Part shown: positions 1 to 64,000 of the stretch, piece by piece
Position numbering within the stretch: position 1 is the stretch's first letter
How the letters are laid out: each line of letters starts with the position of its first letter
Virus record (IMG/VR): IMGVR_UViG_3300027608_000014
Coordinates: 32,001-96,000 of that record
Strand: one strand, 5' to 3'
DNA length: 64,000 nucleotides
DNA from: a virus
Notes under the pieces: generated by a model
What the model was told of the DNA's origin: nothing
What the model saw: only the letters and a program-made list of their open reading frames with translations
The model's database searches: none
Translations under genes and position numbers: made by a program

Positions 1-1
1 C

Positions 2-1663
2 AAGTTCCCAGTTGAATCGGTTCAGAACGCTCTCGTTACAGGTGAGACCTTCACAGTAGCGGTGACCGCTAGTGCTGCCGGTCCGATTAATCAAATCATC
101 CTGTCTGACCCTCTTGACGCTTCGATTGCAGCATCAGCGGCGATCACTACTCTGGATCTTCACATCTACAAGGAGTCCCTGCAGATTCCAGCTAGTGGAT
201 ATCCATCCGCAGGCTCTCAGGCCCTAACGACAACAGAAGAAGACTTCACCGTTACTGCCGCCCTAGAAATCACTGACTCAACTTGGGTTGACGGCGCAGG
301 CGATCTCATTCCGATCCCGGTCATCAAGGGTAACATTATCGCTCCATACGAAGCGCTATTGACTGTGGGCACAAATAGCTTTGACACCATCAGTGAGCTA
401 AGCGAAGTCGAGACCGTCCTTGGCAAGCCAATCCCAGCCAACCCGCTGGCCTATGGTGTCTACAAGGCCCTTGAGAATAGCGCCGGTCAACCAATCAACT
501 ATGTCTCTGTTTTGTCAGATGACGTCGAGGGATTCACCTCTGCCCTGATTGCCCTTGAGCAGAGCGAGGAGGCCTACTTCATCGTTCCCCTCTCCACAAG
601 TGCTGAGGTTCAGAGCCTCTACAAGGCTCACGTCTTGTCAATGTCTGGCACAACTCATCAGTTCGAGCGCGTCCTGCTTGTCAGCCGTCCGCTCTCAGCT
701 ACAGAGGTCAAGTATGGTGCCAAGACAACTGGCGGCTACTGGCAAGGGTACATCGCAGCTAACAGCGCAGGAGCGTTCAAGTTACTGACCATCCCAGACG
801 CAGACTTCCTCACAGATGGCCTAAGGGCTGGAGACTCAGTTCGTATCAACTTCAGTGTTGATCAGTATGGTGTTGAAAATTACGACACCTACGTTTTGGC
901 AAGTGTCACTGACAATCAGAATGCGGTACTAGTGTCTGGGCCAGCTGTAGCTTACGCCACATCTGGCGCCCCAAATCGTATCGACATTGTTCGCAACCTC
1001 ACCAGGACAGAGCAGGCAGAGTCACTCGCCGCAACCTCAGGTGCGTTTGATAATCGTCGAGTCTACTCAGTCTGGCCAGATCTATTGGTTGATGACGCTG
1101 GACGAGAGGTCCCAGGACACTTCTTGGCTTGCTCCATCGCTGGCCTGAAGAGCTCAGTTGCTCCTCATCAGGGCATCACAAACTACAGCCTAAATGGCTG
1201 GTCAAGTGTAGCTCGTTCTTACAGATACTTCACCCCAACACAGCTCAACGTCGCTGCCGCAGGTGGAACGTTCATCGTCACTCAGGATGCGACAGGCGGA
1301 GAGGTTTACATTCGTCATCAGATCAGCTCTGATCCGACAGATGCCAATACCGCTCAGCTGTCTATCACAACAAACCTGGACTCAATTACTAAGTTTATCC
1401 GTGGAGATCTAAAGAACTTCATCGGTAAGTACAACAGTGGCGAAAACTTCGAGAGAATTGCTCACGCAATCATCGCTCAGAAAATCTCGTACCTACAGAC
1501 CCAGACATCTACAGTAACTGCTGGGCCTCAGGTTACTAGTTTTGATGTTGCCTCACTCGTGGTTAAACAAGACCCATTGATCCGCACAACGGTCAATGCA
1601 AAAGCAAGCATCGGCCTACCATACCCAGTCGATAACTTCGACTTCGTCCTAACCGTTATCTAA
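2..1663 (+). CDS. Contractile tail sheath protein (5' truncated by window edge)
   Basis: Frame is open from position 2 through the ORF-track start at 62. C-terminal sheath-like domain (RRVYSVWPD...FLACSIAGLKS...PHQGITN...IRHQIS...LSITTNLDSI). Directly precedes a tube-sized gene and a terminator. Confidence 0.85.
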   Translation, partial: KFPVESVQNALVTGETFTVAVTASAAGPINQIILSDPLDASIAASAAITTLDLHIYKESLQIPASGYPSAGSQALTTTEEDFTVTAALEITDSTWVDGAGDLIPIPVIKGNIIAPYEALLTVGTNSFDTISELSEVETVLGKPIPANPLAYGVYKALENSAGQPINYVSVLSDDVEGFTSALIALEQSEEAYFIVPLSTSAEVQSLYKAHVLSMSGTTHQFERVLLVSRPLSATEVKYGAKTTGGYWQGYIAANSAGAFKLLTIPDADFLTDGLRAGDSVRINFSVDQYGVENYDTYVLASVTDNQNAVLVSGPAVAYATSGAPNRIDIVRNLTRTEQAESLAATSGAFDNRRVYSVWPDLLVDDAGREVPGHFLACSIAGLKSSVAPHQGITNYSLNGWSSVARSYRYFTPTQLNVAAAGGTFIVTQDATGGEVYIRHQISSDPTDANTAQLSITTNLDSITKFIRGDLKNFIGKYNSGENFERIAHAIIAQKISYLQTQTSTVTAGPQVTSFDVASLVVKQDPLIRTTVNAKASIGLPYPVDNFDFVLTVI

Positions 1664-1672
1664 TCAATCCAA

Positions 1673-2143
1673 ATGGCAACAGACATCTATAAACGCCCAG
1701 TTCGTAACGTTGGTGGAGTATTCAGTGTTGAATCTTCCCTGGCAACATTCAGCGGAGGCTCCGGTACAAGCGCCGGTATCGCCTCTCTGGTTCAACAGGT
1801 TCAGTGGAACTATCCTCGAGATGTGAAATACATCTACGAGATCGGCTCTACTGATGAATATCGAGTCCTGGGTCGTACCCGTGGATCTCTGAGCATTGGT
1901 CGAATCGTTGGCGCTAATGGCGGTAACATCGTCGATGAAGAGCTCTTTGATGCCTGTGACACAGGCGGAACCATGACAATCTCTGCAAAGGGACAGCTCT
2001 GTAATGGTAAGGGAGCTACGGTCATCTACACATTCTCAAGTCTGTTTGTTGTCGACTTTGGTGGCACTATCTCAGTTGAGGATCAAATGATTCGTGAAAA
2101 CGTCCAGCTAACCTTCTCTGGGTTGGCTAAGTCAACCAGCTAG
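1673..2143 (+). CDS. Tail tube protein
   Basis: 156 aa beta-rich protein right after the sheath, with a tube-like motif (LVQQVQWNY..DVKYIYEIGS...G..RGSLSIGRIVG). Confidence 0.75.
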   Translation: MATDIYKRPVRNVGGVFSVESSLATFSGGSGTSAGIASLVQQVQWNYPRDVKYIYEIGSTDEYRVLGRTRGSLSIGRIVGANGGNIVDEELFDACDTGGTMTISAKGQLCNGKGATVIYTFSSLFVVDFGGTISVEDQMIRENVQLTFSGLAKSTS

Positions 2144-2189
2144 GTCGTTATTTAAGGATTGCTTAGCAGTCACAATCAAGATTAACTTC

Positions 2190-2226
2190 TGGCGACGCTC
2201 GAAAAGGGGCGTCGCCATTTTTTTTT
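2190..2226 (+). terminator. Intrinsic terminator after sheath-tube genes
   Basis: TGGCGACGCTC-gaaaa-GGGGCGTCGCCA hairpin followed by 9 T. Confidence 0.85.
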
Positions 2227-4611
2227 ATGAATCTCAACTCCGCAGTTAACTCATTCGAAATCAAAGGAACAGGGCCAGATCATGGAATGGGCAATCTAAT
2301 TGCCTCAAACAACCTCGAAGGTACGTCCATTTTCCTTGGCAAGATCGACAACACCTTTCCTGCCTCAGGGTGTTGCAAAGTGAGCCTATACGGATACCTG
2401 ACGGATATTCCTTGCTACTTGCCGTCATCGGTCATGGGAGGGCTGTTTGGTGCTCGATCAATCTCCCTGCCGCCAATTGGCACTGATGTGCTAGTCTATG
2501 TATCGCCTAACAAGAAGGTTGGGTACATTCTGATGCTTATGCCGCCAACTGACTCTTCCCCAGGGTCTTCTCCAGCAGGTCAGTTGGTTACAGAGGGTGG
2601 AGTTACTGCCTACAGTGAAAATGAATCCTTTAATCAAGACGACTGGTGCGGTGGGTCAGATCTTCCCCAGGCTGGAGGGGGATCGCCAGTTGACGCGCTG
2701 TCTGGAGATGCGGGCATAATCAATGACCTAGGATGTTTCGTTGGATTGCTACGAGCAATCGCCATGCTGCGTGGAAGTGACTTAGCAAAGATTGAGGCCT
2801 TTGCTATGAATGATCGCTTGAATATTGTAGGTCACAATCTCAACATCTTTACGTCACAAGGAGAGAAAAGGACATTCAACGATCACGGTAGAATCTCAGA
2901 GGAAGAGCAGTCAGCCCTTAGACAGAAAGAGTCGCTTGGAACAGATAGTCCTTCTGGCGCATTTGAGGATAATCCAGACGCAAACATCAGAACGAAGGCC
3001 GATGAGATAGCCCTCGAGGAGAAAGAGGAGAGACAGGTTCTTAAGCCCAGATGGAAGAGATGGACTGGCTGGCTTGGTGACTTCTCCCAGTCTTTTCTGT
3101 GTAGACCGGCATCTGGAATTGGATCTCTAAATAAAGCCAGTAAACCAGACCTTGGACTATATCAGGAGTCACTAACGATATCTGGCCAGCACATTGAACG
3201 AAGCATTGTTGGTGGAGGAATACACAAGTCGTTTCAGATCGCTGTACCCAAGAAGAAGAGGGAGTACGACGATCCAGACGGAGACAAGGTTATACCTGAC
3301 GTCATCAAGTCTGACTTCCAACTCGACACGGAGCACCCAGCGGGATCCGCCGCTCAGCACAGAGACTATCTAGCTCATCTATTCAACAAGCAGCTCCCAA
3401 GTAATAGAGATGCTCTGAAAAAAGACTGGGAGACTCCTGACGAGGCTACCTGTCCAGCTCCTGGCCCGGCACCTTCAGTTCCCGGACTGGGAGAGTTCTT
3501 CCGTGAATTTCCTGAAGAGCAGGACATCATGGCCGCACAATCTGGTATCACCGATGATGCCGAACTTGGCGTCAAGAATTTTAGAGTGGGCGAGGCCTTC
3601 ATGGGAATCCTTCCTGATGGTTCTATCTTACTACGCAACGCATGGGGAGATTCTATTCAGCTGATTGCGGGTCACTGCATTGTAACGGCCAGCAAGAATA
3701 TTACGACTGCAGCCGGTGGATCTGTCATTAGCTTGGCCGGAGACGATCAAATCATCAAGGCGCGTAGGTACCTAGATATTACCACAACAGAGGGCCAGGT
3801 CCGAATTAAGGGCCAGAAGGACGTTCTGATCCATACAGAAGCTGGCGGAATGCTTCTTAGTGCGCCATATACAAATGCTAACATTGAGGACGTCGAAAAG
3901 GGCGAACTGCAAGGTTTGCGGGGTATTGTTCTGAAGTCTGAGCCAGGAGTGACTATCACATCGGATTGTGTATCACTAGTCTCAGAGAGAAGAATTGAGA
4001 TAAAGGGCGCGAACTCTAAAGTTCCACAGCTCGTGACTGACTGTGATAATCAAATTCATAGAGTAAGAAATACAGTCTCCTACCAGCTGGACAGTGAGTA
4101 TGTCGTATTCTCAGGGGGACAGATTTTGTGCACAAACGGAATCTTTACAGATGGATCATTATTTGTCAGAGAGAGTATTGCCTTTGGTGGCGGCTCTGGT
4201 CAAGTTGACAATGTAGATGACATTCCAACCATCAAGCCTAACTTCGAATTGCTCTTTACTGATGATCTGTTTGTCAGCAACATATACACCGACGAACAGA
4301 TCACTAATATCAAGTTCACATACCGTAGCACTGAGGAGTATGCCGCAACTGATGCGGTCTGGTACGAAAGTGAGTGGCAGAGGACTATGGACGGGCTAAT
4401 ATCATGGAGAGAGCCCGATATCGATGATACTTATCCATGGCCCGGAGAGGAGCACTACAAAGAAGAAAACTTTAAGAAGTCATTCATCACCTACAAAGAA
4501 GTAAATGTAGAAAAGAGTGGTAAACCTAAGAGTAGAGACATACAGTCTGACAAACACGGAGCCTTTACTGGAAATCAATTCTCTAGTTTTAAAGTGCACC
4601 CAAGTAGATAA
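2227..4611 (+). CDS. gp5/VgrG-like baseplate spike/hub protein
   Basis: N-terminal OB-fold-like segment (GARSISLPPIGTDVLV) and beta-helix-like repeats (ILPDGSILLRNAWGDSIQL...). Tail context. Confidence 0.55.
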   Translation: MNLNSAVNSFEIKGTGPDHGMGNLIASNNLEGTSIFLGKIDNTFPASGCCKVSLYGYLTDIPCYLPSSVMGGLFGARSISLPPIGTDVLVYVSPNKKVGYILMLMPPTDSSPGSSPAGQLVTEGGVTAYSENESFNQDDWCGGSDLPQAGGGSPVDALSGDAGIINDLGCFVGLLRAIAMLRGSDLAKIEAFAMNDRLNIVGHNLNIFTSQGEKRTFNDHGRISEEEQSALRQKESLGTDSPSGAFEDNPDANIRTKADEIALEEKEERQVLKPRWKRWTGWLGDFSQSFLCRPASGIGSLNKASKPDLGLYQESLTISGQHIERSIVGGGIHKSFQIAVPKKKREYDDPDGDKVIPDVIKSDFQLDTEHPAGSAAQHRDYLAHLFNKQLPSNRDALKKDWETPDEATCPAPGPAPSVPGLGEFFREFPEEQDIMAAQSGITDDAELGVKNFRVGEAFMGILPDGSILLRNAWGDSIQLIAGHCIVTASKNITTAAGGSVISLAGDDQIIKARRYLDITTTEGQVRIKGQKDVLIHTEAGGMLLSAPYTNANIEDVEKGELQGLRGIVLKSEPGVTITSDCVSLVSERRIEIKGANSKVPQLVTDCDNQIHRVRNTVSYQLDSEYVVFSGGQILCTNGIFTDGSLFVRESIAFGGGSGQVDNVDDIPTIKPNFELLFTDDLFVSNIYTDEQITNIKFTYRSTEEYAATDAVWYESEWQRTMDGLISWREPDIDDTYPWPGEEHYKEENFKKSFITYKEVNVEKSGKPKSRDIQSDKHGAFTGNQFSSFKVHPSR

Positions 4612-4612
4612 T

Positions 4613-5212
4613 ATGACCAATACACCAACTAATCCATTGCCAGATACAACCGTCGATATTGCTAAGCCACCTGAAGAAAGCTTTAACACTCTTTCTGCTG
4701 CCGAGGTCCAGTCGCTCAGGGTTATCATGCAGACTAACCGTGAAGGGCGATCCAAGACCTTCAGGGTTCCAGAGATGCTAATCACTGAGCGTGACAAAGA
4801 CCTTTTTGCTGAGTCTCTGTGTGGCGGAACCCCATTCAGGGAAGTCATCGAGAGATACAAAGGTAAACTGAAAGTCACCTTCCGAACAAAAGTAAAGTGG
4901 GAGGAAGATATGATTATTGAGCAGATCAGGAAGGACTTTGAGGACGAGTATACTCATACTGATGGTCAGTACGTAAATCGTCTAAACGTTTACAATCTAT
5001 GCTTTGAATTATGTGAGCTGGACGGCGTTCCTCAGAAGCCAATTACCAAAGGTACTGACCTTCGCAAGTATGTCGAAGAGAGCGTCCTAGAGTCCATGTT
5101 AGAGCCAAAGTTGTACATTCTGATTACACTGATGGCGCAGTTCGACGATAAGGTTTCAAGGCTCTGCAGATTAGCTACGCCGGATTTTTCGAAGTCCGAC
5201 GCCGATTCCTGA
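4613..5212 (+). CDS. Tail assembly chaperone (G-like)
   Basis: Likely ATG at 4613 just after the upstream stop. Lies upstream of the tape measure gene and ends ...TPDF over a GGATTTTT slippery run. Confidence 0.6.
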   Translation: MTNTPTNPLPDTTVDIAKPPEESFNTLSAAEVQSLRVIMQTNREGRSKTFRVPEMLITERDKDLFAESLCGGTPFREVIERYKGKLKVTFRTKVKWEEDMIIEQIRKDFEDEYTHTDGQYVNRLNVYNLCFELCELDGVPQKPITKGTDLRKYVEESVLESMLEPKLYILITLMAQFDDKVSRLCRLATPDFSKSDADS

Positions 5213-5262
5213 TTCGACAGACGGCGATTCGGACAGACAGTAGGATACCGGGGTCGGACAGA

Positions 5263-5577
5263 ATGACAGACGAGATGGAAACAGCTCGTAGGGAAATGAT
5301 TTTGTCTGGACTCGAATGGGAAAATAACCTGCGCGTCTCTCAGGCCCGATTTGATCTGTACTCTCGATCCGATGGTAGTATCGACTTCAGAATTGGAGTT
5401 TACCATGAATACATCCAGGCAGCTTTACCGTATGTTAGCTTCAACTTCGGAGATGACGATGAGAGGAGTCAGGCGTCTGAAGAGCAGAAGAGGGCTGATT
5501 TTATGAAGCAGCTCAAGTCAATCAATTGGAGCGAGGCCATGAATCATCTTCCTGTGGCGGGGACTTCTAAAGTATAA
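5263..5577 (+). CDS. Tail assembly chaperone T-like part (probably reached by -1 frameshift)
   Basis: In the -1 frame of the upstream ORF and open without stops from 5182 to 5577. Confidence 0.55.
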   Translation: MTDEMETARREMILSGLEWENNLRVSQARFDLYSRSDGSIDFRIGVYHEYIQAALPYVSFNFGDDDERSQASEEQKRADFMKQLKSINWSEAMNHLPVAGTSKV

Positions 5578-5589
5578 TAGCCCTCGATT

Positions 5590-7887
5590 ATGCCTCAAGG
5601 ATACAATCCCGGATACCAAGAAGAGCAGTTTAGCCCTTATGGTGCACCTCCATCATTTCCAAACGAAATGTTTGGGAATCCATCTCCCTCACAAAGATTC
5701 TTCCAAGACTCCAGGAACAGGGGAATGCAGTACTCACCTGGACAGGGATTTGCGCCAGCTGGCGGAATGGACATGAGTCAGTTCGGTCTGCTCGGCACGT
5801 TTGCTAACATGGCGCTTCAGAAGTCTATGGGCGGATTTCCGATTCGTCCGTTTAATGGATACGAAGGTGGAGATTCAGACTTCCTAGAGAGTAATGCACG
5901 AAGCCGGGCCATGCGCGACAACATGAGCGCCGAACTCGACAAGGGTGGTGCTTTAGGCAATAGCAATCTTGGGAAAAGCAGATTGGCTCAAACTCTTCAG
6001 GAGATGGCTGGAGTTACCTATGGAGGATCGTCCTATCAGGCGTCTAACCTCCTTGCCTCCAGGCAGGGGCGCTCACTAAGTAATAGCACTGACCCAGCAG
6101 ACCAGTATAAGGCGGCTACTAGCGCCGTCGATCAGATGCGTAGGCAATTTGGCATTGGAGGATTCGGCGACAGTGAGGAACCCGGATATATTGCGCCCAC
6201 TCACAGTTACACTCGATCGTTCGGTTTTAATCTCCAGGAGTCAGCAAATAACCTAGACAGCGGCATTCGTTATGGAAACGTCTCCGGTGGAAGACAGGGA
6301 CTCGCTGATGCCGTAAGAAATGGAGAAATTGGCGAAATGGCTGCCGCTCAGAACGCTAAGGTCAGAATGGGCAAGCAGGCCTTCGGACAGAATACTAGCG
6401 CTGATCAGATCAACCAACTGCTAGATTCAGCAATGGGCGGTCTAGCCAACGTGACCCCTGATAAAGCCACTGCATTCTTGGCTAAGATTCAAACTGCAGC
6501 TAGGGCCATGGATATCAACGCCAAGGCCTTCACTGAGTACGTCGCTATGCAGCAGGGCGTATACAAACAGATGGGTCTAGGCGGAGCGGCCTCGGCAGAT
6601 TCTATTATTGGAGCCGCACTATCCGGCCAGGCCGTAATGGATGCAGCGCAGAGCAAGGGAGGCATCGGTGGACTAAACGCCAACAAGGACGTTGCAATGG
6701 CCGCCACTGCTGCTATTGAGGCTAGGTCTCAGGGGAGTAATCTTTATAATCAGGCTCGGGCCGTTGGAGCAATTTACGACAACCTATCTCCCGCACAGAG
6801 GGCTGCGGTCAAGACGGCCAACGGAGTCTCAGTATCCACCCAGATGAGGAAGGTTGAGGCCCTACTCAATGAAGGCAAGTCAGATGAGGCCGAAGCTATA
6901 ATTCGTGATATCAAGGGTGTGTCAGGATTTGAGATGACAGATTCATTGGCCAATAACATGAATTCTGACATAGCTGCCAAGGGTAATAGGCACATAAGGC
7001 CAAATGGTCAGGGCGCCTCCTTCTCTGTCAGAGAGGATCACGTCAATCAGATCTTCGCAAGGATGGGTGGTCCCAACGCAAGTATCAAAAGTTCTGCTGA
7101 CCTTGGATCCATGCTAGCCAACGTCAAGGACTTCGGGAGCCAAAAAGAGATCGAGAAAGCCTTGATGGCTGGAGGAGTAAGCCCAGCAGAGGCAGCAGCG
7201 CTCTCAGGCCAGATGGCTACCAGCTCTGTTGACATACAGTCCCGTATGAACGGTGACGGCGAAAGAGCGATCTTCCAGGCGCAAGCTAATGAAACTAGTG
7301 TCGATGGGATCGCAAGGCGAAAAGCAGACCAGGCCAAGCGGGACAAGGAATCGAACGTGGCACTTGTCCTAAATAGGCGCATGGGAGGCATCGCTAGTGA
7401 ACTGGGCGTTAAAGATTTAATCAAATTCACCAAGGATTTTATTGATGCTGGTGGTGTGAACGGTGGCGAGGCCGCTGCTAGAGCAGCGCTCGATAAGTCC
7501 GGTGTTGTCGCTGACTCTAAGCAACTAGCTGGGTTAATGGAAAGCATGAAGCCTGGTGGAGAATTAGAGCAAGTCTCAGATAAGGCTGAAAAGGCCAGGG
7601 CAGATGCACTAGCTCAAGGAAAATCATATGTAGAGGCTGATGCGATTAAAGCTGAGATATTAGCTCAAGCTGGTGGATTGAACGACGCGGACGCTCAAGC
7701 CAAAGTAGATGATGCGTCTAGAGCAGCCGAAGAGGCGAAAAATAAATCAGAGGCAGATGGAACAAATGTCCTTTTAGATCCCCTCAAGCAAATGCTCGAG
7801 CTACTTGCGAAGATATTATATGCCATCCTCAATGGCACGGCGATGCCTGTGACACCGGAGGTAGTCCCCCAAAGCAACCATAGATGA
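5590..7887 (+). CDS. Tape measure protein
   Basis: 765 aa Ala/Gly/Gln/Met-rich helical protein following the chaperone pair. Confidence 0.7.
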   Translation: MPQGYNPGYQEEQFSPYGAPPSFPNEMFGNPSPSQRFFQDSRNRGMQYSPGQGFAPAGGMDMSQFGLLGTFANMALQKSMGGFPIRPFNGYEGGDSDFLESNARSRAMRDNMSAELDKGGALGNSNLGKSRLAQTLQEMAGVTYGGSSYQASNLLASRQGRSLSNSTDPADQYKAATSAVDQMRRQFGIGGFGDSEEPGYIAPTHSYTRSFGFNLQESANNLDSGIRYGNVSGGRQGLADAVRNGEIGEMAAAQNAKVRMGKQAFGQNTSADQINQLLDSAMGGLANVTPDKATAFLAKIQTAARAMDINAKAFTEYVAMQQGVYKQMGLGGAASADSIIGAALSGQAVMDAAQSKGGIGGLNANKDVAMAATAAIEARSQGSNLYNQARAVGAIYDNLSPAQRAAVKTANGVSVSTQMRKVEALLNEGKSDEAEAIIRDIKGVSGFEMTDSLANNMNSDIAAKGNRHIRPNGQGASFSVREDHVNQIFARMGGPNASIKSSADLGSMLANVKDFGSQKEIEKALMAGGVSPAEAAALSGQMATSSVDIQSRMNGDGERAIFQAQANETSVDGIARRKADQAKRDKESNVALVLNRRMGGIASELGVKDLIKFTKDFIDAGGVNGGEAAARAALDKSGVVADSKQLAGLMESMKPGGELEQVSDKAEKARADALAQGKSYVEADAIKAEILAQAGGLNDADAQAKVDDASRAAEEAKNKSEADGTNVLLDPLKQMLELLAKILYAILNGTAMPVTPEVVPQSNHR

Positions 7888-8050
7888 TGCGGCTAAAGCG
7901 GCCGAAGATAAGAAAAATAGATCAGAGGCAAATGAAACAGATGTCCTTTTAGATCCCCTCAAACAAATGATCAATCTACTTGCGAAGATATTATATGCCA
8001 TCCTCAATGGCACTGATATGCCTCTGACGAAGGTAAACCCCCAGCAGTAA
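7706..8050 (+). repeat. Imperfect tandem duplication (175-nt period) of the tape measure 3' end
   Basis: 7706-7880 and 7881-8050 align closely (e.g. GTCCTTTTAGATCCCCTCAA...CTACTTGCGAAGATATTATATGCCATCCTCAATGGCAC in both). Confidence 0.95.
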
Positions 8051-8055
8051 AACTT

Positions 8056-8556
8056 ATGGCCAACATTTATAGATCAACTCCTGGAGCACTAGTTAAGTCC
8101 TCCGTGCGTCAGCCTTCGTTCCTAACGGTTAGTGGACTGGATTTTGGAGACAAAATGATCGCTACTAACTTCAAGCTGGATCGAGGTCAGGACATGCAGC
8201 ACCAGAAGACATTGTCGCAAGAAATCTACTCGTACGCCTTTGGAGAGGCCATGGGACGAATTCAGGTGGGAGGCATGATATTCTTTGGAGGCTGCAATGG
8301 ACCTTCATCGGCGGGAATCTCCCGTATAAATGGATATTACAGCGGTAACAATGCGTTTGCCAAAAAATCGTCCGTTACATGTACGATTGGAGGCCAGAGT
8401 GCATTCAAGTGCTACTTAGAGAATCTATCCATTCTCGTTGAGTCATCTGCCTATAACACGGGAAGCTTCAGCCTTGGATTCTCTGTGATTCCAGCAGGAG
8501 CCAAGGGTAGTGGAGGCGGGTTGTCAACTGGTGGGTTGTCAACTGGCTCCCTATAA
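8056..8556 (+). CDS. Tail tube-like / tube initiator protein
   Basis: 166 aa after the tape measure; QHQKTLSQEIYSYAFGEAMGRIQVGG resembles tube-initiator proteins. Ends in a 15-bp duplicated GGLST. Confidence 0.5.
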   Translation: MANIYRSTPGALVKSSVRQPSFLTVSGLDFGDKMIATNFKLDRGQDMQHQKTLSQEIYSYAFGEAMGRIQVGGMIFFGGCNGPSSAGISRINGYYSGNNAFAKKSSVTCTIGGQSAFKCYLENLSILVESSAYNTGSFSLGFSVIPAGAKGSGGGLSTGGLSTGSL

Positions 8557-8568
8557 GGCAATACGAAC

Positions 8569-9327
8569 ATGGTAAATCACCTTAGGACATTACTGCTCAA
8601 CCTAGCGTCATCTCCAGATGCAGAGGGAGAAGAACTTATTGAGGCGTCGTTTATGCCCAAGACTCTGACTAAAAATCAGAGCGCTGTTCGCAACCTGATT
8701 TTTCCAGAAAAAATCAGCAGAAAGTACGGCAACTTCATCTCCACAGCGTTGACGCGCATTGTCATGAATTCACCATTTGCCAGCGACATCGACGCTCTGG
8801 ATTCACGATCACTACTCTCTGATCCTGTCAACGCAGCTCAAGAGTTCGGATCCCAGATTACTATCAACCCACTGACAAGTGCCAGCTCACTAACCGTGCG
8901 CGGACAGATACTACCAAACAATCGCAGTGGAGTATTTTCTGAGGACTGGATAATCAGCTACGCCAGCTCATCATCAGTAACCATTTTAAATCCAGCCGCT
9001 GGGATCCCAACGACTAAAACTATAACTTTTAATGAGGGATCTAGTTCTGTGTTCTCCATTAACCTGGAGGGGTCGCTAATTGGGCAGCTACTGAACGTAA
9101 GCGCCGTACCTTCTGGATTTCTAGCCACAGTCACCGCAACTCTCCCTATAAGCTACAGTATTATTGACCTAGCTAAGGACCTTCAGTTATCCAGTAGAAC
9201 AAGAAGTCTGATGTTTATCCCTAATAACGAAGCCCTGTCGCAAAAGTGCCTAGATTACTTCGAGAGCGATAGTAGGCCGGATCTTACAGTTGCAGCCGCA
9301 CTCACTGCTTACGCTTACAGCTTCTAA
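8569..9327 (+). CDS. Hypothetical virion/baseplate protein
   Basis: Closely packed ORF in the tail operon. Confidence 0.5.
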   Translation: MVNHLRTLLLNLASSPDAEGEELIEASFMPKTLTKNQSAVRNLIFPEKISRKYGNFISTALTRIVMNSPFASDIDALDSRSLLSDPVNAAQEFGSQITINPLTSASSLTVRGQILPNNRSGVFSEDWIISYASSSSVTILNPAAGIPTTKTITFNEGSSSVFSINLEGSLIGQLLNVSAVPSGFLATVTATLPISYSIIDLAKDLQLSSRTRSLMFIPNNEALSQKCLDYFESDSRPDLTVAAALTAYAYSF

Positions 9328-9329
9328 GT

Positions 9330-10802
9330 ATGGTAATTATTGGATCAGCAGGTAACTTAGTTATCCCAAGTGGAAGGCTGGTACCCAAGGGTGGTGGCAG
9401 TGGAATTCCTATCACCTCGTTTTCGGGATCTTTTGTCGTAGGATCTATTCCAACATGCAGGGTCGGAATTCCTATTGAGTTTCTCGGTGACATTCCAGAT
9501 GACGCCACCACCAAACTATACCAGGTTAAGGTGGGCTCTGCGGGCAAAGAGTACGATATTTTTACTGGTTACATCTCAGGACGAGCTGGAAGGATAACTG
9601 GACGATCGATTGAGGCTGGAGTCAGCTTGGTACACCCAGCAAGGGACATGGACACAATGAGACTGTTGGCTCCTGGAATGCACTCTCATGGTAAAATGGA
9701 TTACTCGTATACAACCAAACCAAGTGGTGACGGAAGCAAACCGGGCACGGTTAATAATTGGTACTATAGCGGTAACAGTTCGGCGCCGCTTCCAAAGCAA
9801 ATCATCGATGGAATCATTAAGACGCTGACGTTCAGAAACACTACTACCAACACCCAAGGCCTTGGAGGCGCTAGCAAGACAATAAGTTACGCTCGTACAA
9901 TTGCCCTCCTAGGATCGATCAAGTGTCTAAATGGTGCACTAACAAGGGTTCCTTTTAGGATAGAGCATTCAATCAATACTGCTGTGAACAATGAGGTGGA
10001 GGGGTCATTTCGGACTCAGTCCAGTTTGTGGAATTCTATTGTCAATATTCTTGGTCAATTCGGACTCTACGTAATCTGTGATCACAATGGAGACACACTG
10101 GTGTCAGCTGACGTAACAAACTTTGAGCCACCTGAGAAAAATTATTTTTACTCTAATCAGATTTATAGCATGGATCAGTCCTCGTCCTTTGGCAGAAACG
10201 TCAAAGAAGTTAGACTACTAAATCAAGATCACAGATCGCCAGAGGGTGGGTCGTCTGTCTCGTTGCTGGCCACCTATAGCTACCCAGATCCACCGACCGA
10301 CCCGGATGGTGGAACTGTAGTAATTAATCTGCCGCCATGGCTTAGTCCACTTAATGATGCCACCAGGATATACCCTGGAGGTGGACCTCCTATCCCGATC
10401 TCCCCAACCAACCCATCTCCGAAGCCATCTGGATCCGTTCCCAGGCCGTCTGATGCAGCCGAAGTCAGTCAGATCTACAAGGACTTCGCCCAAGCCACCT
10501 ACAATAATGAGAGGAACAAGTGGAAAAGCATGACGTTCTCTGGTCCACTACTGCCCAATGTAACCCCAGGTACCACTGTCTGGGTTCAACCGTACAGTGG
10601 CGCTATAGCCCTAAGTAAAAAAGAGATTAGAGATGCATCAACATTCTCTGGATACGTATCCTCCGTCATGCATCGTATTGATGTAGGGAGCAAATCTATG
10701 TCCACTACTCTGACCCTTAGGAATGTCAGCAATGTGACATCAGCCCTGAATATTACTTCTCATCCCATTTTTTCAGACGTTAAGGCGTTTGTGTTGGCTT
10801 GA
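9330..10802 (+). CDS. Baseplate hub-like protein (gp27/late control D-like)
   Basis: Pattern IFTGYI...; C-terminal P.VTPG...GYVSSVMHRI...TTLTL typical of hub proteins. Tail context. Confidence 0.5.
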   Translation: MVIIGSAGNLVIPSGRLVPKGGGSGIPITSFSGSFVVGSIPTCRVGIPIEFLGDIPDDATTKLYQVKVGSAGKEYDIFTGYISGRAGRITGRSIEAGVSLVHPARDMDTMRLLAPGMHSHGKMDYSYTTKPSGDGSKPGTVNNWYYSGNSSAPLPKQIIDGIIKTLTFRNTTTNTQGLGGASKTISYARTIALLGSIKCLNGALTRVPFRIEHSINTAVNNEVEGSFRTQSSLWNSIVNILGQFGLYVICDHNGDTLVSADVTNFEPPEKNYFYSNQIYSMDQSSSFGRNVKEVRLLNQDHRSPEGGSSVSLLATYSYPDPPTDPDGGTVVINLPPWLSPLNDATRIYPGGGPPIPISPTNPSPKPSGSVPRPSDAAEVSQIYKDFAQATYNNERNKWKSMTFSGPLLPNVTPGTTVWVQPYSGAIALSKKEIRDASTFSGYVSSVMHRIDVGSKSMSTTLTLRNVSNVTSALNITSHPIFSDVKAFVLA

Positions 10803-10829
10803 CTAATTCACCTCTGATAGAGTCTATCT

Positions 10830-11660
10830 GTGCCCGAGTCTCTTGAAATCGAATCTGAAGTAGATCCCGAACAGCATGCTGCCGAAGTAGGAGCCATGCC
10901 GCATCAGGACGCCCTAGGCCAGTGGCAGAATTGGAAGCGCAAGCCTGGCCCTGAGTCCATGGCTAAGGTGCTAAACTCTGTAAGGCCGATCATCAATAAA
11001 TCAGTGTCTAAGTTTCCAAAGTACAACTCAGCCATTCTTGGTGGTGAAGCTAAGCGACTGGCTATTGGGGCAATCAAGACCTTTGATCCTGAGCGTGGGG
11101 CATCACTACCAACGCACATTTACGGTCACCTAAAGTCTCTGGGAAGATTCGCCAGTGACGTTGGCCCTGCCGTTCGCAAGAGCCGTCTAGAGCGGGATCG
11201 CACATCTGAGTACCTCGGTGCTGTTCGTGATCTAACAGAGATCAACAACCGTGAACCATCAGACGATGAGCTCAGAGATCGCCTCTTAGTTGATCGTAAA
11301 ACTCTATCCAAGATGAGACTTGCAGCTAGCGGTGAGGTTGCCGAGAGTCAGCTTGATTACCTACCCAGTCAAGAAGAGGAAGATCCAAGAGTAGGTATGT
11401 GGACCAATTATGTTTATCACGACCTGGACTCAACTGGCAAGTTGATCATGGACTACAAGCTTGGACGCAATGGGCGACCAATGCTTGGGACTGAAGCGGC
11501 TGCTGCTAAACTTGGAATGAACCCAGATTATTTAAACCGTAGAGCTGGAGAGATTTCCAAGAGAATACTTGATGGCGTAAATGCATCTCAAGCGTCTAGG
11601 GCGAATCCTAAACTAGACAGAGAGCTTGGACTAGGCGAAATGGCACTAGGAGAAGAATAA
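10830..11660 (+). CDS. Phage-encoded sigma-70 family RNA polymerase sigma factor
   Basis: Region 2 AIKTFDPERGASLPTHIY, region 3 REPSDDEL, region 4 HTH-like TEAAAAKLGM. Confidence 0.8.
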   Translation: MPESLEIESEVDPEQHAAEVGAMPHQDALGQWQNWKRKPGPESMAKVLNSVRPIINKSVSKFPKYNSAILGGEAKRLAIGAIKTFDPERGASLPTHIYGHLKSLGRFASDVGPAVRKSRLERDRTSEYLGAVRDLTEINNREPSDDELRDRLLVDRKTLSKMRLAASGEVAESQLDYLPSQEEEDPRVGMWTNYVYHDLDSTGKLIMDYKLGRNGRPMLGTEAAAAKLGMNPDYLNRRAGEISKRILDGVNASQASRANPKLDRELGLGEMALGEE

Positions 11661-12040
11661 TGGCTAAAAATTCTATACAGGCAGTTCATAAGCTAATTAG
11701 CCGACTGGGAGTGTCGTTTGGCTCTAGAGGATCAGCTCTTCAGGGTAAGAGCGATGACGAGGACTTTTTCGAGAAAGAGACTTCAATGACCGAGATCTTC
11801 GATTTGTTTGATCGAAGTGAGTACGTCTTGGAACTTAAGAAGATAGATGGAAAGGTCTATCCGATTAAAGATCGAATTGCCAACAAGAGCCCGACCGAAT
11901 TTATGGCTGGCTTGGAACGTGACGTACGCGCTAGCTATTGCAGTCGACTGGATAACTATCGCTCAGCAGCTTTATCCAAGCAGATGCCCAGTGCGTTCTT
12001 CGGTAGCTATGCAGCCATGATTAGATCAGTATCATCATAA
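11660..12040 (+). CDS. Hypothetical protein
   Basis: Start overlaps the sigma factor stop (TAATG). Confidence 0.55.
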   Translation: MAKNSIQAVHKLISRLGVSFGSRGSALQGKSDDEDFFEKETSMTEIFDLFDRSEYVLELKKIDGKVYPIKDRIANKSPTEFMAGLERDVRASYCSRLDNYRSAALSKQMPSAFFGSYAAMIRSVSS

Positions 12041-12041
12041 T

Positions 12042-12506
12042 ATGGCCATCACTGGAACGTCCAAAAACTACACGGGTCGAAAAGTAGACCTAAGTCTCTA
12101 TCCTGAGCTTACCGTCAACGGTAACAAAGTGTCTGCTGGCGCTCCGTACTCTCGTGCCATAGCCGGTCCGTCAAAGGTGGCGCAAAACTTTGCTAGAATT
12201 CTACTTACACCACTCGGCAAGTATCGAGGAAATCCAGACCTTGGCAGTAACTTCATGCAGCGTATCCAGAATGGCGCGGTGAAGTACGACGTCGACCTAC
12301 TCCACTTATTCGCTGGTGAATCACTTGGCGTCATGGATTTCATGAGCAGCAACGAACCAGAATCGTCGCCTGACGATGAGCGCATCCTCTCTGTTGAGAT
12401 GACAAAGTACTCAGCAATGAGGGGATCATTCAGTATGACGGTAGAGCTAAAAACAAGAGGCGGCGATTCCGTCTTATTTCTGCTGCCTGTAGTCTGGAGT
12501 AATTAA
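12042..12506 (+). CDS. gp25-like baseplate wedge / sheath initiator
   Basis: KVAQNFARILLTPLG..P.LGS.F motif and PDDERI; precedes baseplate J. Confidence 0.7.
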   Translation: MAITGTSKNYTGRKVDLSLYPELTVNGNKVSAGAPYSRAIAGPSKVAQNFARILLTPLGKYRGNPDLGSNFMQRIQNGAVKYDVDLLHLFAGESLGVMDFMSSNEPESSPDDERILSVEMTKYSAMRGSFSMTVELKTRGGDSVLFLLPVVWSN

Positions 12507-12507
12507 T

Positions 12508-14148
12508 ATGGCCATCATCGACTCTCTCTCTTTTGTTCCAGGCATCAACCTGAACGATCTCTCCTTTACAGACGAAGAAATCGCTAGATCTGAAGCACTT
12601 ATTGCAGAGTCTATTTCTGCACGACACCCTTCACTGGACGTTTCACCAACGACCAGCCTATATGACCTACAGGCACGCCCCGGTGCCATTGAGTATCTAA
12701 ATAACCGAGCCATGAGCCTTGCTATCCAGGCGACGCAGAGCCTCAAGGGCGTGCAAGAGAACCCTGAGCTGGCTAGTAACGATGTTGTAGACGCTATTCT
12801 TTCAAATTACAGTATTACTAGAAGATCTGGAGTGGTCGCCACGGGATCGGTAAAGATCGACGTTAGTCAAGACGTCGCGTACTCAATACTGGCCACTGAA
12901 GGATTCACCTCAGCCTCTGGAGCCAAGTTTTATCCCGATGCTGACTATCTAGTAACATCTGGTCAATCTGAGGGTAACCTGCAGCTACGTCCAGCTGACT
13001 CACAGAATGACCAATTTTACTTCATTCTTCCATTGATCGCCTCAGAGGTTGGCGTGGACTCGCAACTTGCCGACAACGTAGAGCTAGTACCAGACGTTCC
13101 TGTTCCAAACTTTATTTCGGCCTACAGTTTTGGGGCATTTACTGGGGCTATCAATGAGGAGACCAATGACGAACTGATTGCTCGAATCCCTGAGGCCATC
13201 TCAGCAAAGAACCGGGTATCTAAGGTTTCTCTGTCCTCTGAACTAAGAAGCGCATTCACTTCTGTGATAGATGTAAGCGTTCAGGGGTACGGCGACGCTG
13301 CCCTGCTAAGAGGATCAGGAACGATCCTGCCGATCAAGAGCGGTGGATTTGCCGATGTGTGGGTCAGAACGTCTTTAGCGGCCGTTTCTGTTTCTACTGA
13401 CGTAATCGCTACACTCAACAGCGTTAGTGGCACGGGAAGAGGCACTTGTAGCTGCACAGTTGCTGAGACTGATCACCCTGGACACTTCTTTGTCGCTTCT
13501 GTCAGGGCATCCGAAAGAGCAGGGTTGCTTGGAACCTACGGGGTCACTAGCCAGACCAAGTCTATTACAACATCTGGCCATAAAAACGCTTCAGTGTCAC
13601 AAGGAGCCTTTGGAAAGTATCAATCTACAGAGGTAGTCTTCGTAATCGACCCAGAAGCTGGCCAGGCATTCCCAGTTGTCGGCGAGGAGTTCTCAGTGTC
13701 AGTTGAAACTATTGGAATTCCACAAATTGACAAGATCCAAGATTTTATTGATGATCCAGATACCAGGGCTGCCGGTGTGGATTACTTAGTGAGAGCTTCG
13801 GTTCCCTGTTTGGTTTGGTTGTCACCAATTACTGTCAACGCTGAAGACGGAACTGACGAGGAAGCCATCAGAACGGCAATCTTCTCTTATATCAACAACA
13901 TTCCAATGGGAGAGTCGCTATTCATTGATGGTATCGTGATGGCAATTCGCTCAGTGAGTGGAGTGAACAATGTAATTTTGCCAATCAGAGTAAACGGTAG
14001 GATCTTCTGTCCAGATGGCAGTTCGATCAACCTAACGAGTGAGAGCATCTTGACCGCTCCGTCACGCCCAGACATCCAGGTTGTCCCGAGGACTGTGGCT
14101 TTCTACGTTTCCATTGACGACATTCCGATAAGCGTTATCCTCTCCTAA
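12508..14148 (+). CDS. Baseplate J-like wedge protein
   Basis: SLYDL..RP, ATGSV, FTGAINEETNDELIARI, GGFADVWV motifs. Confidence 0.8.
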   Translation: MAIIDSLSFVPGINLNDLSFTDEEIARSEALIAESISARHPSLDVSPTTSLYDLQARPGAIEYLNNRAMSLAIQATQSLKGVQENPELASNDVVDAILSNYSITRRSGVVATGSVKIDVSQDVAYSILATEGFTSASGAKFYPDADYLVTSGQSEGNLQLRPADSQNDQFYFILPLIASEVGVDSQLADNVELVPDVPVPNFISAYSFGAFTGAINEETNDELIARIPEAISAKNRVSKVSLSSELRSAFTSVIDVSVQGYGDAALLRGSGTILPIKSGGFADVWVRTSLAAVSVSTDVIATLNSVSGTGRGTCSCTVAETDHPGHFFVASVRASERAGLLGTYGVTSQTKSITTSGHKNASVSQGAFGKYQSTEVVFVIDPEAGQAFPVVGEEFSVSVETIGIPQIDKIQDFIDDPDTRAAGVDYLVRASVPCLVWLSPITVNAEDGTDEEAIRTAIFSYINNIPMGESLFIDGIVMAIRSVSGVNNVILPIRVNGRIFCPDGSSINLTSESILTAPSRPDIQVVPRTVAFYVSIDDIPISVILS

Positions 14149-14149
14149 T

Positions 14150-15838
14150 ATGGCTGGTGATTTTACTGACGGAATCAACTTTTCCAATTATCTTTCTAGT
14201 TTCTGGTTTCAGATGTTTTCTGATCCAGAGATGGTGATCGGTATTGGTGACGCCTATGCCCGTCAGCTATCTCAACACTATCAGGACTTCGCAGAAACAG
14301 TTAACTCCGTATCAGTAAGGGACATCGATCCATTCCACACTGAGCTAGTTTATCCAATCTTCATTCGACAGTCTGAGTTCTCAGCAGGCATAAGGCCGCT
14401 TAAATTCGGAGAAAATGCCGTTTTCGGTCCACAGCCTGCAGGAAGAACGTTCAAAGAGGGCACTACTCTAGATTTTGGACGAAAGGCAGCACTGGCTCCA
14501 GTTTACTACGCCGATCTGCCGGATGACTTAGTTGATGCAGGAACGACTATTCTCAATCGACTGCACAACCCCAGCGTAATTCTGATTAATGGGTTAGACT
14601 ATGTCTTTCAGGATGGTGTCATTGTATTCAAGGAGGACATTTTTAATAACGATTTGATCGCCAAGAGGACGACGGCTACCAGCAATGGCTCAGCTGACTC
14701 AGAGATCGTGCTATGGGCAACGAACGTTCATATCGAGAAGCTCCAGCTGTATAGAAGTTTTGGCCACCTTTTCTTTGGAAAGTCAGTCAAAGGTCCAGCT
14801 CTCAAGGCGGCTCTGAAGTCAATCTTTGCTCTATATTCAGGCGGCCCATCTATCGCCAGGCTCGACAGTTTTGTGGCAGTTGCGTGCGGATTCCCTGTAA
14901 CCGCTGAAGCCTCAGAGACCGTAATGTCAATCGAGCGCCTAGGAACAGCACAGATCGTAATCACTGATAAGGCGGCATACAGCGTAACTCCCAGCTTGAC
15001 GCTCCGTGACTCTGTCATTGTCGGAGCTACACTGACCGCAGGAAGTCCATTGACCACGGCCACCGAAGTGATCGATCGGGTATCCAGCCCTCTGTGGTGG
15101 AACGGCATTGATGGAATCACAGTTGATAAGGGGCTTATGTTGGCAGGAGTGCCGCCCCTTGGATTCTTGAATCAAGAGTATCCGGTAACACTAGACGGAA
15201 CTATCTCTATTAATGGAGTTAGTCGACAGCTTTGCAGATTTTATTTGGCTGGAACTGAGTCTGGAATAGAAGCCTTCTGGGATAAAACCAAAGAGCTGGG
15301 CATTGCATCTGATGAGTTCCTTGCCGAGATCCTGTGGACAGGCGCCAATCTAGTTGATGGAAACGGTGACCCAGATTACGATCAAGACCTGTATGTCAAT
15401 CCCATGCAGATACTCAACGATCTGATCGGAGACAGCCTCATAATCGTCAAAATCAACGAAGACATTACTAGTGATGTTGCCTCTATGTTGCGACTTCTTC
15501 GTCAGACCATCCCGTCGTTCTGCACCATTATTGTCTTAATCAACATTAACATAGAGGACTCGTATTCCCTAGTCTCAGACTCCGAGACGGCCCCAGAAAT
15601 CGAACAACTGGAGTTTGTTGATGGCAGATCTTTGTTTATCAATGACACTGCCAGCTTTGACGCTACTACTCAAGGATTCTGGGAAAATCGAGACTCAGAG
15701 ACAGGAGAGTTACTCACTAAGACACCAGAGGCTATCTCCCTTGGAATCTCTCCCTCAATCCTCGTCGATACGGTTGACCTTGGGGGCGCTTCAGTTTATG
15801 CTGAAAGTGTTACAGCTCGTCTCGAACCTACCTGTTAA
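14150..15838 (+). CDS. Baseplate wedge/structural protein
   Basis: Follows baseplate J in a tightly packed operon. Confidence 0.5.
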   Translation: MAGDFTDGINFSNYLSSFWFQMFSDPEMVIGIGDAYARQLSQHYQDFAETVNSVSVRDIDPFHTELVYPIFIRQSEFSAGIRPLKFGENAVFGPQPAGRTFKEGTTLDFGRKAALAPVYYADLPDDLVDAGTTILNRLHNPSVILINGLDYVFQDGVIVFKEDIFNNDLIAKRTTATSNGSADSEIVLWATNVHIEKLQLYRSFGHLFFGKSVKGPALKAALKSIFALYSGGPSIARLDSFVAVACGFPVTAEASETVMSIERLGTAQIVITDKAAYSVTPSLTLRDSVIVGATLTAGSPLTTATEVIDRVSSPLWWNGIDGITVDKGLMLAGVPPLGFLNQEYPVTLDGTISINGVSRQLCRFYLAGTESGIEAFWDKTKELGIASDEFLAEILWTGANLVDGNGDPDYDQDLYVNPMQILNDLIGDSLIIVKINEDITSDVASMLRLLRQTIPSFCTIIVLININIEDSYSLVSDSETAPEIEQLEFVDGRSLFINDTASFDATTQGFWENRDSETGELLTKTPEAISLGISPSILVDTVDLGGASVYAESVTARLEPTC

Positions 15839-15846
15839 ATCCATTC

Positions 15847-16434
15847 ATGAACTTAGATTGCACTGTCCTCGCCGGTCATACAAACGACAAGACCGGAATA
15901 TTCTCTCCGGTATCAACCCAGCGTAATATGGTCATGTACCAGGGCGCCGACATCATTGCTTCACTTCTCAGTGGGGATCAAAGTGCCGCCCTATCTCACA
16001 TGTACTTTCATTACTCGAATGATGGTGATACCACTCCAGCCGCTCCGCCTCTAGACAGGACCATGGGCGGAAGTTGGTTTTATGACGAAGTGGATGGTGC
16101 TGATTACTATGACTGGCTTCGCGTTCCGATCATCACCGCTCCAAGACTATTTAGGTCTCCCTCCAATTCTTCTAACTATGCGGCTAATGGCATCTATTTA
16201 ACGGCCACAGCCGCAGCGTCAGAGTCAATGCACGGAGAGAGCCCGCAAGGCAATGAGTTTGGTTCCGGCGCGTCTCCCTCGCCAAGTATTGTGTTTGCTG
16301 CCGCACTAGTCTCTGCTGCGAATCCATCCTTTCCATCGCAGGACAGAATCTTTTCTCGAGTTAATCTTGTGACACCCTTGACCACTGTTGCTGGCTCCCA
16401 GCCAACCATCTTCTGGTCTGTAAGCATCTCATAA
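15847..16434 (+). CDS. Baseplate/tail-fibre attachment protein
   Basis: RNMVMYQGADIIA...IFSRV...IFW.V pattern seen in DUF3751/gp53-like fibre-base proteins. Context. Confidence 0.45.
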   Translation: MNLDCTVLAGHTNDKTGIFSPVSTQRNMVMYQGADIIASLLSGDQSAALSHMYFHYSNDGDTTPAAPPLDRTMGGSWFYDEVDGADYYDWLRVPIITAPRLFRSPSNSSNYAANGIYLTATAAASESMHGESPQGNEFGSGASPSPSIVFAAALVSAANPSFPSQDRIFSRVNLVTPLTTVAGSQPTIFWSVSIS

Positions 16435-18656
16435 TGGCAAGTCCTCAATACTGGAAAACAAGCGTCCGTCCCATTGTGGACGGCGAGAGTGTAAATGCTC
16501 AGGTTGCTAATCGAGCGATTCAGGATCAGACCTCAAGAGAGGAGTTTCTTTACGGTCAGATTCAGAACCTTAACCTAACCAGCGGTAGAGTAGTTAAGGC
16601 TGGAGTTGCAATTCACTCTAGCGCGGCACTTTATGATATTGTTTACTTTGACACTGTCTCTGAGTCGTGGGCCCCAGCACTAGCTGAGTACACTGAGGTG
16701 GACGGTGAGCCGGTCCCAACTGATCGCTCGTTCGCAACAGGGATGATACTAAGTCTCTCAGCTGGATTTGGTGATGTTCTGCTCTTTGGACAAATTCTGG
16801 TCTCAGGAACCCTGATGGACTATGCAATCGATTTTCTGGAACTCCTGGATACCGCTGAATTCTCTCTGACCCCAGGAGCATACTATCTGTCCCGTAAGAT
16901 TGCCGGTAAGATCTCCCGTGTCCCCGCCGCCCCGACTGTGCATATTGGAAACTTCAATAGCACCAACTTCTTCTTTAATCCTAATCATAAAAGCTTTCAA
17001 GAGAGTCACTTCCATTATGCCTTTGATCTAGATTCAATTCCATCGGCTAGTCAGAACTATGACGAGACAGGATGGTTTCAGTTTGTGGCTGGTGGGACAA
17101 AGTTCGTTGATTACTTCAACCGAAACACCAACACTAGCCCGCCACTGATCATTGCCACTATCAGATGGACTGGAGCGGTCGTACCAACTGACTGTAGGGT
17201 TGAAATTTATCGATCGTCGGCTGGAAGGTTCTCAGCTGTAGTTATCAGTGACGGCATTGACTATAACAATCCTCAGAGCGCTGGGGTCTACAATGACACC
17301 GTAATCACCGACCAGCTATGGCCGCAGTACGGAGAATATATCTCTATTGGTACTACCGGACTCGAAGTCGCCTTCTTGCGTAATGACGGAGTCTATGGCA
17401 GCGGAACAAGCCTCTCGGCTGATGCTGAGTCATTAATTCCAAATGCTACTGATAAGTTTAAATTCTTTCTGCCTAACGATCTACATGGCTGGACAAATGT
17501 AAACACTCTAGACATCAACTCCCCAGTAGGAGCAGTCTATCGGTACGTCATCGAGGGGCAGAAGTTACTCGATATGGCCTTTCCGCCACTACCACTCTCC
17601 AGTGCAATCATCGAGTCGAATGGAATTAGCCTGCAGCGGGGGGAGGACTTTATCATCAGCCTGGCCGGAATCTGGTGGATCCCAAGCGATGACTATGCGC
17701 CTTGGCCATCAGACTACAGAGCTGACGGTGTTGGTATGGTGGATAACAACGCTCGCTCTCTGAAGATCCACTTTTCAAGGGCCACGACTTCAAATGTCGC
17801 AGCGGGCGTTCAGAGCCTGAGGAGTAACACTCCTGCCTTGGTTATTGCCAAGTGCCCAACTGGAGAGCCCGCAGAAGATGGACCTCTAAGTATCGATCTA
17901 AATCTTAGCCTACAGGTTGATACCGATGTTACTGAATCTAAAGATCTTGCTCTTGTCGGCGTAGACGGGCTGACGTTCCTAACCGGACCAATTGTCACTG
18001 AGCTTGTGGCTGGCTCTGGAATCGCACTCGAGAGACTGTCTTCATCACTTATCCCAAACTCATCCAGGTTTACTGGTAAGGTCAGGGTCAGCAGAATGGA
18101 TGTCAATCTTGAGGGAGAAATCTCATCAATTGCCCTTCGTAACGCCAAGGAAGAAAAGGGTTCTTTCTTTCCATACGTCTCATTCCCACCACCAAGTAGA
18201 ACCGCAAGTGGCATTACAGCCAGCTTCAAGATACCAATCACAGGCGTTACCATGGGTGGCCTAACAGTCTCGACGCAAGTGCTCGGCTCAGTCAGTGCCA
18301 CTGCTGACAGAACGGCCATATTCAAGGCGGTGTATCATGCTGTCAGACCAGGATTCAATGTCGGCACCTTCGTCGAGGGAAACGCTTTCGCGGTCCAATA
18401 CTGGACAGTGCTCTTAGCCACTGGCTATTCGGCACTTAATGTTCTGAGTAATGAGGTGCAAGGTGATGAAATCACCGCGACAACCATTGCAGCTGACTAC
18501 CCATCTTCCTTGGTTGCAATAGACACAGGAGCTACCCTTAAGGATGGAGACATCATTGCTGTAACCATCACCAGAGTAACTAATGATGGAGGATCGGGTA
18601 CAGATAATTACGCTGGTGATATTGGGTTTGCCGGTCTTCGTTGGGTAATTGCATAA
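16434..18656 (+). CDS. Tail fibre-related structural protein
   Basis: N-terminal PIVDGESVNAQVANRAIQ..SR..FL is a typical fibre N-terminal anchor. Confidence 0.55.
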   Translation: MASPQYWKTSVRPIVDGESVNAQVANRAIQDQTSREEFLYGQIQNLNLTSGRVVKAGVAIHSSAALYDIVYFDTVSESWAPALAEYTEVDGEPVPTDRSFATGMILSLSAGFGDVLLFGQILVSGTLMDYAIDFLELLDTAEFSLTPGAYYLSRKIAGKISRVPAAPTVHIGNFNSTNFFFNPNHKSFQESHFHYAFDLDSIPSASQNYDETGWFQFVAGGTKFVDYFNRNTNTSPPLIIATIRWTGAVVPTDCRVEIYRSSAGRFSAVVISDGIDYNNPQSAGVYNDTVITDQLWPQYGEYISIGTTGLEVAFLRNDGVYGSGTSLSADAESLIPNATDKFKFFLPNDLHGWTNVNTLDINSPVGAVYRYVIEGQKLLDMAFPPLPLSSAIIESNGISLQRGEDFIISLAGIWWIPSDDYAPWPSDYRADGVGMVDNNARSLKIHFSRATTSNVAAGVQSLRSNTPALVIAKCPTGEPAEDGPLSIDLNLSLQVDTDVTESKDLALVGVDGLTFLTGPIVTELVAGSGIALERLSSSLIPNSSRFTGKVRVSRMDVNLEGEISSIALRNAKEEKGSFFPYVSFPPPSRTASGITASFKIPITGVTMGGLTVSTQVLGSVSATADRTAIFKAVYHAVRPGFNVGTFVEGNAFAVQYWTVLLATGYSALNVLSNEVQGDEITATTIAADYPSSLVAIDTGATLKDGDIIAVTITRVTNDGGSGTDNYAGDIGFAGLRWVIA

Positions 18657-18659
18657 TGT

Positions 18660-19571
18660 ATGGCTGGAAATTTTCAGTTTCCTGAATTCCTAGTAGCTAA
18701 TTCTGTTCGAGCCTTCCCACTATCACAGGTTGGAACCAGACTGGATACAACTGGAGTGATCAATCTGCCGGATAGCCTATTGGTATCTGCTGCTATCAAT
18801 GCGACTCCGGACTACGTCACTGGTACTTTTTACATCTCTAAGGTCATCAGTTTACCAGACCTTGTGTCGATCGATCTGTCTTTTGCTCCTTTGTCTGGAG
18901 TTGTCCGAACTATTTGCCGAATCACCGCTCCGTCAACTCACGTAGAAAACACATCATACTCCATCACTGCGTCTGGTGAGGATGAGGCCGTAACTGGATC
19001 AATCACCATTGGATCAATCGTCAATACTCAGCAAGACCTGGGAGGGGTGTTTAACTTCAGCTCAGATAGCACAGCGTTTGAGGCTGACTGCTTGTTCATT
19101 TCAGTTGCACAGGTCAAGTATCTGGAGATGTTTAATGGGGCAACTTCTCTTGGGCAATTTACTGACGTCATCAAATTGCGTGCCGGTCGAAACATCAGAC
19201 TGCGCTATGTTGGGCTGGATACCATTGCTATCGATGCCATTGATGGACTAAACCTACTAGCTCCAGATAGCTGTGAGCAGCTGCCCGCTGCTGGAGATCC
19301 AATTCTTACGATTAATGGAATTCCACCGGATGTTTCTGGAAACTTTAAGATAGAGGGCAGCGACTGTATCGATATTGTGGAGGTAACCAATGGAATCTCA
19401 ATTAAGGATACCTGTGCGTCCTCGTGCTGTAGCTGTACCGAACTGGAGGAGCTGATGAGCGCACAGAGGGAAGTAGAGGCTCAACTACAGATTATCAGAA
19501 GTCAAATTTCGTTAGTTCAGAGCAATCAGACTTCGATGATTGTAAACCTCATTGGAAACCTACCCTCCTAA
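18660..19571 (+). CDS. Cys-rich tail-associated protein, paralog 1
   Basis: N-terminal EFLVANSVRAFP, INGIPPD..GNF, CASSCCSC and a C-terminal coiled coil. Confidence 0.55.
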   Translation: MAGNFQFPEFLVANSVRAFPLSQVGTRLDTTGVINLPDSLLVSAAINATPDYVTGTFYISKVISLPDLVSIDLSFAPLSGVVRTICRITAPSTHVENTSYSITASGEDEAVTGSITIGSIVNTQQDLGGVFNFSSDSTAFEADCLFISVAQVKYLEMFNGATSLGQFTDVIKLRAGRNIRLRYVGLDTIAIDAIDGLNLLAPDSCEQLPAAGDPILTINGIPPDVSGNFKIEGSDCIDIVEVTNGISIKDTCASSCCSCTELEELMSAQREVEAQLQIIRSQISLVQSNQTSMIVNLIGNLPS

Positions 19572-19574
19572 TGT

Positions 19575-19817
19575 ATGAGCCAAATAATCTGCCATCGGTG
19601 CGGAGAGCTAAAAGACAAAAAGCTATGTTCGCCAGTCAGGGTTTGGGTTGGGGCAATTAAGGCCAAGAAGGAAAATAAGATGCACTGCCATGACTGCATG
19701 GCTGAACTTCGAGCAGAGCAAGAGGAGAACCGGGCCAAGGACTACGACGGCGAGGACTGGAAACCTGGCTACGACGCAGATGCTGATGACGAAGAAAGGT
19801 GGAAGGATGATGAGTGA
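19575..19817 (+). CDS. Small Zn-finger-like acidic protein
   Basis: CHRC...CHDC motifs and an acidic tail. Confidence 0.5.
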   Translation: MSQIICHRCGELKDKKLCSPVRVWVGAIKAKKENKMHCHDCMAELRAEQEENRAKDYDGEDWKPGYDADADDEERWKDDE

Positions 19818-19916
19818 GAGCCTATGCACTTCTTGTTCATCATATAATCTTAAAAGAAGGCAAAGCCTTTATGTGTTTGGAATAACTCACTTAAAGAGCC
19901 AGTATTATTTTAGGCC

Positions 19917-20303
19917 ATGAGGGCTAAAATCACATTGCCCAAAAGTATGAGCTGGCGTGAATTTGGAACATGTCGCTGGTGTGGACTCCAGATCCTGGGT
20001 AAAGACGGTAACATCAACAAGCGCAGACTCTGGCACCCAGAGTGCTCGGCTATCTATATGATAGCCACCCGACCAGGGTTTGCCCGAAAGGCCCTCAGGA
20101 AAAGAGACAAGAAGATTTGCGCTGTATGCGGCGTGAAGTGCAACTCAACAGATAAGCCATGGGAGGCAGATCATATTCTCCCACTCTGGAAAAGCGGCGG
20201 AAAGCATGAATTCTTTGATCTGTCTAATCTTCAAACCTTGTGCGTATCACATCATAATGCTAAAACTGTAATCGACATGATCGAATATAGAAAGTCACGC
20301 TAA
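19917..20303 (+). CDS. HNH endonuclease
   Basis: RD..CAVCG...WEADHILPL..GG.....NLQTLC..HH..K. Confidence 0.85.
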   Translation: MRAKITLPKSMSWREFGTCRWCGLQILGKDGNINKRRLWHPECSAIYMIATRPGFARKALRKRDKKICAVCGVKCNSTDKPWEADHILPLWKSGGKHEFFDLSNLQTLCVSHHNAKTVIDMIEYRKSR

Positions 20304-21784
20304 TGCCAAATACAGGTGAATATCTCAATGAGAACTCGGAGCGGTCCTATCCGTTCAGGTCGTCGACTGCCGACGCTGCCCCGATACCACTAGACTTCAT
20401 TGTTTCTCTGAGGCTGTTCCTTAGCGCCAATCAGGAAGTTAATGTGTACATCTCCGAGATTACTTATAATTCTACGGCAGATACTTACTTCTTAGAGTTT
20501 AGCAATGATGCTGGAGTGGTTCTCGATGGAACCATCGATCGGACTGACCTTGGAGCTCCACGAAAATTCAAGAAGACCGTCTTAGGAAGTGGACAGACTG
20601 TTTGCTTGTTTACACCAGGACCTCTCTGGGACGACCCCTCATGGGGCGGGGGTGGAAATTGGACTGAGAATTATACAATTGCTGATTCAGTCATTGAGAC
20701 ATCAGCCGTCTTACCAGGGCCGTCTCCATTTCGTAGAATGCTTATTGATGGAGAGAGCGATCCGCGTGGAGGAGTCTGGCCACTAGATATTTCACAATCT
20801 TTGATTGGTGGGTACAATGTTGGCCTGAGCATTGATCGGGATCAGAACACTTTTACCGATGATGGAGGGATACTGATCGAGGCCGGAGCTGGGCTCGGTC
20901 TTGGGTACTTACCGCTAGAAGAAGAGACAACGTCACTACCGATCACTAGCATTAATGGGGTTACACCTGACGAGTTTGGCAATATCAATTTAAGCGCAGA
21001 AGACTGCCTTAGAGTGTTCACTCCAGTGTTCGATGGAAGGCCAATCGACAACACGCTGCAGGTGGAAAGTGACTGTGCACCGTGCTGTCCGTGCTCTTCT
21101 TACAGCAAGATGTCTGCCTCTATTTCCAGAAGAAGCAACAATATCAGGGTTCAGTGTGAGACTCTCGCTTCGACACAGGCCGATGCGGCGATGGCCTACG
21201 CTCTGGGAATCGACTACATAACCACTCACCGTAAAAACATCATTGTCAGCCAGGGCATGATTGCTCGAGATCTCATGCTTGAGAGCGATGGCCTGATATT
21301 TACGGTGCAGAATTTAGCCGCATATCCCGCGTACGCTTATCTCTCCGTTACATTCGAGGGCGTGGTCTCTGGGGCAGTTGGAGTGGACTCGCCAATCTCA
21401 GCCGTCATCATTACTGCTCCTAGTCCTCTAATCAGCAATCCTCCGACGTTCGAAGAGGCAGTCAATGAAGACGCTAGCAATATCGCACCATTGCTAGCCA
21501 ATGGCATAGGATCACTGGTATTTCCCAAGAACATCACTACAGCAATGGGAGTGCCAGTTCGAGTTGGTTATCCAGAACAGAAGTCTGGTGTATTTCCGTT
21601 TCCATCTGGAGCCTCCTCCGTGATTCGCCTCACACTGGGAAGTGACATTAGACTGCCAGACGCCAAGGTTACACTAAGGACAGTGTCTAGATTTGGTAAG
21701 CACTTGTTCTACGGAAAGCTTGCTCACAAAATAACGGGCCATGTATCTGGCACCGGTGACGCCTCAACCCTAACGACGTATTGA
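20303..21784 (+). CDS. Cys-rich tail-associated protein, paralog 2
   Basis: EYLNENSERSYP, INGVTPDEFGNI, CAPCCPC. Confidence 0.55.
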   Translation: MPNTGEYLNENSERSYPFRSSTADAAPIPLDFIVSLRLFLSANQEVNVYISEITYNSTADTYFLEFSNDAGVVLDGTIDRTDLGAPRKFKKTVLGSGQTVCLFTPGPLWDDPSWGGGGNWTENYTIADSVIETSAVLPGPSPFRRMLIDGESDPRGGVWPLDISQSLIGGYNVGLSIDRDQNTFTDDGGILIEAGAGLGLGYLPLEEETTSLPITSINGVTPDEFGNINLSAEDCLRVFTPVFDGRPIDNTLQVESDCAPCCPCSSYSKMSASISRRSNNIRVQCETLASTQADAAMAYALGIDYITTHRKNIIVSQGMIARDLMLESDGLIFTVQNLAAYPAYAYLSVTFEGVVSGAVGVDSPISAVIITAPSPLISNPPTFEEAVNEDASNIAPLLANGIGSLVFPKNITTAMGVPVRVGYPEQKSGVFPFPSGASSVIRLTLGSDIRLPDAKVTLRTVSRFGKHLFYGKLAHKITGHVSGTGDASTLTTY

Positions 21785-21785
21785 T

Positions 21786-22628
21786 ATGGCAATTAAACAT
21801 CTAGAGTGGCTATCTAGAAACAATCTTCGATCGTTTCCTATTCGGGAGGACGCACCTAGAGTATCCACCTCGGGCTTTGCCATTCCAGACAACCTTCTCG
21901 TTGATCTTTTCCTGTGTGTTCCTGATGAGCCACAAGGGGTTTACATTAGCTCAGTCTGTCTCACGCCAAAAATTATAACTATAGTTTTTGCATCAGTGGC
22001 TACCAATATAACTCTGGCAACCGCATCTGCTTTTCCTGAGACCGAGAGGGGATTAAAAAGTAAACCCATCAATCCTTTAGTCGATGGAGTTGCGGGCTTC
22101 GTCACCTTTGGATCATTTCTCAGTGATGGATTTAAAAGTGCAGCTTCTTCTTACAGTGGCAGCAACATGTTTACTGGGTCCTGCATTATTGAGGCTAAGT
22201 GCCTCACCATGATCTCATCTTTTCCGGTATCATCGATTAGGGCCTCGGCAGCCACAAAGACCATTACTGGAGCGGCTACCGTAATTCCGGGCGGATATCT
22301 CAACATGGAGACCACTAGCGGAACGGATACTGATGACGAGATTATTACTTATGTCACACTATCACTATCGGCCTCTGACCTAAGCGCTTTTGCTCCAGCA
22401 TGCGCTACAGTCCCTGATAAGGCCTTGTGCTCCAGGCGTCCTATTTTGAGTATTAATGATGCAGTTCCTGATCTGAATGGAAACATTACTATTGAATTTA
22501 TCGATATGATTACGGAGCAGATTGTTCATATATTAAAGATTTCGCTACTGGCTACCGGTACGATCTTCTGCACCCAGGTCGAGTTGCCTGATTCGCTTGG
22601 AAGGCTGCCACCAAACTACGTTGATTAA
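21786..22628 (+). CDS. Tail-associated protein, paralog 3
   Basis: EWLSRNNLRSFP, INDAVPDLNGNI. Confidence 0.55.
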   Translation: MAIKHLEWLSRNNLRSFPIREDAPRVSTSGFAIPDNLLVDLFLCVPDEPQGVYISSVCLTPKIITIVFASVATNITLATASAFPETERGLKSKPINPLVDGVAGFVTFGSFLSDGFKSAASSYSGSNMFTGSCIIEAKCLTMISSFPVSSIRASAATKTITGAATVIPGGYLNMETTSGTDTDDEIITYVTLSLSASDLSAFAPACATVPDKALCSRRPILSINDAVPDLNGNITIEFIDMITEQIVHILKISLLATGTIFCTQVELPDSLGRLPPNYVD

Positions 22629-22630
22629 AT

Positions 22631-23374
22631 ATGAGTAATATTGTTGAATGGAGGGATGCCAACGACTCATCTAAGTATCCATTTTCTGAATCGTGCACAC
22701 TTCTGTCTTCTACCTATCAATGGAGCATTCCCGATGGACTGTTTGCAGACGCACAGATTAGGTTGCCTCACGGAGTCAATACAGCTGAGTTAATTAGCAT
22801 CGTGAGAACCGGTGGTGGAATAATGGGGACAATTGTTTCTGGAACCCAAACCATTGGAACCTTCGAGTTTACAGTGGACGACCTTGATGGAGGAGCCGTA
22901 CCCATTGTTGATGCTTTTGGAATCAACCGTGGGTTCTTAGTTGCAGGTATCAGCGCTCTCAGGGAACTTGATCAGATGCCTGAGAGCCTTATTTCCTTTG
23001 CATCTGGCAGGGCTGTCTTTGAGGGATCAGTTGTGTTTCAGTATCCAGAGACTATCCTTCAGTCTATAACCGTTTCCGATGAAACGCTTTACGGAAGAAT
23101 TGTCCTCGTTGAGGGACCTGGCATTGTAATGACCAAAGAGGGCACACAAACCATTAGAATTGATGCTATCGGTTTGATTGATGATGTCACTGATTGTGCC
23201 AGGTTACCGACAGGAGCGGCACTAAGGACCATCAACACTGTGATCCCTAATAGCCAAGGCGTGTTTGGGCTAGAAGCTGGAGGCTATTATAGACCAATGT
23301 TTCCAGAGAGCTTACGACAAATATTGAAAATTGTCCCATCTGGTAATACCCTTACCTTCTCAATTGCTAAATGA
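22631..23374 (+). CDS. Tail-associated protein, paralog 4
   Basis: EWRDANDSSKYP, INTVIPNSQG. Confidence 0.55.
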   Translation: MSNIVEWRDANDSSKYPFSESCTLLSSTYQWSIPDGLFADAQIRLPHGVNTAELISIVRTGGGIMGTIVSGTQTIGTFEFTVDDLDGGAVPIVDAFGINRGFLVAGISALRELDQMPESLISFASGRAVFEGSVVFQYPETILQSITVSDETLYGRIVLVEGPGIVMTKEGTQTIRIDAIGLIDDVTDCARLPTGAALRTINTVIPNSQGVFGLEAGGYYRPMFPESLRQILKIVPSGNTLTFSIAK

Positions 23375-24146
23375 TTGACGCCTATCTTGAATTCCTAACC
23401 GAAAACTCTCAGAGGAAATATCCTCTGTTAGAGGACTGCGTCTCAGATGCGGCCTGGCCAGACAATATACTACTAGACGTTCGGGGCTTTACTAGGGCAG
23501 CACCAGAAGGATGCTTTCTGCTGGCCTACAGTGGATCGAGCGTCACCGGAACATCCTGGGATCCAGGAGCGTCCAGCTCTTCGCTGTTCTTTGGTTTAGG
23601 CACCAATGCCATCGCCAGGGTTGATGTGCCCTTTAGTCAGTCTGAGTTTCCATACACAACTAGTGCCACTGTAGCTGACTCCAGAACTTCAGCACCACTT
23701 GCGGGTATAACTGTAACAATAAGCAAAGCTTGGCTTAATCTATCCGTCTCAGATCAAATATTATTTGGAAGCAATGCTCCTCTCGAGAATTGCACCATTG
23801 TTGATCTTCATCGTCAGCAAGTGGATCTTATTGGCGTACTTCACACGAATGATACTACAGAACTATTTGAGGGAGACGTCGTGTTGCGTGGTGGATATAA
23901 TGTTGAAGTGACACAGAACAATCAGAGAATCAACGTCAGTGCTATACCTGGTCGCGGAGAGCTGGGTGAGTATCCGGGTGATGGACCCGGAGACGAGTGT
24001 CGAGGCCTGATCTACTCGATAAGCGGAGCCTCGCCTAATGGTGCTGGAAAGATTACGTTCGTGGCAGGAAAGGGAATTAAGATCGTTAGCTTTGACAGTA
24101 CGGTTCAGATCTTTCTAGATACCATTGGAACCAAAGGAGGCTGCTC

Positions 24147-24150
<4 letters not shown>
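23371..24150 (+). CDS. Tail-associated protein, paralog 5
   Basis: [24 protein letters not shown]. Confidence 0.55.
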
Positions 24151-25751
<1,601 letters not shown>

Positions 25752-25791
25752 GTCAGCGGGCTATTGATGTATGTGTGGCGGAGTGACCACG

Positions 25792-25992
25792 GCATATGCG
25801 CTCCATGCCGAAGATTAGGTCACGGCTCGTGCTGCATTTGTAGATCACAAGCAGTAAGTTGAACTTGGGCAACTTGGCGCCGAGTACAACACGGATACCA
25901 TAAGTACTATGCCGGGCACTCGTATCATCAATCCAACCGTCACTGTCATCATAGACACAGCGCGGGCTCGGTATTTATACGTTGCGAAATGA
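25792..25992 (+). pseudogene. Possible degenerate glycosyltransferase fragment
   Basis: One frame reads AYALHAED*VTARAAFVDHKQ*VELGQLGAEYN...RIINPTVTVIIDT with two stops. It contains the INPTVTVI module also found three times in the next gene. Confidence 0.35.
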
Positions 25993-26015
25993 TCGATGCT
26001 GTATAGTGTTCCGTT

Positions 26016-27425
26016 ATGTCTAGCGATCAAGTCATCAAACCCACCGTCACCGTCATCAACCCTACCGTCACCGTCATCATGGGTACAAATACCCTGATGA
26101 ATCCGACGCTTTCCATATTGACTCCTACGATTCCTCGTCGCTCTGCGGAGTTGGTACGGCTAAGAAAGTCTATCGAAGATAGTCTGATTCACTCCGGAGT
26201 TGACCCTCAGCAGGTCGAGCATTGCATTTTGGGGGATGATGAAAAAGTCTGCAGTATCGGGGAGAAGCGAAATCAGTTGATGGATATGGCTCGAGGAAAG
26301 TATATTGCTTTTGTGGATGACGATGACGTTGTGACCCCTGAATACATCGGGCGCATACTCGAAGCCGCTGCTCTTGATCCTGATGTCATTACTTTTAAAC
26401 AGCATGCCACAATTAACGGAGTCCATGCAACAGTTGAGTTTAAGCTAGGTAATCCGAACGATGCCTTTCCGGGCGATGGCACTGTTCGTCGTAATGCTTG
26501 GCATCTTTGTGCGTGGCGTAAAACTGTTGCCATTAAAAGTCGGTTCCCTCACACCAGCTATTGGGAGGACATAAACTGGGCTAAGCCTTTGTGGCAATTA
26601 CGCAATCTTCGAGAGCAGCACATTCCGGAGACGCTCTATATTTATCGCCACGATTCTGCAACTACCTCCGTAGGTCCGCCGAAGCCCCCCATTCGAAAAC
26701 ATGTCATCAACCCCACTGTCACCGTAATCATGGACACAATCGGTGGGCATCAAGATCAAATTGGCGACACCATCAAGTCGTTTCTGGCCCAGGACTACCC
26801 ACTCTGCAGACTACTGATCTTTAATCGACATCCATCACCACTTATCATAAAAGGCCTCTCAGATGAGGCAAGGATGCGGATCGAAATTATCAATGAGCAA
26901 GATACTTACCTGCGTCCAGTGTATCAGCACATGGCAAATATGAAGGCTATCCGTACTGATTGTTGGACCATTTTAGATGACGACGACCTCCTTGAGCCAG
27001 ACCACATCTCACAACTCGTCGGATTCTGGAACACTTGCGTCGACCGCACAGCAGATCCTCTTTCTGTCAGCTCCATGAATTATATGGTCCACTATGAGGA
27101 TAGCACGCATCCGATGCACTTCCGTGGATGGGCTGTGACACTTTTTGAAAGACTCAAACCAGACGAGGTTGATCTTTGCTTTAAGCTGTTTCCGCCCGAT
27201 ATTGTGTGTGGTAGCGACACCTGGATTGCCGGGTGCTCTTACTTTGATCGGCGCGACTTCGACGGAAAACCAACGTATCATTGGGATCGCAAGGGTAACA
27301 GCCATGTCTCCCAGCACGAAACTAACCGAGGTGATACCCCTGTGGGCGTATTCGCCATTATCGAGAACTACTGGCGAATCAAAATTGCTAGTCGCGGCAT
27401 GACTCTCAATCCAGTAATTCTGTAA
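26016..27425 (+). CDS. Two-domain GT-A (GT2-like) glycosyltransferase
   Basis: LSILTPT...SIGEKRN...ARGKYIAFVDDDD...EDINW, then a second domain TVIMDT...SFLAQDYP...ILDDDD. Confidence 0.85.
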   Translation: MSSDQVIKPTVTVINPTVTVIMGTNTLMNPTLSILTPTIPRRSAELVRLRKSIEDSLIHSGVDPQQVEHCILGDDEKVCSIGEKRNQLMDMARGKYIAFVDDDDVVTPEYIGRILEAAALDPDVITFKQHATINGVHATVEFKLGNPNDAFPGDGTVRRNAWHLCAWRKTVAIKSRFPHTSYWEDINWAKPLWQLRNLREQHIPETLYIYRHDSATTSVGPPKPPIRKHVINPTVTVIMDTIGGHQDQIGDTIKSFLAQDYPLCRLLIFNRHPSPLIIKGLSDEARMRIEIINEQDTYLRPVYQHMANMKAIRTDCWTILDDDDLLEPDHISQLVGFWNTCVDRTADPLSVSSMNYMVHYEDSTHPMHFRGWAVTLFERLKPDEVDLCFKLFPPDIVCGSDTWIAGCSYFDRRDFDGKPTYHWDRKGNSHVSQHETNRGDTPVGVFAIIENYWRIKIASRGMTLNPVIL

Positions 27426-27443
27426 TTCTGTAATTCTGTAATT
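27414..27443 (+). repeat. 8-bp tandem repeat GTAATTCT (about 3.7 copies)
   Basis: gtaattct gtaattct gtaattct gtaatt spanning the glycosyltransferase stop. Confidence 0.85.
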
Positions 27444-27470
27444 TCAAGGGTATAACTTTAATTTGATACT

Positions 27471-28034
27471 ATGAGCCTAGAGCGTATTACCGCAAGACAC
27501 CCTACTGATAAAATGTCGGTTCACTCATACATTCCTATTTATGAGCGGCTGTTTGCTAAATTTAAGGAAAGCCATGGACGAGTCCTGGAGATTGGCACGT
27601 TAGACGGCGGCTCTCTACGTGCCTGGGAAGATTGGTTTACAAAAGCCAGTATCGTGGGAGTGGATATAAATCCTAAGCCACCTTACATCGAAGGACGCGA
27701 AAGGATTCATCATATCAGAGGAGACGCCTACACTGAGGAAGTTTTTCACAAACTTGAGGCCATTGGAGACTATAACATCATTATTGATGATGGTCTGCAC
27801 GAGCTCGATGCTCAATGCACCTTCTGCGCAAATTATGTAAAGCTCCTTGCTCCAGGAGGAATAGCTGCAGTTGAGGACGTCCAAGATCCTGCACATGCTA
27901 AGGCTCTATCTGCGGCAGTACCGGAAGGGTTTCATAGCGTACTGGTCGACCTTCGATATATCAAAAAAAATCGCCATGACGATCTGCTTTTTCTGATCTG
28001 GCAAAAGTCAGCCACCTTTGAGCCGACATTATGA
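27471..28034 (+). CDS. Class I SAM-dependent methyltransferase (sugar O-methyltransferase-like)
   Basis: TDK...HSY..IY, VLEIG...GGSL..W..F, GVDI, IIIDDG.H, LAPGG..VED motifs. Confidence 0.85.
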   Translation: MSLERITARHPTDKMSVHSYIPIYERLFAKFKESHGRVLEIGTLDGGSLRAWEDWFTKASIVGVDINPKPPYIEGRERIHHIRGDAYTEEVFHKLEAIGDYNIIIDDGLHELDAQCTFCANYVKLLAPGGIAAVEDVQDPAHAKALSAAVPEGFHSVLVDLRYIKKNRHDDLLFLIWQKSATFEPTL

Positions 28035-28094
28035 TTGCTCCTGCAAGCGTCATTTGAGTAGAGCAATTCTCAAATATCTGTATAATCACCAACA

Positions 28095-29516
28095 ATGAGT
28101 CCCAACCTTATCATTTCAGATGCCGTCCTGGATCTTTCTTCTTATCAGCCCACGAATGAAAAGAGTGCCCCTAGTGGATATGCGTCGTTAAACGCTAGCA
28201 GTGTCGTTCCTCCAGCAGAGCTATTCCCTAACTTCTCGGCGTCACCAGTTGGATCTTTGTGGGTTAAGGGGAGCAGCACGGCAATGGCCGTTCAGGCTGG
28301 AACGACTTTTGATACCAATGGTATCACTGCTGGTCAGGTCAGGGTTGGCTTGATCACTGGCACACAGTACGGAATCGATCAGCAGAGGGCAAGCGCACCA
28401 CTATATCTTCACAGCAGTGCGGGAAGTAATAGGGTATATATTAGCTACAACCAATTTGTCGGCGGCGCAGACTCTGGCGGAAACAACTTTACCTGGAGCG
28501 TAGGTCCAACCGGAACATTTGCACTATTGGGAGGAACATTTGGTGGCACAGTCAACATGACGACCCATCCAATCAGCAACATTACAACTGCCTCTGGATC
28601 AACACTTACTGTTAATTTTGATACAGGGGGAATTGCTTCAACCGGAACAATGGCACTTACCGGTACCGTTACTGTGCCGAATGCCCACACCGGAAGTGTT
28701 GATGGTCGTCCAGTAAACCGAGTATCTGGCGACACCCTTTACGCAAGGAAGGACACAACTAATACCTACAGTCAGGTTCAGACCTTTACTCAGAAGCCAA
28801 CCTTTACCGCTCTGCTAAATCAGAGCGACACTACCGGACTGACAGCAGCTCTAGCTGACAGACTGACAAGATCTACTGGTGGAACAATGGCAGGACCAAT
28901 CGCCATGGGATCCAATAAGATTACCGGACTTGGCGCTCCAACTGCCGCTACTCAGGATGCAGCCACAGCGACTTACGTGGAGTCGTTGTCAACAACATCC
29001 ACTGGTGGAATCCTAACCAACCTAATTGCTACCTCTCCGCTGACCAAGTCCATGGCGGGAAGTGTCACTACGATTTCGCTGCCAGTAGCGTCAAATAGTT
29101 CAGCTGGGTATCTCTCTATATCTGATTGGCAAAAATTCAATTCGACTGCCGCACTGACTACCAATCAGGCCGATGCCACCATCTTTGCGGGTCCAGTCTC
29201 TGGGGCCGACGCCTACCCCACATTTAGAGCTCTAGCGCTGACAGACTTGGCGGATTTCGCATTTACAGCAACTCAAACCTTAACGATTGGACCTGTCTCC
29301 AGCCAGTCTCATGCCGACAGTGCCAACATTTCAGTCGCAGGCGCAGCGGTCGGAAATCCGGTAATCTTAGGTCTCCCTGCTGCGCCGATCGCTGGAATCT
29401 CTTACTTTGCTTATGTCGCCTCGACAAACAATGTAAAGATCAGGGCCCTCAACATAACGGGATCATCCGTCACAGTGACGTCTGCCAGCTACACTGTAAC
29501 CGTCATTAAGACCTAA
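28095..29516 (+). CDS. Tail fibre-like protein
   Basis: EK.APSGYASL, GGTM.G.I.MGSNKITGLGAPT..DAAT..YV and PTFRAL fibre motifs. Thr/Ser/Ala-rich. Confidence 0.7.
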   Translation: MSPNLIISDAVLDLSSYQPTNEKSAPSGYASLNASSVVPPAELFPNFSASPVGSLWVKGSSTAMAVQAGTTFDTNGITAGQVRVGLITGTQYGIDQQRASAPLYLHSSAGSNRVYISYNQFVGGADSGGNNFTWSVGPTGTFALLGGTFGGTVNMTTHPISNITTASGSTLTVNFDTGGIASTGTMALTGTVTVPNAHTGSVDGRPVNRVSGDTLYARKDTTNTYSQVQTFTQKPTFTALLNQSDTTGLTAALADRLTRSTGGTMAGPIAMGSNKITGLGAPTAATQDAATATYVESLSTTSTGGILTNLIATSPLTKSMAGSVTTISLPVASNSSAGYLSISDWQKFNSTAALTTNQADATIFAGPVSGADAYPTFRALALTDLADFAFTATQTLTIGPVSSQSHADSANISVAGAAVGNPVILGLPAAPIAGISYFAYVASTNNVKIRALNITGSSVTVTSASYTVTVIKT

Positions 29517-29520
29517 TTAT

Positions 29521-30246
29521 ATGGCACTATCTACCTACGTCTGGACCAAACAGGTCACTGAGGAGGCAGCGAGCTCGACCTCAGGAAACCAGGCTGGTCA
29601 CCGACTGATTATTGAGATCATAGAGTCATCTATTATTGATGGTAATCCATTTGTTTTTCAAAGGGCAGTAGTGAGCGACGGATCAACAGACTACGAGGAT
29701 GCCTTCTACTCTGTTGCCTCTGTTGTCGATATGGCGGATCTTTCTGTAGATGATCCGGCGACAGGCTCTGTCTTCTACAGAACCAACTCAATTGATCTTT
29801 TTTTCTCGGATCTAGACTCCCTGAATGACGCCATCGTTGATATCAAAGACGCCCTAGGTTCCCTTTGTCTGGCTAATGATACAGCCATCACTCTGACGCC
29901 TGCAGTTATAGATTATTATCCAGAGGGAAGCTACGAGCGTTACTGGGGAGTCTCTGGAAATCCAACTCTAACCAATGCGGAGATCATCGCTCTGGAGCAC
30001 GAGGAAGGAACCGTAAAGGCTACAAGCAAAACTTACGACACCAACGATGCGACTCTATATCTCTATATTGCCTTCAGGGCCGCACTCGGAACTGGGACGT
30101 TTACTCTAAACGGCGCGGCCGTTTCGGGTGGAATGACACTGGCAGTTACGTCTGTGACCAATGCCAATGGATACGCTGCCTCTTACAACGTCTATCGAAC
30201 AACCGTGACCAAGACCGGATCGGCATTAGTCTTAGCTGTAACATGA
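29521..30246 (+). CDS. Hypothetical virion protein
   Basis: C-terminal YLYIAF...VTNANG...Y.VYRT beta domain. Context. Confidence 0.5.
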   Translation: MALSTYVWTKQVTEEAASSTSGNQAGHRLIIEIIESSIIDGNPFVFQRAVVSDGSTDYEDAFYSVASVVDMADLSVDDPATGSVFYRTNSIDLFFSDLDSLNDAIVDIKDALGSLCLANDTAITLTPAVIDYYPEGSYERYWGVSGNPTLTNAEIIALEHEEGTVKATSKTYDTNDATLYLYIAFRAALGTGTFTLNGAAVSGGMTLAVTSVTNANGYAASYNVYRTTVTKTGSALVLAVT

Positions 30247-30548
30247 TACTAGATCAAAACAAAGTTAGACGGCTGCTGCAGAATGCTGCATTGAGCGTGA
30301 CGATGCCAGAACTGTCTCTGTTTGTCGATCAAGCTAAGGCCGTCAAGTCTATGGTTCTCACTGGAGGTTGTCGTCCATGCCAGGAGAACGCAAAGATGAT
30401 GCCGATCGTTACAAGGGCACAGGACTTCATCTCCAGACTTTCTCCTGAAAGGATTTCAGTATTGAAGTCAATCCTTGGAGTAAGGGACAGGCTATTTTCG
30501 TACTCTCCTGGGAAACATGGCAAGCCGGGACTGGTCGAATTGAAATAG
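30243..30548 (+). CDS. Hypothetical protein (GGCRPC motif)
   Basis: ATGA overlap with the upstream stop. Confidence 0.55.
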   Translation: MILDQNKVRRLLQNAALSVTMPELSLFVDQAKAVKSMVLTGGCRPCQENAKMMPIVTRAQDFISRLSPERISVLKSILGVRDRLFSYSPGKHGKPGLVELK

Positions 30549-30613
30549 CTAAAAAAAAGCAATTTTGTTGATGACAGCCTAATCTATCTCCGATACTATC
30601 TACGCACATATAT

Positions 30614-31294
30614 ATGAAGAAACTCATCCTATCCCTTTTCACCCTAACTGCACTTTCCTTCTCTGCCCTCGGCGGTCAGAACGAGAAGTTCACGGGTACC
30701 ACCCAAATCCAAGCGGGCACTCTGACGCTCAAGCCAGGAACGACCCTCACTCTTTCCAATACAGCTTCAGCTCCGCAGCTCGATCGAGCGTTCTATCTTG
30801 GCGAACCAGCAACGTCGCTAACTATTGTTACTGCCACAGCGATTACCGCTGCTGGCACAACCTATACCGTCGCTAACCAGCCCGACGTTCCTCGTTTGCT
30901 TCAGACGGTAAGAGCTCTGACGAGTACTGCCGATACGGGTGTGATTTCAGTAACTATCGTTGGAACCGACACAACTGGCGCTGCTCTTACTGAAACAATT
31001 CTAGTGGCTACTGGTGCAACAACCACCCTTGGAACGAAAGCGTTTAAAACCGTAACGAGCGTTACTCAAGTGGGAACCAACACAGCTGTTGCTGGAGCCG
31101 ATACCGTAGCCGTTACCTGTCAGGGTGTTTATGGACTTCCAGTTATTCCAGTTGAAAACCAGACGTTTGCGATCACGACTTCCGGCAGTACTCTCGCCGC
31201 TTCTGCTGTCGTAACAAATGCCAGCGTTGCCCTTTGCACAGTTGCAGTGGCCTCCAATGGTGGTGCTAAGCTCTGGGTCCACATCGCCCGCTAA
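30614..31294 (+). CDS. Thr/Ala-rich protein with N-terminal signal peptide
   Basis: MKKLILSLFTLTALSFSALG leader; G.KAFKTVTSV motif; followed by a terminator. Confidence 0.65.
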   Translation: MKKLILSLFTLTALSFSALGGQNEKFTGTTQIQAGTLTLKPGTTLTLSNTASAPQLDRAFYLGEPATSLTIVTATAITAAGTTYTVANQPDVPRLLQTVRALTSTADTGVISVTIVGTDTTGAALTETILVATGATTTLGTKAFKTVTSVTQVGTNTAVAGADTVAVTCQGVYGLPVIPVENQTFAITTSGSTLAASAVVTNASVALCTVAVASNGGAKLWVHIAR

Positions 31295-31314
31295 GTAGTT
31301 TCCCCTCACAATCT

Positions 31315-31341
31315 ACCCGACCAGAAATGGTCGGGTTTTTT
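31315..31341 (+). terminator. Intrinsic terminator ending the structural module
   Basis: ACCCGACC-agaaat-GGTCGGGT then TTTTT. Confidence 0.85.
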
Positions 31342-31401
31342 GTTGTCGTGATGCAAAGAAGGTCCTTGCGTCGAATCGATTTCTTCGTATTCTTATGCCA
31401 C

Positions 31402-31866
31402 ATGAGAAAACCACTAACCGAAGAACAGAAAGCCAAAAATCGCATATATCGAATGGCCTACTATGAGAAAAATAAAGACCTTGAATTGGCCAGGGCAAAA
31501 GAGTACCAATCAAAAAATCGTGAGAAGCTCAATGATTACTACCGAGAGTATCATGCCAAGGATCGAGAGAAGAACAATGAGTATCATAGGCAATATCGAA
31601 AGGACAATCCTGATAAGATTGCCAGGATTGAGTTTGAGTCCAAAGCTAGAAATCCTCTGAAAGAATGGGCCAAGGATCAGTGCCAGAAGGCCGTTCGTCA
31701 GGGGCTCTTAAGTAGGCCAGATAAGTGCGATAGGTGTCCCACTGCATGCGTACCAGATGGACATCATGAAGATTACAGCAGGCCGTTGGATGTAGTGTGG
31801 CTGTGTCACACTTGTCACGCAGTTGCCGATCGATCTAGGAGGGCTAAGGAGAAAGCCACAAGGTAA
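31402..31866 (+). CDS. HNH-like endonuclease with basic helical N-terminus
   Basis: Likely ATG at 31402. RP..C..C...GHHEDYSRPLDVVWLC..CH motif. Confidence 0.75.
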   Translation: MRKPLTEEQKAKNRIYRMAYYEKNKDLELARAKEYQSKNREKLNDYYREYHAKDREKNNEYHRQYRKDNPDKIARIEFESKARNPLKEWAKDQCQKAVRQGLLSRPDKCDRCPTACVPDGHHEDYSRPLDVVWLCHTCHAVADRSRRAKEKATR

Positions 31867-31966
31867 AGATACAAGAGGTCGGAAATGATAGAATATGGGA
31901 CATAATACTTTGTATAGCATATATCTATCAGATACATGTTATACAAAAGGCCTTAGGGCCCAACAC

Positions 31967-32032
31967 ATGTCGCAAGACAAAAGTCTTCATCGAGCTGAAC
32001 GTCGAATCAGCGAGTACCTTCTTCGCGGCTAA
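31967..32032 (+). CDS. Possible 21-aa peptide MSQDKSLHRAERRISEYLLRG
   Basis: ATG after an AC-rich leader (CAACAC); too short to verify. Confidence 0.25.
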   Translation: MSQDKSLHRAERRISEYLLRG

Positions 32033-32132
32033 GCGATGATTTCTTTTCTCACCAACATACATCCGTAAGAAGCGGAAGTGTTGGCGTCGTTCCACTCACC
32101 TTTTTTTGTCGTTAGTGCGACGTTAAACATCC

Positions 32133-32216
32133 CGGTGCTTGGGCACTGTTAGCTGGGTTCAATTCCTAGCGAGGTCACTAAGCCCAAGGCGTTCAATCGA
32201 AAGATTGGGAATGATC
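32133..32216 (+). ncRNA. Pistol-like ribozyme 1 (variant with inserted T-loop hairpin)
   Basis: P1 CGGTG/CACTG. Loop CTTGGG pairs perfectly with CCCAAG (32183-88), preceded by CTAAG and followed by GCG. P3 TTCAATC/GATTGGG, junction AA, P2 GGTCA/TGATC. The AAA linker is replaced by a GCTGGG-TTCAATT-CCTAGC hairpin. Confidence 0.55.
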
Positions 32217-32249
32217 CAAACAAACACAGCCCCACAAGGGGAGGCGACG

Positions 32250-32495
32250 ATGGCCGACTCCATCGTTAGGTCAGAACGTGACCTATTCGAAGAAACCCTC
32301 ACTGCAGCCCTCAAGGGCCTGCGCCTCGGCAAGATGGCAAAGGTTCAGGTAATCGAGCTCCCCGAGGAGTTTGCCCTCGTAATTGACCGGAAGCACCTGC
32401 TCCGGTATCGGGGGGTGGGCCCAAAGGCCGTCGCGGAGTTTGTGGAAAACCTGAGCGAGAGATTGGATGGGTGCAAGGTGTTCTTCTCCACCTGA
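32250..32495 (+). CDS. Hypothetical protein (alternative in-frame start at 32211)
   Basis: ATG 32250 has a GGGGAGG Shine-Dalgarno. GC-rich codon usage. Confidence 0.55.
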   Translation: MADSIVRSERDLFEETLTAALKGLRLGKMAKVQVIELPEEFALVIDRKHLLRYRGVGPKAVAEFVENLSERLDGCKVFFST

Positions 32496-32520
32496 CACCA
32501 ACTGAAGGTTCGATCCCTTC

Positions 32521-32586
32521 CGTCGTTCGTGCGACGTTAAACAGCATACTAGGCACGAAGCGTCCACTCACTCGAGTGGGGATATG
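32521..32586 (+). ncRNA. Pistol self-cleaving ribozyme 2
   Basis: CGTCG-TTCGTG-CGACG (P1), TTAAACAG, P2 CATA, CTAGG, pseudoknot CACGAA, GCG, P3 TCCACTC/GAGTGGG, junction GA, P2' TATG. Matches the pistol layout element for element except GA in place of GU at the cut site. Confidence 0.8.
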
Positions 32587-33630
32587 ATCAAAATTATCAC
32601 AGAGACGCAGGCCCTCTTAATGGTCTGCACTCCCGAAGACCGGATTAAAGGTCTTGTCGTAGTTCACAGCGGCGTGTTCCACGCCGACGATGTGTTCTTC
32701 GTCGCCTTCCTCACGCTGGTCAGTCCCAGCATTCAGATCGTCCGGACTCGCAAGAGCGAGATCATTGAGGCGGCGGAGATCGTGGGCGATGTTGGTGGCA
32801 TCTGCGCCATCAATCAAAACCGCTACGACCACCACCAGAAGGGTGGGGCCGGTGCGCGCCTGAACGGAGTGCCCTTTGCGAGCTTCGGCTTGATCTGGTC
32901 GCACACAGGCTGGACGCTGGACCTGATCGGCACCGTGCTCAGGGGCGGCGGTCAGTACAGCGCCATCGCTCGGATAGTCGACGAGTCGCTGGTCCAGGCG
33001 ATCGACGCGTCGGACTGCGGCTTCACGTCGGCCGCCAGCGACCCTTTCGCGGATGCCACTCCGCGCTACTCGCTGAGTATGGCCATCAGCGCGTTCAATC
33101 CGGACTGGTCGGAGGACGACCAGGACTTCGACGCCGCCTTCGCCAGGGCCGTCGAATTCGCACAGATGATTCTCCGTCGAGAGATCATCAGCGCGGCGGG
33201 GCAGGTCGAAGCGACGTTGGTGGTCAAGCAGGCAATCACCGAGCAGACGGACGAGCCGGAGATCTTGATCCTCAATCGGTTCTGCCCTTGGCAGAATACG
33301 GTCCTGCGATGCGCCGACGTGGTGAAGTTCGTTGTCTTCCCTTCGGAGACTGGCGACTGGCGCGTGCAGGCAGTGCCCGTCTACTCTGGCTCGTACGAGA
33401 CCAGGATGTCCCTTCCGGCAACCTGGGCAGGCCTCCGCACGGCGAAACTCGCAGCGGCGGTTCGCGCCAGTGGCGGATCGATCGGGGACGACGAGGCGGC
33501 GTTCTGCCACGACAAGCTCTTCATCGGTGGGGCGACCACCTTTGAAGGAGCCATGCAGATGGCTCGCGCCGCCCTGCCAAAGGTTGCTGAGGTCAGCATC
33601 GATCTCACGGATCTCCGTGAGCGGGCCTAG
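32584..33630 (+). CDS. MYG1 family (DHH-like) 3'-5' RNA exonuclease
   Basis: HSGVFHADD, IVRTR, DVGG, YDHHQ, ASFGLIW, IDASD, FNP, R..LP..WAGL, FCH..FIG motifs. Confidence 0.9.
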   Translation: MIKIITETQALLMVCTPEDRIKGLVVVHSGVFHADDVFFVAFLTLVSPSIQIVRTRKSEIIEAAEIVGDVGGICAINQNRYDHHQKGGAGARLNGVPFASFGLIWSHTGWTLDLIGTVLRGGGQYSAIARIVDESLVQAIDASDCGFTSAASDPFADATPRYSLSMAISAFNPDWSEDDQDFDAAFARAVEFAQMILRREIISAAGQVEATLVVKQAITEQTDEPEILILNRFCPWQNTVLRCADVVKFVVFPSETGDWRVQAVPVYSGSYETRMSLPATWAGLRTAKLAAAVRASGGSIGDDEAAFCHDKLFIGGATTFEGAMQMARAALPKVAEVSIDLTDLRERA

Positions 33631-33687
33631 CAAGCCCGTGCAGTTATCTCCCGCCCCGAAAGGGGCGGGACACTTTCCGGGTTATCC

Positions 33688-34311
33688 ATGAACCCAGTAA
33701 TAAAATGGAAGTTGCCGAAAGGCATAGAAAGGCACACCATGACGTGTACCTCGTATATCCGGGTTAAGGGCCCCGTGAAAGCCCTCAAAGTCTGCAACTG
33801 GTGCGGCCCAGATGCAGAAGACCCGCAGCCGCAGCAGTTGTTCCTCGTGGCGGGGGAACAGGATTCGTTTGGGACAGAATGGCACGAGGTGTGCCAGGCC
33901 TGCATCGACGCTGGCAACGTCGCCTCCGAGACGGCGCTCGAGGTCCGAATCGCCAAGATGGTGGAGAAGCTCGGCAGTGAGCAGTCCGATACGGACTTCT
34001 ACGTCGCGGCGCTGGGCAGCCGCGACACGGTGGACGAGTGCGCCATCGTTCGGGGAGCGACGAACGCAGCCCATATGTTTGTCCGCTGGGAGGACATCGC
34101 CGCCAACAAGGGCGACTACCTCTACTCAGAGGCGCTCCGCATCGCCACTGACGACGACCGGAGCACCGTCGTCAGGTTCCGGAAGGACCGGGACGAGGAG
34201 GAGCGGCGGTACTGGGCCAAGCAGGATGAGCTGGAGGAGCTGGGGGAGCTGGAGGATCGAGATGCTCAGGATGAGCAGGATGAGCAGGATGAGGAAAGGG
34301 AGGAAGCATGA
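33688..34311 (+). CDS. Hypothetical protein (CxxC motifs, acidic tail)
   Basis: GC-rich ORF with QDE repeats. Confidence 0.6.
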   Translation: MNPVIKWKLPKGIERHTMTCTSYIRVKGPVKALKVCNWCGPDAEDPQPQQLFLVAGEQDSFGTEWHEVCQACIDAGNVASETALEVRIAKMVEKLGSEQSDTDFYVAALGSRDTVDECAIVRGATNAAHMFVRWEDIAANKGDYLYSEALRIATDDDRSTVVRFRKDRDEEERRYWAKQDELEELGELEDRDAQDEQDEQDEEREEA

Positions 34312-34559
34312 GCGCCTCCTACGCAACAGAGGACCTCCGCAAGCTCCTCGTCGCGATCCTCCGCAAGGAGCCGCGACAAGCCAAGATCGCCCTTATGGCG
34401 GTGACCCTCACAGGGGACACCCTCACCATAAAGGGCCAACTGGAAGACTGGATCCACTCCAGCCTCCAGGCCCTCAGCCAGAAGCGAGCTCCACGCCCGC
34501 CCTCGACTGAGCTCAAGAGGATCGCGAAAGCGCTCCTCGACCACCACTTCCCTGGTTAA
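34308..34559 (+). CDS. Hypothetical protein
   Basis: ATGA overlap and GGAGG Shine-Dalgarno. Confidence 0.55.
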   Translation: MSASYATEDLRKLLVAILRKEPRQAKIALMAVTLTGDTLTIKGQLEDWIHSSLQALSQKRAPRPPSTELKRIAKALLDHHFPG

Positions 34560-34574
34560 TAATGGGAAGGTTCG

Positions 34575-34656
34575 GGTCTGCCTTCGGGTGGTCGCCGTTG
34601 TTAGTGATTTATCCTTACGGATACTTCCTACAACGCGACCACACCGAAGGCAGACC
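34575..34656 (+). other. Long imperfect hairpin A (family of three)
   Basis: GGTCTGCCTTCGG...GTGGTCGC.GTTGT...ACAACGCGACCAC.CCGAAGGCAGACC. Confidence 0.8.
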
Positions 34657-34777
34657 AGGAGACATGGCGTGTTGGTTTCATATACCCTTTTTTAGGTATC
34701 AAAGACTTTCGGCACCTTGAGTGTCACGCAGTAGGCCCTCCCTTGGCCTAACCATATGGGATTAGAAAAACGTTACC

Positions 34778-35149
34778 ATGAAAATCATGAACGTCAGTGC
34801 AGTGTTGGTTGCGGTTGTAGGTCTCATGCTTGGTGCATGCGATAAAGACGGTGCGATTAGTACCTCGATTAAGAAAGAGGAGGTCCGACACAAGGAGGCA
34901 ACCTCCGCTGAGAAAGCGCGGCACCTCAAAGAGGTCAGGGACATTAAAAACGCTGAGGCGTGGCAGAGCCTGAAGCAGAAGATGGAAGCTGCCAAGGCCA
35001 CCGTTGCCGCTGATGGCGAGAGCCTGAAACAGAAGATGGAAGCGGCCAAGGCCACCGCCGCCGCTGAGGGCGAGAGCCTGAAACAGAAGATGGAAGCGGC
35101 CAAGGCCAAGGCCTCGCGCTGGAGCTTCACCCCCAGTGCCAACCCGTAA
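34778..35149 (+). CDS. Lipoprotein with 20-aa repeats
   Basis: Signal peptide ending in lipobox LGA-C; three copies of (E/Q)SLKQKMEAAKA (60-bp repeat). Confidence 0.7.
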   Translation: MKIMNVSAVLVAVVGLMLGACDKDGAISTSIKKEEVRHKEATSAEKARHLKEVRDIKNAEAWQSLKQKMEAAKATVAADGESLKQKMEAAKATAAAEGESLKQKMEAAKAKASRWSFTPSANP

Positions 35150-35151
35150 AT

Positions 35152-35313
35152 ATGGACGCCTCACCAAATAACAAGAAGGTCAACCGGATGACGGCCGAAG
35201 CTCTTCGGATCGCTCTCTCCGTCGCCAGTGAAACTGGCAACATCGACGAGAGAGGTCGCCCCATGTCGGCTAACGCTCGCCATCTAATGGCAGCGCTGGC
35301 GGCGAAGAGCTAA
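35152..35313 (+). CDS. Small hypothetical protein (53 aa, not in ORF track)
   Basis: MDASPNNKKVNRMTAEALRIALSVASETGNIDERGRPMSANARHLMAALAAKS, starting 2 nt after the upstream stop. Confidence 0.5.
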   Translation: MDASPNNKKVNRMTAEALRIALSVASETGNIDERGRPMSANARHLMAALAAKS

Positions 35314-35362
35314 GAGGCTCTCCAACAAATATCCAGTGGGCCGGTGCGCCCACTGCACTTTC

Positions 35363-35424
35363 CGTGTAGAGCGCAGCCCTTTTAAGGCTGAGGTTGCTGG
35401 TTCAAATCCAGTCCTACGCGACTA
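35363..35424 (+). tRNA. D-armless tRNA-Lys(UUU)-like RNA
   Basis: Acceptor CGTGTAG/CTACGCG, 4-nt linker AGCG with no D arm, anticodon arm CAGCC-CTTTTAA-GGCTG, T arm GCTGG-TTCAAAT-CCAGT. Ends ACTA rather than ACCA. Confidence 0.65.
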
Positions 35425-35690
35425 TTTATGCAACAGCAAATGTTGTTGCTTCTGGGACTTGGCCCAGAAGTACCGTCCCTGAAACGCAAAGTGCAACCCT
35501 GCGAGCGGATGCGCTCTCTGTTTCAGGAGATGAGGAATGCGGCTGCGAAAGCCTGAGGATCTACTGGGCATGGGAGCCCAGCCCTTTCGGGTGGTTGCGT
35601 TGTTAGTAACTTGTCGCAAGACATTTAACTACACAACGCAATCACTTGGAGGTAGACCGGCAATGAGGCGTGTATACTTACAGATTCCTT
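35425..35690 (+). ncRNA. Unassigned multi-hairpin structured RNA (includes hairpin B, 35586-35650)
   Basis: Several stems (CTTCTGGG/CCCAGAAG, CCTGAAAC/GTTTCAGG, CTGGGC/GCCCAG, an 18-bp stem with a GCAA apical loop) between tRNA genes; no convincing ORF. Confidence 0.5.
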
Positions 35691-35765
35691 TTCTTTACAG
35701 GTCAGCAACCTTTCCCCCAAAACCATCAGAAATCTAGAATCTCAAATTCTTCTGATTACTAATTT

Positions 35766-35842
35766 GCAGCCATAGCTCAGTCGGATAGAGCAGAAAACTT
35801 CTAATTTTCAGGTCGTTGGTTCGATCCCAACTGGCTGCACCA
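35766..35842 (+). tRNA. tRNA-Arg(UCU)
   Basis: Canonical cloverleaf GCAGCCA...TGGCTGC A CCA with anticodon loop CTTCTAA. Confidence 0.95.
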
Positions 35843-36020
35843 TTCTCTCAGTTCAGAGTTACGCCCTGAATGAAGCCCTCTCCGCAAGGGGCCATAAATC
35901 GTGAGATATCGCCTAAGCCCGATACTCCACGTCACTTTCGTCACTTAACGGTGACCCAAACAAAACAACAACCAAAACAACCAGTGCAACTAAAACAAAA
36001 ACAAGAAGTAAAAAGTAAGC

Positions 36021-36181
36021 AATGTAGCCCCTCAAAGAAGAGGCTTGTGGACGACTTCCAAACCGACAAGAATTCTATGAGCAAGATGGAGCTGGTCATT
36101 TCAATGACCGCCTTCTGCATGGTAACTGGACCCGTCTATTTTGTGATCTGGTACCTCAAGCATTTTTCATTCATTGAATAA
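36021..36181 (+). CDS. Small membrane protein (start uncertain, within ORF 35870-36181)
   Basis: Hydrophobic C-terminus MELVISMTAFCMVTGPVYFVIWYLK. The 5' part of the called ORF looks like AC-rich leader or structured RNA. Confidence 0.3.
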
Positions 36182-36225
36182 AGCAAATAACAGAACCAAA
36201 CAAACAACATAGGAGACTGCATAAC

Positions 36226-36567
36226 ATGTCAGAAACCAATGAAGGGTTAAAGGCGCTATCACTTTTGACCATGACGCTAAAGCCAGAAGCGACAGCGCCT
36301 AAGCCAGAAGCGACAGCGCCTAAGCCCAAGGCAAAACCCAAGGCAAAACCCAAGGCAAAACCCAAGGCAAAACCCAAGGCAAAACCCAAGGCAAAACCCA
36401 AGGCAAAACTGCCAAAGCGTAAGCTGAAGTTTAGGCCCAGGACGCTTACGGGGCGGTTGATTCGCCCAGTAAGGCGAGCCCTTTACTGGGCCCGCGAGTG
36501 CTGTAAAGCACTCGTAGCAGGATTACGCGGCAAAAAGTATCCGAAGAATCGGATGGAACTGCCGTAG
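36226..36567 (+). CDS. Basic histone-like protein with PKAK repeats
   Basis: Two KPEATAP repeats and seven PKAK repeats (12-bp CCCAAGGCAAAA, 36325-36408). AGGAG upstream. Confidence 0.6.
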   Translation: MSETNEGLKALSLLTMTLKPEATAPKPEATAPKPKAKPKAKPKAKPKAKPKAKPKAKPKAKLPKRKLKFRPRTLTGRLIRPVRRALYWARECCKALVAGLRGKKYPKNRMELP

Positions 36568-36596
36568 GCTTAGTGTCAGGAGGAGCTTTTTCGTTT

Positions 36597-36631
36597 ATGG
36601 CCACGGCTAGCTGGTAGCTAGCCGTGGTCAT
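36597..36631. other. 16-bp near-perfect inverted repeat
   Basis: ATGGCCACGGCTAGCT-ggt-AGCTAGCCGTGGTCAT with no U tract. Confidence 0.7.
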
Positions 36632-36648
36632 TGTCTTGCAATAATCAG

Positions 36649-36987
36649 ATGAATAAATACCCATGGGATTGTCTAGAATGCGTATATCTAGGACACCATA
36701 ACGGCGCAGACCTCTATGCCTGCCCCGGAAACAATAATAATCCAACAGTTACAGCGGTCTTCAGTACAGAGGTCGGTGACTACGTGCATAGCCCAGTCAA
36801 GAGGATCGACTCCTCAGGCATTCTCACTGTAGCCCTATCCTACGCTCGCCAGCAGGGGTACTTGGATAGCAGTGATAGGTCCACTGACCGCCTCGCCCCA
36901 TTGAACGATTTTGAAATTTTAGAAGCTAAGTATCCAGTGCCAGTTATCGGTGACGTTCCGGATTTGAATCCGGTAATCACCAACTAA
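36649..36987 (+). CDS. Hypothetical phage protein
   Basis: Likely ATG at 36649. Y..DC..C.YLG.....DLY.C motif of small phage proteins. Confidence 0.55.
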   Translation: MNKYPWDCLECVYLGHHNGADLYACPGNNNNPTVTAVFSTEVGDYVHSPVKRIDSSGILTVALSYARQQGYLDSSDRSTDRLAPLNDFEILEAKYPVPVIGDVPDLNPVITN

Positions 36988-37023
36988 GACAACCAAGACA
37001 ACCAAGACAACCAACCTAATCAA

Positions 37024-37683
37024 ATGAAAAAACAAATCGAAGAGAAACAACAAGAACAGGATCGTGCAATGATGGATAAAACTATCGCAACCTTCGAAAG
37101 ACAGATCGCCCACAAGAACGATCAGGGAAACTTCCTGATCCGTGATGGGGAAGTCACACTGGGGCGACTAGTCCTCGCCGCCGGTGATGCAATGCTCAAG
37201 GTTCAGCAAGAGCTGATTCGTATGTGGCAAACTCAAACTCGAGCTCAGGAGGACACCCTCCATAAATTTTTCGCTCCTCAGGCTTCGTCGCCCATTCGCC
37301 AATCAACTCGATTGGCTGATTTCATCGACGAGGATGCTGCTCGGTTCAGAGTTACAGCCAAGAACTATCGCGCTGCGGGCCAAACTGATCTGGCCAAGAA
37401 GGTTACCAATATGTGTATCGCATTTGATGCAATGGCTGCCGGTCTGCGGAAAAACTTCGACGAGTCTGGCAGCCTGTTTGCCAAGTACAATTTTGCTGTT
37501 CCGGCGACGAAGGAGAATCTTCAGAATGACCACAATCTCAGTCCTATCAGCAATGTTGATGATGATAAAGGAGAACCAGATCAGGACTCCCTGGACGCCT
37601 GGAAGGCGAGCCTCCATCAGGACGACGTGGTGCACAGTATCCGGGGACGGTTTGCTGAGCACGTAGCGTCTCAGGGCATCTAA
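37024..37683 (+). CDS. Hypothetical protein
   Basis: 219-aa ORF after an AC-rich leader with a 9-bp AAGACAACC x3 repeat. Confidence 0.6.
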   Translation: MKKQIEEKQQEQDRAMMDKTIATFERQIAHKNDQGNFLIRDGEVTLGRLVLAAGDAMLKVQQELIRMWQTQTRAQEDTLHKFFAPQASSPIRQSTRLADFIDEDAARFRVTAKNYRAAGQTDLAKKVTNMCIAFDAMAAGLRKNFDESGSLFAKYNFAVPATKENLQNDHNLSPISNVDDDKGEPDQDSLDAWKASLHQDDVVHSIRGRFAEHVASQGI

Positions 37684-37697
37684 TCTCATGCAGTCAA

Positions 37698-38010
37698 AGG
37701 CGTCAGCCTCCTGCCTGTAGGGTTTCGCCCATACGAAGGGAGGACAGAGGAATGGAGCCATCTTCACCCTCGAAGGCCCGGACGTAGGGAAGTGTCAAAG
37801 GATGGAATTTCCTAATGGCGTTACTTTCCGACTTAAAGTAAAGTCGGTGGTGGAGGGTGCAATAGCCGAAACGCAAGTGCGCCCCTGTAAATGCGAGATC
37901 GGCTCAACTTCACTGTTGGGTCGGTCTCGCGATTTAGGCTCACATCTTATGATCCAATGTAGGCTTCCAGAGCTGAGATTGGGAAGGGTAGTGGGTCCAA
38001 ATCGCGAGAC
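37698..38010 (+). ncRNA. Unassigned structured RNA region
   Basis: Multi-stem unit closed by GGCGTCA/TGGCGTT, plus long rods GCGAGATCGGCTCAAC/GTTGGGTCGGTCTCGC and GTCTCGCGATTT/AAATCGCGAGAC. Confidence 0.45.
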
Positions 38011-38137
38011 AAAAACTCGCTGCGCCTAAAAGGCGCTTGTTCTGCAAACTCAAATTGAAACTAAGAACGTGGCGCCCAATGGGTCTCTGCGACATCAAAG
38101 TAATATTCAAAGTTTTACAGAGCAAATTCAACAGCAG

Positions 38138-38358
38138 AGTCGAATAGCATAAAAGGATTCATTTAGCCGATCCCAACTCTAACATGATATGCGGGTTCAA
38201 TTCCCGCCCTCGGTGCTCAGCTCATCTGATCGTTTACTTAGTAACGATTCCTTTAAAATGGAAACAGGTGGGCTGAGCACCGAGGTAGCACAATGGTAGT
38301 GCGCGTGCCATGAAACTGAGGTTGGTTAATTTAGGGTCCGACAAAAGCCAGTTCGACT
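38138..38358 (+). ncRNA. Large YrlA-like (Y RNA) permuted tRNA mimic
   Basis: Terminal stem AGTCGAA/TTCGACT. Internal order is T arm (GCGGG-TTCAATT-CCCGC), closed 21-bp acceptor helix, TA, D arm (GCAC-AATGGTA-GTGC), which is the YrlA topology. Confidence 0.7.
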
Positions 38359-38378
38359 ATTCTATGAAATGAATAACG

Positions 38379-38415
38379 GGTGGGGTCAGCGGCAATGCTG
38401 ACCCCACCTAATTTT
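38379..38415 (+). terminator. Terminator-like hairpin after the YrlA-like RNA
   Basis: GGTGGGGTCAGC-ggcaat-GCTGACCCCACC then TAATTTT. Confidence 0.7.
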
Positions 38416-38462
38416 GTTAGTACTTTTATCAAGAAACTTAATGCAAGTTAAACGATAAAATC

Positions 38463-39218
38463 ATGAGTAAGAAAGCACACGAGCTGATCGCCGTTCAGGG
38501 TGACCTCACCGCAAAAACCAAAGCAATCCTTCTGGAGACCTTTAAGGCCTTCTCAGGAAAACCAGAGCTCTTCCTCGGCTCCTACAAAGCAACTAAGGCC
38601 TACAGTGCCGATCGATCGCAGGGAATCGACGCTGAGGAATTCAAGGATCTCACTACAACTGTGCCTGAGCGAATCGGCTATACTCTGGCTGTGGTCAAGG
38701 ACGAGATCAACGCACGCGCATCCTTGGATGCCACCAATTGCCTAGCCAAGGCAGATCTTATTATCGATGGAGTGGTACTCGCCACGGGCATTCCAGCGGT
38801 ATCACTCTTGCTCCTCGAGCAGCAGTGCGGTGCCTGGCTTGAGCTCTTCACATCAGCCCCAACCCTAGCGAACGGCGTCGCCTGGGAATTGGATCCCGAC
38901 AAGGGACCGGACATCTACGTCACTAAGCATCCTATTGTCAGAACGAAGACCGAAAAGGTTTCTTCTGCAGTAGTCTTGGCACCTGCCACTCAACAGCATC
39001 CGGCTCAGGTCAAGGAAGTCGTCAATGATGTTCCTGTGGCCAGCATCACGGAGACTCAGTGGAGCGGCATGGTCAGTTCTGCCTACAAACACGGCGGAGC
39101 GGAAAAGGTACAGAAGCTGAAGACAGCGGCTAAAGAAGCACGTCAGCGAGCCAACAATCAGGAAGTCGTCATCTCCACTCTCGGAGATGTAGTCTTTAAC
39201 TACCTGATGAAGAGCTAA
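38463..39218 (+). CDS. Conserved hypothetical protein (DUF7873-like, recalled similarity)
   Basis: K.HELIAV..D, F..KPELF.G, D.TN..AKAD..IDG, P...LL.LE, TKTEK...VL.PAT..HPAQV, WSG, A.KEARQRAN motifs. Confidence 0.6.
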   Translation: MSKKAHELIAVQGDLTAKTKAILLETFKAFSGKPELFLGSYKATKAYSADRSQGIDAEEFKDLTTTVPERIGYTLAVVKDEINARASLDATNCLAKADLIIDGVVLATGIPAVSLLLLEQQCGAWLELFTSAPTLANGVAWELDPDKGPDIYVTKHPIVRTKTEKVSSAVVLAPATQQHPAQVKEVVNDVPVASITETQWSGMVSSAYKHGGAEKVQKLKTAAKEARQRANNQEVVISTLGDVVFNYLMKS

Positions 39219-39400
39219 GAATTTTTAATTTTGTCTTGGGAGGAACAATGCGCCATCACGTTGAAAGCGCTTATTAAGCCCGGTGAAAGCCCGACCAGAT
39301 CTTCCGTTCCTCTCTTCCTCTTGCAGGAGCTATACTGACTATGGCTGGCAAATAACTAACCAACAACCTGGCGCCTCAGCAGACTCTGGGGCAAATTTTT

Positions 39401-39478
39401 CACGTAACAGCTCAACCTGGTAGAGCACCTGTATGCAGAACAGGACGTTGCTGGTTCAAATCCAGTCCTACGTGACCA
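39401..39478 (+). tRNA. Atypical tRNA with GCA anticodon (Cys-like)
   Basis: D arm GCTC/GAGC, anticodon arm CCTGT-ATGCAGA-ACAGG, T arm and encoded CCA. Non-canonical: C8, A32, A73 discriminator, A7-C mismatch, extra base between T and acceptor stems. Confidence 0.65.
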
Positions 39479-39534
39479 CTTTCAGTAAACCAGCAAAACC
39501 AACAAAAAAAAACAAAAACTAAAACAACAAAACA

Positions 39535-40056
39535 ATGACAACTACTGAGACCAATAAATACATCCGCCTGCTCCGGCGCCTGAAAACGCTGAACCATAGC
39601 TGGATCGAGGCGGCTGAGATACTGAAGAAAATTCGGGACGAGAGGCTGTACTTGGGAGAATACAGCTCCTTCAATCAGTTCTGCGCCTGCGAGCTGGGGA
39701 GAACCGACCTGAACATCCGCTATAAGATAAGGGCTGGGGAGATTGCTAAGGCAATCCACAGTGAGTTTGGTATCGCAATCTGTAACGACCATGCAGCTGC
39801 GTTAATTCCGCTAAGATCGGAGGAGCGTATCGCTGCCTTCAAGGAAGCGATGGCCTCGTCTGGGACAGGGATGCCGACGAAACAACAAATAAAAGAGGTA
39901 GTACAGCGAAGGGATGGCTCACCCCTGTTCTTGACTATCCATGCGTTGGTAAGAAAAGTGAAATGTCCAAAGGGGGTGTTTCTATCCCCAAAACGGTCCA
40001 AGCAGTTTGAGGAGGACCTGTTGTGGTTCATCCAGCAGTGGCTGGCAAATAACTAA
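39535..40056 (+). CDS. Putative DNA-binding protein
   Basis: L..IRDERLY..Y.SF..FC..ELG helical motif common in phage DNA-binding proteins. Confidence 0.55.
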   Translation: MTTTETNKYIRLLRRLKTLNHSWIEAAEILKKIRDERLYLGEYSSFNQFCACELGRTDLNIRYKIRAGEIAKAIHSEFGIAICNDHAAALIPLRSEERIAAFKEAMASSGTGMPTKQQIKEVVQRRDGSPLFLTIHALVRKVKCPKGVFLSPKRSKQFEEDLLWFIQQWLANN

Positions 40057-40117
40057 CCAACAAACCGGCACGTCAGCGGGCGTTGACCTTCGGGCGACTC
40101 TGGGGTACACTTTAATT

Positions 40118-40536
40118 GGGCCATAAAGGATTCGACTAATAGGTCAGATCTACAGCCACATGCAGAGGGACGACTTAGTTACCTCTTTAAACTCCTGAGA
40201 CAAAACTCAAACGCTAACGCGAATGACTCCGGCAACGGAAATGTGATCCAGGGCTACTTCGGTAGCTCTTCGGTCCGCACTCCGATGCTCGCTGCGGCCT
40301 AGTCCGCATCCGTCCTCTCTTCGACACCTGCTAAGGGAGAAGGACGACACCAGCAGGACGATGGTGGTGGATCCACTTTGGTACTGATCATACAGCAATG
40401 CTGCAGATCTGCGACTCGACCCACCTGGCAGCACATTTCCAGGGGACCTGTTAAGAGCGAATAATGAGATAAGCATGTAAACGCGGTAGAGTAAGACAGA
40501 TTAGGACCGGGCTCTCAGATGCCCGATGGTCCACCA
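40118..40536 (+). ncRNA. ssrA: tmRNA
   Basis: GGGCCAT/ATGGTCC acceptor with G3-U70, GGATTCGAC 5' motif and ACCA end. Tag ORF 40213-40302 reads ANANDSGNGNVIQGYFGSSSVRTPMLAAA. Confidence 0.9.
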
Positions 40537-40807
40537 TTTATACACTTGTCCGGTTAAAGTCCGGGCTACTCCGCCGCCCGCAAGGGCGACGGACACTTTC
40601 GCCTACTGGCATTCGTGTAAAACAGTAGGTTGCAACACAAGGCGACAGAAAAACTGATGTTTACATCAGCGGAAGCACAAGAAGAAATGAGACAATAGAT
40701 ACTCACTCCTGAAAGTGGCAAAGCTACGCTCTCGAGCCCTTTGCTAGCTCACGAGTTAAGATCGACCCGTGAGAGGTCCCTTAACTCATCTGACCACCTG
40801 TGTGGCT

Positions 40808-40848
40808 GTGCCATTACCCCCTAGCTAAGGGTGATGGCACTTTCTTTT
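40808..40848 (+). terminator. Intrinsic terminator ending the RNA cluster
   Basis: GTGCCATTACCC/GGGTGATGGCAC then TTTCTTTT. Confidence 0.8.
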
Positions 40849-40878
40849 AGTCAACCAACCAACAAAAAAAAATAACTA

Positions 40879-41124
40879 ATGTCAGCACTTTACTCGCAAG
40901 CACAGATTAAACTAACCGACGCTGAGATATTCGGGATCGTCATTGGTAAGCAGCGAAGGGAGATCGCTGCACTTGAGGCGCAGATAGACTCGCTCATCGC
41001 TCTCAGGAAGAGCGATCTTCTGGAGAAGAAGGAAATGGGTGAGAATATCGAACGACTGGAAGCGGAGATGATCAAGATCACCCATACCGCCCTCCCAAAC
41101 TTCAATACCGAGGAGCAGGGATAA
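40879..41124 (+). CDS. Small coiled-coil protein
   Basis: AC-rich leader; TAATG coupling to the next gene. Confidence 0.55.
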   Translation: MSALYSQAQIKLTDAEIFGIVIGKQRREIAALEAQIDSLIALRKSDLLEKKEMGENIERLEAEMIKITHTALPNFNTEEQG

Positions 41125-42071
41125 TGGGCGGAGGAGCATACAGTTCGGCCTCAAGAGGCGCAACCTATACCACCGCGAAAGCTACGGGCGCTTCGGTGTT
41201 CCGTCACATGGCGGATCTCAAGCAAGCAGGTAAGGCCCTTGTGGTTCACCCTCTGCTTGATCCCAGGCGTACCAACGAGGCGGGACGAGTTGTCCGCGAA
41301 AGCCGAGATAGTGACGAGCACCCCAACTCGTTACCAATCGCCATTATGCTCGACGTTACCGGCAGCATGTCGGATACGCTGAGAGTCTTCATTGACAAGC
41401 TACCCATCCTCATGAATCTTCTTGTTGATAAAATAGATATTGCCGATCCACACATCCTTTTTGGGTTTATTGGCGATGCCTACAGTGACAGAGTTCCACT
41501 TCAGGTGGGTAACTTTGAATCTGACAATCAGAAGATCGACGAGTGCTTCACGGCAGCAGTTCCTGAGGGCGGCGGGGGAGGACAGAACACTGAGTCTTAC
41601 GAGCTTGGTGCGTACTTCCTGGCGCGACACACCGAGCTGGACTCTCTTGATAAGCGGGGTAAGAAGGGGTACGTCTTCTTCACCGGAGACGAACTCCCCA
41701 AACAGTACGTGTCTCGAGGTCAGGTCAATTACCTGATTGGAGATACCCTGTTGGCGGATATTCCTATGGAGGACATCTTTGCCGAACTCAAAGAGAAGTT
41801 CAACGTGTTCTGGATATTTCCAGGACAAACGTCGAACTACTATGACGCCTCAATTAATAAGCGACTCAAAAGGCTGTTCGGAAAGGGCCTGATCAAGCTA
41901 CCCAATCCAAACGACATATGCGAAATGGTCGCAATGACCATCGCAGTCTGCGAGGGCGCCACTACGGAAGAGGCCAGAGCGGCATACCTCTCCTTTGGAG
42001 CTGATGCCAAAGGCGTAGCGGCGGCTGAGACAGCCCTAGCCCAAGTGATTAGGGAGCGAAGCTTCGCTTAG
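41124..42071 (+). CDS. Stand-alone VWA-domain protein
   Basis: MIDAS motif LDVTGSM, IGD...D..PLQ, GGGG...ESY, F.GDE. Confidence 0.8.
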   Translation: MGGGAYSSASRGATYTTAKATGASVFRHMADLKQAGKALVVHPLLDPRRTNEAGRVVRESRDSDEHPNSLPIAIMLDVTGSMSDTLRVFIDKLPILMNLLVDKIDIADPHILFGFIGDAYSDRVPLQVGNFESDNQKIDECFTAAVPEGGGGGQNTESYELGAYFLARHTELDSLDKRGKKGYVFFTGDELPKQYVSRGQVNYLIGDTLLADIPMEDIFAELKEKFNVFWIFPGQTSNYYDASINKRLKRLFGKGLIKLPNPNDICEMVAMTIAVCEGATTEEARAAYLSFGADAKGVAAAETALAQVIRERSFA

Positions 42072-42115
42072 CAATCTGGACTCCCTCCTTAGACAGGGGG
42101 GGGTCCAGATACTTT

Positions 42116-42310
42116 ATGAACAAAACACTATCACTTCTACTGCTTCTCTCACTAACGTCCTGTAGCAAGATCGCTGCAGCACAGCCCACTTTTGCAGTGG
42201 TGATTGCTCAGGGCATTACGCTCTGTGTAATATTATTACTGTCACGTCCTAAAAAAAAAAAAGAATCGAATTGTCACATCAAGCAGCCCAACAACCAATA
42301 CTTACAATGA
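42116..42310 (+). CDS. Small putative lipoprotein/membrane protein
   Basis: MNKTLSLLLLLSLTS-C lipobox-like leader plus a second hydrophobic segment. Confidence 0.45.
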   Translation: MNKTLSLLLLLSLTSCSKIAAAQPTFAVVIAQGITLCVILLLSRPKKKKESNCHIKQPNNQYLQ

Positions 42311-42558
42311 AATATACTTTAATTCACAACGGACAGCGCTACCTGATCCTAATGCAAGATGTCTACGGCATCAAAGGTCTATACAGGAGCAGAAGCTTTA
42401 TTGCGGAGATCCTGTCCAGGTTTACGCCATTCTATCAGCTGAATCCTGTCTGGGGAACCAGGTACAGGTGGCTCGCCCAACATCGGCTGGAGTTCCTGCG
42501 TAACAGTAACAGAGAGAACTCGATCTGGGATCGCACCGCTCGAAAGGAGAGAGCTTGA
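42307..42558 (+). CDS. Hypothetical protein
   Basis: Likely ATG at 42307 overlapping the upstream stop (ATGA). Confidence 0.45.
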   Translation: MKYTLIHNGQRYLILMQDVYGIKGLYRSRSFIAEILSRFTPFYQLNPVWGTRYRWLAQHRLEFLRNSNRENSIWDRTARKERA

Positions 42559-42773
42559 CCACCTTGGATGTGGTTACGGCACTGAAGAGGGGAAAACCGG
42601 GAGGCCTCTCATCTGTGGCAGAACTGCGGTGGTGCAAGCCACTAGTGTTCGCAAAGATCGATCCCGAAATCCAGATCGTAGCAAACCGGTACATCAAGAA
42701 TCGCACCAGTGATGGCGCAGGATGGTCCGTCCTAAAGAACTGGCTCTATAAAAACCCACCAGAGGTAACATGA
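42555..42773 (+). CDS. Hypothetical protein
   Basis: TTGA overlap with AGGAG upstream. Confidence 0.45.
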   Translation: MTTLDVVTALKRGKPGGLSSVAELRWCKPLVFAKIDPEIQIVANRYIKNRTSDGAGWSVLKNWLYKNPPEVT

Positions 42774-42852
42774 AAACACATGTCACAAGCAGACAATTGA
42801 GTGTGTCTGCTCCACACTTGCATCGCTCAACATATAGCAGGCCGTAGGGCCT

Positions 42853-42957
42853 GCTCCCTCGCCAACTATCCCATGGATGGTTGTGCTCGTTAGTTCAAAG
42901 AGATTTATTTTCTACGAATTAGCAGCACAACCATACATGGGTAGTTGGCGAAGGAGC
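42853..42957 (+). other. Long imperfect hairpin C upstream of nrdJ
   Basis: GCTCC.TCGCCAACTATCCCATG.ATGGTTGTGCT...AGCACAACCAT.CATGGGTAGTTGGCGA.GGAGC. Confidence 0.8.
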
Positions 42958-43059
42958 GCTGGGTTTAGTAGATACAAGTTCTTTTTCTTTAGCTATTAGA
43001 ATTTTCTAACCAATCCAGCTCGACTGGACAAGAGTTTCGGTGGAGACTATCCGCCCATT

Positions 43060-46000
43060 ATGTTCAAATCAAAAACCAAATCTAGCAAGCCCAAGGGACT
43101 AACCTTTACCAGAGAGTTTTCTTCATCACAAGTGTCTCCATATGAAGAACTTGAGTGGGAACGGCGCACCGCCGAGATCACCGATGACTCTGGCAAAACA
43201 ATTTTTAAACAGGAGAATGTCGAGGTTCCAAAGTCGTGGAGTGCACTGGCCACAAAGATTGCAGTCTCGAAGTATTTCTACGGCGACATCTCGAAGGGAA
43301 CTGACCCGAAAAAAGGTGGCCGTGAGAATTCAGTCAAACAGATGATTGGTCGAGTCACTGAGACCATGGCAGAGTGGGGCCGAAAAGACGAATACTTCGA
43401 CAGTGCCGAAAGCGCAGCAGCTTTCGAGGACGACCTCACCTGGCTGTGCCTTAATCAGTATGGCGCATTCAACTCTCCGGTGTGGTTCAACGTAGGTCTG
43501 TTTCAGAATTACGGGGTCAATGGGGGACAAGAAGGCAACTGGGTGTACAATCATAAGACCAAGGAGGCTGAGATCTGGAAGAACCAGTATGAGTATCCAC
43601 AAGGTAGCGCTTGCTTCATTCTTTCTGTTGACGATACCATGGAATCAATCATGGATCTTGCTAGAGCAGAAGCTATGCTCTTCAAATACGGCAGTGGAGC
43701 TGGCACTGATCTATCCACACTCCGCTCGACTCGCGAGAGGCTCAGTGGTGGTGGTAAGCCTTCAGGCCCGATGAGCTTCCTAAAGATCTACGATCAAGTT
43801 GCTGGGACGGTCAAGAGCGGTGGAAAGACTCGTAGGGCCGCAAAGATGAACACGCTCAAGGACTGGCACCCTGACATTGAGGAGTTCATCGAGGCCAAAT
43901 CTAAGGAAGAGAAAAAAGCCTGGGCCCTTATTGAGCAAGGTTACGATCCATCGTTCAACGGTGAGGCCTATGGGTCGGTGATGTACCAGAATGAAAATCT
44001 ATCTGTAAGAGTTAGTGATCGATTCATCGAAGACGCCCTTTGCGGTCGTCCGTGGCAAACACACAACGTGAAAGACGGAAAGGTCTGTGAGACCAAAGAT
44101 GCAAAAACTTTGCTTCGTAAGATCGCTGAGGGAACACATCTCTGTGGCGATCCTGGAATGCAGTTCGACAACACGATCCACAAGTGGCACACCTGCAAGG
44201 GCACAGATCGGCAGCACTCCACAAATCCGTGCTCCGAATATCTCTTCCTGAATAACACAGCGTGTAACCTCGCCTCCCTTAATCTGCTCAAGTTCAAGAA
44301 GTCAGATGGCTCTTTTGATGCGCTTTTGTTCCAAAAGGCCTGCCGAATCTTCATCACCGCCCAGGAAATTCTGGTCGATCGAGCTTCATATCCTACGAAG
44401 GCAATCGCAGAGAACTCTCACATCTTTAGGACTCTAGGTCTTGGCTTTGCCAACTTGGGTGCCCTGATTATGAGCTATGGATACGGCTATGATAGCGATG
44501 AAGGTCGCAATCTTGCTGGATTGATTACCTCTCTGATGACGGGAACCGCTTACGAACAGTCAGCGCTGATTGCCTGGGCAAAGAGTCCGTTTGATGGCTA
44601 TAATGATGCTAGATGCTCTGGTGTCCCAGTGCCGCTTAAGCCCAGCAATCGTGCATCTATGCTGGAGGTTATTGATCTGCACCGCACTCATGCCCATCAA
44701 CTGTCTGAGTCCGTTAAGTCAATCGGCAGCCTTTCAGAGCTAGCTGTTGCGTCTACTAGCGCTTGGAAGTCAGCCTACGTCCATGGAGCGTCATTTGGTT
44801 ACCGCAACGCCCAGGTCACCGTCCTTGCGCCCACCGGCACGATCGGCTTCCTCATGGATTGCGATACCACCGGTATTGAGCCCGACATCGCGCTGGTGAA
44901 GTACAAGTTGCTGGCTGGCGGCGGTATGCTGAAGATCGTCAATCAGACGATCGGATCGGCGCTGAATACACTGGGTTACGACGACGAGCAGATCGCTCGG
45001 ATCATTGCCCACATCGAGAGATACGATACGATCGAGAACGTGCAGGGCGAAACTCCGTTGGGACTCGGCACCGGTGCGCATTATAGTGTTAATCCCTCGG
45101 ATCGCTCCAAGTCGACCTTCCATTCCGGTCTCAATCCTGAGCACCTGCCAGTGTTCGACTGCGCTTTCAAGGCGGCCAGCGGCACCAGAAGTCTGCACTA
45201 CATGGGGCATCTTAAGATGATGGCTGCCTGTCAGCCCTTCCTGAGTGGTGCCATCTCGAAGACGGTCAATCTTCCGGAGGCTGCTACTGTAGAAGATATT
45301 ATTAACACCTACGTTGAGGGCTGGAAGTTAGGACTCAAAGCGATTGCCATCTATCGAGACGGCAGTAAGCGATCAGCTCCTCTGAGTACAAAGAGCTCGA
45401 AGACAGCAGGGGTCGTAGAAGTTATGACTGACACCATCGACTTATCCGAGATTGAGGATATGAGATCATACATCGCCAGTCTTGAATTGGCTCATGGAGC
45501 CCCAGTCAAAAAGAGACTCCCTGATACTCGATCAGCGATCAACCACAAGTTCGAGGTCGGTGGACATAAGGGTTACATTAGCGTCGGTCTCTTCGAGAGC
45601 GGCAAGCCTGGTGAAATCTTTATTTCTATGGCCAAAGAAGGATCAACCATCGGTGGACTCATGGATACTGTTGCCACGCTGACCAGCATCTCGCTGCAGT
45701 ATGGTGTGCCGCTGGAGTCTCTGGTCAGCATGTTTGCGTATCAGCGATTCGAGCCGTCAGGCTTCACCAGGAATCCTGATGTCCGCAATGCAACTTCGAT
45801 CATCGACTACGTCTTCCGCTGGCTCGGGTGCCTCTTTATTCCAGGATACAAGCAGTCTCCAGAAACTGATACTCCTGCCCTAAAGAACGAGCTCCCGCAA
45901 TTAGTGGAGTTGCTGGCTCCCCTACCGGCAGCTGAAGTAAGTCCTGTAAGACGATCTATTTACCTATCTGACCCTTGCAACAAATGCGGATCGTCAAAGG

Positions 46001-46062
46001 TGGTAAGAAGTGGTGTCTGCGGAGTGTGCACCGAATGCGGAGAATCAGCTGGATGTAGCTAA
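43060..46062 (+). CDS. nrdJ: Class II (adenosylcobalamin-dependent) ribonucleotide reductase
   Basis: AFNSPVWFN, SACFI, KSGGKTRRAAKM, NPCSE...ACNLASLN, APTGT, SGAISKTVN, YRDGSK, and a C-terminal TSCPD/Zn-ribbon domain. Confidence 0.95.
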   Translation: MFKSKTKSSKPKGLTFTREFSSSQVSPYEELEWERRTAEITDDSGKTIFKQENVEVPKSWSALATKIAVSKYFYGDISKGTDPKKGGRENSVKQMIGRVTETMAEWGRKDEYFDSAESAAAFEDDLTWLCLNQYGAFNSPVWFNVGLFQNYGVNGGQEGNWVYNHKTKEAEIWKNQYEYPQGSACFILSVDDTMESIMDLARAEAMLFKYGSGAGTDLSTLRSTRERLSGGGKPSGPMSFLKIYDQVAGTVKSGGKTRRAAKMNTLKDWHPDIEEFIEAKSKEEKKAWALIEQGYDPSFNGEAYGSVMYQNENLSVRVSDRFIEDALCGRPWQTHNVKDGKVCETKDAKTLLRKIAEGTHLCGDPGMQFDNTIHKWHTCKGTDRQHSTNPCSEYLFLNNTACNLASLNLLKFKKSDGSFDALLFQKACRIFITAQEILVDRASYPTKAIAENSHIFRTLGLGFANLGALIMSYGYGYDSDEGRNLAGLITSLMTGTAYEQSALIAWAKSPFDGYNDARCSGVPVPLKPSNRASMLEVIDLHRTHAHQLSESVKSIGSLSELAVASTSAWKSAYVHGASFGYRNAQVTVLAPTGTIGFLMDCDTTGIEPDIALVKYKLLAGGGMLKIVNQTIGSALNTLGYDDEQIARIIAHIERYDTIENVQGETPLGLGTGAHYSVNPSDRSKSTFHSGLNPEHLPVFDCAFKAASGTRSLHYMGHLKMMAACQPFLSGAISKTVNLPEAATVEDIINTYVEGWKLGLKAIAIYRDGSKRSAPLSTKSSKTAGVVEVMTDTIDLSEIEDMRSYIASLELAHGAPVKKRLPDTRSAINHKFEVGGHKGYISVGLFESGKPGEIFISMAKEGSTIGGLMDTVATLTSISLQYGVPLESLVSMFAYQRFEPSGFTRNPDVRNATSIIDYVFRWLGCLFIPGYKQSPETDTPALKNELPQLVELLAPLPAAEVSPVRRSIYLSDPCNKCGSSKVVRSGVCGVCTECGESAGCS

Positions 46063-46065
46063 TAA

Positions 46066-46563
46066 ATGCAAACATTCCTGCCCTACGAGTGCTTTGCCAG
46101 ATCCGCATCTGTTCTGGACGCGTCTCGACTCCACAATCAAATCAACGAGGCGCTGGTCGTCCTGGCCACCGCCCTTCGTTTACGTAGAATAAGTGACCTT
46201 GAATATGAACCTGTAGGTCCGAATGAAAAGCTTGGCTGGCAAAGCCACCCTGCTGTTAAGATGTGGCACGGAGCTGGAAACTGTCTTGGTTTCTATACCC
46301 TGTGTATGATGAGGGAGCTGCGTGCCAGAAATCATCCAGAGCAGCGGGTAAGAGAGGCCGATCCCGTTCGTTGGTGTCGCCTGATGGAACTTTGGAGCGA
46401 CCGAAGCGAAGAAGGCATCCGAACTCCAACATGGCTAGGAAACGCCGACTTCCACAGGAGCCATCAGAGCAATCTGATTCGCAAGTACCCGGAACACTAT
46501 ACACAGTTCTTTCCAGACGTCCCTGACAGCCTTCCTTACATTTGGCTGCCGGGATTCCACTAA
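46066..46563 (+). CDS. Pyrimidine dimer DNA glycosylase-related (MSMEG_6728-like) protein
   Basis: MQTFLPY..F..SA.VLD..RL..Q..E, GW..HPAVKMW.G, P.WLG...FH.SHQSNL.RK.P..Y...F....LPY.W. Confidence 0.85.
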   Translation: MQTFLPYECFARSASVLDASRLHNQINEALVVLATALRLRRISDLEYEPVGPNEKLGWQSHPAVKMWHGAGNCLGFYTLCMMRELRARNHPEQRVREADPVRWCRLMELWSDRSEEGIRTPTWLGNADFHRSHQSNLIRKYPEHYTQFFPDVPDSLPYIWLPGFH

Positions 46564-47426
46564 CTCGTTCCTTGCTCCTAGCTCGTGGCTACTGCTGCGA
46601 GCTAGGTTGCCGGAACTGTCCGTACAAAGAAATGAATCAGCCTGATCGGCCAATTATAGACATTGATGATCTGGATCTGATTTCAGATCCTATCGACCAT
46701 GAAGATATAACTAAAGTTTATCTTCCAAATGGACACTTAATCATTGGTTACCTGACCGCTGATACCGATGCTTGTGACCCTCTTGAGGATTGTGACGGCA
46801 TGGGCATGATTACCCATGACGTCAGACCCTACCTAAGACAATACCCCAATGGAGATGCAATTCTCTATCCTTATCATGAAGAGGCCAGAAAGAAACTTGA
46901 GTTTCAAGTCAGGTCCAGAGAACTAATCTGCACTCAAGAAGATATCGATTGCAGGATAACACTCTTGGGCGATGAGTCGGTAAGACTGATAAACGAGATT
47001 AGCTTGGAGATACGGGACAAGTTCGTAGACGACAGTCTCATGATACTACTTAGCAGTAATTACATAGGTCAATATAGAGTGGAAAGTGATAAGTCAAAAG
47101 TTACTGGAATTTTTTTACCAGACACAGAACTGATTCATCATCTAAATTCATTTCCCAAAGACCAACAAAAAACTGAGCTGCTGAGACACTGCCATACCTC
47201 ACTGGAGATGTACAATCTGTACAAAGATGGTGAGGTTTATGGGATGATCACCGAAGTGTTCGACAAGCATGGAAACTCAATCAACGACTCAGACGCCGTC
47301 TGGGGACTCCTCGGGCTTGACCACGCAAAAGAAGAACTAGCAGCATTCGTTGCTCAAAAAGAAACACTCCTCAGATCTGAATGGTCAAGGGGAGATCCAA
47401 ATCAACTACAACTAAACTTAGAATAA
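46542..47426 (+). CDS. Hypothetical protein with N-terminal DUF5522-like Cys motif
   Basis: LL.RGYCC..GCRNCPY at the N-terminus; alternative ATG at 46632. Confidence 0.55.
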   Translation: MAAGIPLTRSLLLARGYCCELGCRNCPYKEMNQPDRPIIDIDDLDLISDPIDHEDITKVYLPNGHLIIGYLTADTDACDPLEDCDGMGMITHDVRPYLRQYPNGDAILYPYHEEARKKLEFQVRSRELICTQEDIDCRITLLGDESVRLINEISLEIRDKFVDDSLMILLSSNYIGQYRVESDKSKVTGIFLPDTELIHHLNSFPKDQQKTELLRHCHTSLEMYNLYKDGEVYGMITEVFDKHGNSINDSDAVWGLLGLDHAKEELAAFVAQKETLLRSEWSRGDPNQLQLNLE

Positions 47427-47438
47427 ACTTAGAATAAA

Positions 47439-47771
47439 ATGAACAAAATAAAAATATTCGTTTCCATAGTGATATTTGCACTCGTAACTCTCGTCATTGC
47501 TCAGGAGCGTCGCCTTTACACGGCCTATCTAGCTAATACGACTAAGGCAATAGAAGCCGAGAGACAGCATTGGCATCAGATCCTAATCGATCAAGACTTT
47601 GCCCATTACGATGGTAAGACCGGCAAATGGCTCCTTTATACCAAAGAGGAGTTCTTGATGGATCATCAGATCGCCCTGGCATCAGTGTCTAGGAATGAGC
47701 TGTTTCCTCTGCCTGGACCAGAACAGCCAGTAATTGTTCCTGTGTCCCCAATCAAGTCCAAAAAGAAATGA
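47439..47771 (+). CDS. Hypothetical membrane-anchored protein
   Basis: N-terminal hydrophobic helix. Confidence 0.55.
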   Translation: MNKIKIFVSIVIFALVTLVIAQERRLYTAYLANTTKAIEAERQHWHQILIDQDFAHYDGKTGKWLLYTKEEFLMDHQIALASVSRNELFPLPGPEQPVIVPVSPIKSKKK

Positions 47772-47863
47772 GCATTTCAAGCCGGTCTTTGATCTGTCGT
47801 CGAGCCCTACATTAAAGAAAATGCCTACAGCACCTTCCTTGGCACAACCATTGGCTAACTAAT

Positions 47864-48997
47864 ATGAAACCAGAAAGCTTGACTCTATATTACAAAGATG
47901 GATCTTCTGATAAGGTATACTTTGCCACTCTAGAAAAACAGATGGCCGTTGGGACCCACAGTTGGGTGGTCAACTTTGCCTACGGTCGTCGCGGGTCCAC
48001 TATGACCACAGGGACAAAGACCCAGGCCCCAGTTGACTACACTGCTGCCAAGAAGATCTACGACAAGGCGATCAAAGACAAGACCGCCAAGGGGTATACA
48101 GTCGGAAAGGATGGAACTCCGTTCCAGTTCACCGACAAGGAATCCAGAGACTCCGGACTGCACCCACAGCTTCTTAACTCTATCGATGACGCCAGACTGG
48201 CTGAACTGATGAAGGACGATGAGTGGTGCATGCAGGAGAAGATGGACGGTCGTCGATGCATGATCCGAAAGACTGGTGATGTGGTTGAGGGCGTCAATCG
48301 CCTGGGCCTCACCATTGGACTGCCTCAGCCGATTGTCGATGATGCCAAGAAGATCGATCGTGACTTCGTCATTGACGGAGAAACCATTGGTGACGAATTC
48401 TATGTCTTCGACGCCATTGAGATCGATGGATTAAGTGTAAAAGACTTCCCGTACTTCTCGAGACGAACCGGACTAGGCAACCTCTTGGAGATCGACACAG
48501 AGAGTCGACTCAATCATATCATCATGGTTGAAAGCGCCACTAGCACCAAATCCAAGAAAATAATGTTTGAACTTCTCAGCAACAAGAACAAAGAGGGTGT
48601 GGTCTTTAAGCGACTGGACTCTCTGTACGTCTCTGGACGACCATCAAGTGGCGGCAACCAGCTGAAGTATAAGTTCGTTGAGGACGCCTCCTGTGTGGTG
48701 ATCAGAGTGAATGACAAGCGCAGCGTGGCGCTTGGAGTATTTGAGTCAGAGGAAGATATTCCTAAAATGAAACTCCTGGATGTGGGCAACACAACTATTC
48801 CTCCTAACCACGATATCCCCAAAGTTGGAGACGTGGTGTCAGTTAGGTATCTCTATGCCTACCGAGGCGGTAGTCTCTATCAGCCTGTTTATCAGGGAGC
48901 TAGAGACGATCAGACCATCGCTGAGTGTAGCATTAAACAACTCAAATACAGACCAGAACAACAAGAACATGTTAACCCGCTTCTGGCTAAAGATTAA
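47864..48997 (+). CDS. WGR-domain ATP-dependent DNA ligase
   Basis: N-terminal WGR-like domain (SDKVY...YGRRG...K..KGY), motif I QEKMDGRR, IDGE, FD, EGVVFK, LKYK, and an OB fold ending P.Y.G.RDD. Confidence 0.85.
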   Translation: MKPESLTLYYKDGSSDKVYFATLEKQMAVGTHSWVVNFAYGRRGSTMTTGTKTQAPVDYTAAKKIYDKAIKDKTAKGYTVGKDGTPFQFTDKESRDSGLHPQLLNSIDDARLAELMKDDEWCMQEKMDGRRCMIRKTGDVVEGVNRLGLTIGLPQPIVDDAKKIDRDFVIDGETIGDEFYVFDAIEIDGLSVKDFPYFSRRTGLGNLLEIDTESRLNHIIMVESATSTKSKKIMFELLSNKNKEGVVFKRLDSLYVSGRPSSGGNQLKYKFVEDASCVVIRVNDKRSVALGVFESEEDIPKMKLLDVGNTTIPPNHDIPKVGDVVSVRYLYAYRGGSLYQPVYQGARDDQTIAECSIKQLKYRPEQQEHVNPLLAKD

Positions 48998-49105
48998 ATA
49001 TAGAAGTCGCTACTGGTGGTACAGAGCTATCAAGTTTGTGGGGTTCTGTCCCCATTGCTGGTCAACCCTCAATTACACCTCAATAGGAAGACCTCCATGT
49101 CCAGT

Positions 49106-49300
49106 ATGTCACTAATCAAACGTAATCAACTGATCATCAAGCATCTAGCTGCCTTTGCCTCTGTTTGTATCGCTGGAGGACTGGCCGTGTACAGCCTGGA
49201 CGCATGGATGGCTTTTCTGTGGGCAGCGGTGATCATAACCCTCACGACCAACCACACCCCACAAGATGAACGAGATAAAGAGGCCCCGAAGAGCAACTAA
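49106..49300 (+). CDS. Small membrane protein
   Basis: Two hydrophobic segments; start uncertain within ORF 49016-49300. Confidence 0.4.
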   Translation: MSLIKRNQLIIKHLAAFASVCIAGGLAVYSLDAWMAFLWAAVIITLTTNHTPQDERDKEAPKSN

Positions 49301-49321
49301 TCAAAAGCGTCTCTATAACCA

Positions 49322-49834
49322 ATGGTAACTCTCAAGGACGTTGATGATCTAGTCTCTAAGCTAAACGGCCTGACGGTCCCACTGGCAAAAGAAAGGCCAC
49401 TGTCGGCAATTGAACGATTAAGGGAACAACTAGACGAAACCATATCAGAGCGGGGATCTCGATTGAGGACTATGGCTCCATGGATTTTCAGGCAGAATCC
49501 GAGGGCCATGGCTCAACCAATCTTATTTATTCGTAGTGACAAAGGGACCGTAAGGTCCCCTTTTCAGCCATATCCAGAGTTTGCCATTAAGGTAGATAAA
49601 AATGGAAGGGCGATAATTAAGAAGCCAGCCAGATCTAGTCTTCCTGGCTATGCCAGGGAGTACTATCAGTTGAACAAAGAAGTAATTTCAGAAAAAAGAA
49701 GAAAAAAGAAATTAGAAAAACAGGCGTCTTTGGATCACTTCCGATCCATGAGCGCCATAACCAAACTAAATGAAACAGATGAACCAAGCACTATTACTAT
49801 TGCCCAAACAGACCAAACAGCAACTCTACGATGA
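49322..49834 (+). CDS. Hypothetical protein
   Basis: ORF with a basic REYYQLNKE..EKRRKK segment. Confidence 0.5.
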   Translation: MVTLKDVDDLVSKLNGLTVPLAKERPLSAIERLREQLDETISERGSRLRTMAPWIFRQNPRAMAQPILFIRSDKGTVRSPFQPYPEFAIKVDKNGRAIIKKPARSSLPGYAREYYQLNKEVISEKRRKKKLEKQASLDHFRSMSAITKLNETDEPSTITIAQTDQTATLR

Positions 49835-50384
49835 GTTGGGCACTTCACACTCCGGAGTAGGCCACCAAATGGTTGATACGGCTCAGATCGTCGTTGCGCT
49901 AATGGATGACCATGGAGTTACAGTCGCTGAGATCTCAGAGATCAAGGGGATCCCGGAATACATCCTGAGCAATTATGAAAAAATAGGTCGCGGACAGTTG
50001 GCTCCTTATCTCTTGGTTAGTGACTATGAGGCCGCTGATCCCCTTAAGCGACTGTGCTACTCAGAACAGACTCGACTTGAGAATGAGCCTGTTGATGTTC
50101 TCATTCAGGGGCCAGATGGACCGGCTTCTATCCAAATCAGAGTTCAGGATCTAACTCGCTCTCAGTGCAAGCAAGTCTTTGATAAGACTCGCGTTCGAAG
50201 TCTTGACGCTCAACAGGCGTTCATTGAAAGCAATCGTCGCAAGCCTCACGCCCCTTCTAAGCCAATCGGTGGAAAGATTACTTACGAGATCAATAGAGAC
50301 GGTACCGTTACGTTCCACAAAGGCTACACGGCAACCAAAGTTGAGCTCCAAAAGATCCTCACCGCTATCTGCCTAAGAGGATAA
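49770..50384 (+). CDS. Hypothetical protein (possible HTH)
   Basis: 204-aa ORF; TVAEISEIKGIPE resembles an HTH. Confidence 0.55.
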   Translation: MKQMNQALLLLPKQTKQQLYDELGTSHSGVGHQMVDTAQIVVALMDDHGVTVAEISEIKGIPEYILSNYEKIGRGQLAPYLLVSDYEAADPLKRLCYSEQTRLENEPVDVLIQGPDGPASIQIRVQDLTRSQCKQVFDKTRVRSLDAQQAFIESNRRKPHAPSKPIGGKITYEINRDGTVTFHKGYTATKVELQKILTAICLRG

Positions 50385-51083
50385 CTGGCCAACCATCTCC
50401 CTGAGATGATCTGGAGTCACAAACGGCAGGAGCGAGATCTGCTTGAATAGTAACAAGCTGGTCTCTTCCATGACCTGCTCAACCACGGCACGATGAGCTG
50501 TATCAGTGTCGATCTCCTGATGGAGGTCGGCTTTCGAGTCCGATCCTCGATACACGCTCGGCATATGAGCCCACTCCAAGATCTTTGGTGGCTTAACGAA
50601 TCCCTGCTCATGAAGGATCAACCCAACGTATCGCTTTACCTCATCAGAGAAGGTTCCAGGTGTACTGTCATTCAGCATGACTTCCATCAGACCTATAGCG
50701 ACCTCCTCTACGATCATAGGATCTGAAAGATTCATGACGTCACTTCCACCAGCCAATGTTTGACAGATAACGGTAAAGGCAGACCAGTCTCTATAGAATG
50801 AGTCGCTAATCAGGGCTGAGACCAGAGCATGGATCTTGTCGAGGTTATCAGGGGGGATCAGCACCTGGAAGGCATCCTCGATCTCCAGGTCTAGAGTTTC
50901 TGACTCCCACTCCATAAACTCTTCGCCCCACTTGTTGTAGCAAATGAGAAACAAAGGCGTAGCCATAGACCCCTCATTCAAAAGGATCTGACGAACTCTG
51001 ACATCATCTGGATGGTCGCTAGGCATTACTTTAGTTCTGGATTTTTCTTTACCAGTCTGAGCTTGATTTCTTCGTAGTCCCAA
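50373..51083 (-). CDS. Conserved hypothetical protein, probable virion-assembly gene
   Basis: Acidic ORF (GEEF.EWE.ETL...DKIHA...FY.DW..F) in the minus-strand block with the terminase; likely start at ATG 51026. Confidence 0.55.
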   Translation of the reverse strand: MGLRRNQAQTGKEKSRTKVMPSDHPDDVRVRQILLNEGSMATPLFLICYNKWGEEFMEWESETLDLEIEDAFQVLIPPDNLDKIHALVSALISDSFYRDWSAFTVICQTLAGGSDVMNLSDPMIVEEVAIGLMEVMLNDSTPGTFSDEVKRYVGLILHEQGFVKPPKILEWAHMPSVYRGSDSKADLHQEIDTDTAHRAVVEQVMEETSLLLFKQISLLPFVTPDHLREMVGQLSS

Positions 51084-51373
51084 GGGTGGCCCAATGCCGT
51101 CAGATCTGAAAAGATTTGGATGGTATCATCGGACCCTTTAGTTAAACCTGACTTGTAGGTGCTGTCGATAACGATCGGCGGCTTAGTCCCACTTCTTTCT
51201 GCCACAATCTTAATTGGATATGCTGCCTCTGAATCGCTAACTAGCTCCACTGTAACCCAAATAGATCCAATCCAGACAAAGGCTAATACTAACACAAAGA
51301 GCGCAGTCTTAAGTGGACGCCAATTGATACTTTTAACAAACCGACCTTTATCGTCTCTCTTGAAACCATTCAT
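51026..51373 (-). CDS. Membrane protein with RDxxGRF motif
   Basis: KRDDKGRFVK followed by one transmembrane helix. Confidence 0.5.
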   Translation of the reverse strand: MNGFKRDDKGRFVKSINWRPLKTALFVLVLAFVWIGSIWVTVELVSDSEAAYPIKIVAERSGTKPPIVIDSTYKSGLTKGSDDTIQIFSDLTALGHPWDYEEIKLRLVKKNPELK

Positions 51374-51679
51374 ATGAAAAGTCTAAATAAGAAATCCGCT
51401 AAAAAGAAGCCCGCTAAAAAGAAGCCCACTAAGCTCGACTGGAAGTTAAAGTTATTGCAGCTCCTAAAATGTGTTGGTGAATCCGGAGGAACACTGTTCG
51501 AGGCTAATTGGGAAAGTTATGGGGTCTCCAGGCTTGAAGCCTTGATAATTATTGAGGCTTTCGAGAAACAGTACCCCGAGCTTACGCAAGAACCTGATTC
51601 AGCTGACGAGCCTTCTCGTCATCCAGATCAGCAAGGGAGCGAAGATCAGCCACCTTGTTCCCTAGGATCTCATCAATAA
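51374..51679 (+). CDS. Hypothetical basic protein
   Basis: KKPAKKKP N-terminus. Divergent back-to-back start and 3' overlap with a minus-strand gene. Confidence 0.35.
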   Translation: MKSLNKKSAKKKPAKKKPTKLDWKLKLLQLLKCVGESGGTLFEANWESYGVSRLEALIIIEAFEKQYPELTQEPDSADEPSRHPDQQGSEDQPPCSLGSHQ

Positions 51680-52550
51680 TTTTACCGCTCGACCGAAGAT
51701 CTATCAGCTTGTGAACAACATGACCGATCTTCACAGTAGCCGTCTTGTCTTCGTATTCGGACAGTGATGTGTTGAATACGGAGCCATGTGGATCTTCCAG
51801 TCTAGAGCCATAAAACTTAGTGAGACCATGCTGAGTGTCAAAGCTATCAATAAACTCAGCCACCTTCATGGCCTCCTCTGGGGTTGCAGCAGCAGCGTTA
51901 CCCAGGGCAGCAATCTTAGACAGGAACTCCTGAACGTCTCTTTGTTCGTGGAGAAACGTAGCTCTAGTCTCCAGTTGAGCCTGAAGTTTTTCAAGGTCAA
52001 CATGAGCATTACCAGCAAACTTACTGATCGACTCTGGCAGATCAGCTCCAAGGTCTGAGGCGATCTTACTCAGGTTCTCAGCAATCTCTGTTCTCTCGTT
52101 GAACTCATAGGACATCTTGGTTTGTTCGAACGAGCTGACGGCGTCATTGAGAGCCTCAAGGCCAGAGCCAGAGAAGCTGGCGCTCTTAGTTTCAAAGTCC
52201 CAGATGCTCGGACTGGCTACCTTGCTGGTTAGCTCGAAGCGTTTCTTGGCCAATTCAATTACAGCGTTGACGGAGTCTTCAATTCCAAAAACTTTACTTG
52301 CTGTCTTGATCTGTTCGTCAATCTTCTGGTCGCAGGCCGTCTTTCCGTGTAGGTAGGCGGCGCTAAGATAAACATCTGAAGGAGTGTGAATTGGAAACTG
52401 ACGACTAATTGGATCTGCAAAGGCATAATCTGGCAGTGCATCAATACCTTCTTCGGTTTCGTACTCTGCATTTTTCACAAAGTCCGGGACTGGAGTGGAG
52501 TGCATTAGTTTGACTAGGAAGGCACCTTGGTCTTGATAGAAATCGCTCAT
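51582..52550 (-). CDS. Probable head-associated protein rich in K-x-A motifs
   Basis: LPD.AFADP..R.FPIH motif and 11 K-x-A sites. Confidence 0.55.
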   Translation of the reverse strand: MSDFYQDQGAFLVKLMHSTPVPDFVKNAEYETEEGIDALPDYAFADPISRQFPIHTPSDVYLSAAYLHGKTACDQKIDEQIKTASKVFGIEDSVNAVIELAKKRFELTSKVASPSIWDFETKSASFSGSGLEALNDAVSSFEQTKMSYEFNERTEIAENLSKIASDLGADLPESISKFAGNAHVDLEKLQAQLETRATFLHEQRDVQEFLSKIAALGNAAAATPEEAMKVAEFIDSFDTQHGLTKFYGSRLEDPHGSVFNTSLSEYEDKTATVKIGHVVHKLIDLRSSGKIIDEILGNKVADLRSLADLDDEKARQLNQVLA

Positions 52551-53399
52551 AGGTGTAGAGAATACCCTGTGAAGACAAGATTCGCAATCAAAAGAAAAGC
52601 CAAGGATAAAAAGAAGCGCCTAGGAGAATACCAAGCAAAACTCATGAGAAAGAGGCGAAAAATTTCTGCCTGGGAAAAGATCTCTTATGTCGACTTTTTA
52701 ATGCTTACTGCCATTGGAGACATCTCTCCAGAGGAGGCTCACGACTTCTTGCATAAGAGATACTTCGGCAGAGAGATCTTCAATGCCAAAATTGGGCAGC
52801 TAGCTTCGCTGTACTCTGGGTTTGAAGACCTACCGGTAGAGGGCAATCTGCCTGAGTCTACTAGGCCCGCCATCCTCAGTAAATGGTCCTTCAGCCGGAA
52901 GATTGCCCACTTTAAGGGACCAAAGATCCCAGTACCTGAGTGCAGAATAGGACACGCAGAATCCTTTAAGATAATAAAAGAGTTGATAGATAAAAATTTT
53001 TGCAAGTTCAGGATTCTTGAGTTTGCTATCGCAGTGCTGAAGATTGAGCCTATCTACATCATCACAATACTCAATAGGATGCGACCACAGACCCCCGCCT
53101 ACATTTCTACCAGAAGGTATGAGATGCTTAAGCGGGAGGAAACCTTTCAGAGATTTTATCGAGAGGGGAGAAGATATCACGCTATTGCACTATCAGAGGG
53201 GCGTATCAAGTCAGGCAGTGGAGATCGAGCCCTATTTGATCAGAAGTCAATGGATGGCCTCCTTCCTGGATTTTTATCTAACTGCGTAAAGCTACTGAAA
53301 TATCCGTATTACATAACTAACCTGATAATGGTGGACGGTCGATGGTTCATCGACATCTATCTCTCTTCAGGTTCACCACAAATCACCGTCAAACTATAA
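52527..53399 (+). CDS. Hypothetical basic protein (start uncertain)
   Basis: 290-aa ORF. Confidence 0.5.
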   Translation: MVLIEIAHRCREYPVKTRFAIKRKAKDKKKRLGEYQAKLMRKRRKISAWEKISYVDFLMLTAIGDISPEEAHDFLHKRYFGREIFNAKIGQLASLYSGFEDLPVEGNLPESTRPAILSKWSFSRKIAHFKGPKIPVPECRIGHAESFKIIKELIDKNFCKFRILEFAIAVLKIEPIYIITILNRMRPQTPAYISTRRYEMLKREETFQRFYREGRRYHAIALSEGRIKSGSGDRALFDQKSMDGLLPGFLSNCVKLLKYPYYITNLIMVDGRWFIDIYLSSGSPQITVKL

Positions 53400-53407
53400 A
53401 TATTCAA

Positions 53408-54466
53408 ATGAACGAACCCGTATTCTCATCATCCGTCTGCTCCGAAGCCTCAGCCTGGCCGTCTTGCCCGAACTGTAAAAGCAGGGAAGTTTTATCGCGT
53501 GGCCTGGTGCTAAAGTGTTTATCATGCACGCACTCTGGGCCGATTGTTTCAAAGTCCCCCGTTCTGCGTTTTCTTAGGTCATACAATGCAGTTCGACCAA
53601 CCATCCCATGCGCCATTCACTGTGGTCCTTTTCCACAGAGCGTTGATGACGAATTTGGAGACATCCTGATCGAGAGATGCTCGGAGCTGTTTCACGAGCA
53701 ACTTTTTGAGCGTGAGATCTTTAAGGCTAAAGAGCTGTTTCGTAAGAATGGTGACTTTCCAGCAGTGGCCCTCACCGTTACCGTCCATGGCAGCCAGCCT
53801 AGCGTCCTCAAGCTGTCTCCACCGATCTGCGACTCCGTAGAGCAAGCGCGACTGCTTCTGGCGGACCAGGTAAAGGACATGAGTGCAGTGGCTGTGATCT
53901 TCAATCACAAATACTCTGGCAATATAGACTTCATGAGTGAAACTCAGAGCGATAATCAGGACAGCTTCCTGGTCGTCAACCTTCACTCTTATGGCAGTCG
54001 ATCTATCGCTGGCTATGTATCGCCAGAATGTGACGGGCTCAAGTGGGACCACCTGAACGCTCCGAGGCAGATCATCTGGCAACCCATTGACTGGGACATT
54101 ATCAGTAGCGACGGAGTGTCCGAGGTCATTCGTTACGCCTCAGCTATCCTTGTGGATGGCGACGTTAGTCTGACAATGGTGGTGGCAGAGAGCATGGATG
54201 GGGCTCCAGTAAGAGCTCAAATCAGCTTTCGAGATCCAGTCCAATGTACGACCACTGAGATCAAGAACATCAAGGCCGCAACTTCTGAAGATGCAATCCT
54301 TAAGATGAAGGGTAAGTACAAGGCCCTAATCGAACAGATTAAGACCTTGTCAGCCGACTCGATCGCTCTCTCCTTTGAAAAGGAGTGGGGACTCGAATGT
54401 AATCACTTCTCTATCATTCATCAGATCAAGGCGCTGGTCAGTAACAAAGGAGGAAAAATTGAGTAG
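53408..54466 (+). CDS. Hypothetical protein with N-terminal Zn ribbon
   Basis: Likely ATG at 53408; CPNC...CLSC. Confidence 0.55.
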   Translation: MNEPVFSSSVCSEASAWPSCPNCKSREVLSRGLVLKCLSCTHSGPIVSKSPVLRFLRSYNAVRPTIPCAIHCGPFPQSVDDEFGDILIERCSELFHEQLFEREIFKAKELFRKNGDFPAVALTVTVHGSQPSVLKLSPPICDSVEQARLLLADQVKDMSAVAVIFNHKYSGNIDFMSETQSDNQDSFLVVNLHSYGSRSIAGYVSPECDGLKWDHLNAPRQIIWQPIDWDIISSDGVSEVIRYASAILVDGDVSLTMVVAESMDGAPVRAQISFRDPVQCTTTEIKNIKAATSEDAILKMKGKYKALIEQIKTLSADSIALSFEKEWGLECNHFSIIHQIKALVSNKGGKIE

Positions 54467-54473
54467 CCTAGTC

Positions 54474-56276
54474 CTACTCTTCTCCAATCAGCTCGGCCAT
54501 TCCACGATTGACTGAGCTGTTTGGCGCCAATCCACACAGGCCAGGAAGATCTATATGGGCGGTGGCACACATCACCAAGAGGGCATATCCAAGAGCATGC
54601 AGAAAGTCATCAGCTTTGGATGGAATGCGGGCGTAACGGCGAATCGTGCCATTGGGGGTATCAACTTCCTCAATGGCAACCGCCATCAAATCCTTGCTGA
54701 ACTCCTCAAACCAGGTTCCGGATGGAAATTTCAGTAGGCCGGTGACAATCAGAGTGTAGACGCAAAAGAGTAGAGTGGATCGATCCACAGTGAAGACATT
54801 GAATCTTCCGCTACTGTGACTAAAGAACTTCTTCTGAGCACCATAGAGAACAGAGGCACAGGGAACGCCAGTAGCTCCAGACAAAGTCTTGTTTTGGAGC
54901 GGGCCGACAAAAGCTCCGTCCGCACCCATACAAGATAGTTTTGATCCGCAGATTCTTTTCATCATTGCTGCCAGTGGCAGCGGTTGTTCCTCTGGTCTAA
55001 GTCCCAGCGGACGTACAGCTCCAAGGACGTGAAACTCTCCAGAACTATGTCTGCCAAGCGCAACACCAATCGTAAAACTGACGATTTCTGATCCGCCCCA
55101 GTCGGCTCCACCAGATGCATGAGTATACTCAGCCATATTTGGTGGATTCCCCTCAGAGTAAGGAAGGCTAGATGCTCTTCGTAACTGATCGGGAGTTAGC
55201 GGCCTGGATCCACCCTCAGTACTTAGACCAAGAATCTCTTGATCAAAGCGCGATGGGCTCCAGGCACCAATACCAGCAATGCGGGAGTAAATGTTTCTGT
55301 GGTAGGCCCTATAGTGCTCGGGCGTATCAACTCGAGCTCGATCGGAAATAAAAATCTGCGGAACGTGGAATCCCTGGAATGTACCCTCCCGCTCCGGATA
55401 GGCTGGCTCCCACCACCCATGGCCGACATCTAGAAGCTTGGGATTAGCATCAGTGGAGCATTTACTGCAGCCGATGCCCGCCCTCTGGATCATCTTCCTG
55501 GACTCCTCTGCCGTAGGAATATTATCATGGGAGCAATACTTGCACCTAACATGCCAGGTGTTCTGTGAGCTCTCCAGCCACAGCGTCTCGATGGTGTTCT
55601 CGATTCCACGAGCCGTTCCAGTGTAGGTTTCCCATCCGAACTCCACGTTCGCGCTCGAACACTGAAGCACCTGAGGAATCAGCTCGAAGTCCATATCTTG
55701 AACCTCGTCAAAGTAGGTAGCACAGATATTCGGGATTCCGAGAGCCTGACCAGCATTGGCGAAGCAGGACACTCCATAGTAGTGTCCACCAGAGACATAC
55801 GTCTTCTCACAGACGTTCTGAACGCAATGGCGATCGATGATGTTCCATGGAACAGCACAGCTACGAGCTAGTGGATCCAGATACGTATGGCTTAAACGCT
55901 GGGTGTAGAGACTCAAAGGAGAACAGTACAGAGCGTTGAAGTCCTGACGATAAATCATGTTCATCAGAATACTAGCGGCAACCGACAAGCTCTTACCAAG
56001 CTGTCTGGCGCAGCGATAGACACAACGCTCTGCAGTTCTCGTTCTGCTGAACATGGGCCTGAACATCGGCCTTCGATGTTTGACATCCAGAGGCTCGCGC
56101 CCTAAACGCAAGGTCATAGGCAGAAGATCGTCAAACGGCAGGACGCCAATAAGATAGGCCATCTCCTCCTTAGAGATGTTTCCTCCTGACAGTTTCCGCT
56201 TAATTATTTCTGCAACTCTTGTGTCTATGCCCTCGAGACCCGGTATTTCCTGAATCATTAGTAGACCATAGCCCAC
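54474..56276 (-). CDS. Terminase large subunit
   Basis: Walker A ARQLGKS, Walker B YFDEVQD, coupling GT, two CxxC pairs, RNase H-like GADWGG, C-terminal DDFLHA. Confidence 0.85.
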   Translation of the reverse strand: MGYGLLMIQEIPGLEGIDTRVAEIIKRKLSGGNISKEEMAYLIGVLPFDDLLPMTLRLGREPLDVKHRRPMFRPMFSRTRTAERCVYRCARQLGKSLSVAASILMNMIYRQDFNALYCSPLSLYTQRLSHTYLDPLARSCAVPWNIIDRHCVQNVCEKTYVSGGHYYGVSCFANAGQALGIPNICATYFDEVQDMDFELIPQVLQCSSANVEFGWETYTGTARGIENTIETLWLESSQNTWHVRCKYCSHDNIPTAEESRKMIQRAGIGCSKCSTDANPKLLDVGHGWWEPAYPEREGTFQGFHVPQIFISDRARVDTPEHYRAYHRNIYSRIAGIGAWSPSRFDQEILGLSTEGGSRPLTPDQLRRASSLPYSEGNPPNMAEYTHASGGADWGGSEIVSFTIGVALGRHSSGEFHVLGAVRPLGLRPEEQPLPLAAMMKRICGSKLSCMGADGAFVGPLQNKTLSGATGVPCASVLYGAQKKFFSHSSGRFNVFTVDRSTLLFCVYTLIVTGLLKFPSGTWFEEFSKDLMAVAIEEVDTPNGTIRRYARIPSKADDFLHALGYALLVMCATAHIDLPGLCGLAPNSSVNRGMAELIGEE

Positions 56277-56317
56277 CGCTTACAAATCAACAAACCTTTT
56301 ATAGAACTAGAACAAAC

Positions 56318-56653
56318 ATGAAGACTAACATCACGAATATCTCCGAAGGCGGGGACTTTGAAGTAATCAGTGGGGAACACCTCATCTGCACCTGCGGAAC
56401 GAAAGAGAGTGCTCAGTGCATCAAGGACGCCATCGAGGCGCTGGAGTCTGTCTCCCGCGACTGTCAGATGGCCCTGAATGGCGATTGGGACAGGGGCGAC
56501 GATGGCTTTGAGGCCACGCTGCAAAACGTCAATCTGGCCCTGCTGGGGCTCGGTGTGACTCCGCCGGTCGAAGAGAAGCAGGCAGACTTTCGTGGCGAAC
56601 TGATCAAGGAGTTCAAGGCTCGCTTTGTCAAGATCGATCCCAAAGGGTCCTGA
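56318..56653 (+). CDS. Hypothetical protein
   Basis: Likely ATG at 56318 after an AC-rich leader; DCQMAL.GDWD..DDGF. Confidence 0.55.
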   Translation: MKTNITNISEGGDFEVISGEHLICTCGTKESAQCIKDAIEALESVSRDCQMALNGDWDRGDDGFEATLQNVNLALLGLGVTPPVEEKQADFRGELIKEFKARFVKIDPKGS

Positions 56654-56766
56654 CCCTAGAATCAGCCAATTTCGTTTCGTCGCCGAAACAGAAACCCAAT
56701 AGCGCTGGGCAGGAACCAACATTGTTTGCAAAGCAAACTTACCCTGGAAGTCGCCAACAGAACATT

Positions 56767-56964
56767 ATGTCTAGGATCCAAATTCCCGTCGAAAAGTTTC
56801 GCAACCGCGAAGAATGTATTCGGTCCCTTATGGGGGCAGGAGAAATCATCAACGACGCATTACTTATGCCGGTGAGAATGTCTAGGGAGGCTGCTGCTCG
56901 CAAGAGCCAGCCCTCCTATATCGAAAACCTACGCAGCGGAGCAAAAGCCGATTGCTTTCTGTAG
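56767..56964 (+). CDS. Small hypothetical protein
   Basis: Likely ATG at 56767, followed by a hairpin at 56985-57012. Confidence 0.45.
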   Translation: MSRIQIPVEKFRNREECIRSLMGAGEIINDALLMPVRMSREAAARKSQPSYIENLRSGAKADCFL

Positions 56965-57046
56965 GTTTTCATTGAGAACCAACGTCCCTGCTCAGCTCCG
57001 GCTGGGCAGGGATTCCCATTTCACAAAAAACTGATAAGATATATTA

Positions 57047-57193
57047 ATGTCCACAACGAACAGAAAATCAGCTCGCAAGTACAAGTCTCAAAAGGCTGGT
57101 ATCCCAGAGAAACCCCTCTCACGATTCCAGCCTGGCGCTGGTAAGCATCTCAAGGCCAAACAAACTGCTAAACAAAAAGCTGAACAATCATGA
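57047..57193 (+). CDS. Small basic protein (48 aa, not in ORF track)
   Basis: MSTTNRKSARKYKSQKAGIPEKPLSRFQPGAGKHLKAKQTAKQKAEQS, with ATGA coupling to the next ORF. Confidence 0.5.
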   Translation: MSTTNRKSARKYKSQKAGIPEKPLSRFQPGAGKHLKAKQTAKQKAEQS

Positions 57194-57414
57194 ATACCCT
57201 AATTCAAGTCGGAATAGCCATAGCCCTGGTCATTACGTACTTTCACCAAAAAGTCCTGGAGTCCAAGATCAAAGCCAGAAATAGGCCATCTCCTACAAAG
57301 GTTCGTCTTGAGAGACAAGAAAGGCCTGTAATTGATCTCGTTGCTATCGGCGAAGGCGATCGATATGGTAGCTATGAGGGTCGTCCCCAGAGGGCCACTC
57401 GCTATGAGCATTGA
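57190..57414 (+). CDS. Small membrane-anchored protein
   Basis: N-terminal hydrophobic helix. Confidence 0.5.
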   Translation: MNTLIQVGIAIALVITYFHQKVLESKIKARNRPSPTKVRLERQERPVIDLVAIGEGDRYGSYEGRPQRATRYEH

Positions 57415-57497
57415 TGCATCTTCACTATTTTTATTGTGCGAGCTAGCGCTCACTGTATTTTTGATTGATAGACATCTAGATCAAATGAAAGTTATCT

Positions 57498-57716
57498 ATG
57501 AAAACTGACGGAGCTCTACCGATCGCCTTAGGACTGGGTCTGCTTATGGCCTATTTAGACGGTAAGGGCAACTCTGCCCTGCTCTGGATCATTTTGATGT
57601 TTGTTGGCACTCCAGCGTTTTACACGCTAGTCGTTTCTCGATCGTCTATAAGTGAGGTCGCAAAATGGTTGCTGACAGCAGCTTACATCTTTGGAGTGAC
57701 TGCGCTTTTCATCTAA
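57498..57716 (+). CDS. Small multi-pass membrane protein
   Basis: Three hydrophobic segments. Confidence 0.5.
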   Translation: MKTDGALPIALGLGLLMAYLDGKGNSALLWIILMFVGTPAFYTLVVSRSSISEVAKWLLTAAYIFGVTALFI

Positions 57717-57829
57717 CATGACATTGCAAATATATGGATGAATCAGAATCTAAAGGATCACCTTCATTGCCAGAGTCATCACCCGCACAGGCAGAGTGGT
57801 CAGAGAAATTGACGAGATAGAAGTTTTTT

Positions 57830-58150
57830 ATGATTATTAATCAAATAGCCTGGATCTTTTTTTTCCTAATCGTGGCACCACTAGGCGCCGCCACCATGGC
57901 AAAGATAATTGTTGAAGAAGAGATCTTCTCTCACCCAAGAGCCTGGATTGAGGCGTATTGCTGGCCAATGTTCTCTTACATGGTCAATTGCGAAAGGTGC
58001 ATTGTGCACTGGACTATGGCCTTAATTACATTGCTAGGGTACAGTGCCTGGGATAAGATCACCTTCTGCGACAGTTGGGTGGCGGCATTGATTTGCTGGG
58101 CTGCGGCGACACGCCTGGCTATACGATTCTGGCTTCGTAATGATACATGA
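57830..58150 (+). CDS. DUF1360-like membrane protein
   Basis: IV.EEIF..PR.W...MVNC..C..HW pattern. Confidence 0.55.
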   Translation: MIINQIAWIFFFLIVAPLGAATMAKIIVEEEIFSHPRAWIEAYCWPMFSYMVNCERCIVHWTMALITLLGYSAWDKITFCDSWVAALICWAAATRLAIRFWLRNDT

Positions 58151-58647
58151 TCTCAATCACAGAAATTCAAGAGCATCGCGGAGTAACCGTGTTAGAAAGC
58201 GAGCCAGGGGAGTTTCACTTCTCTGTTCAGGCTCATGGTATCAGTGGCGGCCTGGCAACTACTATTCCACTAGATGTTGTCTGTCCAGTAGTTGGCCAAA
58301 ACCTGCTTCTCCTTAGGGCAACAATAACGCCGCCTGATGGAGTTGCCTGTCCAGATTCTTGGACGACAAACAGCATTGAGTCCACCATCCAGAGTGCTAT
58401 CAATACATTTAGAAGAATTCAAAAATGTAAAGATGATGAAGAGGCAAAAAGGACAAAGAAGGCTAGTAAGATAGATAGAGAAGTTCGTTTTCGCATGGCC
58501 TTATCTCAGGCGGTCAGCGAATGGATGAGCGCAAGTGAGTATTTTACCCTGTCAGAATATCTGGCTATCTGCGGCGAGGTATTTTCGTCCGCTACCCAAA
58601 ATGTCAACAATCATCGAACCAACGAGTCCAGCGACCCCAGCTCCTAA
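58147..58647 (+). CDS. Hypothetical protein
   Basis: ATGA overlap with the upstream gene. Confidence 0.5.
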   Translation: MISITEIQEHRGVTVLESEPGEFHFSVQAHGISGGLATTIPLDVVCPVVGQNLLLLRATITPPDGVACPDSWTTNSIESTIQSAINTFRRIQKCKDDEEAKRTKKASKIDREVRFRMALSQAVSEWMSASEYFTLSEYLAICGEVFSSATQNVNNHRTNESSDPSS

Positions 58648-58951
58648 TCGGGAATCAGTAGAAGTTTTACAGCAACAGTTAGCAACTCTTATTGGTCCAA
58701 TTGCGGACCAGTTCATCGACAGCGGTGAGGCCCTCCTTATTGGTGTCGTATGTATTTCAGCTAACGGAGGTAGACGATCCATCCTCTACGTTCCAGGGGT
58801 CAATGAGGATATGACCATGGAACAGAAAGTTATTGCGGAAGAAGGCAGGGCCGTTGGACAGTTCCAAGCGGCTATTCAGTTTGGTAAATTACACGCAGCG
58901 CTTAGTGACGTCACAAATCAAGCACTTCGGACCTCTGTCCGACCAAGATAA
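58601..58951 (+). CDS. Hypothetical protein
   Basis: Likely ATG at 58601. Confidence 0.5.
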   Translation: MSTIIEPTSPATPAPNRESVEVLQQQLATLIGPIADQFIDSGEALLIGVVCISANGGRRSILYVPGVNEDMTMEQKVIAEEGRAVGQFQAAIQFGKLHAALSDVTNQALRTSVRPR

Positions 58952-58953
58952 CA

Positions 58954-60735
58954 ATGAAGCCAAAAACAAAAGTAGAAAGTAAATCGATTCTGTTGCCGCT
59001 AGCTTTGTCTAGTACTCCGCTTGTCTGGGTAGTAACTACAGAGGAATACAGAATGCTTAAGAAAGAACAGAGCGCTCTTCTTAATCAAAAGGCGGCGACG
59101 CAGGTGTTTCGCTACGATGCACTAGATGTCCTCAAGGAGGCTCTGATTACAAAGTCTGACGGGACCACGGAGGGTGGAAGATCTGCTCAGTTCGGTCACT
59201 GTCTTGAGGCGATCAACTGGTTCTCTAGACGTAATCCAGAGCCGGACACCCCTGAAGCGATGAGCAGCCTAACCGCTCAATTTGGCAGCAATGCCAATTA
59301 CGCACCTGCAGGTTCGGTCCTAGTTTTGTTTGATGTTCCAGCCAGGATTGAACATAAGAACGGTAGTAAGTGGACTGACGCTCTGATTAACCGCACAATC
59401 AAAAACGCTGTCGGCGATCTGATTGATGAGCAGAAGATGATTGTTCTAGTGTCTCACACGCTGGATGTTCCGCAAGAGCTGGAGCACATCGCTGTGGTGG
59501 TTGAGCACTCACTGCCTACCTATGAAGAACTATCGAACCTGGTGAGAAAAGCCTGGAAGTATCTAGGTGATGAAAATGAGGATGGAAGTAGAGAGCCAAT
59601 GCCTGCAATCAGTGACGAGGATCTGGAGCTTACGGTCAACCTGATCTCTGGCATGAGAGAGTGGGAGGCTGATAATATCTTGGCTCGCTCGGTCTATACC
59701 AATAAGACGAACCTCCGAAAGGATCCAACTATCCCCAAGATGTTTGACATTCCTACTATTCGTAAGGAAAAGGTTAAGTCGATTCGCAAAAACTCTTCTC
59801 TTGAGATTATTGAACCTCCGGGCTCTCTGGATCAAGTAGGTGGACTTGCTGAAATTAAGGCCTGGGCTGAAGAAGCCAAAGACCTATTTGGCAAAGCAGC
59901 AGCGGGTGACGGAATCAAATGTCCCAAAGGTATTGTTCTCTTTGGCCCCGGTGGAACAGGCAAGACCTACACTATCTCCTGCCTTGGCAGTTTTCTTCAG
60001 CGCACAGTTCTGCGCTGGGATGTCGGTGCTAGTAAGGGTCGATATGTTGGTCAGACTGAGGAGCAGACCAGAAACGTCTTTAGGGACGCTAAGGCTCAGG
60101 CTCCCTGCATTCTGTTCATCGATGAGGCTGGTAAGCTCTTTGCTGACGCTAAGGGTGCCGGATCTGGTCTGGACGGTGGCGTGAACCAAGGGATGTACGC
60201 ATCTCTACTTACGTTCATGCAGGAAAACGATGGAGGAGTCTTGATTGCAATGGCTTGTAATGAAGACATCATGAACTTCCCCGCACCCGCTCTCAGAGGT
60301 GGCCGCATTGACAATGTCTTCTTCGTCGATCTTCCCACACAGGAAGAGGTAAAGGATATCCTTAGAATCCACATTAAGAAAAGAGGATGGGACCCAGCGA
60401 GCCCAGAAATCGACATCGAGAAAGTGGCAACCTCACTGGCTGAGTATACTCCGTCTGAGATTGAACTGGTAATCAATAAGGCTCTGATCCACAAGTTTAA
60501 GACTAGTGGTCCACGCCCTGCTGAGCTAAAGACTGAGAATCTGCTGGTTGCTATCTCAAAGGTGATTCCGATGACTCGAACTAATAAGCTTGAAGTTGAT
60601 TCACTTAGGGCTTGGGCGGTAGAGCGCGGGTATACAGTCGGTACGGCACAGCCCAAAGCAATAGTACGTAAAGCAGCCGGTCGAAGGATTGGCAGCTCTC
60701 TCTCGGCAATTGCCGATGAATCAGACGAGATGTGA
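58954..60735 (+). CDS. Ycf46-like AAA+ ATPase
   Basis: Degenerate N-terminal AAA (T.EE.R...P.EL...LP), then VGGL..IK.W, Walker A GPGGTGKT, YVGQTE, Walker B LFIDE, R.GRID..FFVDLP, LRAWA. Confidence 0.85.
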   Translation: MKPKTKVESKSILLPLALSSTPLVWVVTTEEYRMLKKEQSALLNQKAATQVFRYDALDVLKEALITKSDGTTEGGRSAQFGHCLEAINWFSRRNPEPDTPEAMSSLTAQFGSNANYAPAGSVLVLFDVPARIEHKNGSKWTDALINRTIKNAVGDLIDEQKMIVLVSHTLDVPQELEHIAVVVEHSLPTYEELSNLVRKAWKYLGDENEDGSREPMPAISDEDLELTVNLISGMREWEADNILARSVYTNKTNLRKDPTIPKMFDIPTIRKEKVKSIRKNSSLEIIEPPGSLDQVGGLAEIKAWAEEAKDLFGKAAAGDGIKCPKGIVLFGPGGTGKTYTISCLGSFLQRTVLRWDVGASKGRYVGQTEEQTRNVFRDAKAQAPCILFIDEAGKLFADAKGAGSGLDGGVNQGMYASLLTFMQENDGGVLIAMACNEDIMNFPAPALRGGRIDNVFFVDLPTQEEVKDILRIHIKKRGWDPASPEIDIEKVATSLAEYTPSEIELVINKALIHKFKTSGPRPAELKTENLLVAISKVIPMTRTNKLEVDSLRAWAVERGYTVGTAQPKAIVRKAAGRRIGSSLSAIADESDEM

Positions 60736-60824
60736 TATTAAACTTGTCTTGAAAGTTCTTTGCGCAATATAGCGCATGTCAGAGTTAGTATTTTTATCAG
60801 TTCAAGAAAAAAAAATACAACACA

Positions 60825-61223
60825 ATGTCACACCTTGTTCGTCAAGTAAACCAAGCGGGAGTTGAAATCAAATCCCTAGACCTTTTGTCCTCTGCCTGCA
60901 AGAAGCTTGGCATGACTCTTCACCAGGATCGTAAGGTTGCTCACTACTATGGATCTTCCTCAGCCGCCTGTGATGCGGTGATTGAGATCCCAGGCTGCAA
61001 GTCTGAGATCGCAGTCAAGAAGAATGCCGATGGCACCTATGGTGTTGAGGCTGATCATTATTATGCCGAAGTAACAAAAGCACTAGGTAAAAATAGCGAC
61101 AGTCTTTTTCAAAGATATCGCGCAGAAGAGCTGATCAAGCAGGCTCGATACGATCGCTGGAGCGTCGAGTCTGAGACCTTTAATCCCCAGACTCAGGAAC
61201 TGGAAATCCGCTTTAAGCGCTAA
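60825..61223 (+). CDS. DUF1257 (Ycf35-like) protein
   Basis: MSH......EIK.L..L..AC..LG...Y...AD.Y.....L.Q.Y pattern, directly after the Ycf46-like ATPase. Confidence 0.75.
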   Translation: MSHLVRQVNQAGVEIKSLDLLSSACKKLGMTLHQDRKVAHYYGSSSAACDAVIEIPGCKSEIAVKKNADGTYGVEADHYYAEVTKALGKNSDSLFQRYRAEELIKQARYDRWSVESETFNPQTQELEIRFKR

Positions 61224-61319
61224 TGGTCTGGGGCTGGGTGAGTCCATCCAGCCCCATGATCGTGCTTAGGTCATCGAAAATTACCAAAGAAGTTTCATCT
61301 CAATCATCAATAAAATAAT

Positions 61320-61523
61320 ATGTCAGAAGAATCCATTACTATTACCCTGGGCCCTGGAGCCCGTAGCAGCAAGTCCGAAACTAAAGGCTTTTTCGGAGGC
61401 GCCTGTAAGACGGCCCTAGCCGCATTCAGCCGACTCTTGGGCACTGTAGAATCTAGCAAGAACACTGCTGAGTTCTACCAGGAAGAAGCCTGCCAGCGCC
61501 AGGAGCAGCTAGCTGGTAAATAG
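61320..61523 (+). CDS. DUF2997 family protein
   Basis: I.IT...G....ETKGF.G.AC......LG.......T.EFY. Confidence 0.75.
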   Translation: MSEESITITLGPGARSSKSETKGFFGGACKTALAAFSRLLGTVESSKNTAEFYQEEACQRQEQLAGK

Positions 61524-61543
61524 TCTAGGTCACTAACTACTTG

Positions 61544-61581
61544 GGGCTTGGGAGCATTGCTGCTCCCAAGCCCTTTTTTTT
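61544..61581 (+). terminator. Intrinsic terminator
   Basis: GGGCTTGGGAGCA-ttgc-TGCTCCCAAGCCC then 8 T. Confidence 0.9.
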
Positions 61582-61755
61582 ATGCAAGTCATACACCGAA
61601 CTTACAACACCTCACAAGAGGCCAAAGCATTTTTAGACGGCATTGAGTTTGTCAACGACTCCAGTGTCATGGCCTGGATCAGCAATGTCGACAATTGCGT
61701 TGTCGTCATCGCAGACGAGGACGACAGAGATGACGAGCCTGCCAGTGAAAATTAA
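61582..61755 (+). CDS. Small acidic protein (57 aa, not in ORF track)
   Basis: MQVIHRTYNTSQEAKAFLDGIEFVNDSSV...DEDDRDDEPASEN. Confidence 0.55.
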   Translation: MQVIHRTYNTSQEAKAFLDGIEFVNDSSVMAWISNVDNCVVVIADEDDRDDEPASEN

Positions 61756-61784
61756 TTTAGCGCCTTCAAAGAATAAACATTATC

Positions 61785-62063
61785 ATGACAAATCAAGAAG
61801 AAACATTCACCACATTTGTGTCCACAACAGGGGACCTTGCATATCTTCACAAGGAAGCTTTTGACATGGAGGGCTTTGGGCCAAAGATCGTCACTAGAGC
61901 CAGTGAGGTTGAGTTTGATGGCCCCAGCCAAGAGTGGTTTGCCAGGCTCAACGACGGCAAAGAGATTGCTCGGGATAAATCACGGGACGTAGTTCTTGCT
62001 AAAGAGCGGGAGATCATCGACATGATGCTTGCTCATGGAGAGATCATTCCCGGTGTCGACTAA
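61785..62063 (+). CDS. Conserved small protein of DUF1257/DUF2997 neighbourhoods
   Basis: G...L..E.FD...G....RAS.VE.....W......R...L..E pattern. Confidence 0.6.
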   Translation: MTNQEETFTTFVSTTGDLAYLHKEAFDMEGFGPKIVTRASEVEFDGPSQEWFARLNDGKEIARDKSRDVVLAKEREIIDMMLAHGEIIPGVD

Positions 62064-62973
62064 ATCCAAAGTTAAGTCTGTGGATCCAACTAAGCCCAAA
62101 CGCTTTGGACCTTCAGATTACAAATCAGTCATCAGGTCTTGGCTAAAACATGAATACCTCTGCGCCAGGACTAGGCCCTGTAATGGCTTGGATGGAATAA
62201 GGATTAATAACGGCAGAATGTTCTATAAAGAAAATACTATTTTTTCCTACACTGACTTCTGGCCCATTGCTCGCATTATCAATAAGCACACCGTACTTAT
62301 AGTAGACGGTGACATACACAATCGAGTCCTAACCCCGATGACTAAGTATCATCTGCGTATGGTCATAGATCACTGCAAGGCTGCAAAGAAAAGAATCCTT
62401 TATGCTCCCTACCCAGTCGCTAGTCATGGTACCAACGTTGATTGTATGGTTTCCTACATCAACTCAGCCATTAATCGCCTGAGGGTCCAAAAGGAGCACC
62501 GCTCGAACAGGGTGACATTTGAAGACCAGGTTACAATGTACGATTCTTGTGCAGGTGATAGGCAGACATATGTGACAAGAAAAAGTGATCTGTCACGGCT
62601 TACAGGGCACATTACAAATCTCTATGCTTATGTAAAATACTTTAAGCTTCGTAAGTCACATGCCGCTCTGCTGTTGAATCTAATGGATAAACATCAAACT
62701 CCAAAGGAAATGGCGCAGAAGAACCTTAGGTCCATTGTCTGCCAGAGATTAAATAATATAGCCGACAGAAGAGAGCGACTGAGGATTGCAAAAAACACAA
62801 AGGCTAAGCAAAAAAGGAAAAGACAAAAGTGGATCAATGAAAAGAAGTTCTATAAGGAGCAGAACTGGCGAATAAGAAAAATCAGTGAGCCCGAGGACAC
62901 TGCGGAAGATCTTTGCGACCAACCTACAAGATTGGTTACACTCAACAGGAGGCCTAAAAACCTATACACATAA
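62029..62973 (+). CDS. Hypothetical basic protein
   Basis: 314-aa ORF; start uncertain. Confidence 0.5.
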   Translation: MLMERSFPVSTKSKVKSVDPTKPKRFGPSDYKSVIRSWLKHEYLCARTRPCNGLDGIRINNGRMFYKENTIFSYTDFWPIARIINKHTVLIVDGDIHNRVLTPMTKYHLRMVIDHCKAAKKRILYAPYPVASHGTNVDCMVSYINSAINRLRVQKEHRSNRVTFEDQVTMYDSCAGDRQTYVTRKSDLSRLTGHITNLYAYVKYFKLRKSHAALLLNLMDKHQTPKEMAQKNLRSIVCQRLNNIADRRERLRIAKNTKAKQKRKRQKWINEKKFYKEQNWRIRKISEPEDTAEDLCDQPTRLVTLNRRPKNLYT

Positions 62974-63998
62974 TGGAAACATCTATCTCAATTACATCAG
63001 ACATTCTCGAACAGGCCCTTCTACTCAATGTTGAAACCGGCATGTGGTCAGGTAAGACATCACAGGATGCCGCTGACCTTGAGGCCCAAGGAGCAAACTC
63101 TCAGGATGAAATTTTTACAAAGGGGCAAAAGCTCCTGGTTCCCAAGACAGCTCTCGAGCCCTTTGCTCGGATCAAGAATCGAATCGTTCAGTATCTTCGT
63201 CGGGAAGCCCGACACTTTTATATCAAGAGTACCTGGGTTGTAGCTCGCGACGCTCGTGAGAAGGTCAGTACTGAAATGGCCAAGTTTGAGGCTGACTGGA
63301 ATGATATCGGAGAACGATTCATCCAGAACCTTCCTCAGTACAAGGCCACAATGCTAGCTATCTACAGAGAGAAGTATCCAACACTGGTAGATCGAATTGA
63401 GGCTCAGTACCCAACGGATGAAACTATCAGAGCTAAGTGCCGACTCCACTGGACATTTGGCGCCTGGCAGATGGCTCAAATCGAAGATGCTGCTGCCGAG
63501 GTCGAAGAGCGTTTTCGCGCTAGAGCTAATTCCTATCTGAGCCAGCTGGAACAAGAAGTCTACGTCTCCTCTGTCGAGGCGGCAGTCGCTATGGCCAAGG
63601 GTATGGGAACCAAGACTGGTGAGATCAGTGATAAAAAGATTGCTAAGTTCAGGTCACTGATCAATCGTATTCGGCAAGACAACGTCTCGTTTTTGAATAG
63701 TGATCGCATTCAGTCGTTCCTCTCAAGTGTTGACGATAACATGCTCAACGTCAATAACTGGCAGACTGAAGGTGAGGCTAAACAGAGAGTAAAGGAGATC
63801 CTCGAGACCTACATCGCAGATGCTTCACTGACCGCTGAGGCTGCAGCTATCGCCAGCGCCTATGTCAGACGTGTGAGTGATGCCACTGAAACCGAAGTCG
63901 AAGAGGAAGAAGACGGTGGCGTTACACAGATTAGACGAGTAAAGGCACAGGGCGCTAATGTCGAAGCTGAAGACGCTGAGGGCGAGACTCAAGAATAA
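62973..63998 (+). CDS. DUF3150-like protein
   Basis: LL.V...W.G......DL......G.K.L.P..L.PF..I...L, I.A.YP motifs. Confidence 0.65.
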   Translation: METSISITSDILEQALLLNVETGMWSGKTSQDAADLEAQGANSQDEIFTKGQKLLVPKTALEPFARIKNRIVQYLRREARHFYIKSTWVVARDAREKVSTEMAKFEADWNDIGERFIQNLPQYKATMLAIYREKYPTLVDRIEAQYPTDETIRAKCRLHWTFGAWQMAQIEDAAAEVEERFRARANSYLSQLEQEVYVSSVEAAVAMAKGMGTKTGEISDKKIAKFRSLINRIRQDNVSFLNSDRIQSFLSSVDDNMLNVNNWQTEGEAKQRVKEILETYIADASLTAEAAAIASAYVRRVSDATETEVEEEEDGGVTQIRRVKAQGANVEAEDAEGETQE

Positions 63999-64000
63999 TG

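Follow-up and report, generated by a model that had tools for sequence, protein, structure and literature searches.

A pistol-like RNA with a tRNA-derived hairpin in its P1-P2 linker, upstream of a small phage gene

Canonical pistols and a divergent phage locus

The canonical pistol ribozyme (RF02679; env25 structure 5K7C) is reportedly due to Weinberg in 2015, the junction that holds its scissile bond is usually GU, and, to our knowledge, the A-minor contacts made by its AAA linker are present in every pistol crystal structure. The +1 nucleotide has a known contact with U29, and either A or G is seen at position 32 in known pistols. The linker, J1-2, is a single strand of ~7 nt whose highly conserved AAA docks in the minor groove of P1, where it makes A-minor triples with that helix and counts among the ~10 most conserved pistol positions (PMC6101554). 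The junction varies in identity but is strict in length (PMC4604425), G40 is the proposed general base (PMC6154101), and residue roles and env25 numbering are taken throughout from PMC6154101 and PMC6795133. Small ribozymes tolerate inserted helices at some positions, and many IMG/VR pistols carry long inserts in P3; the insert discussed here, unlike those P3 extensions, splits the highly conserved single-stranded linker and supplies what would be the working P1.

The locus lies in a 64,000-nt stretch (the window) that forms part of an IMG/VR virus record of 148.9 kb, and Rfam at gathering thresholds finds in this window tRNA-Arg, two partial tRNA matches, tmRNA and one pistol (32521-32586). 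About 370-400 nt upstream of that canonical pistol, which carries the ATG of a MYG1-family gene in the 3' strand of its P2, a second pistol-like RNA occupies the 384-nt gap between an endonuclease gene (31327-31866) and a small ORF (Table 1). The endonuclease is of homing/HNH type (phrog_2340) and sits just 5' of a mosaic intergenic region; since other genes take its place in relatives, it may be a driver of local recombination. A blastn search of phage GenBank with 31300-33700 gave no match.

With the canonical pistol (Harris 2015, PMC4604425) this RNA has in common a P1 with a 6-nt loop, a 6-bp pseudoknot between that loop and the P2-P3 strand, purine 32 and G33 within YUARG, the GCG of G40-G42, a P3 closed by a U.G pair, the 2-nt junction, P2 and a phage intergenic location, and its 3' half, from P2 through P2', is canonical in sequence and spacing against the env25 numbering. 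However, where the canonical pistol has a single strand of ~7 nt with AAA, the variant linker consists of 4 nt, a 17-nt T-arm hairpin and another 4 nt; an extra hairpin and an AAA stretch stand 5' of P1, the cut site reads AA, and the score falls below the Rfam gathering threshold. The original prediction, made from the letters alone, had placed a second pistol core at 32133-32216, with a CTTGGG/CCCAAG pseudoknot and a T-arm-like hairpin instead of the AAA linker, and it is borne out on each of these points: every listed feature stands at its predicted coordinates, the P1' loop is fully complementary to 32183-32188, and the hairpin lies within the P1-P2 linker.

Table 1. Parts of the variant, with the neighbouring features used for comparison
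Feature	Positions	Strand	Remarks
P0, upstream hairpin	32107-32122	+	5 bp; 6-nt loop 32112-32117 (UUAGUG)
A-rich spacer UUAAACAUCC	32123-32132	+	equals the canonical J1-2 linker including AAA (32125-32127), now 5' of the putative working P1
P1' hairpin	32133-32148	+	stem 32133-32137/32144-32148; 6-nt loop 32138-32143 (CUUGGG) is the pseudoknot 5' strand
Linker J1-2	32149-32173	+	UUAG, T-arm hairpin, CGAG (32170-32173); G32173 is also able to close P2
T-arm hairpin	32153-32169	+	stem 32153-32157/32165-32169; loop 32158-32164 (UUCAAUU); inside the P1-P2 linker
P2 5' strand	32173-32177	+	pairs with 32212-32216
CUAAG	32178-32182	+	equivalent of env25 nt 29-33; A32181 and G32182 correspond to A32 and G33
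Pseudoknot 3' strand CCCAAG	32183-32188	+	6/6 complementary to 32138-32143
GCG	32189-32191	+	G32189, C32190, G32191 correspond to G40-C41-G42; invariant, canonical spacing
P3 hairpin	32192-32209	+	7 bp, counting the U.G pair that closes it; loop GAAA
Junction	32210-32211	+	2 nt; predicted scissile bond A32210/A32211
P2 3' strand (P2')	32212-32216	+	covaries with the P2 5' strand
Downstream small ORF	32250-32495	+	81 aa, no family; Shine-Dalgarno GGGGAGG at 32238-32244
Canonical pistol, comparator	32521-32586	+	before the MYG1 gene; RF02679, 49.2 bits

The canonical pistol of the same phage resembles the variant in its P1 and linker (which match P0 and the spacer), in C at nt 29, in A at +1 and in an ATG at or in P2', and differs in having no insert, a different pseudoknot sequence and a T-arm-like hairpin that lies outside the ribozyme, 5' of P1. 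That hairpin (32504-32520, 5-bp stem, loop UUCGAUC) abuts the canonical P1 directly and is kept in relatives (the loop is UUCGACC in L131), so that both ribozymes of this phage have a T arm adjoining or inside them. Further along the window, two partial tRNA matches cover model positions 9/10-63 and are both missed by ARAGORN: 35355-35412 (29.6 bits) looks degenerate, and at 39409-39466 (37.2 bits) the acceptor stem is 7 bp long, the anticodon is GCA, and 2 additional bases part the T stem from the acceptor strand. A solitary T-arm hairpin stands at 38191-38207, and this part of the window gives the impression of housing tRNA genes that are decaying or unusual. The phage also encodes a tmRNA at 40118-40536 (Rfam 66.2 bits), for which ARAGORN reports nothing.

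A descriptor that calls for YUARG, N6 and GCGU, for P3 (>=6 bp), the 2-nt junction and P2 (4 bp), and for a preceding hairpin with a 6-nt loop exactly complementary to N6 matches the window only at 32178 (the variant) and 32549 (the Rfam pistol), and finds 0 matches in 200 dinucleotide shuffles, both strands included. The Rfam pistol model gives the variant 17.9 bits, aligning only P0 and its linker, against a gathering threshold of 34.5 bits. Two further candidate identities were rejected. A hammerhead with pistol-like topology (PMC11300833) finds no counterpart here: inspection of the sequence showed no hammerhead core motif, and an Rfam scan of 31950-32700 at E<=10 returned no hammerhead family. 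Coding sequence (a TTG ORF at 32139-32495) is ruled out by substitutions that compensate each other in the stems and by the different downstream genes of two distant relatives.

Conservation and covariation among relatives

Five homologue clusters of the small ORF (79-84% identity) led to contigs that, together with one contig from JGI, are the source of the closer relatives, and homologues of MYG1 at 63% and 54% identity led to two more distant ones, L180 and L190. In L126 (the JGI contig) and L140 the core is unchanged from the window. In L128-L136, L142 and L143 it differs at 6 of 88 positions, with the ORF DNA only 82.5% identical, and all 6 differences lie in stems and keep the pairing: a U-A to C-G change and G.U/G-C swaps in P1', a G.U to A-U change in the T hairpin, and G.U/G-C swaps in P2. 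L142 alone has one mismatch in P2.

In L180 (2412-2503) and L190 (1404-1524) the same architecture stands directly before MYG1, exactly where the window, L129 and L137 carry the 49-bit Rfam pistol, and this substitution of one for the other argues for functional equivalence. The order of parts is P1' with the same loop, UUAG, a hairpin, 4 nt, P2, YUARG, the same pseudoknot strand, GCG, P3, the 2-nt junction and a P2' containing the MYG1 ATG. The linker hairpin has the loop GUCAAUA in L180 and UUCGAUC in L190, where it makes a perfect T arm, the stems of the hairpins are altered, and P2 and P3 are wholly different in sequence from those of the window copy with their pairing intact. The Rfam pistol model scores L180 at 28.9 bits, misusing the linker hairpin as P1, and gives no match to L190 at E <= 1.

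Covariation was assessed on an alignment of 8 sequences (A2), with a fold made up of P1', the T hairpin, P2, P3 and the pseudoknot. Fully 98.2% of cells are paired and 10 of the 28 pairs show double changes, values that 0 of 500 column shuffles reach, and with slid partners pairing drops to 27-54%. The P1' pair 32136/32145 is U-A, C-G or G-C across the three lineages, and two further P1' pairs swap G.U and G-C; the T hairpin is kept in 8 of 8 sequences, with G.U/A-U/G-C and U-A/C-G exchanges and the loops UUCAAUU, UUCGAUC and GUCAAUA. Both sides have changed in L180 and L190 in three P2 pairs and four P3 pairs, P3 being constant in length. The equivalents of G33, G40, C41 and G42 are invariant across versions, and position 32 is always a purine, A or G. 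The six pseudoknot pairs are invariant in all eight sequences, so that covariation speaks neither for nor against the pseudoknot, whose support comes from conservation and from analogy. As far as comparison of sequences reaches, these data confirm a selected, tRNA-containing pistol variant: the architectural novelty that had been proposed now has behind it a nested fold with compensatory changes in three diverged lineages at two genomic positions, and homologues with the inserted hairpin, which the prediction had suggested looking for, do exist, with a hairpin that covaries and is constant across the 8 sequences.

The element is absent from L137-L139, which are close relatives and keep the canonical pistol before MYG1; at L137:1400-1590, and likewise in L138 and L139, unrelated sequence adds 28 codons to the small ORF, bringing it to 110 aa. 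A further contig, L144, lacks P1', and taken together these contigs indicate that the element is dispensable.

The variant is known from three lineages only, as judged by sequence-pattern scans of IMG/VR, JGI metagenomes and GTDB genomes. Model R1 found no additional copy on the 148.9-kb genome, and single-protein IMG/VR locus searches with the small ORF and with MYG1 gave no match. A pattern of P1 plus linker returned 79 IMG/VR loci, many of them canonical pistols and none with the insert or an upstream T loop; other patterns (a T loop with the core motif, the P2/core motif, the 5' part of L144) gave chance matches, tRNA genes or nothing. On GTDB genomes a widened variant pattern produced 9 chance matches and an exact 22-mer none; a narrower pattern scan (gap 5-7, where the window type needs 8), covering the L180 type only, gave no further member, and the DNA-pattern scan of JGI metagenomes yielded one true relative (L126) and one false match (L127). 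Neither model R1 nor Rfam detects a pistol or the variant at 22 IMG/VR MYG1-profile loci (<=45% identity), and L179, L191 and L192 have neither. The last two (MYG1 at 53% identity) share a conserved upstream stretch of ~35 nt (L191:830-899, L192:250-330). Separately, the IMG/VR contigs L065 (7400-7480) and L073 (8090-8130) carry repeated hairpins with the pistol P1 stem and linker sequence and no pistol core, which may be a different element reusing the P1-linker module.

Predicted cleavage, the start codon and competing explanations

Taking these observations together, we consider it probable (at roughly 0.6) that 32107-32216 is functional and belongs to a small group of architecturally variant pistol ribozymes not catalogued before. 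The copy in the window probably self-cleaves: with the equivalents of R32, G33 and G40-C41-G42 unchanged along with P2, P3 and the junction, the RNA should cut itself. We infer both catalysis and the cut site from this likeness; the attack of a 2'-OH between A32210 and A32211 would leave an upstream RNA ending in a 2',3'-cyclic phosphate and a 5'-OH RNA bearing the small ORF, and so would separate the message of that ORF from the upstream homing-endonuclease transcript, much as the canonical pistol would detach the MYG1 message.

Several features count against cleavage, namely the loss of AAA from the linker between P1' and P2, the A/A at -1/+1, the sub-threshold Rfam score, and nearest-neighbour MFE folds, which favour a nested long-range helix using the pseudoknot strands over P1' and P2 (such folds cannot model a pseudoknot). 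As to the junction, its length is 2 in all versions, reading AA here, GU in L180 and AU in L190. The window copy thus has A at both -1 and +1 in place of the usual G and U, and this A at -1 is not disqualifying, because junction identity varies in the literature and 4 of 11 canonical IMG/VR pistols have A there in a rough parse. Furthermore, nt 29 changes together with +1, the two being U/U in L180 and L190 and C/A in each ribozyme of the window; this agrees with the known +1/U29 contact and supports placing the scissile bond at 32210/32211.

In the reading that comes nearest to ours, the element is a conserved, pistol-derived structured RNA that no longer cleaves and is kept for another role, such as a 5'-UTR structure governing how the downstream gene is translated or how stable its message is, or a T-loop landing site for a tRNA-binding protein. 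We regard it as unlikely without being negligible. The AAA of J1-2 is indeed gone from its canonical place, A stands at -1, Rfam stays below threshold, the T arm at 32504-32520 next to the canonical pistol hints at a separate role for T arms, and the element is dispensable in L137-L139. However, the catalytic nucleotides and the exact spacing of the core are invariant while P2 and P3 have been wholly resubstituted, which is the pattern of a catalytic core and not of a generic structure, and the variant replaces the canonical pistol at the same site before MYG1.

The original prediction also held that the cut falls exactly at an AUG. Under the canonical register that placement stands, since ATG 32211 follows A32210 directly and shares its reading frame with the ORF that ends at 32495, but its significance is doubtful. 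In the relatives every gene caller begins the small ORF at the counterpart of ATG 32250, preceded at a distance of 5 nt by the Shine-Dalgarno GGGGAGG, and the 13-codon extension from ATG 32211 to 32250 shows no coding constraint; a start at 32250 is the likelier one. The first six bases from 32211 equal the start of the MYG1 gene, so ATG 32211 may descend from the MYG1 start codon, carried over when a ribozyme next to MYG1 was duplicated. Each of the four versions that adjoin MYG1 has the start codon within P2', 2 nt past the predicted cut. The Shine-Dalgarno is itself overlapped, within 32230-32244, by a small hairpin at 32230-32241 (CCCC, a 4-nt loop, GGGG), whose loop is ACAA here and GAAA in relatives.

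Could the pistol likeness be a recombination scar in what is really a tRNA-like element, a mascRNA-like cloverleaf at 32128-32176 or a decaying tRNA pseudogene that RNase P or RNase Z would target? The region adjoins the phage tRNA and tmRNA cluster, a real tRNA occupies the equivalent place in L144, and there is a weak mascRNA/tRNA-like match to 32128-32176 (24.7 bits, E 0.015 in a 751-nt search); the T-loop sequence is that of a tRNA, and the order of P1', 4 nt and T arm is that of anticodon arm, variable loop and T arm. Against this, the variant has only that T arm and an anticodon-arm-like stem: it lacks a D arm and a conserved acceptor stem, has a 6-nt loop for an anticodon loop, and is called by neither ARAGORN nor the Rfam tRNA model. 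The acceptor-like stem makes 5 of 7 pairs here and 3 of 7 in L180 and L190, and its 3' strand covaries with P2' instead, and so we judge a tRNA-like element improbable.

A ribozyme that cuts conditionally was the further suggestion of the original prediction, which saw a competing P1 upstream whose loop, by pairing 32112-32117 with 32176-32181, would block P2 and the catalytic loop. The hairpin is there, and its loop UUAGUG is complementary at 6 of 6 positions to CACUAA, overlapping P2 and the YUARG motif, but this pairing is private to the window: L126 and L140 reach 5 of 6 with a central mismatch, and neither L128-L143 and L190, where the P0 hairpin is kept with the GNRA tetraloop GGGA, nor L180, where a hairpin with a GCAA loop abuts P1', can form it at all. 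Moreover, 4 of the 6 target bases belong to a conserved motif, and the P0 loop is one base off the loop of the canonical pistol. In L126 and L140 the loop copies that of the neighbouring pistol, 34 nt of whose 5' half are duplicated without change in L126, and the pairing accordingly looks incidental. A switch is not supported and is, in our estimation, quite improbable; two other alternative helices are invariant in the alignment. Finally, a chance resemblance or a purely decayed duplicate without selected structure has only the low Rfam score in its favour and is scarcely credible in the face of the shuffle test, the covariation and a conservation above that of neighbouring coding sequence.

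Origin of the insert and its meaning

Returning to the proposed pistol variant, P0 and its linker match P1 and linker of the canonical pistol (32521-32543) at 21 of 23 bases, and in L126 and L140 34 consecutive nt, 5' flank included, are the same as in the 5' half of the canonical pistol, which points to duplication or gene conversion between the two ribozymes. P0 shows G-C/C-G and U-A/C-G/U.G exchanges in relatives, and the spacer does not differ between the window, L126 and L128-L143, is one base off (A for U) in L190 and is reduced in L180; on this comparison the motif therefore appears to have kept P0 and the AAA stretch, which are probably what is left of the original P1 and, after it, the old J1-2. 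The A-rich spacer may still have a role, and its displaced AAA might make A-minor contacts.

The source of the insert is suggested by L144, a contig of 931 nt whose first 62 nt are a 5'-truncated tRNA cut off by the contig end (36.8 bits, anticodon GUU, tRNA-Asn-like). This tRNA is identical to the variant over the 4-nt variable loop or spacer UUAG, the T arm and CGAGGUCA, an identity that covers the 3' acceptor strand and discriminator (the CGAG and P2 5' strand of the variant), and its anticodon stem is homologous to the stem of P1'. The shared T arm and 3' acceptor strand mark the insert as tRNA-derived; judged by this match, it is the 3' two-thirds of a tRNA-Asn-like gene whose 7-nt anticodon loop has been remodelled to the 6-nt pseudoknot loop. 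At L144:1-110 the tRNA runs straight into a pistol 3' half with no P1 partner, and the contig may be a natural tRNA/ribozyme recombinant or an assembly chimera formed at the shared stretch of ~30 nt; in either case such a tRNA exists in the phage population of L144. The insertion point is marked by L190, which matches the canonical pistol to the end of the A-rich linker and then again from the base before P2.

The order of events we infer is that part of a tRNA gene, from the anticodon arm over the 4-nt variable loop and the T arm into the 3' acceptor strand, entered a canonical pistol where the A-rich linker met P2. The former anticodon arm would have become the working P1 (P1', 32133-32148), with its 6-nt loop making the 6-bp pseudoknot with 32183-32188, the T arm would have persisted as the hairpin that now interrupts the P1-P2 linker, and the original P1 would survive as P0 with the old AAA linker.

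More tentatively, the locus could be read as the exaptation of a tRNA fragment into a ribozyme, the anticodon arm serving as P1 and the T-loop module replacing the AAA linker, with tRNA and ribozyme acting as interchangeable RNA-cutting punctuation marks in polycistronic RNA (compare L144 with L142 and L143) and with leaderless mRNAs made by ribozymes, whose messages would begin at, or 2 nt before, the AUG. A naturally selected pistol with its linker split by a T arm and its P1 taken from a tRNA anticodon arm would mean that the fold is more modular than its compact consensus suggests, would be a concrete case of a piece of tRNA recruited into a ribozyme, and would account for the failure of covariance-model searches to detect such copies. 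In four ribozyme versions the AUG lies at, or <=2 nt after, the predicted cut, and this placement makes the purpose of phage pistols testable, whether it be the separation of messages or the making of leaderless mRNAs.

Follow-up and report, generated by a model that had tools for sequence, protein, structure and literature searches.

An RNA-gene island of a large uncultured phage as a probable zone of separately exchanged cassettes

Ribozymes, tRNA-like genes, a tmRNA and an RNA exonuclease homologue lie together in ~11 kb of a large uncultured phage, and the question is whether they form one system or several independent ones. The window analysed here, a 64,000-nt stretch of the phage record, carries this RNA-gene island at 32.1–43.1 kb, with a conserved block of glycosyltransferase and structural genes on one side and a ribonucleotide reductase gene on the other. 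The record is linear, metagenome-derived and ~75% complete, and its 149 kb were searched. No other 11-kb stretch of the record is as poor in ORFs as the island: 24% of its sequence is free of them, against 6.7% elsewhere. The ribozymes, MYG1 gene, tRNA and tRNA-like genes, Y-RNA-like mimic, tmRNA and further RNAs listed in the original prediction were all recovered at or near the places it gave. We propose, with a probability of roughly 0.6, that the island is an accessory RNA-gene plasticity zone in which self-contained cassettes are gained, lost and exchanged separately. The sequences themselves establish the elements, the conservation of their structures and their independent assortment; the biochemical activities discussed below are inferred throughout, as would be a shared purpose in translation upkeep or the processing of RNA ends.

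Content and borders of the island

The relatives compared were one close lineage (contigs L008, L009, L015 and L016, with L008 and L016 at 80–95% nt identity to the window) and two distant contigs (L010 and L014). The borders and further ORFs are as follows:

31327..31866, + strand: HNH/endonuclease-like ORF, left island border (phrog_2340 'endonuclease', E = 1.2e-21)
33688..34559, + strand: two ORFs, of 207 aa (Cys-rich N-terminus, acidic tail) and 83 aa (orthologues in L008)
34778..35149, + strand: 123-aa repeat-rich ORF with a lipoprotein-like signal peptide (sequence reading)
35870..37683, + strand: four ORFs of 103, 113, 118 and 219 aa (orthologues in L008)
39535..40056, + strand: 173-aa ORF (ORF list)
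40879..42773, + strand: ORFs of 81 aa and 315 aa (phrog_2971) and small ORFs (ORF list and family search)
43060..46062, + strand: class II ribonucleotide reductase, right island border (Pfam)

Family searches with the 207-aa and 83-aa ORFs returned no match, and the 123-aa ORF diverges between the window and L008; 95% nt identity to L008 picks up again at the ribonucleotide reductase. Just 3' of the HNH/endonuclease-like ORF the G+C content rises from 47% to 56–62%, and that of the 32–35 kb segment is foreign. No gene for Ro60/TROVE, RtcB, another RNA ligase, a cyclase, a kinase/phosphatase, a CCA-adding enzyme or SmpB was found in the 149 kb searched; as the record is ~75% complete, Ro60, RtcB or SmpB genes could lie in the missing part. 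None of the island proteins matched a known defence-system family in PADLOC.

Pistol ribozymes and the MYG1 gene

The first cassette would be a ribozyme–MYG1 unit, made of a variant pistol, a small ORF, a T-arm hairpin, a pistol and MYG1:

32108..32129, + strand: hairpin with a UUAAACA linker, which repeats P1 and linker of pistol 2 at 22/23 nt (sequence reading)
32132..32216, + strand: pistol 1, variant pistol ribozyme (pistol alignment and pair counts; Rfam-negative)
32250..32495, + strand: 81-aa ORF between the two ribozymes (start codon with a GGAGG ribosome-binding site)
32504..32520, + strand: lone T-arm-like hairpin GAAGG-UUCGAUC-CCUUC adjoining pistol 2 (sequence reading; identical in L008)
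32521..32586, + strand: pistol 2, pistol ribozyme (Rfam RF02679, model 1-68)
32584..33630, + strand: MYG1/UPF0160 (DHH superfamily), putative 3'-5' RNA exonuclease (PF03690, E = 3.3e-67)

Pistol 2 scored 49.2 bits against RF02679 (gathering score 34.5), with a UUCGUG/CACGAA pseudoknot and a GA junction. The same element occupies the same position in L008, L015 and L016 and, being identical in all four contigs, shows no covariation of its own. Pistol 1 was not reported by Rfam search even at E ≤ 5. It consists of P1 (GGUG/CACU), a loop CUUGGG pairing with CCCAAG in a 6-bp pseudoknot, P2 (GUCA/UGAU), P3 (UUCAAUC/GAUUGGG) and an AA junction, and its linker contains a T-arm-like hairpin. Column-by-column alignment with the Rfam-positive pistol 2 and a variant in L014 showed no loss of P1, P2, P3 or the 6-bp pseudoknot: 99.2% of cells were paired, with 14 pairs changed on both sides, while 0 of 500 shuffles did as well and slid controls reached 29–44%. 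Pistol 1 scored 100 bits with R1, a model built in this analysis. It was found in L008, L009 and L016 and is absent from L015, where it is replaced; the 81-aa ORF keeps its start and GGAGG site there. Family searches with this ORF gave no match and Atlas weak leads only. With AA in place of GU at its scissile junction, pistol 1 is of uncertain activity. Upstream, the loop UUAGUG of the 32108..32129 hairpin is complementary to CACUAA at 32175–32180, a complementarity that is not conserved because L008 has a different hairpin at that place.

The MYG1 start codon sits within the 3' strand of pistol 2 P2 (UAUG). This pistol–MYG1 arrangement with the AUG in P2 was found in the four contigs of the window's lineage and in L014, whose pistol, 5' of MYG1, is a hairpin-linker variant with the canonical GU junction. 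L014 and the window have only MYG1 in common (about 66% nt identity), their phage backbones being otherwise unrelated. Known pistol ribozymes (RF02679; PMC4604425) share P1, the 6-bp pseudoknot, P2, P3, the conserved core nucleotides and the association with phage DNA; the window's copies differ from them in their junctions (GA in pistol 2 and AA in pistol 1, consensus GU), in the hairpin replacing part of the A-rich linker in pistol 1 and the L014 copy, and in a P2 that holds the start codon of the following gene, for which no description was found in the literature searched.

The MYG1 gene is intact, with DHH-type H/D motifs invariant in the homologue alignment, and homologues of the phage clade share the N-terminal extension that begins at ATG 32584. 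In eukaryotes, MYG1 is a 3'-5' RNA exonuclease (PMC6582341). In L010, a more distant phage that also bears MYG1, RtcB and an enzyme of the PolyA_pol/CCA-adding type are encoded no more than 6 kb from this gene; neither a pistol nor a tRNA or tmRNA was found up to 10 kb from it.

Pistol 2 is predicted to self-cleave 2 nt before the MYG1 AUG (32581/32582). Cleavage would release the start codon from P2, and the resulting MYG1 mRNA, almost without a leader and with a 5'-OH, would be insulated from upstream RNA. Self-cleaving ribozymes leave 2',3'-cyclic phosphate and 5'-OH ends. Translation-initiation ribozymes of RNA viruses (bioRxiv 10.1101/2024.05.16.594327) likewise lie directly 5' of a coding region and set the 5' end of the translated RNA by cleavage, which for the window is predicted; those are, however, hammerhead, HDV or twister ribozymes of eukaryotic RNA viruses, whereas the window has pistols in a DNA phage. 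Theta ribozymes beside phage tRNAs (PMC10879173) also place a small ribozyme next to tRNA-like structures in a virus, but they are HDV-like and process tRNA 3' ends, while the window's pistol has the AUG inside its own helix.

tRNA-like genes, the Y-RNA-like mimic and the tmRNA

The remaining elements are as follows:

34565..34666, + strand: long hairpin h1, conserved structured RNA (−60 kcal/mol)
35363..35424, + strand: tRNA-like 1, D-armless, Lys(UUU)-like (partial tRNA match 35355–35412, 29.6 bits; sequence reading)
35581..35660, + strand: long hairpin h2 (96% identical in L008 and L016)
35766..35842, + strand: canonical tRNA-Arg(UCU) (70.4 bits; ARAGORN)
37684..38060, + strand: structured non-coding block (z = −5.3; aligned to L008 and L016)
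38138..38409, + strand: permuted tRNA-like RNA of YrlA topology, the Y-RNA-like mimic, including its terminator; RNA 38138–38358 (fold and descriptor match)
38463..39218, + strand: DUF7873 protein (PF25283, E = 2e-57)
39401..39478, + strand: tRNA-like 2, atypical, Cys-type, GCA anticodon (partial tRNA match 39409–39466, 37.2 bits; sequence)
40083..40536, + strand: promoter-like site TTGACC-17-TACACT plus tmRNA (promoter scan)
40118–40536, + strand: tmRNA gene (RF00023, 66.2 bits)
40537..40878, + strand: structured non-coding block 3' of the tmRNA (z = −4.5)
42848..42962, + strand: long hairpin h3 (−73 kcal/mol; conserved in L008)

A second cassette would provide slots for tRNA and tRNA-like genes. 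AGA is the commonest Arg codon of the phage (25.5%), and serving it is most simply the role of tRNA-Arg(UCU). tRNA-like 1 has a 7-bp acceptor, a T arm and an anticodon loop of Lys type (UUU), carries CUA where CCA is expected, and was not reported by ARAGORN. tRNA-like 2 has perfect anticodon, D and T arms and an encoded CCA, together with C8 and an extra base between T stem and acceptor. The two share an identical 26-nt 3' half, and these atypical RNAs may act as decoys or substitutes.

The third cassette would be a mobile two-gene module of the YrlA-topology mimic and DUF7873. The mimic (fold z = −7.4) runs from GUCGAA near its 5' end through a T arm, a 21-bp acceptor-like stem with a branched cap and a D arm to a long closing stem; it lies between terminator-like sites and ends at a strong terminator (38378–38409). 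Over the whole 149-kb record it was the sole match to a permuted-tRNA descriptor. The AF2 model of DUF7873 had a pLDDT of 93, and structural comparison gave no convincing relative. DUF7873 was accompanied by a permuted tRNA-like RNA, its closing stem formed by the flanks, at about 69 of 78 viral loci with the strict descriptor and 79 of 80 with the relaxed one; among DUF7873 loci this RNA is the only conserved neighbour. No TROVE (Ro60) gene was present in four of five near-complete genomes with the pair; mimic and DUF7873 probably constitute an RNA–protein unit independent of Ro60. YrlA-class Y RNAs of bacteria and phages, which go with Ro60/Rsr (RF02553; PMC4201824), have the same order of T arm, acceptor-like stem-loop and D arm, a long closing stem of 5' and 3' ends and a GNCGAA-like motif near the 5' end. 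The Rfam YrlA model, by contrast, does not reach the window's mimic and gives its relatives 30–43 bits, under the gathering score of 69; the 21-bp acceptor-like stem with its branched cap, the lack of CCA and a partner gene that is DUF7873 instead of Ro60 also set the mimic apart.

The fourth cassette would be the tmRNA with its own promoter, which may use host SmpB to free ribosomes that have stalled on broken mRNAs of phage or host. Its acceptor includes a G3-U pair, it ends in CCA, and its tag, with MLAAA at the end, is the one that ARAGORN reported in the relatives' tmRNAs; the window's own, whose T loop is non-canonical (8 nt), was not reported by ARAGORN. The 3' end of the 173-aa ORF and the downstream sequence (tmRNA leader) are duplicated at 39342–39380, before tRNA-like 2. 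Lastly, a fifth cassette would comprise the long hairpins, each ~100 nt, which resemble processing or termination signals; compensatory changes in h1 are seen in L008/L016 as well as in L010, a more distant contig.

Independent assortment in close relatives

A clean 1.4-kb deletion (38060–39457) at CAAAT microhomology has removed the mimic, DUF7873 and the greater part of tRNA-like 2 from L008 and L016, and leaves a 3' stub of tRNA-like 2, its last ~22 nt in L008; the 37684..38060 block is retained in relatives lacking the mimic. Where the window has tRNA-like 1, the shared CACTTTC spacer is followed in L008 by 132 nt of unrelated sequence, and L016 is likewise unrelated at this slot. In both contigs the Arg slot carries a non-homologous, atypical tRNA with the same UCU anticodon, and the tmRNA has a different tRNA-like domain, both ends being exchanged around a middle that is ~88% identical. 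L016 has an additional 357-aa repeat ORF. Two pairs stay together, pistol–MYG1 and DUF7873–permuted tRNA-like RNA, and the tmRNA and the pistol 2–MYG1 pair are retained in every close relative covering their position. Because relatives gain, lose and swap pieces singly, the island appears to be a hotspot of separate RNA cassettes, not one counter-defence machine. The original prediction of a single coordinated module was right about its RNA-centred character; relatives of 80–95% identity in the flanks speak against the coordination itself, and synteny across L008, L016, L015 and L010 largely shows components assorting independently.

Cluster C mycobacteriophages have tRNA/tmRNA clusters and also Ro60 with YrlA. 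Such clusters of large phages (PMC4201824) resemble the island in grouping tRNAs, a tmRNA and a Y-RNA-like tRNA mimic in an accessory region with indel-driven turnover; they differ in that the window lacks Ro60/TROVE, its mimic going with DUF7873, includes two pistol ribozymes and the MYG1 exonuclease, and has a single canonical tRNA in its island. It is conceivable, although unlikely, that the island is an ordinary codon-supplementation cluster amid mobile, decaying sequence, its atypical tRNA-likes being recombination pseudogenes and its ribozymes and mimic selfish or hitch-hiking elements of no benefit to the phage. The phage-favoured codons AGA and CCA are matched by canonical tRNAs, indel turnover is frequent, an HNH endonuclease gene and foreign G+C content (32–35 kb) mark the region, and the shared 3' half and irregular junctions of the tRNA-likes look as after recombination. 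Decay is nevertheless at odds with the compensatory changes that maintain both pistols and h1, the pistol-AUG arrangement repeated on an unrelated backbone, a DUF7873–RNA pair conserved over very diverse viral contigs, the intact MYG1 catalytic motifs and the perfect arms and CCA of tRNA-like 2.

We consider it doubtful that the island is one coordinated counter-defence system keeping phage translation going under host ribotoxins (anticodon nucleases, mRNA/tRNA endonucleases). Spare or decoy tRNA-likes would replace or absorb targets, MYG1 with a host or phage ligase would trim damaged 3' ends, a mimic–DUF7873 particle would deal with misfolded or cut RNA and the tmRNA would free ribosomes stalled on cut mRNAs. 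Every part does have to do with stalled ribosomes, the shape of tRNA or the ends of RNA, the eukaryotic MYG1 activity and the enzymes adjoining MYG1 in L010 fit, and the UCU anticodon is kept although its gene was replaced. The UUU and UCU anticodons match known targets of anticodon nucleases. Phage tRNAs that evade or neutralise tRNA-cleaving defences (PMC10264068, PMC11464382, PMC11555353) likewise have anticodons of this kind; those, however, work as canonical tRNAs whose anticodon loops are altered, whereas the Lys- and Cys-type RNAs of the window are structurally irregular and missing from close relatives. Against coordination stand, besides independent assortment in near-identical relatives, an L010 MYG1 without nearby pistol, tRNA or tmRNA, the lack of RNA ligase, kinase/phosphatase, CCA-adding enzyme, Ro60 and SmpB in the 149 kb searched, and zero PADLOC matches; AGA and CCA codon use accounts for canonical tRNAs without defence. 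D-armless or irregular tRNAs, moreover, are not expected to function in bacterial translation. That the clustering is an artefact of mis-assembled or chimeric sequence is scarcely credible: the record is linear and metagenome-derived and G+C shifts within the island, but the same gene and RNA order was independently assembled in at least four other samples (ENA, JGI) at 80–98% identity.

For the plasticity zone of separate cassettes, a shared theme of RNA-end processing and translation support is plausible because in L010 MYG1 lies next to RtcB and an enzyme of CCA-adding type; the components of this theme are the ribozymes, the 3'-5' RNA exonuclease homologue, the tmRNA and the tRNA-like RNAs. 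The tRNA repair by phage T4 Pnkp/Rnl1 is alike in theme, being directed at the ends of broken RNA. The bacterial rsr-yrlBA-rtcBA RNA repair operon (PMC7790460, PMC9879122) similarly combines a tRNA-like RNA with enzymes for broken RNA ends, as L010 does with RtcB and a PolyA_pol-family enzyme near MYG1; the window's record, in contrast, has no ligase, cyclase or kinase-phosphatase, and its parts are separate transcription units and no operon. Retention of the tmRNA and of pistol 2–MYG1, and of the UCU anticodon despite gene replacement, speaks for functional selection and would fit a looser functional guild.

Setting and RNA content of the island

The window derives from a linear 148,872-bp IMG/VR virus record (bases 32001–96000; record completeness estimated at about 75%), in which no other 11-kb stretch is as poor in ORFs as the island, at 32.1–43.1 kb of the window: 24% of its length lacks any ORF of at least 50 aa, compared to 6.7% elsewhere. 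The G+C content of the window is about 48% but reaches 56–62% at 32–35 kb (window 32000–35300), and the ribozyme–MYG1 segment looks horizontally acquired. This G+C-rich segment begins just past an HNH-endonuclease-like ORF (31327–31866). Nothing near-identical to the window was found in the GenBank phage collection, tblastn with MYG1 returned one weak fragment, and scans of IMG/VR with MYG1, the phrog_2971 protein and the ribonucleotide reductase (RNR) revealed no close relatives. The nearest matches to the class II RNR of the window were reductases of large uncultured phages; at two RNR loci (49% identity) no RNA genes lay nearby and the tmRNA model gave only sub-threshold matches. Four contigs of the same lineage (L008, 172 kb; L009; L015; L016) were obtained via MYG1 homologues. 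Their flanks are 80–98% identical to those of the island and the gene order from a glycosyltransferase block to the reductase is kept.

Searches of Pfam, PHROGs, NCBIfam and PADLOC left most of the island ORFs without a name, PADLOC giving no family match for any island protein. No genes for Ro60, RtcB, PolyA_pol or SmpB were found in the 149-kb record, which is about 75% complete and so lacks a quarter of the genome. The cluster of RNA elements noticed in the original prediction was confirmed: Rfam recovered a pistol ribozyme, a tRNA-Arg, a tmRNA and partial tRNAs, Pfam recovered MYG1, and a permuted tRNA-like RNA (the mimic) was also present. The island further contains three near-perfect hairpins of about 100 nt each and two more non-coding blocks with folding z-scores of −5.3 and −4.5.

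Main features of the island (window coordinates)
32132–32216: pistol 1, a variant pistol element
32521–32586: pistol 2, a pistol ribozyme; RF02679, 49.2 bits against a gathering score of 34.5, model positions 1–68
32584–33630: MYG1/UPF0160 ORF; PF03690, E = 3e-67, 227.8 bits, profile positions 2–318 of 318; DHH superfamily
34565–34666: h1, a long hairpin
35363–35424: tRNA-like 1; 7-bp acceptor, D arm absent, Lys-type UUU anticodon loop, T arm, CUA replacing CCA
35766–35842 (Rfam 35766–35839): tRNA-Arg(tct); 70.4 bits, also called by ARAGORN
38138–38358: mimic; T arm, 21-bp acceptor-like stem with branched cap and D arm, closed by a long stem of both ends
38463–39218: DUF7873 gene
39401–39478: tRNA-like 2; four arms, GCA anticodon, C8, an extra base between T stem and acceptor, encoded CCA
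40118–40536: tmRNA; RF00023, 66.2 bits against a gathering score of 47

Phages are known to cluster tRNA and tmRNA genes, and it is a matter of debate whether such clusters serve codon supply or the evasion of tRNA-cleaving defences. A cloverleaf was recognised by two programs at 35766–35842 only, and ARAGORN found nothing else in the window. The partial Rfam tRNA matches at 35355–35412 and 39409–39466 cover model positions 9/10–63 only and fail ARAGORN; they correspond to tRNA-like 1 and tRNA-like 2, which have an identical 26-nt 3′ half in common. The UUU and UCU anticodons are no more than suggestive of tRNAs that resist anticodon nucleases or rescue from them. AGA is the top Arg codon of the phage (25.5%) and CCA its top Pro codon (41%), and these favoured codons are matched by its Arg(UCU) and Pro(UGG) tRNAs; codon supply is thus a fitting role for the canonical tRNAs. 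A second small tRNA cluster was observed outside the window, at 142133–143574 of the record, with Pro-UGG, Thr-UGU and one weaker tRNA match; this phage therefore has tRNA genes some 70 kb downstream of the island as well as in it.

The tmRNA has a GGGCCAU/AUGGUCC acceptor with a G3–U pair, followed by ACCA, and its tag, which ARAGORN also reads in L008 and L016, ends in MLAAA, a degradation-type tail. Its T loop is non-canonical, with 8 nt (UCUCAGAU) compared to the canonical 7-nt UUCRANY, and the gene is missed by ARAGORN, whereas the T loop in L008 and L016 is canonical (GGGUUCGACUCCC). A promoter-like site lies 6 nt upstream of the gene. The segment 40040–40078, made of the 3′ end of a 173-aa ORF and the tmRNA leader, is duplicated at 39342–39380, before tRNA-like 2, in a copy that lacks the TTGACC-containing insert from which the tmRNA −35 box derives. 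This duplication may be the scar of a recombination event or else a leader that RNA cassettes share.

Pistol ribozymes and the start codon of MYG1

Pistol 2 is paired throughout P1, P2 and P3, and its P1 loop forms a 6-bp pseudoknot with the internal loop (UUCGUG/CACGAA). Its cleavage junction is G–A (32581–32582) rather than the G–U of RF02679; the homologue in L014, an unrelated MYG1-bearing contig, has the canonical G–U. Pistol 1 gave no Rfam match, even at E ≤ 5. A separate note to the original prediction had proposed at 32133–32216 a pistol core with a T-arm-like hairpin in its linker, and this proposal was borne out by alignment and covariation. The hairpin stands in place of part of the A-rich linker, and the element aligns column by column with pistol 2, its L008 and L016 orthologues and the L014 element upstream of MYG1. 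On this alignment the five helices, pseudoknot included, are 99.2% paired and 14 pairs are changed on both sides; none of 500 shuffles was as good, and sliding the partners lowered pairing to 29–44%. The pairing, the covariation and the controls together led us to conclude that pistol 1 is a genuine pistol-type fold. Its cleavage is only putative because the junction reads A–A rather than G–U.

A DNA pattern for the variant pseudoknot matched nine viral contigs, all in a chance-like manner and inside coding sequence. Upstream of pistol 1, the hairpin at 32108–32129 is a near-duplicate of P1 plus linker of pistol 2, and its UUAGUG loop is perfectly complementary to CACUAA at 32175–32180 within pistol 1. 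The hairpin could compete with the pistol 1 fold. L008 has a different hairpin in this slot and the complementarity to pistol 1 is not conserved there. The idea that pistol 1 generates a leaderless mRNA starting at ATG 32211 was rejected as unlikely, because L015, which is devoid of pistol 1, retains the counterpart of ATG 32250 together with its ribosome-binding site. The small ORFs of L014 and of the window were found to be unrelated.

Eukaryotic Myg1 is a 3′–5′ RNA exonuclease (PMC6582341), and the His/Asp metal-binding motifs of the phage protein are invariant (H28, H33, D35, D36, D69, D82, H83 and H84). ATG 32584 lies inside the 3′ strand (UAUG) of P2 of the ribozyme, 2 nt downstream of the predicted cut. 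The N-terminal extension that begins at this codon is kept in MYG1 proteins of the phage clade down to 54% identity, which identifies ATG 32584 as the real MYG1 start. The same arrangement is found in L008, L015 and L016, where the ribozyme sequence is identical, and also in L014, where P1, the pseudoknot and P3 differ and the linker is a hairpin. L014 is similar to the window in MYG1 alone. A covariance model (R1) was built from the pistol copies of the window, its relatives and L014, and a metagenome scan with the MYG1 profile provided 80 loci, mostly at ≤46% identity. The R1 search placed no pistol beside any of these 80 more distant MYG1 genes, nor in L010, a contig whose MYG1 is 56% identical to that of the window. 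These negative results confine the association, and we conclude that the pistol–MYG1 link is real but limited to one phage clade.

A mechanism can be proposed from this geometry. The folded ribozyme would hold the MYG1 AUG in P2; after cleavage just 4 bp would retain the 3′ product, which would then come free, and the released MYG1 mRNA would be nearly leaderless, carry a 5′-OH and be uncoupled from upstream RNA. Reported uses of ribozyme cleavage to initiate translation are confined to eukaryotic RNA viruses (bioRxiv 10.1101/2024.05.16.594327), and the coupling of a pistol to the MYG1 start codon is new as far as the searched literature shows. The hairpin h1 was also seen about 1–1.5 kb downstream of MYG1 in both the window (34565–34666) and L010 (12597–12693). 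It is conserved with compensatory changes even in this distant contig, and such a pattern may denote a processing site, for example an RNase III target.

The permuted tRNA mimic and DUF7873

The mimic folds at −94.8 kcal/mol (z = −7.4), lies between terminator-like sites and is followed by a strong terminator. It has the layout of a YrlA RNA, with permuted T arm, acceptor and D arm, a closing stem and GUCGAA at 38139–38144, the final G of the GNCGAAN0-1G motif being one base out of place. Of the mimic, the Rfam YrlA model (RF02553) picked up the T arm alone, as a local match of 9.7 bits; on the DUF7873-linked RNAs of relatives its matches were full-length, yet reached 30–43 bits against a gathering score of 69. 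YrlA genes share their strand with a Ro60/TROVE gene and lie no more than a few kb from it (PMC4201824). No TROVE/Ro60 match was found in the 149-kb record (about 75% complete), and four of the five near-complete DUF7873-carrying phage genomes were likewise without one. In the fifth, Ro60 is about 200 kb away from the DUF7873 pair and adjoins YrlA matches of its own. A huge IMG/VR phage of 358 kb reached through locus L077, G008 (327972–330086), likewise has a canonical Ro60/TROVE gene next to several YrlA-model matches, and a separate DUF7873–mimic pair about 200 kb off.

To survey the pairing more widely, we scanned IMG/VR with the DUF7873 profile, and 80 of the 190 loci found were kept. A strict descriptor, which asked for a T-arm hairpin and a 7-nt strand, then for the perfect complement of that strand within 220 nt and, after 2 nt, for a D arm, matched approximately 69 of 78 kept loci on the strand of the gene, usually 130–500 nt past the stop codon. 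Its background was one spurious match in 1.18 Mb, and in the genome of the window it matched the mimic alone. With a relaxed descriptor 79 of the 80 kept loci were matched, the single miss having just 98 nt of downstream sequence, and NCCA is encoded after the acceptor strand in 58 of these matches. The flanks of the elements pair far better with their own than with non-cognate flanks (median −28.8 versus −19.2 kcal/mol, p = 3.5e-14), and such a layout is the YrlA topology described in PMC4201824. No protein-coding neighbour was common to more than nine of 78 DUF7873 loci.

The window is unusual among these loci, as is L012, the closest DUF7873 relative with context (56% identity): in both, the RNA lies upstream of the gene. 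The mimic of the window also lacks a CCA, and its acceptor-like stem is much longer. An apparent absence of any RNA–DUF7873 link, drawn from a search for canonical T loops up to 800 nt upstream (17 of 81 loci), was wrong; the test was misleading because the RNA normally lies downstream of the gene. A 219-aa ORF upstream of the mimic was considered as a divergent DUF7873, which comparison did not bear out. The structure model of DUF7873 is confident (pLDDT 93). Foldseek against the PDB, a wide VIA-align search, a PDB sequence profile and the Atlas returned generic helical matches or the family itself, longer, fused forms of the protein were not found, and a literature search revealed no paper on DUF7873 or on its pairing with an RNA.

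Cassette turnover and interpretation of the island

The original prediction viewed the island as a coordinated RNA module shielding phage translation from host ribotoxins and named synteny in relatives as its test. L008 and L016 are devoid of window 38060–39457, the stretch that holds most of tRNA-like 2 together with the mimic and DUF7873. The final ~22 nt of tRNA-like 2 are left in both, with a CAAAT microhomology at the join, and this stub identifies the absence as a deletion in these two relatives. The slot of tRNA-like 1 is occupied there by an unrelated 132 nt behind the same CACTTTC spacer. In the Arg slot, the genes of L008 (13426–13502) and L016 (11234–11310) are non-homologous to window 35766–35842 but keep the UCU anticodon, on a tRNA that is irregular (reduced D arm, long variable region) where that of the window is canonical. 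The tmRNA is a mosaic: between window 40118–40536 and L008 16485–16902 both ends (acceptor, T arm and P2) have been replaced together, while the tag and pseudoknot core are about 88% identical between the window and L008/L016, with the same 29-residue tag. Pistol 1 is absent from L015, and L016 carries at 12209–13282 an extra 357-aa ORF of ~15-nt periodic repeats compared to L008 and the window. In the 165-kb contig L010 no pistol, tRNA or tmRNA was found within 10 kb of MYG1 (56% identical), which is flanked 2–5 kb away by a PolyA_pol-family (CCA-adding-type) enzyme and RtcB (6327–8072 and 15316–16506).

Pieces of the island have thus been lost or replaced independently in L008, L015, L016 and L010, which contradicts a coordinated, co-inherited module. 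We consider the island most likely to be an accessory plasticity zone of independent transcription units, in which two tight pairs, pistol–MYG1 and mimic–DUF7873, persist and the other slots have most likely been refilled over time. The proposed coordinated counter-defence role is only partly supported: the observed clustering stands and the RNA-end and translation theme is compatible with the data, but the proposal fails its own synteny test. A loose guild for the upkeep of RNA ends and translation would fit two observations, the UCU anticodon kept through gene replacement and the presence of RtcB and a CCA-type enzyme next to MYG1 in L010; these do not show a coordinated system. A more elaborate scenario appears improbable to us: the island would be a toolkit for RNAs with 2′,3′-cyclic-phosphate and 5′-OH ends, in which pistols gate the AUG of a leaderless, 5′-OH, decay-resistant MYG1 mRNA, tRNAs and mimics are trimmed by MYG1 at 3′ ends that are damaged or carry a cyclic phosphate, and host RNA-cleaving defences are blunted jointly by the tmRNA, the irregular tRNA-like RNAs of Lys and Cys type and the DUF7873-bound mimic, the cassettes forming an interchangeable guild swapped according to local host ribotoxins.

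The nearest known counterparts of the island are tRNA/tmRNA clusters of phages, among them mycobacteriophages with Ro60 and YrlA (PMC4201824), tRNAs with which phages overcome tRNA-cleaving defences (PMC10264068, PMC11464382, PMC11555353), rsr-yrl-rtc repair operons of bacteria (PMC7790460) and pistol ribozymes near phage genes (PMC4604425). The island differs from these in combining such elements, in the absence of Ro60 and repair ligases, in the AUG placed within a pistol helix, in its hairpin-linker pistol and in its irregular tRNA-like genes.

Pistol 1 adds to the pistol class a subclass with a linker hairpin that the Rfam model misses, and the window provides a further, atypical DUF7873–permuted tRNA mimic pair, whose RNA precedes the gene, lacks a CCA and has an oversized acceptor stem. 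Cassette exchange is seen here within RNA genes themselves, in a tmRNA with a swapped tRNA-like domain and in an anticodon that outlasts replacement of its tRNA gene; this pattern is expected under an arms race but is not proof of one. Pistol ribozymes are enriched near phage genes (PMC4604425). The MYG1 start codon within a pistol helix, on two unrelated phage backbones, gives them a natural context and makes ribozyme-gated leaderless translation directly testable.

Follow-up and report, generated by a model that had tools for sequence, protein, structure and literature searches.

A phage pistol ribozyme with the probable start codon of a MYG1-family gene in its P2 helix

What might a self-cleaving ribozyme do for a phage when the start codon of the next gene is part of one of its own helices? 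This question is raised by a locus in a 148,872-bp IMG/VR virus contig (about 75% complete), of which we analyzed a 64,000-nt stretch, bases 32001 to 96000 of the record, referred to here as the window; coordinates are window positions unless another locus is named. The ribozyme is assigned to the pistol class, which is said to go back to Weinberg in 2015, and it lies at 32521 to 32586, within the 88-nt gap between a small ORF and a co-directional gene of the MYG1 family. What pistols, like most self-cleaving ribozymes carried by phages, do biologically has been a standing question since 2011 to 2015.

The window has long, tightly packed genes that are nearly all on one strand, with tail-fibre and baseplate families in its first 26 kb and ribonucleotide reductase further downstream. 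A blastn search of a 6-kb region against 50,697 GenBank phages returned tRNA-sized matches only and no close cultured phage, tblastn of MYG1 gave one weak match (32% identity), and a search of IMG/VR viral contigs, a set from which near-identical records may be missing, found none with the same MYG1. Parts of the stretch are present in 20 public freshwater or lake runs, metagenomes from 16 studies. The ribonucleotide reductase large subunit (43060 to 46062) is 62 to 66% identical to proteins of Verrucomicrobiota, which account for all 80 best genome hits (mostly Chthoniobacterales, and also Verrucomicrobiales), a similarity that makes a verrucomicrobial host likely. Shine-Dalgarno (SD)-like motifs are absent from 113 of the 142 contig ORFs, and most upstream regions are A/T-rich; the small ORF at 32250, with its GGGGAGG, is among a handful of exceptions. 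The segment from 32001 to 36000, which spans the small ORF, MYG1, and the next genes, is a GC-rich island (0.55 to 0.59, against about 0.48 elsewhere), and its composition suggests a mobile cassette acquired from another genome. Also in the window are a phage tmRNA, which scores 66 bits with Rfam, a single tRNA-Arg(UCU), and two incomplete tRNA-like matches without acceptor or D-arm parts; these sites lie at 40118 to 40536, 35355 to 35412, 35766 to 35842, and 39409 to 39466, and ARAGORN calls the tRNA-Arg only.

The first-pass annotation had described a complete pistol fold at 32521 to 32586, and a cmscan search bears this out: the segment matches Rfam family RF02679 (Pistol) on the + strand over the full length of the model (positions 1 to 68 of 68) with 49.2 bits, 15 bits above the gathering score of 34.5, with E values of 6e-6 for the window and 3.3e-9 for the 149-kb contig. 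It is the sole Pistol match above the cutoff on the whole contig. Every part of the fold is present on the + strand, and the coordinates first given for them are all correct by both the sequence and the Rfam alignment. P1 is a 5-bp helix (CGUCG/CGACG, 32521 to 32525 and 32532 to 32536) that closes a hairpin of 32521 to 32536, and its loop UUCGUG (32526 to 32531) pairs with CACGAA (32554 to 32559) in a 6-bp pseudoknot, all Watson-Crick. In the Rfam alignment, P1 is followed by the P1-P2 linker UUAAACAG (32537 to 32544), with the conserved AAA at 32539 to 32541, and P2 is a 4-bp helix of CAUA (32545 to 32548) and UAUG (32583 to 32586). Between the 5' strand of P2 and the 3' strand of the pseudoknot lies CUAGG (32549 to 32553, the AGG being 32551 to 32553); directly after the pseudoknot strand comes the conserved GCG (32560 to 32562), whose G32560 we take to be the counterpart of the family's general-base guanine, as in the env25 pistol structure. 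P3 pairs UCCACUC (32563 to 32569) with GAGUGGG (32574 to 32580) in 7 bp including a closing U-G, around the loop ACUC, and is followed by the 2-nt P3-P2 junction, G32581 A32582. These assignments come from the Rfam alignment and direct reading of the sequence, and for P3 also from a descriptor parse.

The nucleotides conserved among pistols are all present, namely, the AAA of the linker, A-R-G before the pseudoknot strand, GCG, and the G 5' of the cut. For comparison, we assembled 112 other unique phage pistols, 81 of them parsable. The purine position 32552, here G, is G in 57 and A in 55 of the 112, and the junctions of the 81 are GT (66), GA (6), AT (4), and GC (4), such that the GA seen here, in place of GU, is a minority form. 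The pseudoknot covaries across 21 aligned phage pistols including this one, with four pairs changed on both sides; among close relatives the ribozyme sequence does not vary, and that clade therefore offers no covariation of its own. Pistols are cut inside the 2-nt P3-P2 junction, the length of which is strict and the GU sequence of which is only modestly conserved, at about 10 per min at physiological Mg2+ (Harris 2015, PMC4604425). The junction G32581/A32582 and a cut inside it, as first annotated, agree with both the model alignment and that study. On homology, the cut mapped for the family would correspond to the bond between these two bases, such that the 3' product would start 5'-OH-AUAUG. 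By every sequence and structure criterion examined, the element is a pistol ribozyme; it shares the fold and conserved bases of the class, and its phage association is typical (RF02679; PMC4604425). It differs from the class in that a UAUG 3' strand of P2 carries a start codon with the cut predicted 2 nt before the AUG, in the GA junction, and in the invariant T-loop hairpin and further hairpin that precede P1.

The downstream gene (32584 to 33630, +) encodes a 348-aa protein of the MYG1 family, a putative DHH-type 3'-5' RNA exonuclease that matches Pfam PF03690 (MYG1_exonuc) at an E value of 3.3e-67 over profile positions 2 to 318 of 318, with the domain starting at residue 25. Across 18 MYG1 homologues the motifs H-x-G-x-x-H-x-D-D, DVG, and DHH are invariant (H28, G30, H33, D35, D36, D69, and D82-H83-H84). 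Eukaryotic MYG1 is a 3'-5' RNA exonuclease (PMC6582341), and the phage protein is putatively an RNA exonuclease too.

The first-pass annotation had placed the MYG1 start codon in the TATG of the P2 3' strand, and the sequence, the Rfam alignment, and the ORF list concur: the ATG at 32584 to 32586 sits within UAUG and opens the 348-aa ORF, and the frame has a stop at 32503 to 32505 and then no ATG, GTG, or TTG until 32584. However, the public gene call P0001 is 336 aa and starts at ATG 32620 (codon 13), and the Pfam domain begins only at residue 25, so the start at 32584 needed testing. The N-terminal peptide MI(K/N)II.E.QAL is common to homologues at 54 to 74% identity, and residues 2 to 12 are kept as protein in relatives down to 54%. 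Between the window and relative L010, codons 2 to 11 have five differences, four at third positions and three synonymous; in closer relatives, third positions make up 6 of the 12 variable sites in codons 2 to 12. Codon 13 is TTG (Leu) in relatives L003, L006, and L010. L009, which is without the ribozyme, has an A-rich leader running directly into ATG-AGC and then the same INIISEQ peptide. In an AlphaFold model built with 11 sequences (mean pLDDT, 81.8), residues 1 to 10 have a mean of 85 and form a short strand and helix. The comparative evidence and the confidently modeled N terminus thus uphold 32584 as the true start, and we consider it very probable that translation begins at the AUG inside P2.

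Such a layout departs from what other phage pistols do. For 45 of the 112, an ORF of 50 aa or more begins with an ATG no farther than 100 nt from the cut, and in 28 of these the ATG follows the cut by 20 to 50 nt, often behind a visible AGGAG; the distance is 6 to 19 nt in two and within 5 nt in one, L035. This L035 pistol (9873 to 9960) is unrelated; it has a GA junction, and its ATG, which opens a 77-aa ORF, coincides with the predicted cut, but another ATG 21 nt further on makes the true start ambiguous. A conventional leader is therefore what pistols normally leave behind, and a start codon within P2, here 2 nt after the predicted cut, is rare.

The overlap of ribozyme and start codon recurs in relatives. 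In five of these (L003, L004, L005, L006, and L007), MYG1 is only 60 to 74% identical, yet exactly the same 66-nt pistol is present, ending at gene base +3 with the same overlap of UAUG and start codon. The identity covers 113 of 113 positions from 32476 to 32588 in L003, L005, L006, and L007, with a 2-nt insertion in a linker in L003 as the sole change inside the block, whereas the flanks are 67 to 75% (36 nt before) and 71 to 87% identical (92 nt after). Invariance ends 2 nt past P2, and variation resumes 3 nt after the ribozyme end. A divergent strain in run X4 has the same pattern, with no differences in hairpin A (32476 to 32493, +; AGGUG and CACCU around an 8-nt loop), which forms the 5' edge of the block, overlaps the last codons of the small ORF, and is free of substitutions in L003, L005, L006, and L007. 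Between hairpin A and the ribozyme is an equally invariant T-loop-like hairpin, GAAGG UUCGAUC CCUUC (32504 to 32520, +), that directly abuts P1. Given that sequence differences reappear right at the ribozyme 3' end, selection on the RNA unit would explain this identity better than random exchange of a recombination tract; a recent tract of that kind retains some probability as the cause.

T-loop-like hairpins of the GG-UUCGAUC-CC type accompany pistols elsewhere too, as in L010 (about 2562 to 2578) and in L018 (- strand, just upstream of 6500), where 10 nt separate the hairpin from a downstream pistol that shares the P1 and pseudoknot of the window ribozyme. The hairpin precedes P1 in the canonical form and in L018 and is located inside the P1-P2 linker in a variant form of the ribozyme described below. 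ARAGORN finds no tRNA at these sites, and the hairpin may be a peripheral ribozyme domain or a half-tRNA relic.

In two more distant relatives, another version of the pistol occupies this position. Upstream of MYG1 in L010 (54% identity) and L008 (63%), the P1, pseudoknot, P3, and linker all differ from those in the window; the pseudoknot is CUUGGG/CCCAAG, and the T-loop hairpin is inserted in the P1-P2 linker. P2 is again CAUA/UAUG, however, and the AUG within it, which the predicted cut precedes by 2 nt, is the earliest ATG that the ORF offers. Rfam misses this variant, and it was detected by a custom structural descriptor, which gave no other matches in the other MYG1 loci for which it returned a report, some 250 kb in all. 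For an AUG in P2, L010 provides clean evidence; L008 is weaker as an independent case, as a GTG preceded by AGGAG, 39 nt downstream, is an alternative start.

Orthologues that lack a ribozyme have ordinary leaders. That of L009 is A-rich, as noted above, and those of L306 and L307 consist of a terminator hairpin and then AAGGA, a few nucleotides before the start. In L306 and L307, a shared upstream motif (ACCTGG..GTCATAAGGATTTG) is located right after the terminator-like hairpin (280 to 315 in L306 and 865 to 900 in L307), and from its sequence it is possibly a promoter and ribosome-binding unit. Among 80 metagenomic MYG1 loci at 46% identity or less, the descriptor found none with an upstream pistol. 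IMG/VR scans with 14-mers for the variant pseudoknot core yielded 177 stretches, and a filter for pistol features left no further MYG1-linked or variant-type pistol among them; L190 may contain an unrelated pistol-like site. A scan for the head of the window ribozyme (P1 and pseudoknot) found only five other contigs, none with MYG1, and the Rfam pistol model had no match in 156 Verrucomicrobiota genomes, a sample searched with strict filters that does not imply absence from the phylum.

A pistol of the variant type is also present in the window itself, at 32133 to 32215 (+), upstream of the small ORF, where the descriptor scan identifies the CUUGGG/CCCAAG pseudoknot and the T-loop hairpin in the P1-P2 linker. 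Its P2 is GUCA/UGAU, and it is conserved in L003 and L006. Rfam gives only a partial 17.9-bit match nearby (32107 to 32143), below threshold, so its status rests on the descriptor and on conservation. We note that a P1-like hairpin and GUUAAACAU (32109 to 32131) precede this pistol, and that the hairpin loop UUAGUG complements CACUAA at 32175 to 32180, immediately 5' of the strand that the variant uses for its own pseudoknot, so that the segment 32107 to 32215 could form either of two pseudoknots. The two pistols bracket the small ORF on the same strand. This ORF (32250 to 32495, +) has no Pfam match; from its sequence, a start at ATG 32250, preceded by GGGGAGG, appears more likely than one at ATG 32211, and in relatives the gene caller picked the second ATG. 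A CCCC-loop-GGGG hairpin in its leader (32226 to 32243), in which only the loop varies in relatives (ACAA to GAAA), partly covers GGGGAGG and so may control translation of the small ORF.

How could a pistol act in this position? We tentatively favor, at somewhat less than even confidence, a reading in which an active pistol is cut to give a MYG1 mRNA with a 2-nt leader, with the ribozyme replacing the normal leader and translation proceeding from the 5'-proximal AUG. The RNA would fold during transcription, locking the MYG1 AUG in the 4-bp P2 beside P3 and the pseudoknot, and the ribozyme would then cut between G32581 and A32582. The upstream RNA would retain the whole ribozyme and end in a 2',3'-cyclic phosphate; if cut, the small-ORF mRNA would thus terminate in the intact ribozyme. 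P2, weak in that it has three A-U pairs and a single G-C pair, would melt and release the MYG1 message, 5'-OH-AU-AUG-AUC-AAA..., that is, 5'-OH-AUAUGAUCAAAAUUAUC..., in which the 2-nt leader is followed by an A/U-rich stretch predicted to be unstructured; in the minimum free energy fold, the first 20 nt of the predicted 3' product are unpaired. Ribosomes of a low-SD host could then initiate at the 5'-proximal AUG in its open A/U-rich context, and the ribozyme would in this way set the 5' end of the MYG1 mRNA. The sequences establish the anatomy of the ribozyme, where the start codon lies, how both are conserved, and how rare the layout is; that the RNA cleaves, that its 3' product comes free, and that ribosomes translate the shortened message are inferred. 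A stricter version, in which the AUG stays locked in P2 until the cut and a host ribosome initiates directly on the 5'-OH, 2-nt-leader message, such that cleavage is obligatory for activation, seems to us possible though doubtful. The first-pass annotation had spoken of a purine-rich leader removed by the cut; read against the fold, this leader is simply the 3' strand of P3, and the phage hardly uses SD sequences, so losing it is not losing a ribosome-binding site. The first-pass proposal that the ribozyme may directly set MYG1 expression is thus supported in part, for the fold, the homologous cut site, and the start codon, and any effect on expression could go in either direction.

The chemistry of the 5' end is the main difficulty for this favored reading. 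According to a review of leaderless mRNAs (PMC9031893, citing Giliberti 2012 and Krishnan 2010), leaderless translation in Escherichia coli requires a 5' phosphate and becomes weaker the farther the start codon lies from the 5' end, and therefore 5'-OH-AU-AUG could be a poor template rather than a good one. Ribozyme chemistry yields a 5'-OH, not a 5' phosphate; the AUG itself would be near the 5' end, behind a predicted 2-nt leader given a cut at the homologous bond. Repair of the 5'-OH by a phage kinase or RtcB is unsupported, with PF13671, PF01139, and PF01743 absent from the roughly 75%-complete contig. A 377-aa ORF at 47864 to 48997 has a borderline match to RNA_ligase PF09414 (48218 to 48625, 29.7 bits), and it is the only gene of RNA-repair type found on the contig. 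In the sole RNA library (X20, contigs only), short pieces are located upstream of the variant pistol and in MYG1 (32611 to 32646 and 32723 to 32869), and the ribozyme is outside them.

A different role for an active ribozyme is the strongest competitor, although we regard it as unlikely on balance. It would cut a polycistronic RNA and stabilize the upstream 3' end, leaving MYG1 on a 5'-OH, near-leaderless RNA that ribosomes translate poorly; cleavage would then lower MYG1 synthesis, not enable it, and provide only a low dose of a potentially harmful exonuclease. Ribozymes flanking single phage-operon genes are known; Perreault 2011 (PMC3088659) described them between co-directional phage genes, where they are thought to cut long transcripts into gene-length mRNAs, and the second pistol upstream of the small ORF resembles this arrangement, in that two pistols bracket one gene. 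Neither the kinase nor RtcB was found on the contig, and both the 5'-OH and added 5' bases lower leaderless translation in E. coli (PMC9031893). However, the AUG is hidden in P2 of the uncut RNA too, and MYG1 would then be poorly made from both forms, whereas the gene is under clear purifying selection with its catalytic motifs invariant. Moreover, mere punctuation does not need a 2-nt register, and this register is fixed through three versions of the ribozyme, while typical pistols leave leaders of 20 to 50 nt.

Two further explanations are less likely than this one. The element may not cleave, or its cleavage may be irrelevant, with the block kept as a protein site or as a tRNA-like signal centered on the T-loop, or as a recent recombination tract. 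The identity does cover loops, linkers, and 45 nt upstream, beyond the normal demands of a ribozyme; the T-loop hairpin abuts P1; and the GC-rich island (0.59 against about 0.48) suggests a mobile cassette. Yet all conserved pistol positions and helices are intact at 15 bits over the family cutoff, in every lineage the identity stops 2 nt past the ribozyme 3' end, as expected from selection on an RNA unit more than from a random exchange tract, and in distant relatives a pistol of another version, also complete, holds this position, such that we consider this explanation improbable. Least probable of all is that MYG1 truly starts at ATG 32620, with an ordinary 38-nt leader after the cut (within the 20 to 50 nt usual for other pistols) and an incidental ATG in P2, as the start of P0001 and the domain boundary at residue 25 might suggest, given the TTG at codon 13 in three relatives, the bias of changes in codons 2 to 12 toward third positions, the retention of residues 2 to 12 at 54 to 74% identity even where an A-rich leader directly precedes them (L009), and the confident N-terminal model; the first-pass annotation had named a downstream start as a possible refutation, and we judge it unlikely.

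The nearest precedents share individual parts of the favored, near-leaderless reading. In haloviruses HF1 and HF2, the helicase start codon follows a hammerhead ribozyme by 13 nt (PMC3088659), and the predicted cut here is similarly close to a start codon; in contrast to HF1/HF2 and the prophage cases, the start codon is within a ribozyme helix, the leader would be 2 nt, and the ribozyme is a pistol, and in contrast to HF1/HF2 the host is bacterial, as judged from the ribonucleotide reductase, and the downstream gene encodes a putative RNA exonuclease. Bacterial leaderless mRNAs (PMC9031893) resemble the predicted MYG1 message in having an AUG essentially at the 5' end and no Shine-Dalgarno sequence, but known ones are made by transcription starts and carry 5' phosphates, whereas this one would be made by self-cleavage and begin with a 5'-OH and two extra bases, both unfavorable in E. 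coli. A preprint on fungal and plant RNA viruses reports that translation initiation requires, or is induced by, self-cleavage in the 5' untranslated region (bioRxiv 10.1101/2024.05.16.594327); those cases involve hammerhead, HDV, and twister ribozymes and cap-independent eukaryotic initiation, whereas here a DNA phage, a pistol, and a start codon inside the ribozyme are involved. The literature searched contains no paper that connects natural leaderless mRNAs of bacteria or phages with self-cleaving ribozymes, whether pistols or other classes.

What gives the locus its interest is that the predicted cut is held exactly 2 nt from a conserved start through complete turnover of the rest of the ribozyme, and that close orthologues with ordinary leaders provide a natural comparison of the gene with and without a ribozyme. 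If the near-leaderless reading is true, this would be the first natural ribozyme-made leaderless, or nearly leaderless, mRNA in a bacterial virus, and it would give the pistol class a concrete function. It would also represent a new route to leaderless mRNAs and a compact natural part for synthetic biology, and it would cast doubt on the idea that leaderless initiation is prevented by a 5'-OH in every bacterium.

Follow-up and report, generated by a model that had tools for sequence, protein, structure and literature searches.

A D-armless tRNA-Lys(UUU)-like element in a freshwater jumbo phage, probably a lineage-specific relic of a phage tRNA gene

In mitochondria, D-armless tRNAs such as the mammalian tRNA-Ser(AGY) and those of nematodes join a 7-bp acceptor stem through a short linker to the anticodon arm, which is followed by a T arm; they are conserved, depend on co-evolved mitochondrial factors and have T and acceptor stems that adjoin directly. 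Structures of the tRNA type also act as processing elements, as in mitochondrial tRNA punctuation and in the mascRNA at the 3' end of MALAT1, where about 60 nt with an intact acceptor-T minihelix and an unconstrained anticodon region lie within a longer transcript. For attachment (att) sites, tRNA genes reduced to the stretch from anticodon or T arm to 3' end are typical. The tRNA pseudogenes of phage clusters are rejected by standard detectors, are lineage-specific and lie beside intact tRNA genes; most carry scattered mismatches or end truncations. A phage tRNA-Lys of known function is that of T5, which escapes PARIS AriB as a full-length working tRNA made uncleavable by changes in its anticodon stem, and which replaces the host tRNA rather than distracting the nuclease (PMC11464382).

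The 62-nt element described here resembles each of these systems in part. It shares the arms and the 7-bp acceptor stem of the mitochondrial D-armless tRNAs, but its linker is only 4 nt long, an extra base sits at its T/acceptor junction and it belongs to a phage; the conservation of the mitochondrial molecules is not seen for an element confined to one species. Size, minihelix, a free anticodon region and a position inside a longer transcript bring it close to mascRNA and tRNA punctuation, from which it differs in that its cleavage is only predicted and that its relatives lack it. With the T5 tRNA-Lys it has in common that it is phage-encoded and bears the Lys(UUU) anticodon of a tRNA that is a nuclease target; having lost the D arm, it is not the full-length molecule on which the T5 strategy relies. 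Like phage-cluster pseudogenes it escapes standard detection, is lineage-specific and stands beside an intact tRNA gene and a decaying partner, but it shows one clean D-arm deletion with its other helices perfect. A full-text literature search on armless tRNAs in phages returned no report of such a gene.

The element lies in a stretch of 64,000 nt (hereafter the window), bases 32001-96000 of a 148.9-kb IMG/VR record that CheckV rates as ~75% complete. From this completeness, the source is a jumbo phage of ~200 kb, and it recurs in freshwater metagenomes.

Anatomy and tRNA ancestry

An earlier note on this DNA had described a D-armless tRNA-Lys(UUU) whose 7-bp acceptor, anticodon arm and T arm are intact and which has CTA at the CCA site. 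The sequence and the RNAfold minimum free energy structure bear this description out and add to it an unpaired C where the T stem meets the acceptor stem (Table 1). The minimum free energy fold is itself the D-armless one (-22.4 kcal/mol, z = -2.6), and 2 of 200 shuffled sequences were as stable. None of the four helices or the two 7-nt loops has a defect: the anticodon loop, CTTTTAA, has U33 and a purine at position 37, and the T-loop, TTCAAAT, is of the TTCRANY type. The 5' strand of the D stem and the D loop are absent, with only AGCG left between acceptor and anticodon stems, and the loss of the D stem-loop with G18G19 sets the element apart from the four-arm cloverleaf of a canonical tRNA. 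Compared with working bacterial tRNAs, it thus lacks the elbow G18G19, carries an unpaired C and opens with a C1-G72 pair. The unpaired C lies between positions 65 and 66, where it interrupts the coaxial stack of acceptor and T stems. The element encodes CTA, whereas the other tRNA genes of the same phage mostly encode CCA.

Table 1. Coordinates of the tRNA-like element, its parts and its neighbours in the window
Feature	Position	Strand	Details
8-bp GC-rich hairpin (CAGTGGGC...GCCCACTG), end of upstream 53-aa gene	35335..35355	+	97.5% conserved in sister lineage
CACTTTC motif directly 5' of element	35356..35362	+	tail of recurring hairpin+CACTTTC motif
Acceptor stem, 5' strand CGTGTAG	35363..35369	+	7/7 pairs (one G-U) with 35414-35420
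Linker AGCG	35370..35373	+	remnant of D-stem 3' strand plus position 26
Anticodon arm CAGCC-CTTTTAA-GGCTG	35374..35390	+	anticodon TTT at 35381-35383
Variable region AGGTT and T arm GCTGG-TTCAAAT-CCAGT	35391..35412	+	AGGTT 35391-35395; T arm 35396-35412
Extra unpaired C at T stem/acceptor stem junction	35413	+	ARAGORN drawing, RNAfold
Acceptor stem, 3' strand CTACGCG, with A73 and CTA	35414..35424	+	CTACGCG 35414-35420; A73 35421; CTA 35422-35424 (CCA site)
Canonical tRNA-Arg(UCU)	35766..35842	+	ARAGORN; Rfam 70.4 bits; invariant in 10 assemblies
Aberrant tRNA-like gene with Cys(GCA) anticodon	39401..39478	+	D arm, A73, encoded CCA; Rfam 37.2 bits

Standard ARAGORN leaves the element uncalled, the canonical tRNA-Arg(UCU) being its sole call in the window. 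The mitochondrial mode of the same program draws a D-loop-type tRNA-Lys(ttt) at 35363-35422, in a setting of low specificity that makes 52 calls in the 149-kb genome and that, taken alone, amounts to chance level. With the Rfam tRNA model (RF00005) the element reaches 29.6 bits, the gathering score being 29, at a window-wide E of 0.04; the match is local, covers model positions 10-63 only and contains a forced D arm with an A-A mismatch. This alternative fold of Infernal, with a D arm GCAC...GAGC and no 5' acceptor strand, was rejected: it leaves the 3' acceptor strand unpaired, and CGTGTAG pairs with that strand at 7/7 positions. The Rfam score and the similarity to the Cys(GCA)-like gene, both beyond what chance would produce, show that the element is derived from a tRNA.

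The Cys(GCA)-like gene, which ARAGORN accepts only with lowered thresholds, holds a segment (39444-39481) to which 35390-35427 of the element is 89% identical over 38 nt, the two copies lying about 4 kb (4,054 nt) apart. The 3' acceptor strand and the unusual unpaired C occur in both genes, and the two T arms are identical; the anticodon arms are unrelated. Acceptor pair 2-71 is G-C in the element and A-T in the paralogue. The C/T difference in the 3' strand is thus matched by a G/A difference in the 5' strand, which makes CGTGTAG the true homologue of the paralogue's CACGTAA rather than a chance complement. Likewise, GTAG-AGC-G of the element aligns with GGTAG-AGC-A of the paralogue, that is, with the 3' strand of the D stem and position 26.

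The paralogue is visibly decaying on the same scaffold. Two strains (L026 and L027) carry nine changes within 31 nt (39418-39448) that destroy its anticodon stem, while T arm and acceptor stem stay constant between strains although the anticodon stem varies. In a sister lineage the gene is cut down to its last 26 nt, beginning in the middle of the T-loop. The two strains are 98-99% identical overall, and the altered stretch, which spans the D and anticodon arms, resembles a recombination patch and not point drift.

Variation within the species and among related phages

The identical 62-nt truncated form was present in 12/12 independent assemblies examined, from at least 10 metagenomes dated 2017-2021, so that the truncated allele is fixed in one phage species or population. 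Among them are two assemblies of DNA runs from other studies (2021 and 2017), whose contigs span the element without any difference, and nine further independent spanning contigs from JGI lake metagenomes, found by a metagenome scan and by a look-up of the 53-aa neighbour protein. The earlier note had proposed comparing the deletion in related phages and had set a full-length tRNA in this slot as the observation that would speak against its reading; the deletion is conserved throughout the species, and a full-length tRNA was found neither in any of the 12 assemblies nor in the sister lineage, which lacks the element.

Variation of the element itself amounts to three haplotypes and two SNPs, neither of which breaks a helix. 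The G/A change at 35373 falls on the equivalent of position 26 and keeps a purine, and the T/C change at 35407 falls on T-loop position 60 and keeps a pyrimidine; both positions vary freely in working tRNAs, and none of the 34 stem nucleotides varies. Since the probability that both SNPs would miss the stems is ~0.2, this is weak evidence for function, and with stem variation nil there is no covariation signal to draw on. Across 10 assemblies the segregating sites number 2/62 in the element, 0/77 in the tRNA-Arg, 0/211 in the upstream block, 3/341 at 35425-35765 and 5/158 at 35843-36000 (~1-3% in the adjacent non-coding DNA). The element is therefore no more constrained than its least constrained neighbours, on counts too small to settle the matter.

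The sister lineage was reached through graded homologues of a MYG1 exonuclease gene that lies 1.7 kb upstream of the element. Its contigs (L046, 172 kb; L052; L053), with MYG1 60-70% identical, are syntenic with the window from a glycosyltransferase gene to a ribonucleotide reductase (RNR) gene. The flanks of the slot are 97.5% (window 35164-35362) and 95% (35423-35681) identical, and the slot itself is occupied by an unrelated, hairpin-rich sequence of 133 nt that begins right after CACTTTC and extends up to TA-TTTATG. Four hairpins make up the fold of this sequence, in which Rfam has no tRNA match at E<1; the matches of MAFFT between it and the element (9/13 and ~19/33) were judged an alignment artefact. 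The swapped module is bounded on the left by CACTTTC and on the right by 35422/35423; the element is therefore a discrete module, specific to its lineage, and the tRNA-like fold ends exactly where the module does. Its absence between near-identical flanks in a sister lineage with other slot content indicates that it is dispensable. Both flanking blocks, at 95-97.5% identity, stand out between the lineages from the neighbouring genes (only 80-88%) and from MYG1 (70% at the amino acid level), the cause being recent exchange or, alternatively, strong constraint on the small gene and on the structured RNA that follows it.

Other tRNA modules of the region differ between the lineages as well. In the slot of the canonical tRNA-Arg(UCU), L046 carries at 13426-13502 a non-cloverleaf Arg(UCU) gene (36.6 bits) in which 4 nt stand where a D arm would be and the anticodon arm is followed by 18 inserted nt that include GG; the 5-nt variable region of our element has no space for a D-loop relocated in this manner. 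A stretch of 1.4 kb (window 38060-39457) is missing from the sister lineage, with the junction inside the T-loop of the Cys-like gene. The stump of the Cys-like gene, the swapped Arg gene and the swapped slot together indicate that tRNA modules of this island are freely gained, broken and exchanged. Within the missing 1.4 kb lie a Y-RNA-like mimic, a terminator, a DUF7873 gene and, of the Cys-like tRNA, the first 57 nt, and distant DUF7873 homologues likewise adjoin a tRNA gene.

Beyond the sister lineage, protein-anchored searches of IMG/VR (DUF7873, MYG1, RNR) returned distant relatives at 40-49% amino acid identity, or none. No tRNA-Lys was present in the regions examined of the more distant relatives, namely of L049 and of the IMG/VR records with 40-49% identical DUF7873 or RNR. 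Exact patterns of the T arm/acceptor 23-mer, the anticodon-arm 21-mer and a loose-end 30-mer had no match in IMG/VR, and no homologue of the element emerged from the IMG/VR and metagenome pattern scans. Loose ends at 35149, seen in three runs, were considered as a variant lineage and turned out to be a paralogous repeat at genome position 14633. In L049 (MYG1 56% identical), a CCA-adding-type nucleotidyltransferase and an RtcB RNA ligase surround MYG1 (6327-8072 and 15316-16506), which suggests that in the wider group the island is an RNA-repair neighbourhood; in the 149 kb of the present record, which is ~75% complete, neither enzyme was found. Two IMG/VR records with a 49% identical RNR (L039 and L042) have, according to ARAGORN, a tRNA-Cys(GCA) with a 51-nt intron, scored by Rfam at 47 bits over 128 nt, and an aberrant Cys-like gene nearby.

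Relic, functional RNA or attachment site

The most economical account, which we think somewhat probable, is that the element derives from a phage tRNA-Lys(UUU) gene and is a relic confined to one lineage. Such a gene would have entered the slot in that lineage, taking up the space from the hairpin-CACTTTC to the conserved block downstream as a discrete module, and an internal deletion of ~15-18 nt would have removed tRNA positions 8 to 21/22, comprising U8, N9, the 5' strand of the D stem and the D loop. The simplest route would be slippage between the GTAG at the acceptor end and the GTAG of the GGTAGAGC D-arm motif, an event that would fuse the acceptor stem straight to AGC-G26. A deletion between two GTAG copies had already been proposed in the earlier note; the junction, in which GTAG is followed by AGC-G as 3' D-stem strand and position 26, agrees with it, while a demonstration would take the ancestral gene. 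We estimate that a GTAG-GTAG deletion is ~16 times likelier than a 5' truncation that chanced on an upstream CGT. The rest of the cloverleaf would have stayed intact through the short time elapsed at the scale of the population (0.5-1% divergence) and not through use; the element would be transcribed passively, by read-through from the upstream gene, and carried along in an accessory RNA island whose tRNA modules are routinely acquired, damaged and exchanged. Of the alternatives that had been raised, a decoy or minimal tRNA on one side and a recent pseudogene on the other, the evidence thus leans towards the pseudogene, though not one that is recent at the population level, with the allele in 12/12 assemblies. 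Some observations pull the other way: the helices are perfect, the restriction of SNPs to freely varying positions argues weakly against a relic, the edges of the module are the exact ends of the tRNA-like fold, and 60 useless nucleotides in a phage might be expected to be lost, yet they are fixed in 12 assemblies. A relic would be an ordinary by-product of tRNA-gene turnover, of value as a dated snapshot of a clean microhomology-type deletion that has become fixed in a natural phage population, within an island that swaps modules.

Readings in which the element is used, be it as a decoy or minimal tRNA or as a processing handle, together form a possibility of some weight that falls short of probable. 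Maturation into a D-armless RNA, serving as a sponge for anticodon nucleases that target tRNA-Lys(UUU) (PrrC or PARIS AriB type) or as a minimal tRNA charged by LysRS, seems unlikely to us. RNase P would have to cut at 35362/35363, the 3' end would have to be trimmed after A73 and the host CCA-adding enzyme would have to add CCA, with the acceptor-T minihelix sufficing for both enzymes; a sponge would act through the canonical CUUUUAA loop, and charging would proceed through the anticodon and A73. Such a molecule would account for the intact stems and loops, the structure-neutral nature of both SNPs and the fixation of the truncated allele, it would suit an island rich in RNAs linked to translation rescue (tmRNA, Y-RNA-like mimic, pistol ribozymes), and tRNA-Lys is a known nuclease target for which phage tRNA-Lys is a known counter-measure (PMC11464382; PMC10264068). 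The counter-defence tRNAs described so far are, however, full-length and functional and not decoys (PMC11464382), and the extra C breaks the acceptor-T stack that is read by RNase P, the CCA-adding enzyme and EF-Tu. The sister lineage does without the element, the IMG/VR and metagenome pattern scans yielded no homologue, and the element is under no constraint in excess of its flanks. Its anticodon stem, moreover, has no counterpart in bacterial tRNA-Lys: in a scan of 185,579 species representatives, bacterial and archaeal, the arm GCAGCC-CTTTTAA-GGCTG has 21 matches, all of them terminator-type hairpins, and no tRNA-Lys has it, from which it follows that the arm is neither a recent copy from a host nor a mimic of a known host tRNA-Lys. 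The decoy put forward in the earlier note, while unrefuted, therefore finds no support in an element restricted to one species, free of excess constraint and unlike any of the bacterial tRNA-Lys scanned. If it did function, it would be a natural tRNA-like RNA that works in the bacterial cytoplasm without a D arm and a novel type of counter to anticodon nucleases, of interest to the tRNA and phage-defence fields; the present data do not justify a functional reading.

The RNA data, assembled contigs of two metatranscriptomes, bear on this maturation and on a use of the element as a tRNA-like processing handle. In one metatranscriptome a 134-nt insert covers 35237-35370 with zero mismatches and then runs into Illumina adapter, so that RNA of this lineage reads through the hairpin-CACTTTC, across the predicted RNase P site and into the first 8 nt of the element. 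The only RNA contig that touches the element is thus unprocessed at that site, which counts against the matured RNA, and its entry into the element as read-through suits a handle. Positions 35371-35446 lie outside the RNA contig coverage, as does the canonical tRNA-Arg, and the coverage thus has no bearing on accumulation of the element. A handle, which we consider rather improbable, would offer the acceptor-T minihelix as an entry site for RNase P or RNase Z and would separate, in the read-through transcript, the upstream gene from the conserved structured block at 35425-35690, leaving the D and anticodon arms free to drift or be lost. What has stayed identical in the paralogues is confined to the T arm and the 3' acceptor strand, pair 2-71 being G-C in the element but A-T in the Cys-like gene; between the anticodon arms there is no relationship, the element has lost its D arm, and the anticodon stem of the paralogue varies by strain when T arm and acceptor do not, a distribution that a handle would explain, and a pistol ribozyme is similarly placed just before the MYG1 gene. 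On the other hand, the sister lineage manages without a handle at both sites, the 2-71 difference may go back to two ancestral tRNAs that were both intact, recent gene conversion may have made the T arms identical, and no RNA ends at the predicted cut sites in the contigs of the two metatranscriptomes. It is very improbable that the element is a fragment of an attachment site, that is, a copy of the 3' portion of a host tRNA-Lys gene that served site-specific integration or was left behind by it. It has the partial form typical of such sites, its T arm and 3' end are directly repeated 4,054 nt away and the stump in the sister lineage begins in the T-loop; nevertheless, no tyrosine integrase (PF00589) occurs in the 149 kb of the ~75% complete record, the element has a matching 5' acceptor strand of its own and no bacterial tRNA-Lys has its anticodon arm, which largely refutes this origin. 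The DNA between the repeats is, in addition, largely present in the sister lineage, which is without the left repeat.

The surrounding RNA island

The earlier note had placed the element in a cluster, right after a CACTTTC spacer in use elsewhere in it. The motif does directly precede the element and recurs in the island; a tRNA cluster is too much to say of one canonical tRNA (Arg-UCU) and two aberrant tRNA-like genes. All 7 plus-strand copies of CACTTTC in the 149-kb genome fall at window 30651-40838, most of them after a stable hairpin, while the overall count of the motif in the genome is not enriched. Stem-loops with CACTTTC were located at 33651-33677, 35335-35362, 39468-39483, 40574-40600 and 40820-40844, and copies of the motif are often followed by an A/C-rich leader and an ATG. 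The combination may serve in termination, in processing or as a promoter-proximal signal.

A phage tmRNA is encoded at 40118-40536 (Rfam 66 bits), with an RNA contig depth of 91 over 40125-40501; its counterpart in the sister lineage reaches 92 bits and has a tag peptide that ARAGORN reads. Rfam places the pistol ribozyme directly before the MYG1 gene, and the Y-RNA-like tRNA mimic lies at 38138-38358. The non-coding block at 37363-38351, which takes in this mimic, is represented by a contig of ~985 nt in both metatranscriptomes, at the top depth of the region (138 and 31), and because each of these contigs has 9 differences from the window, the block is expressed by a variant strain. Outside the window, at genome positions 142050-143574 (L033:10051-11575), a second tRNA cluster contains a good tRNA-Pro(UGG) and a tRNA-Thr(UGU) with a long variable arm, next to two borderline genes, one Pro-like with acceptor strand CGTGTAC and an aberrant T-loop and the other a Thr-like gene of 29 bits in which the seventh acceptor pair is mismatched.
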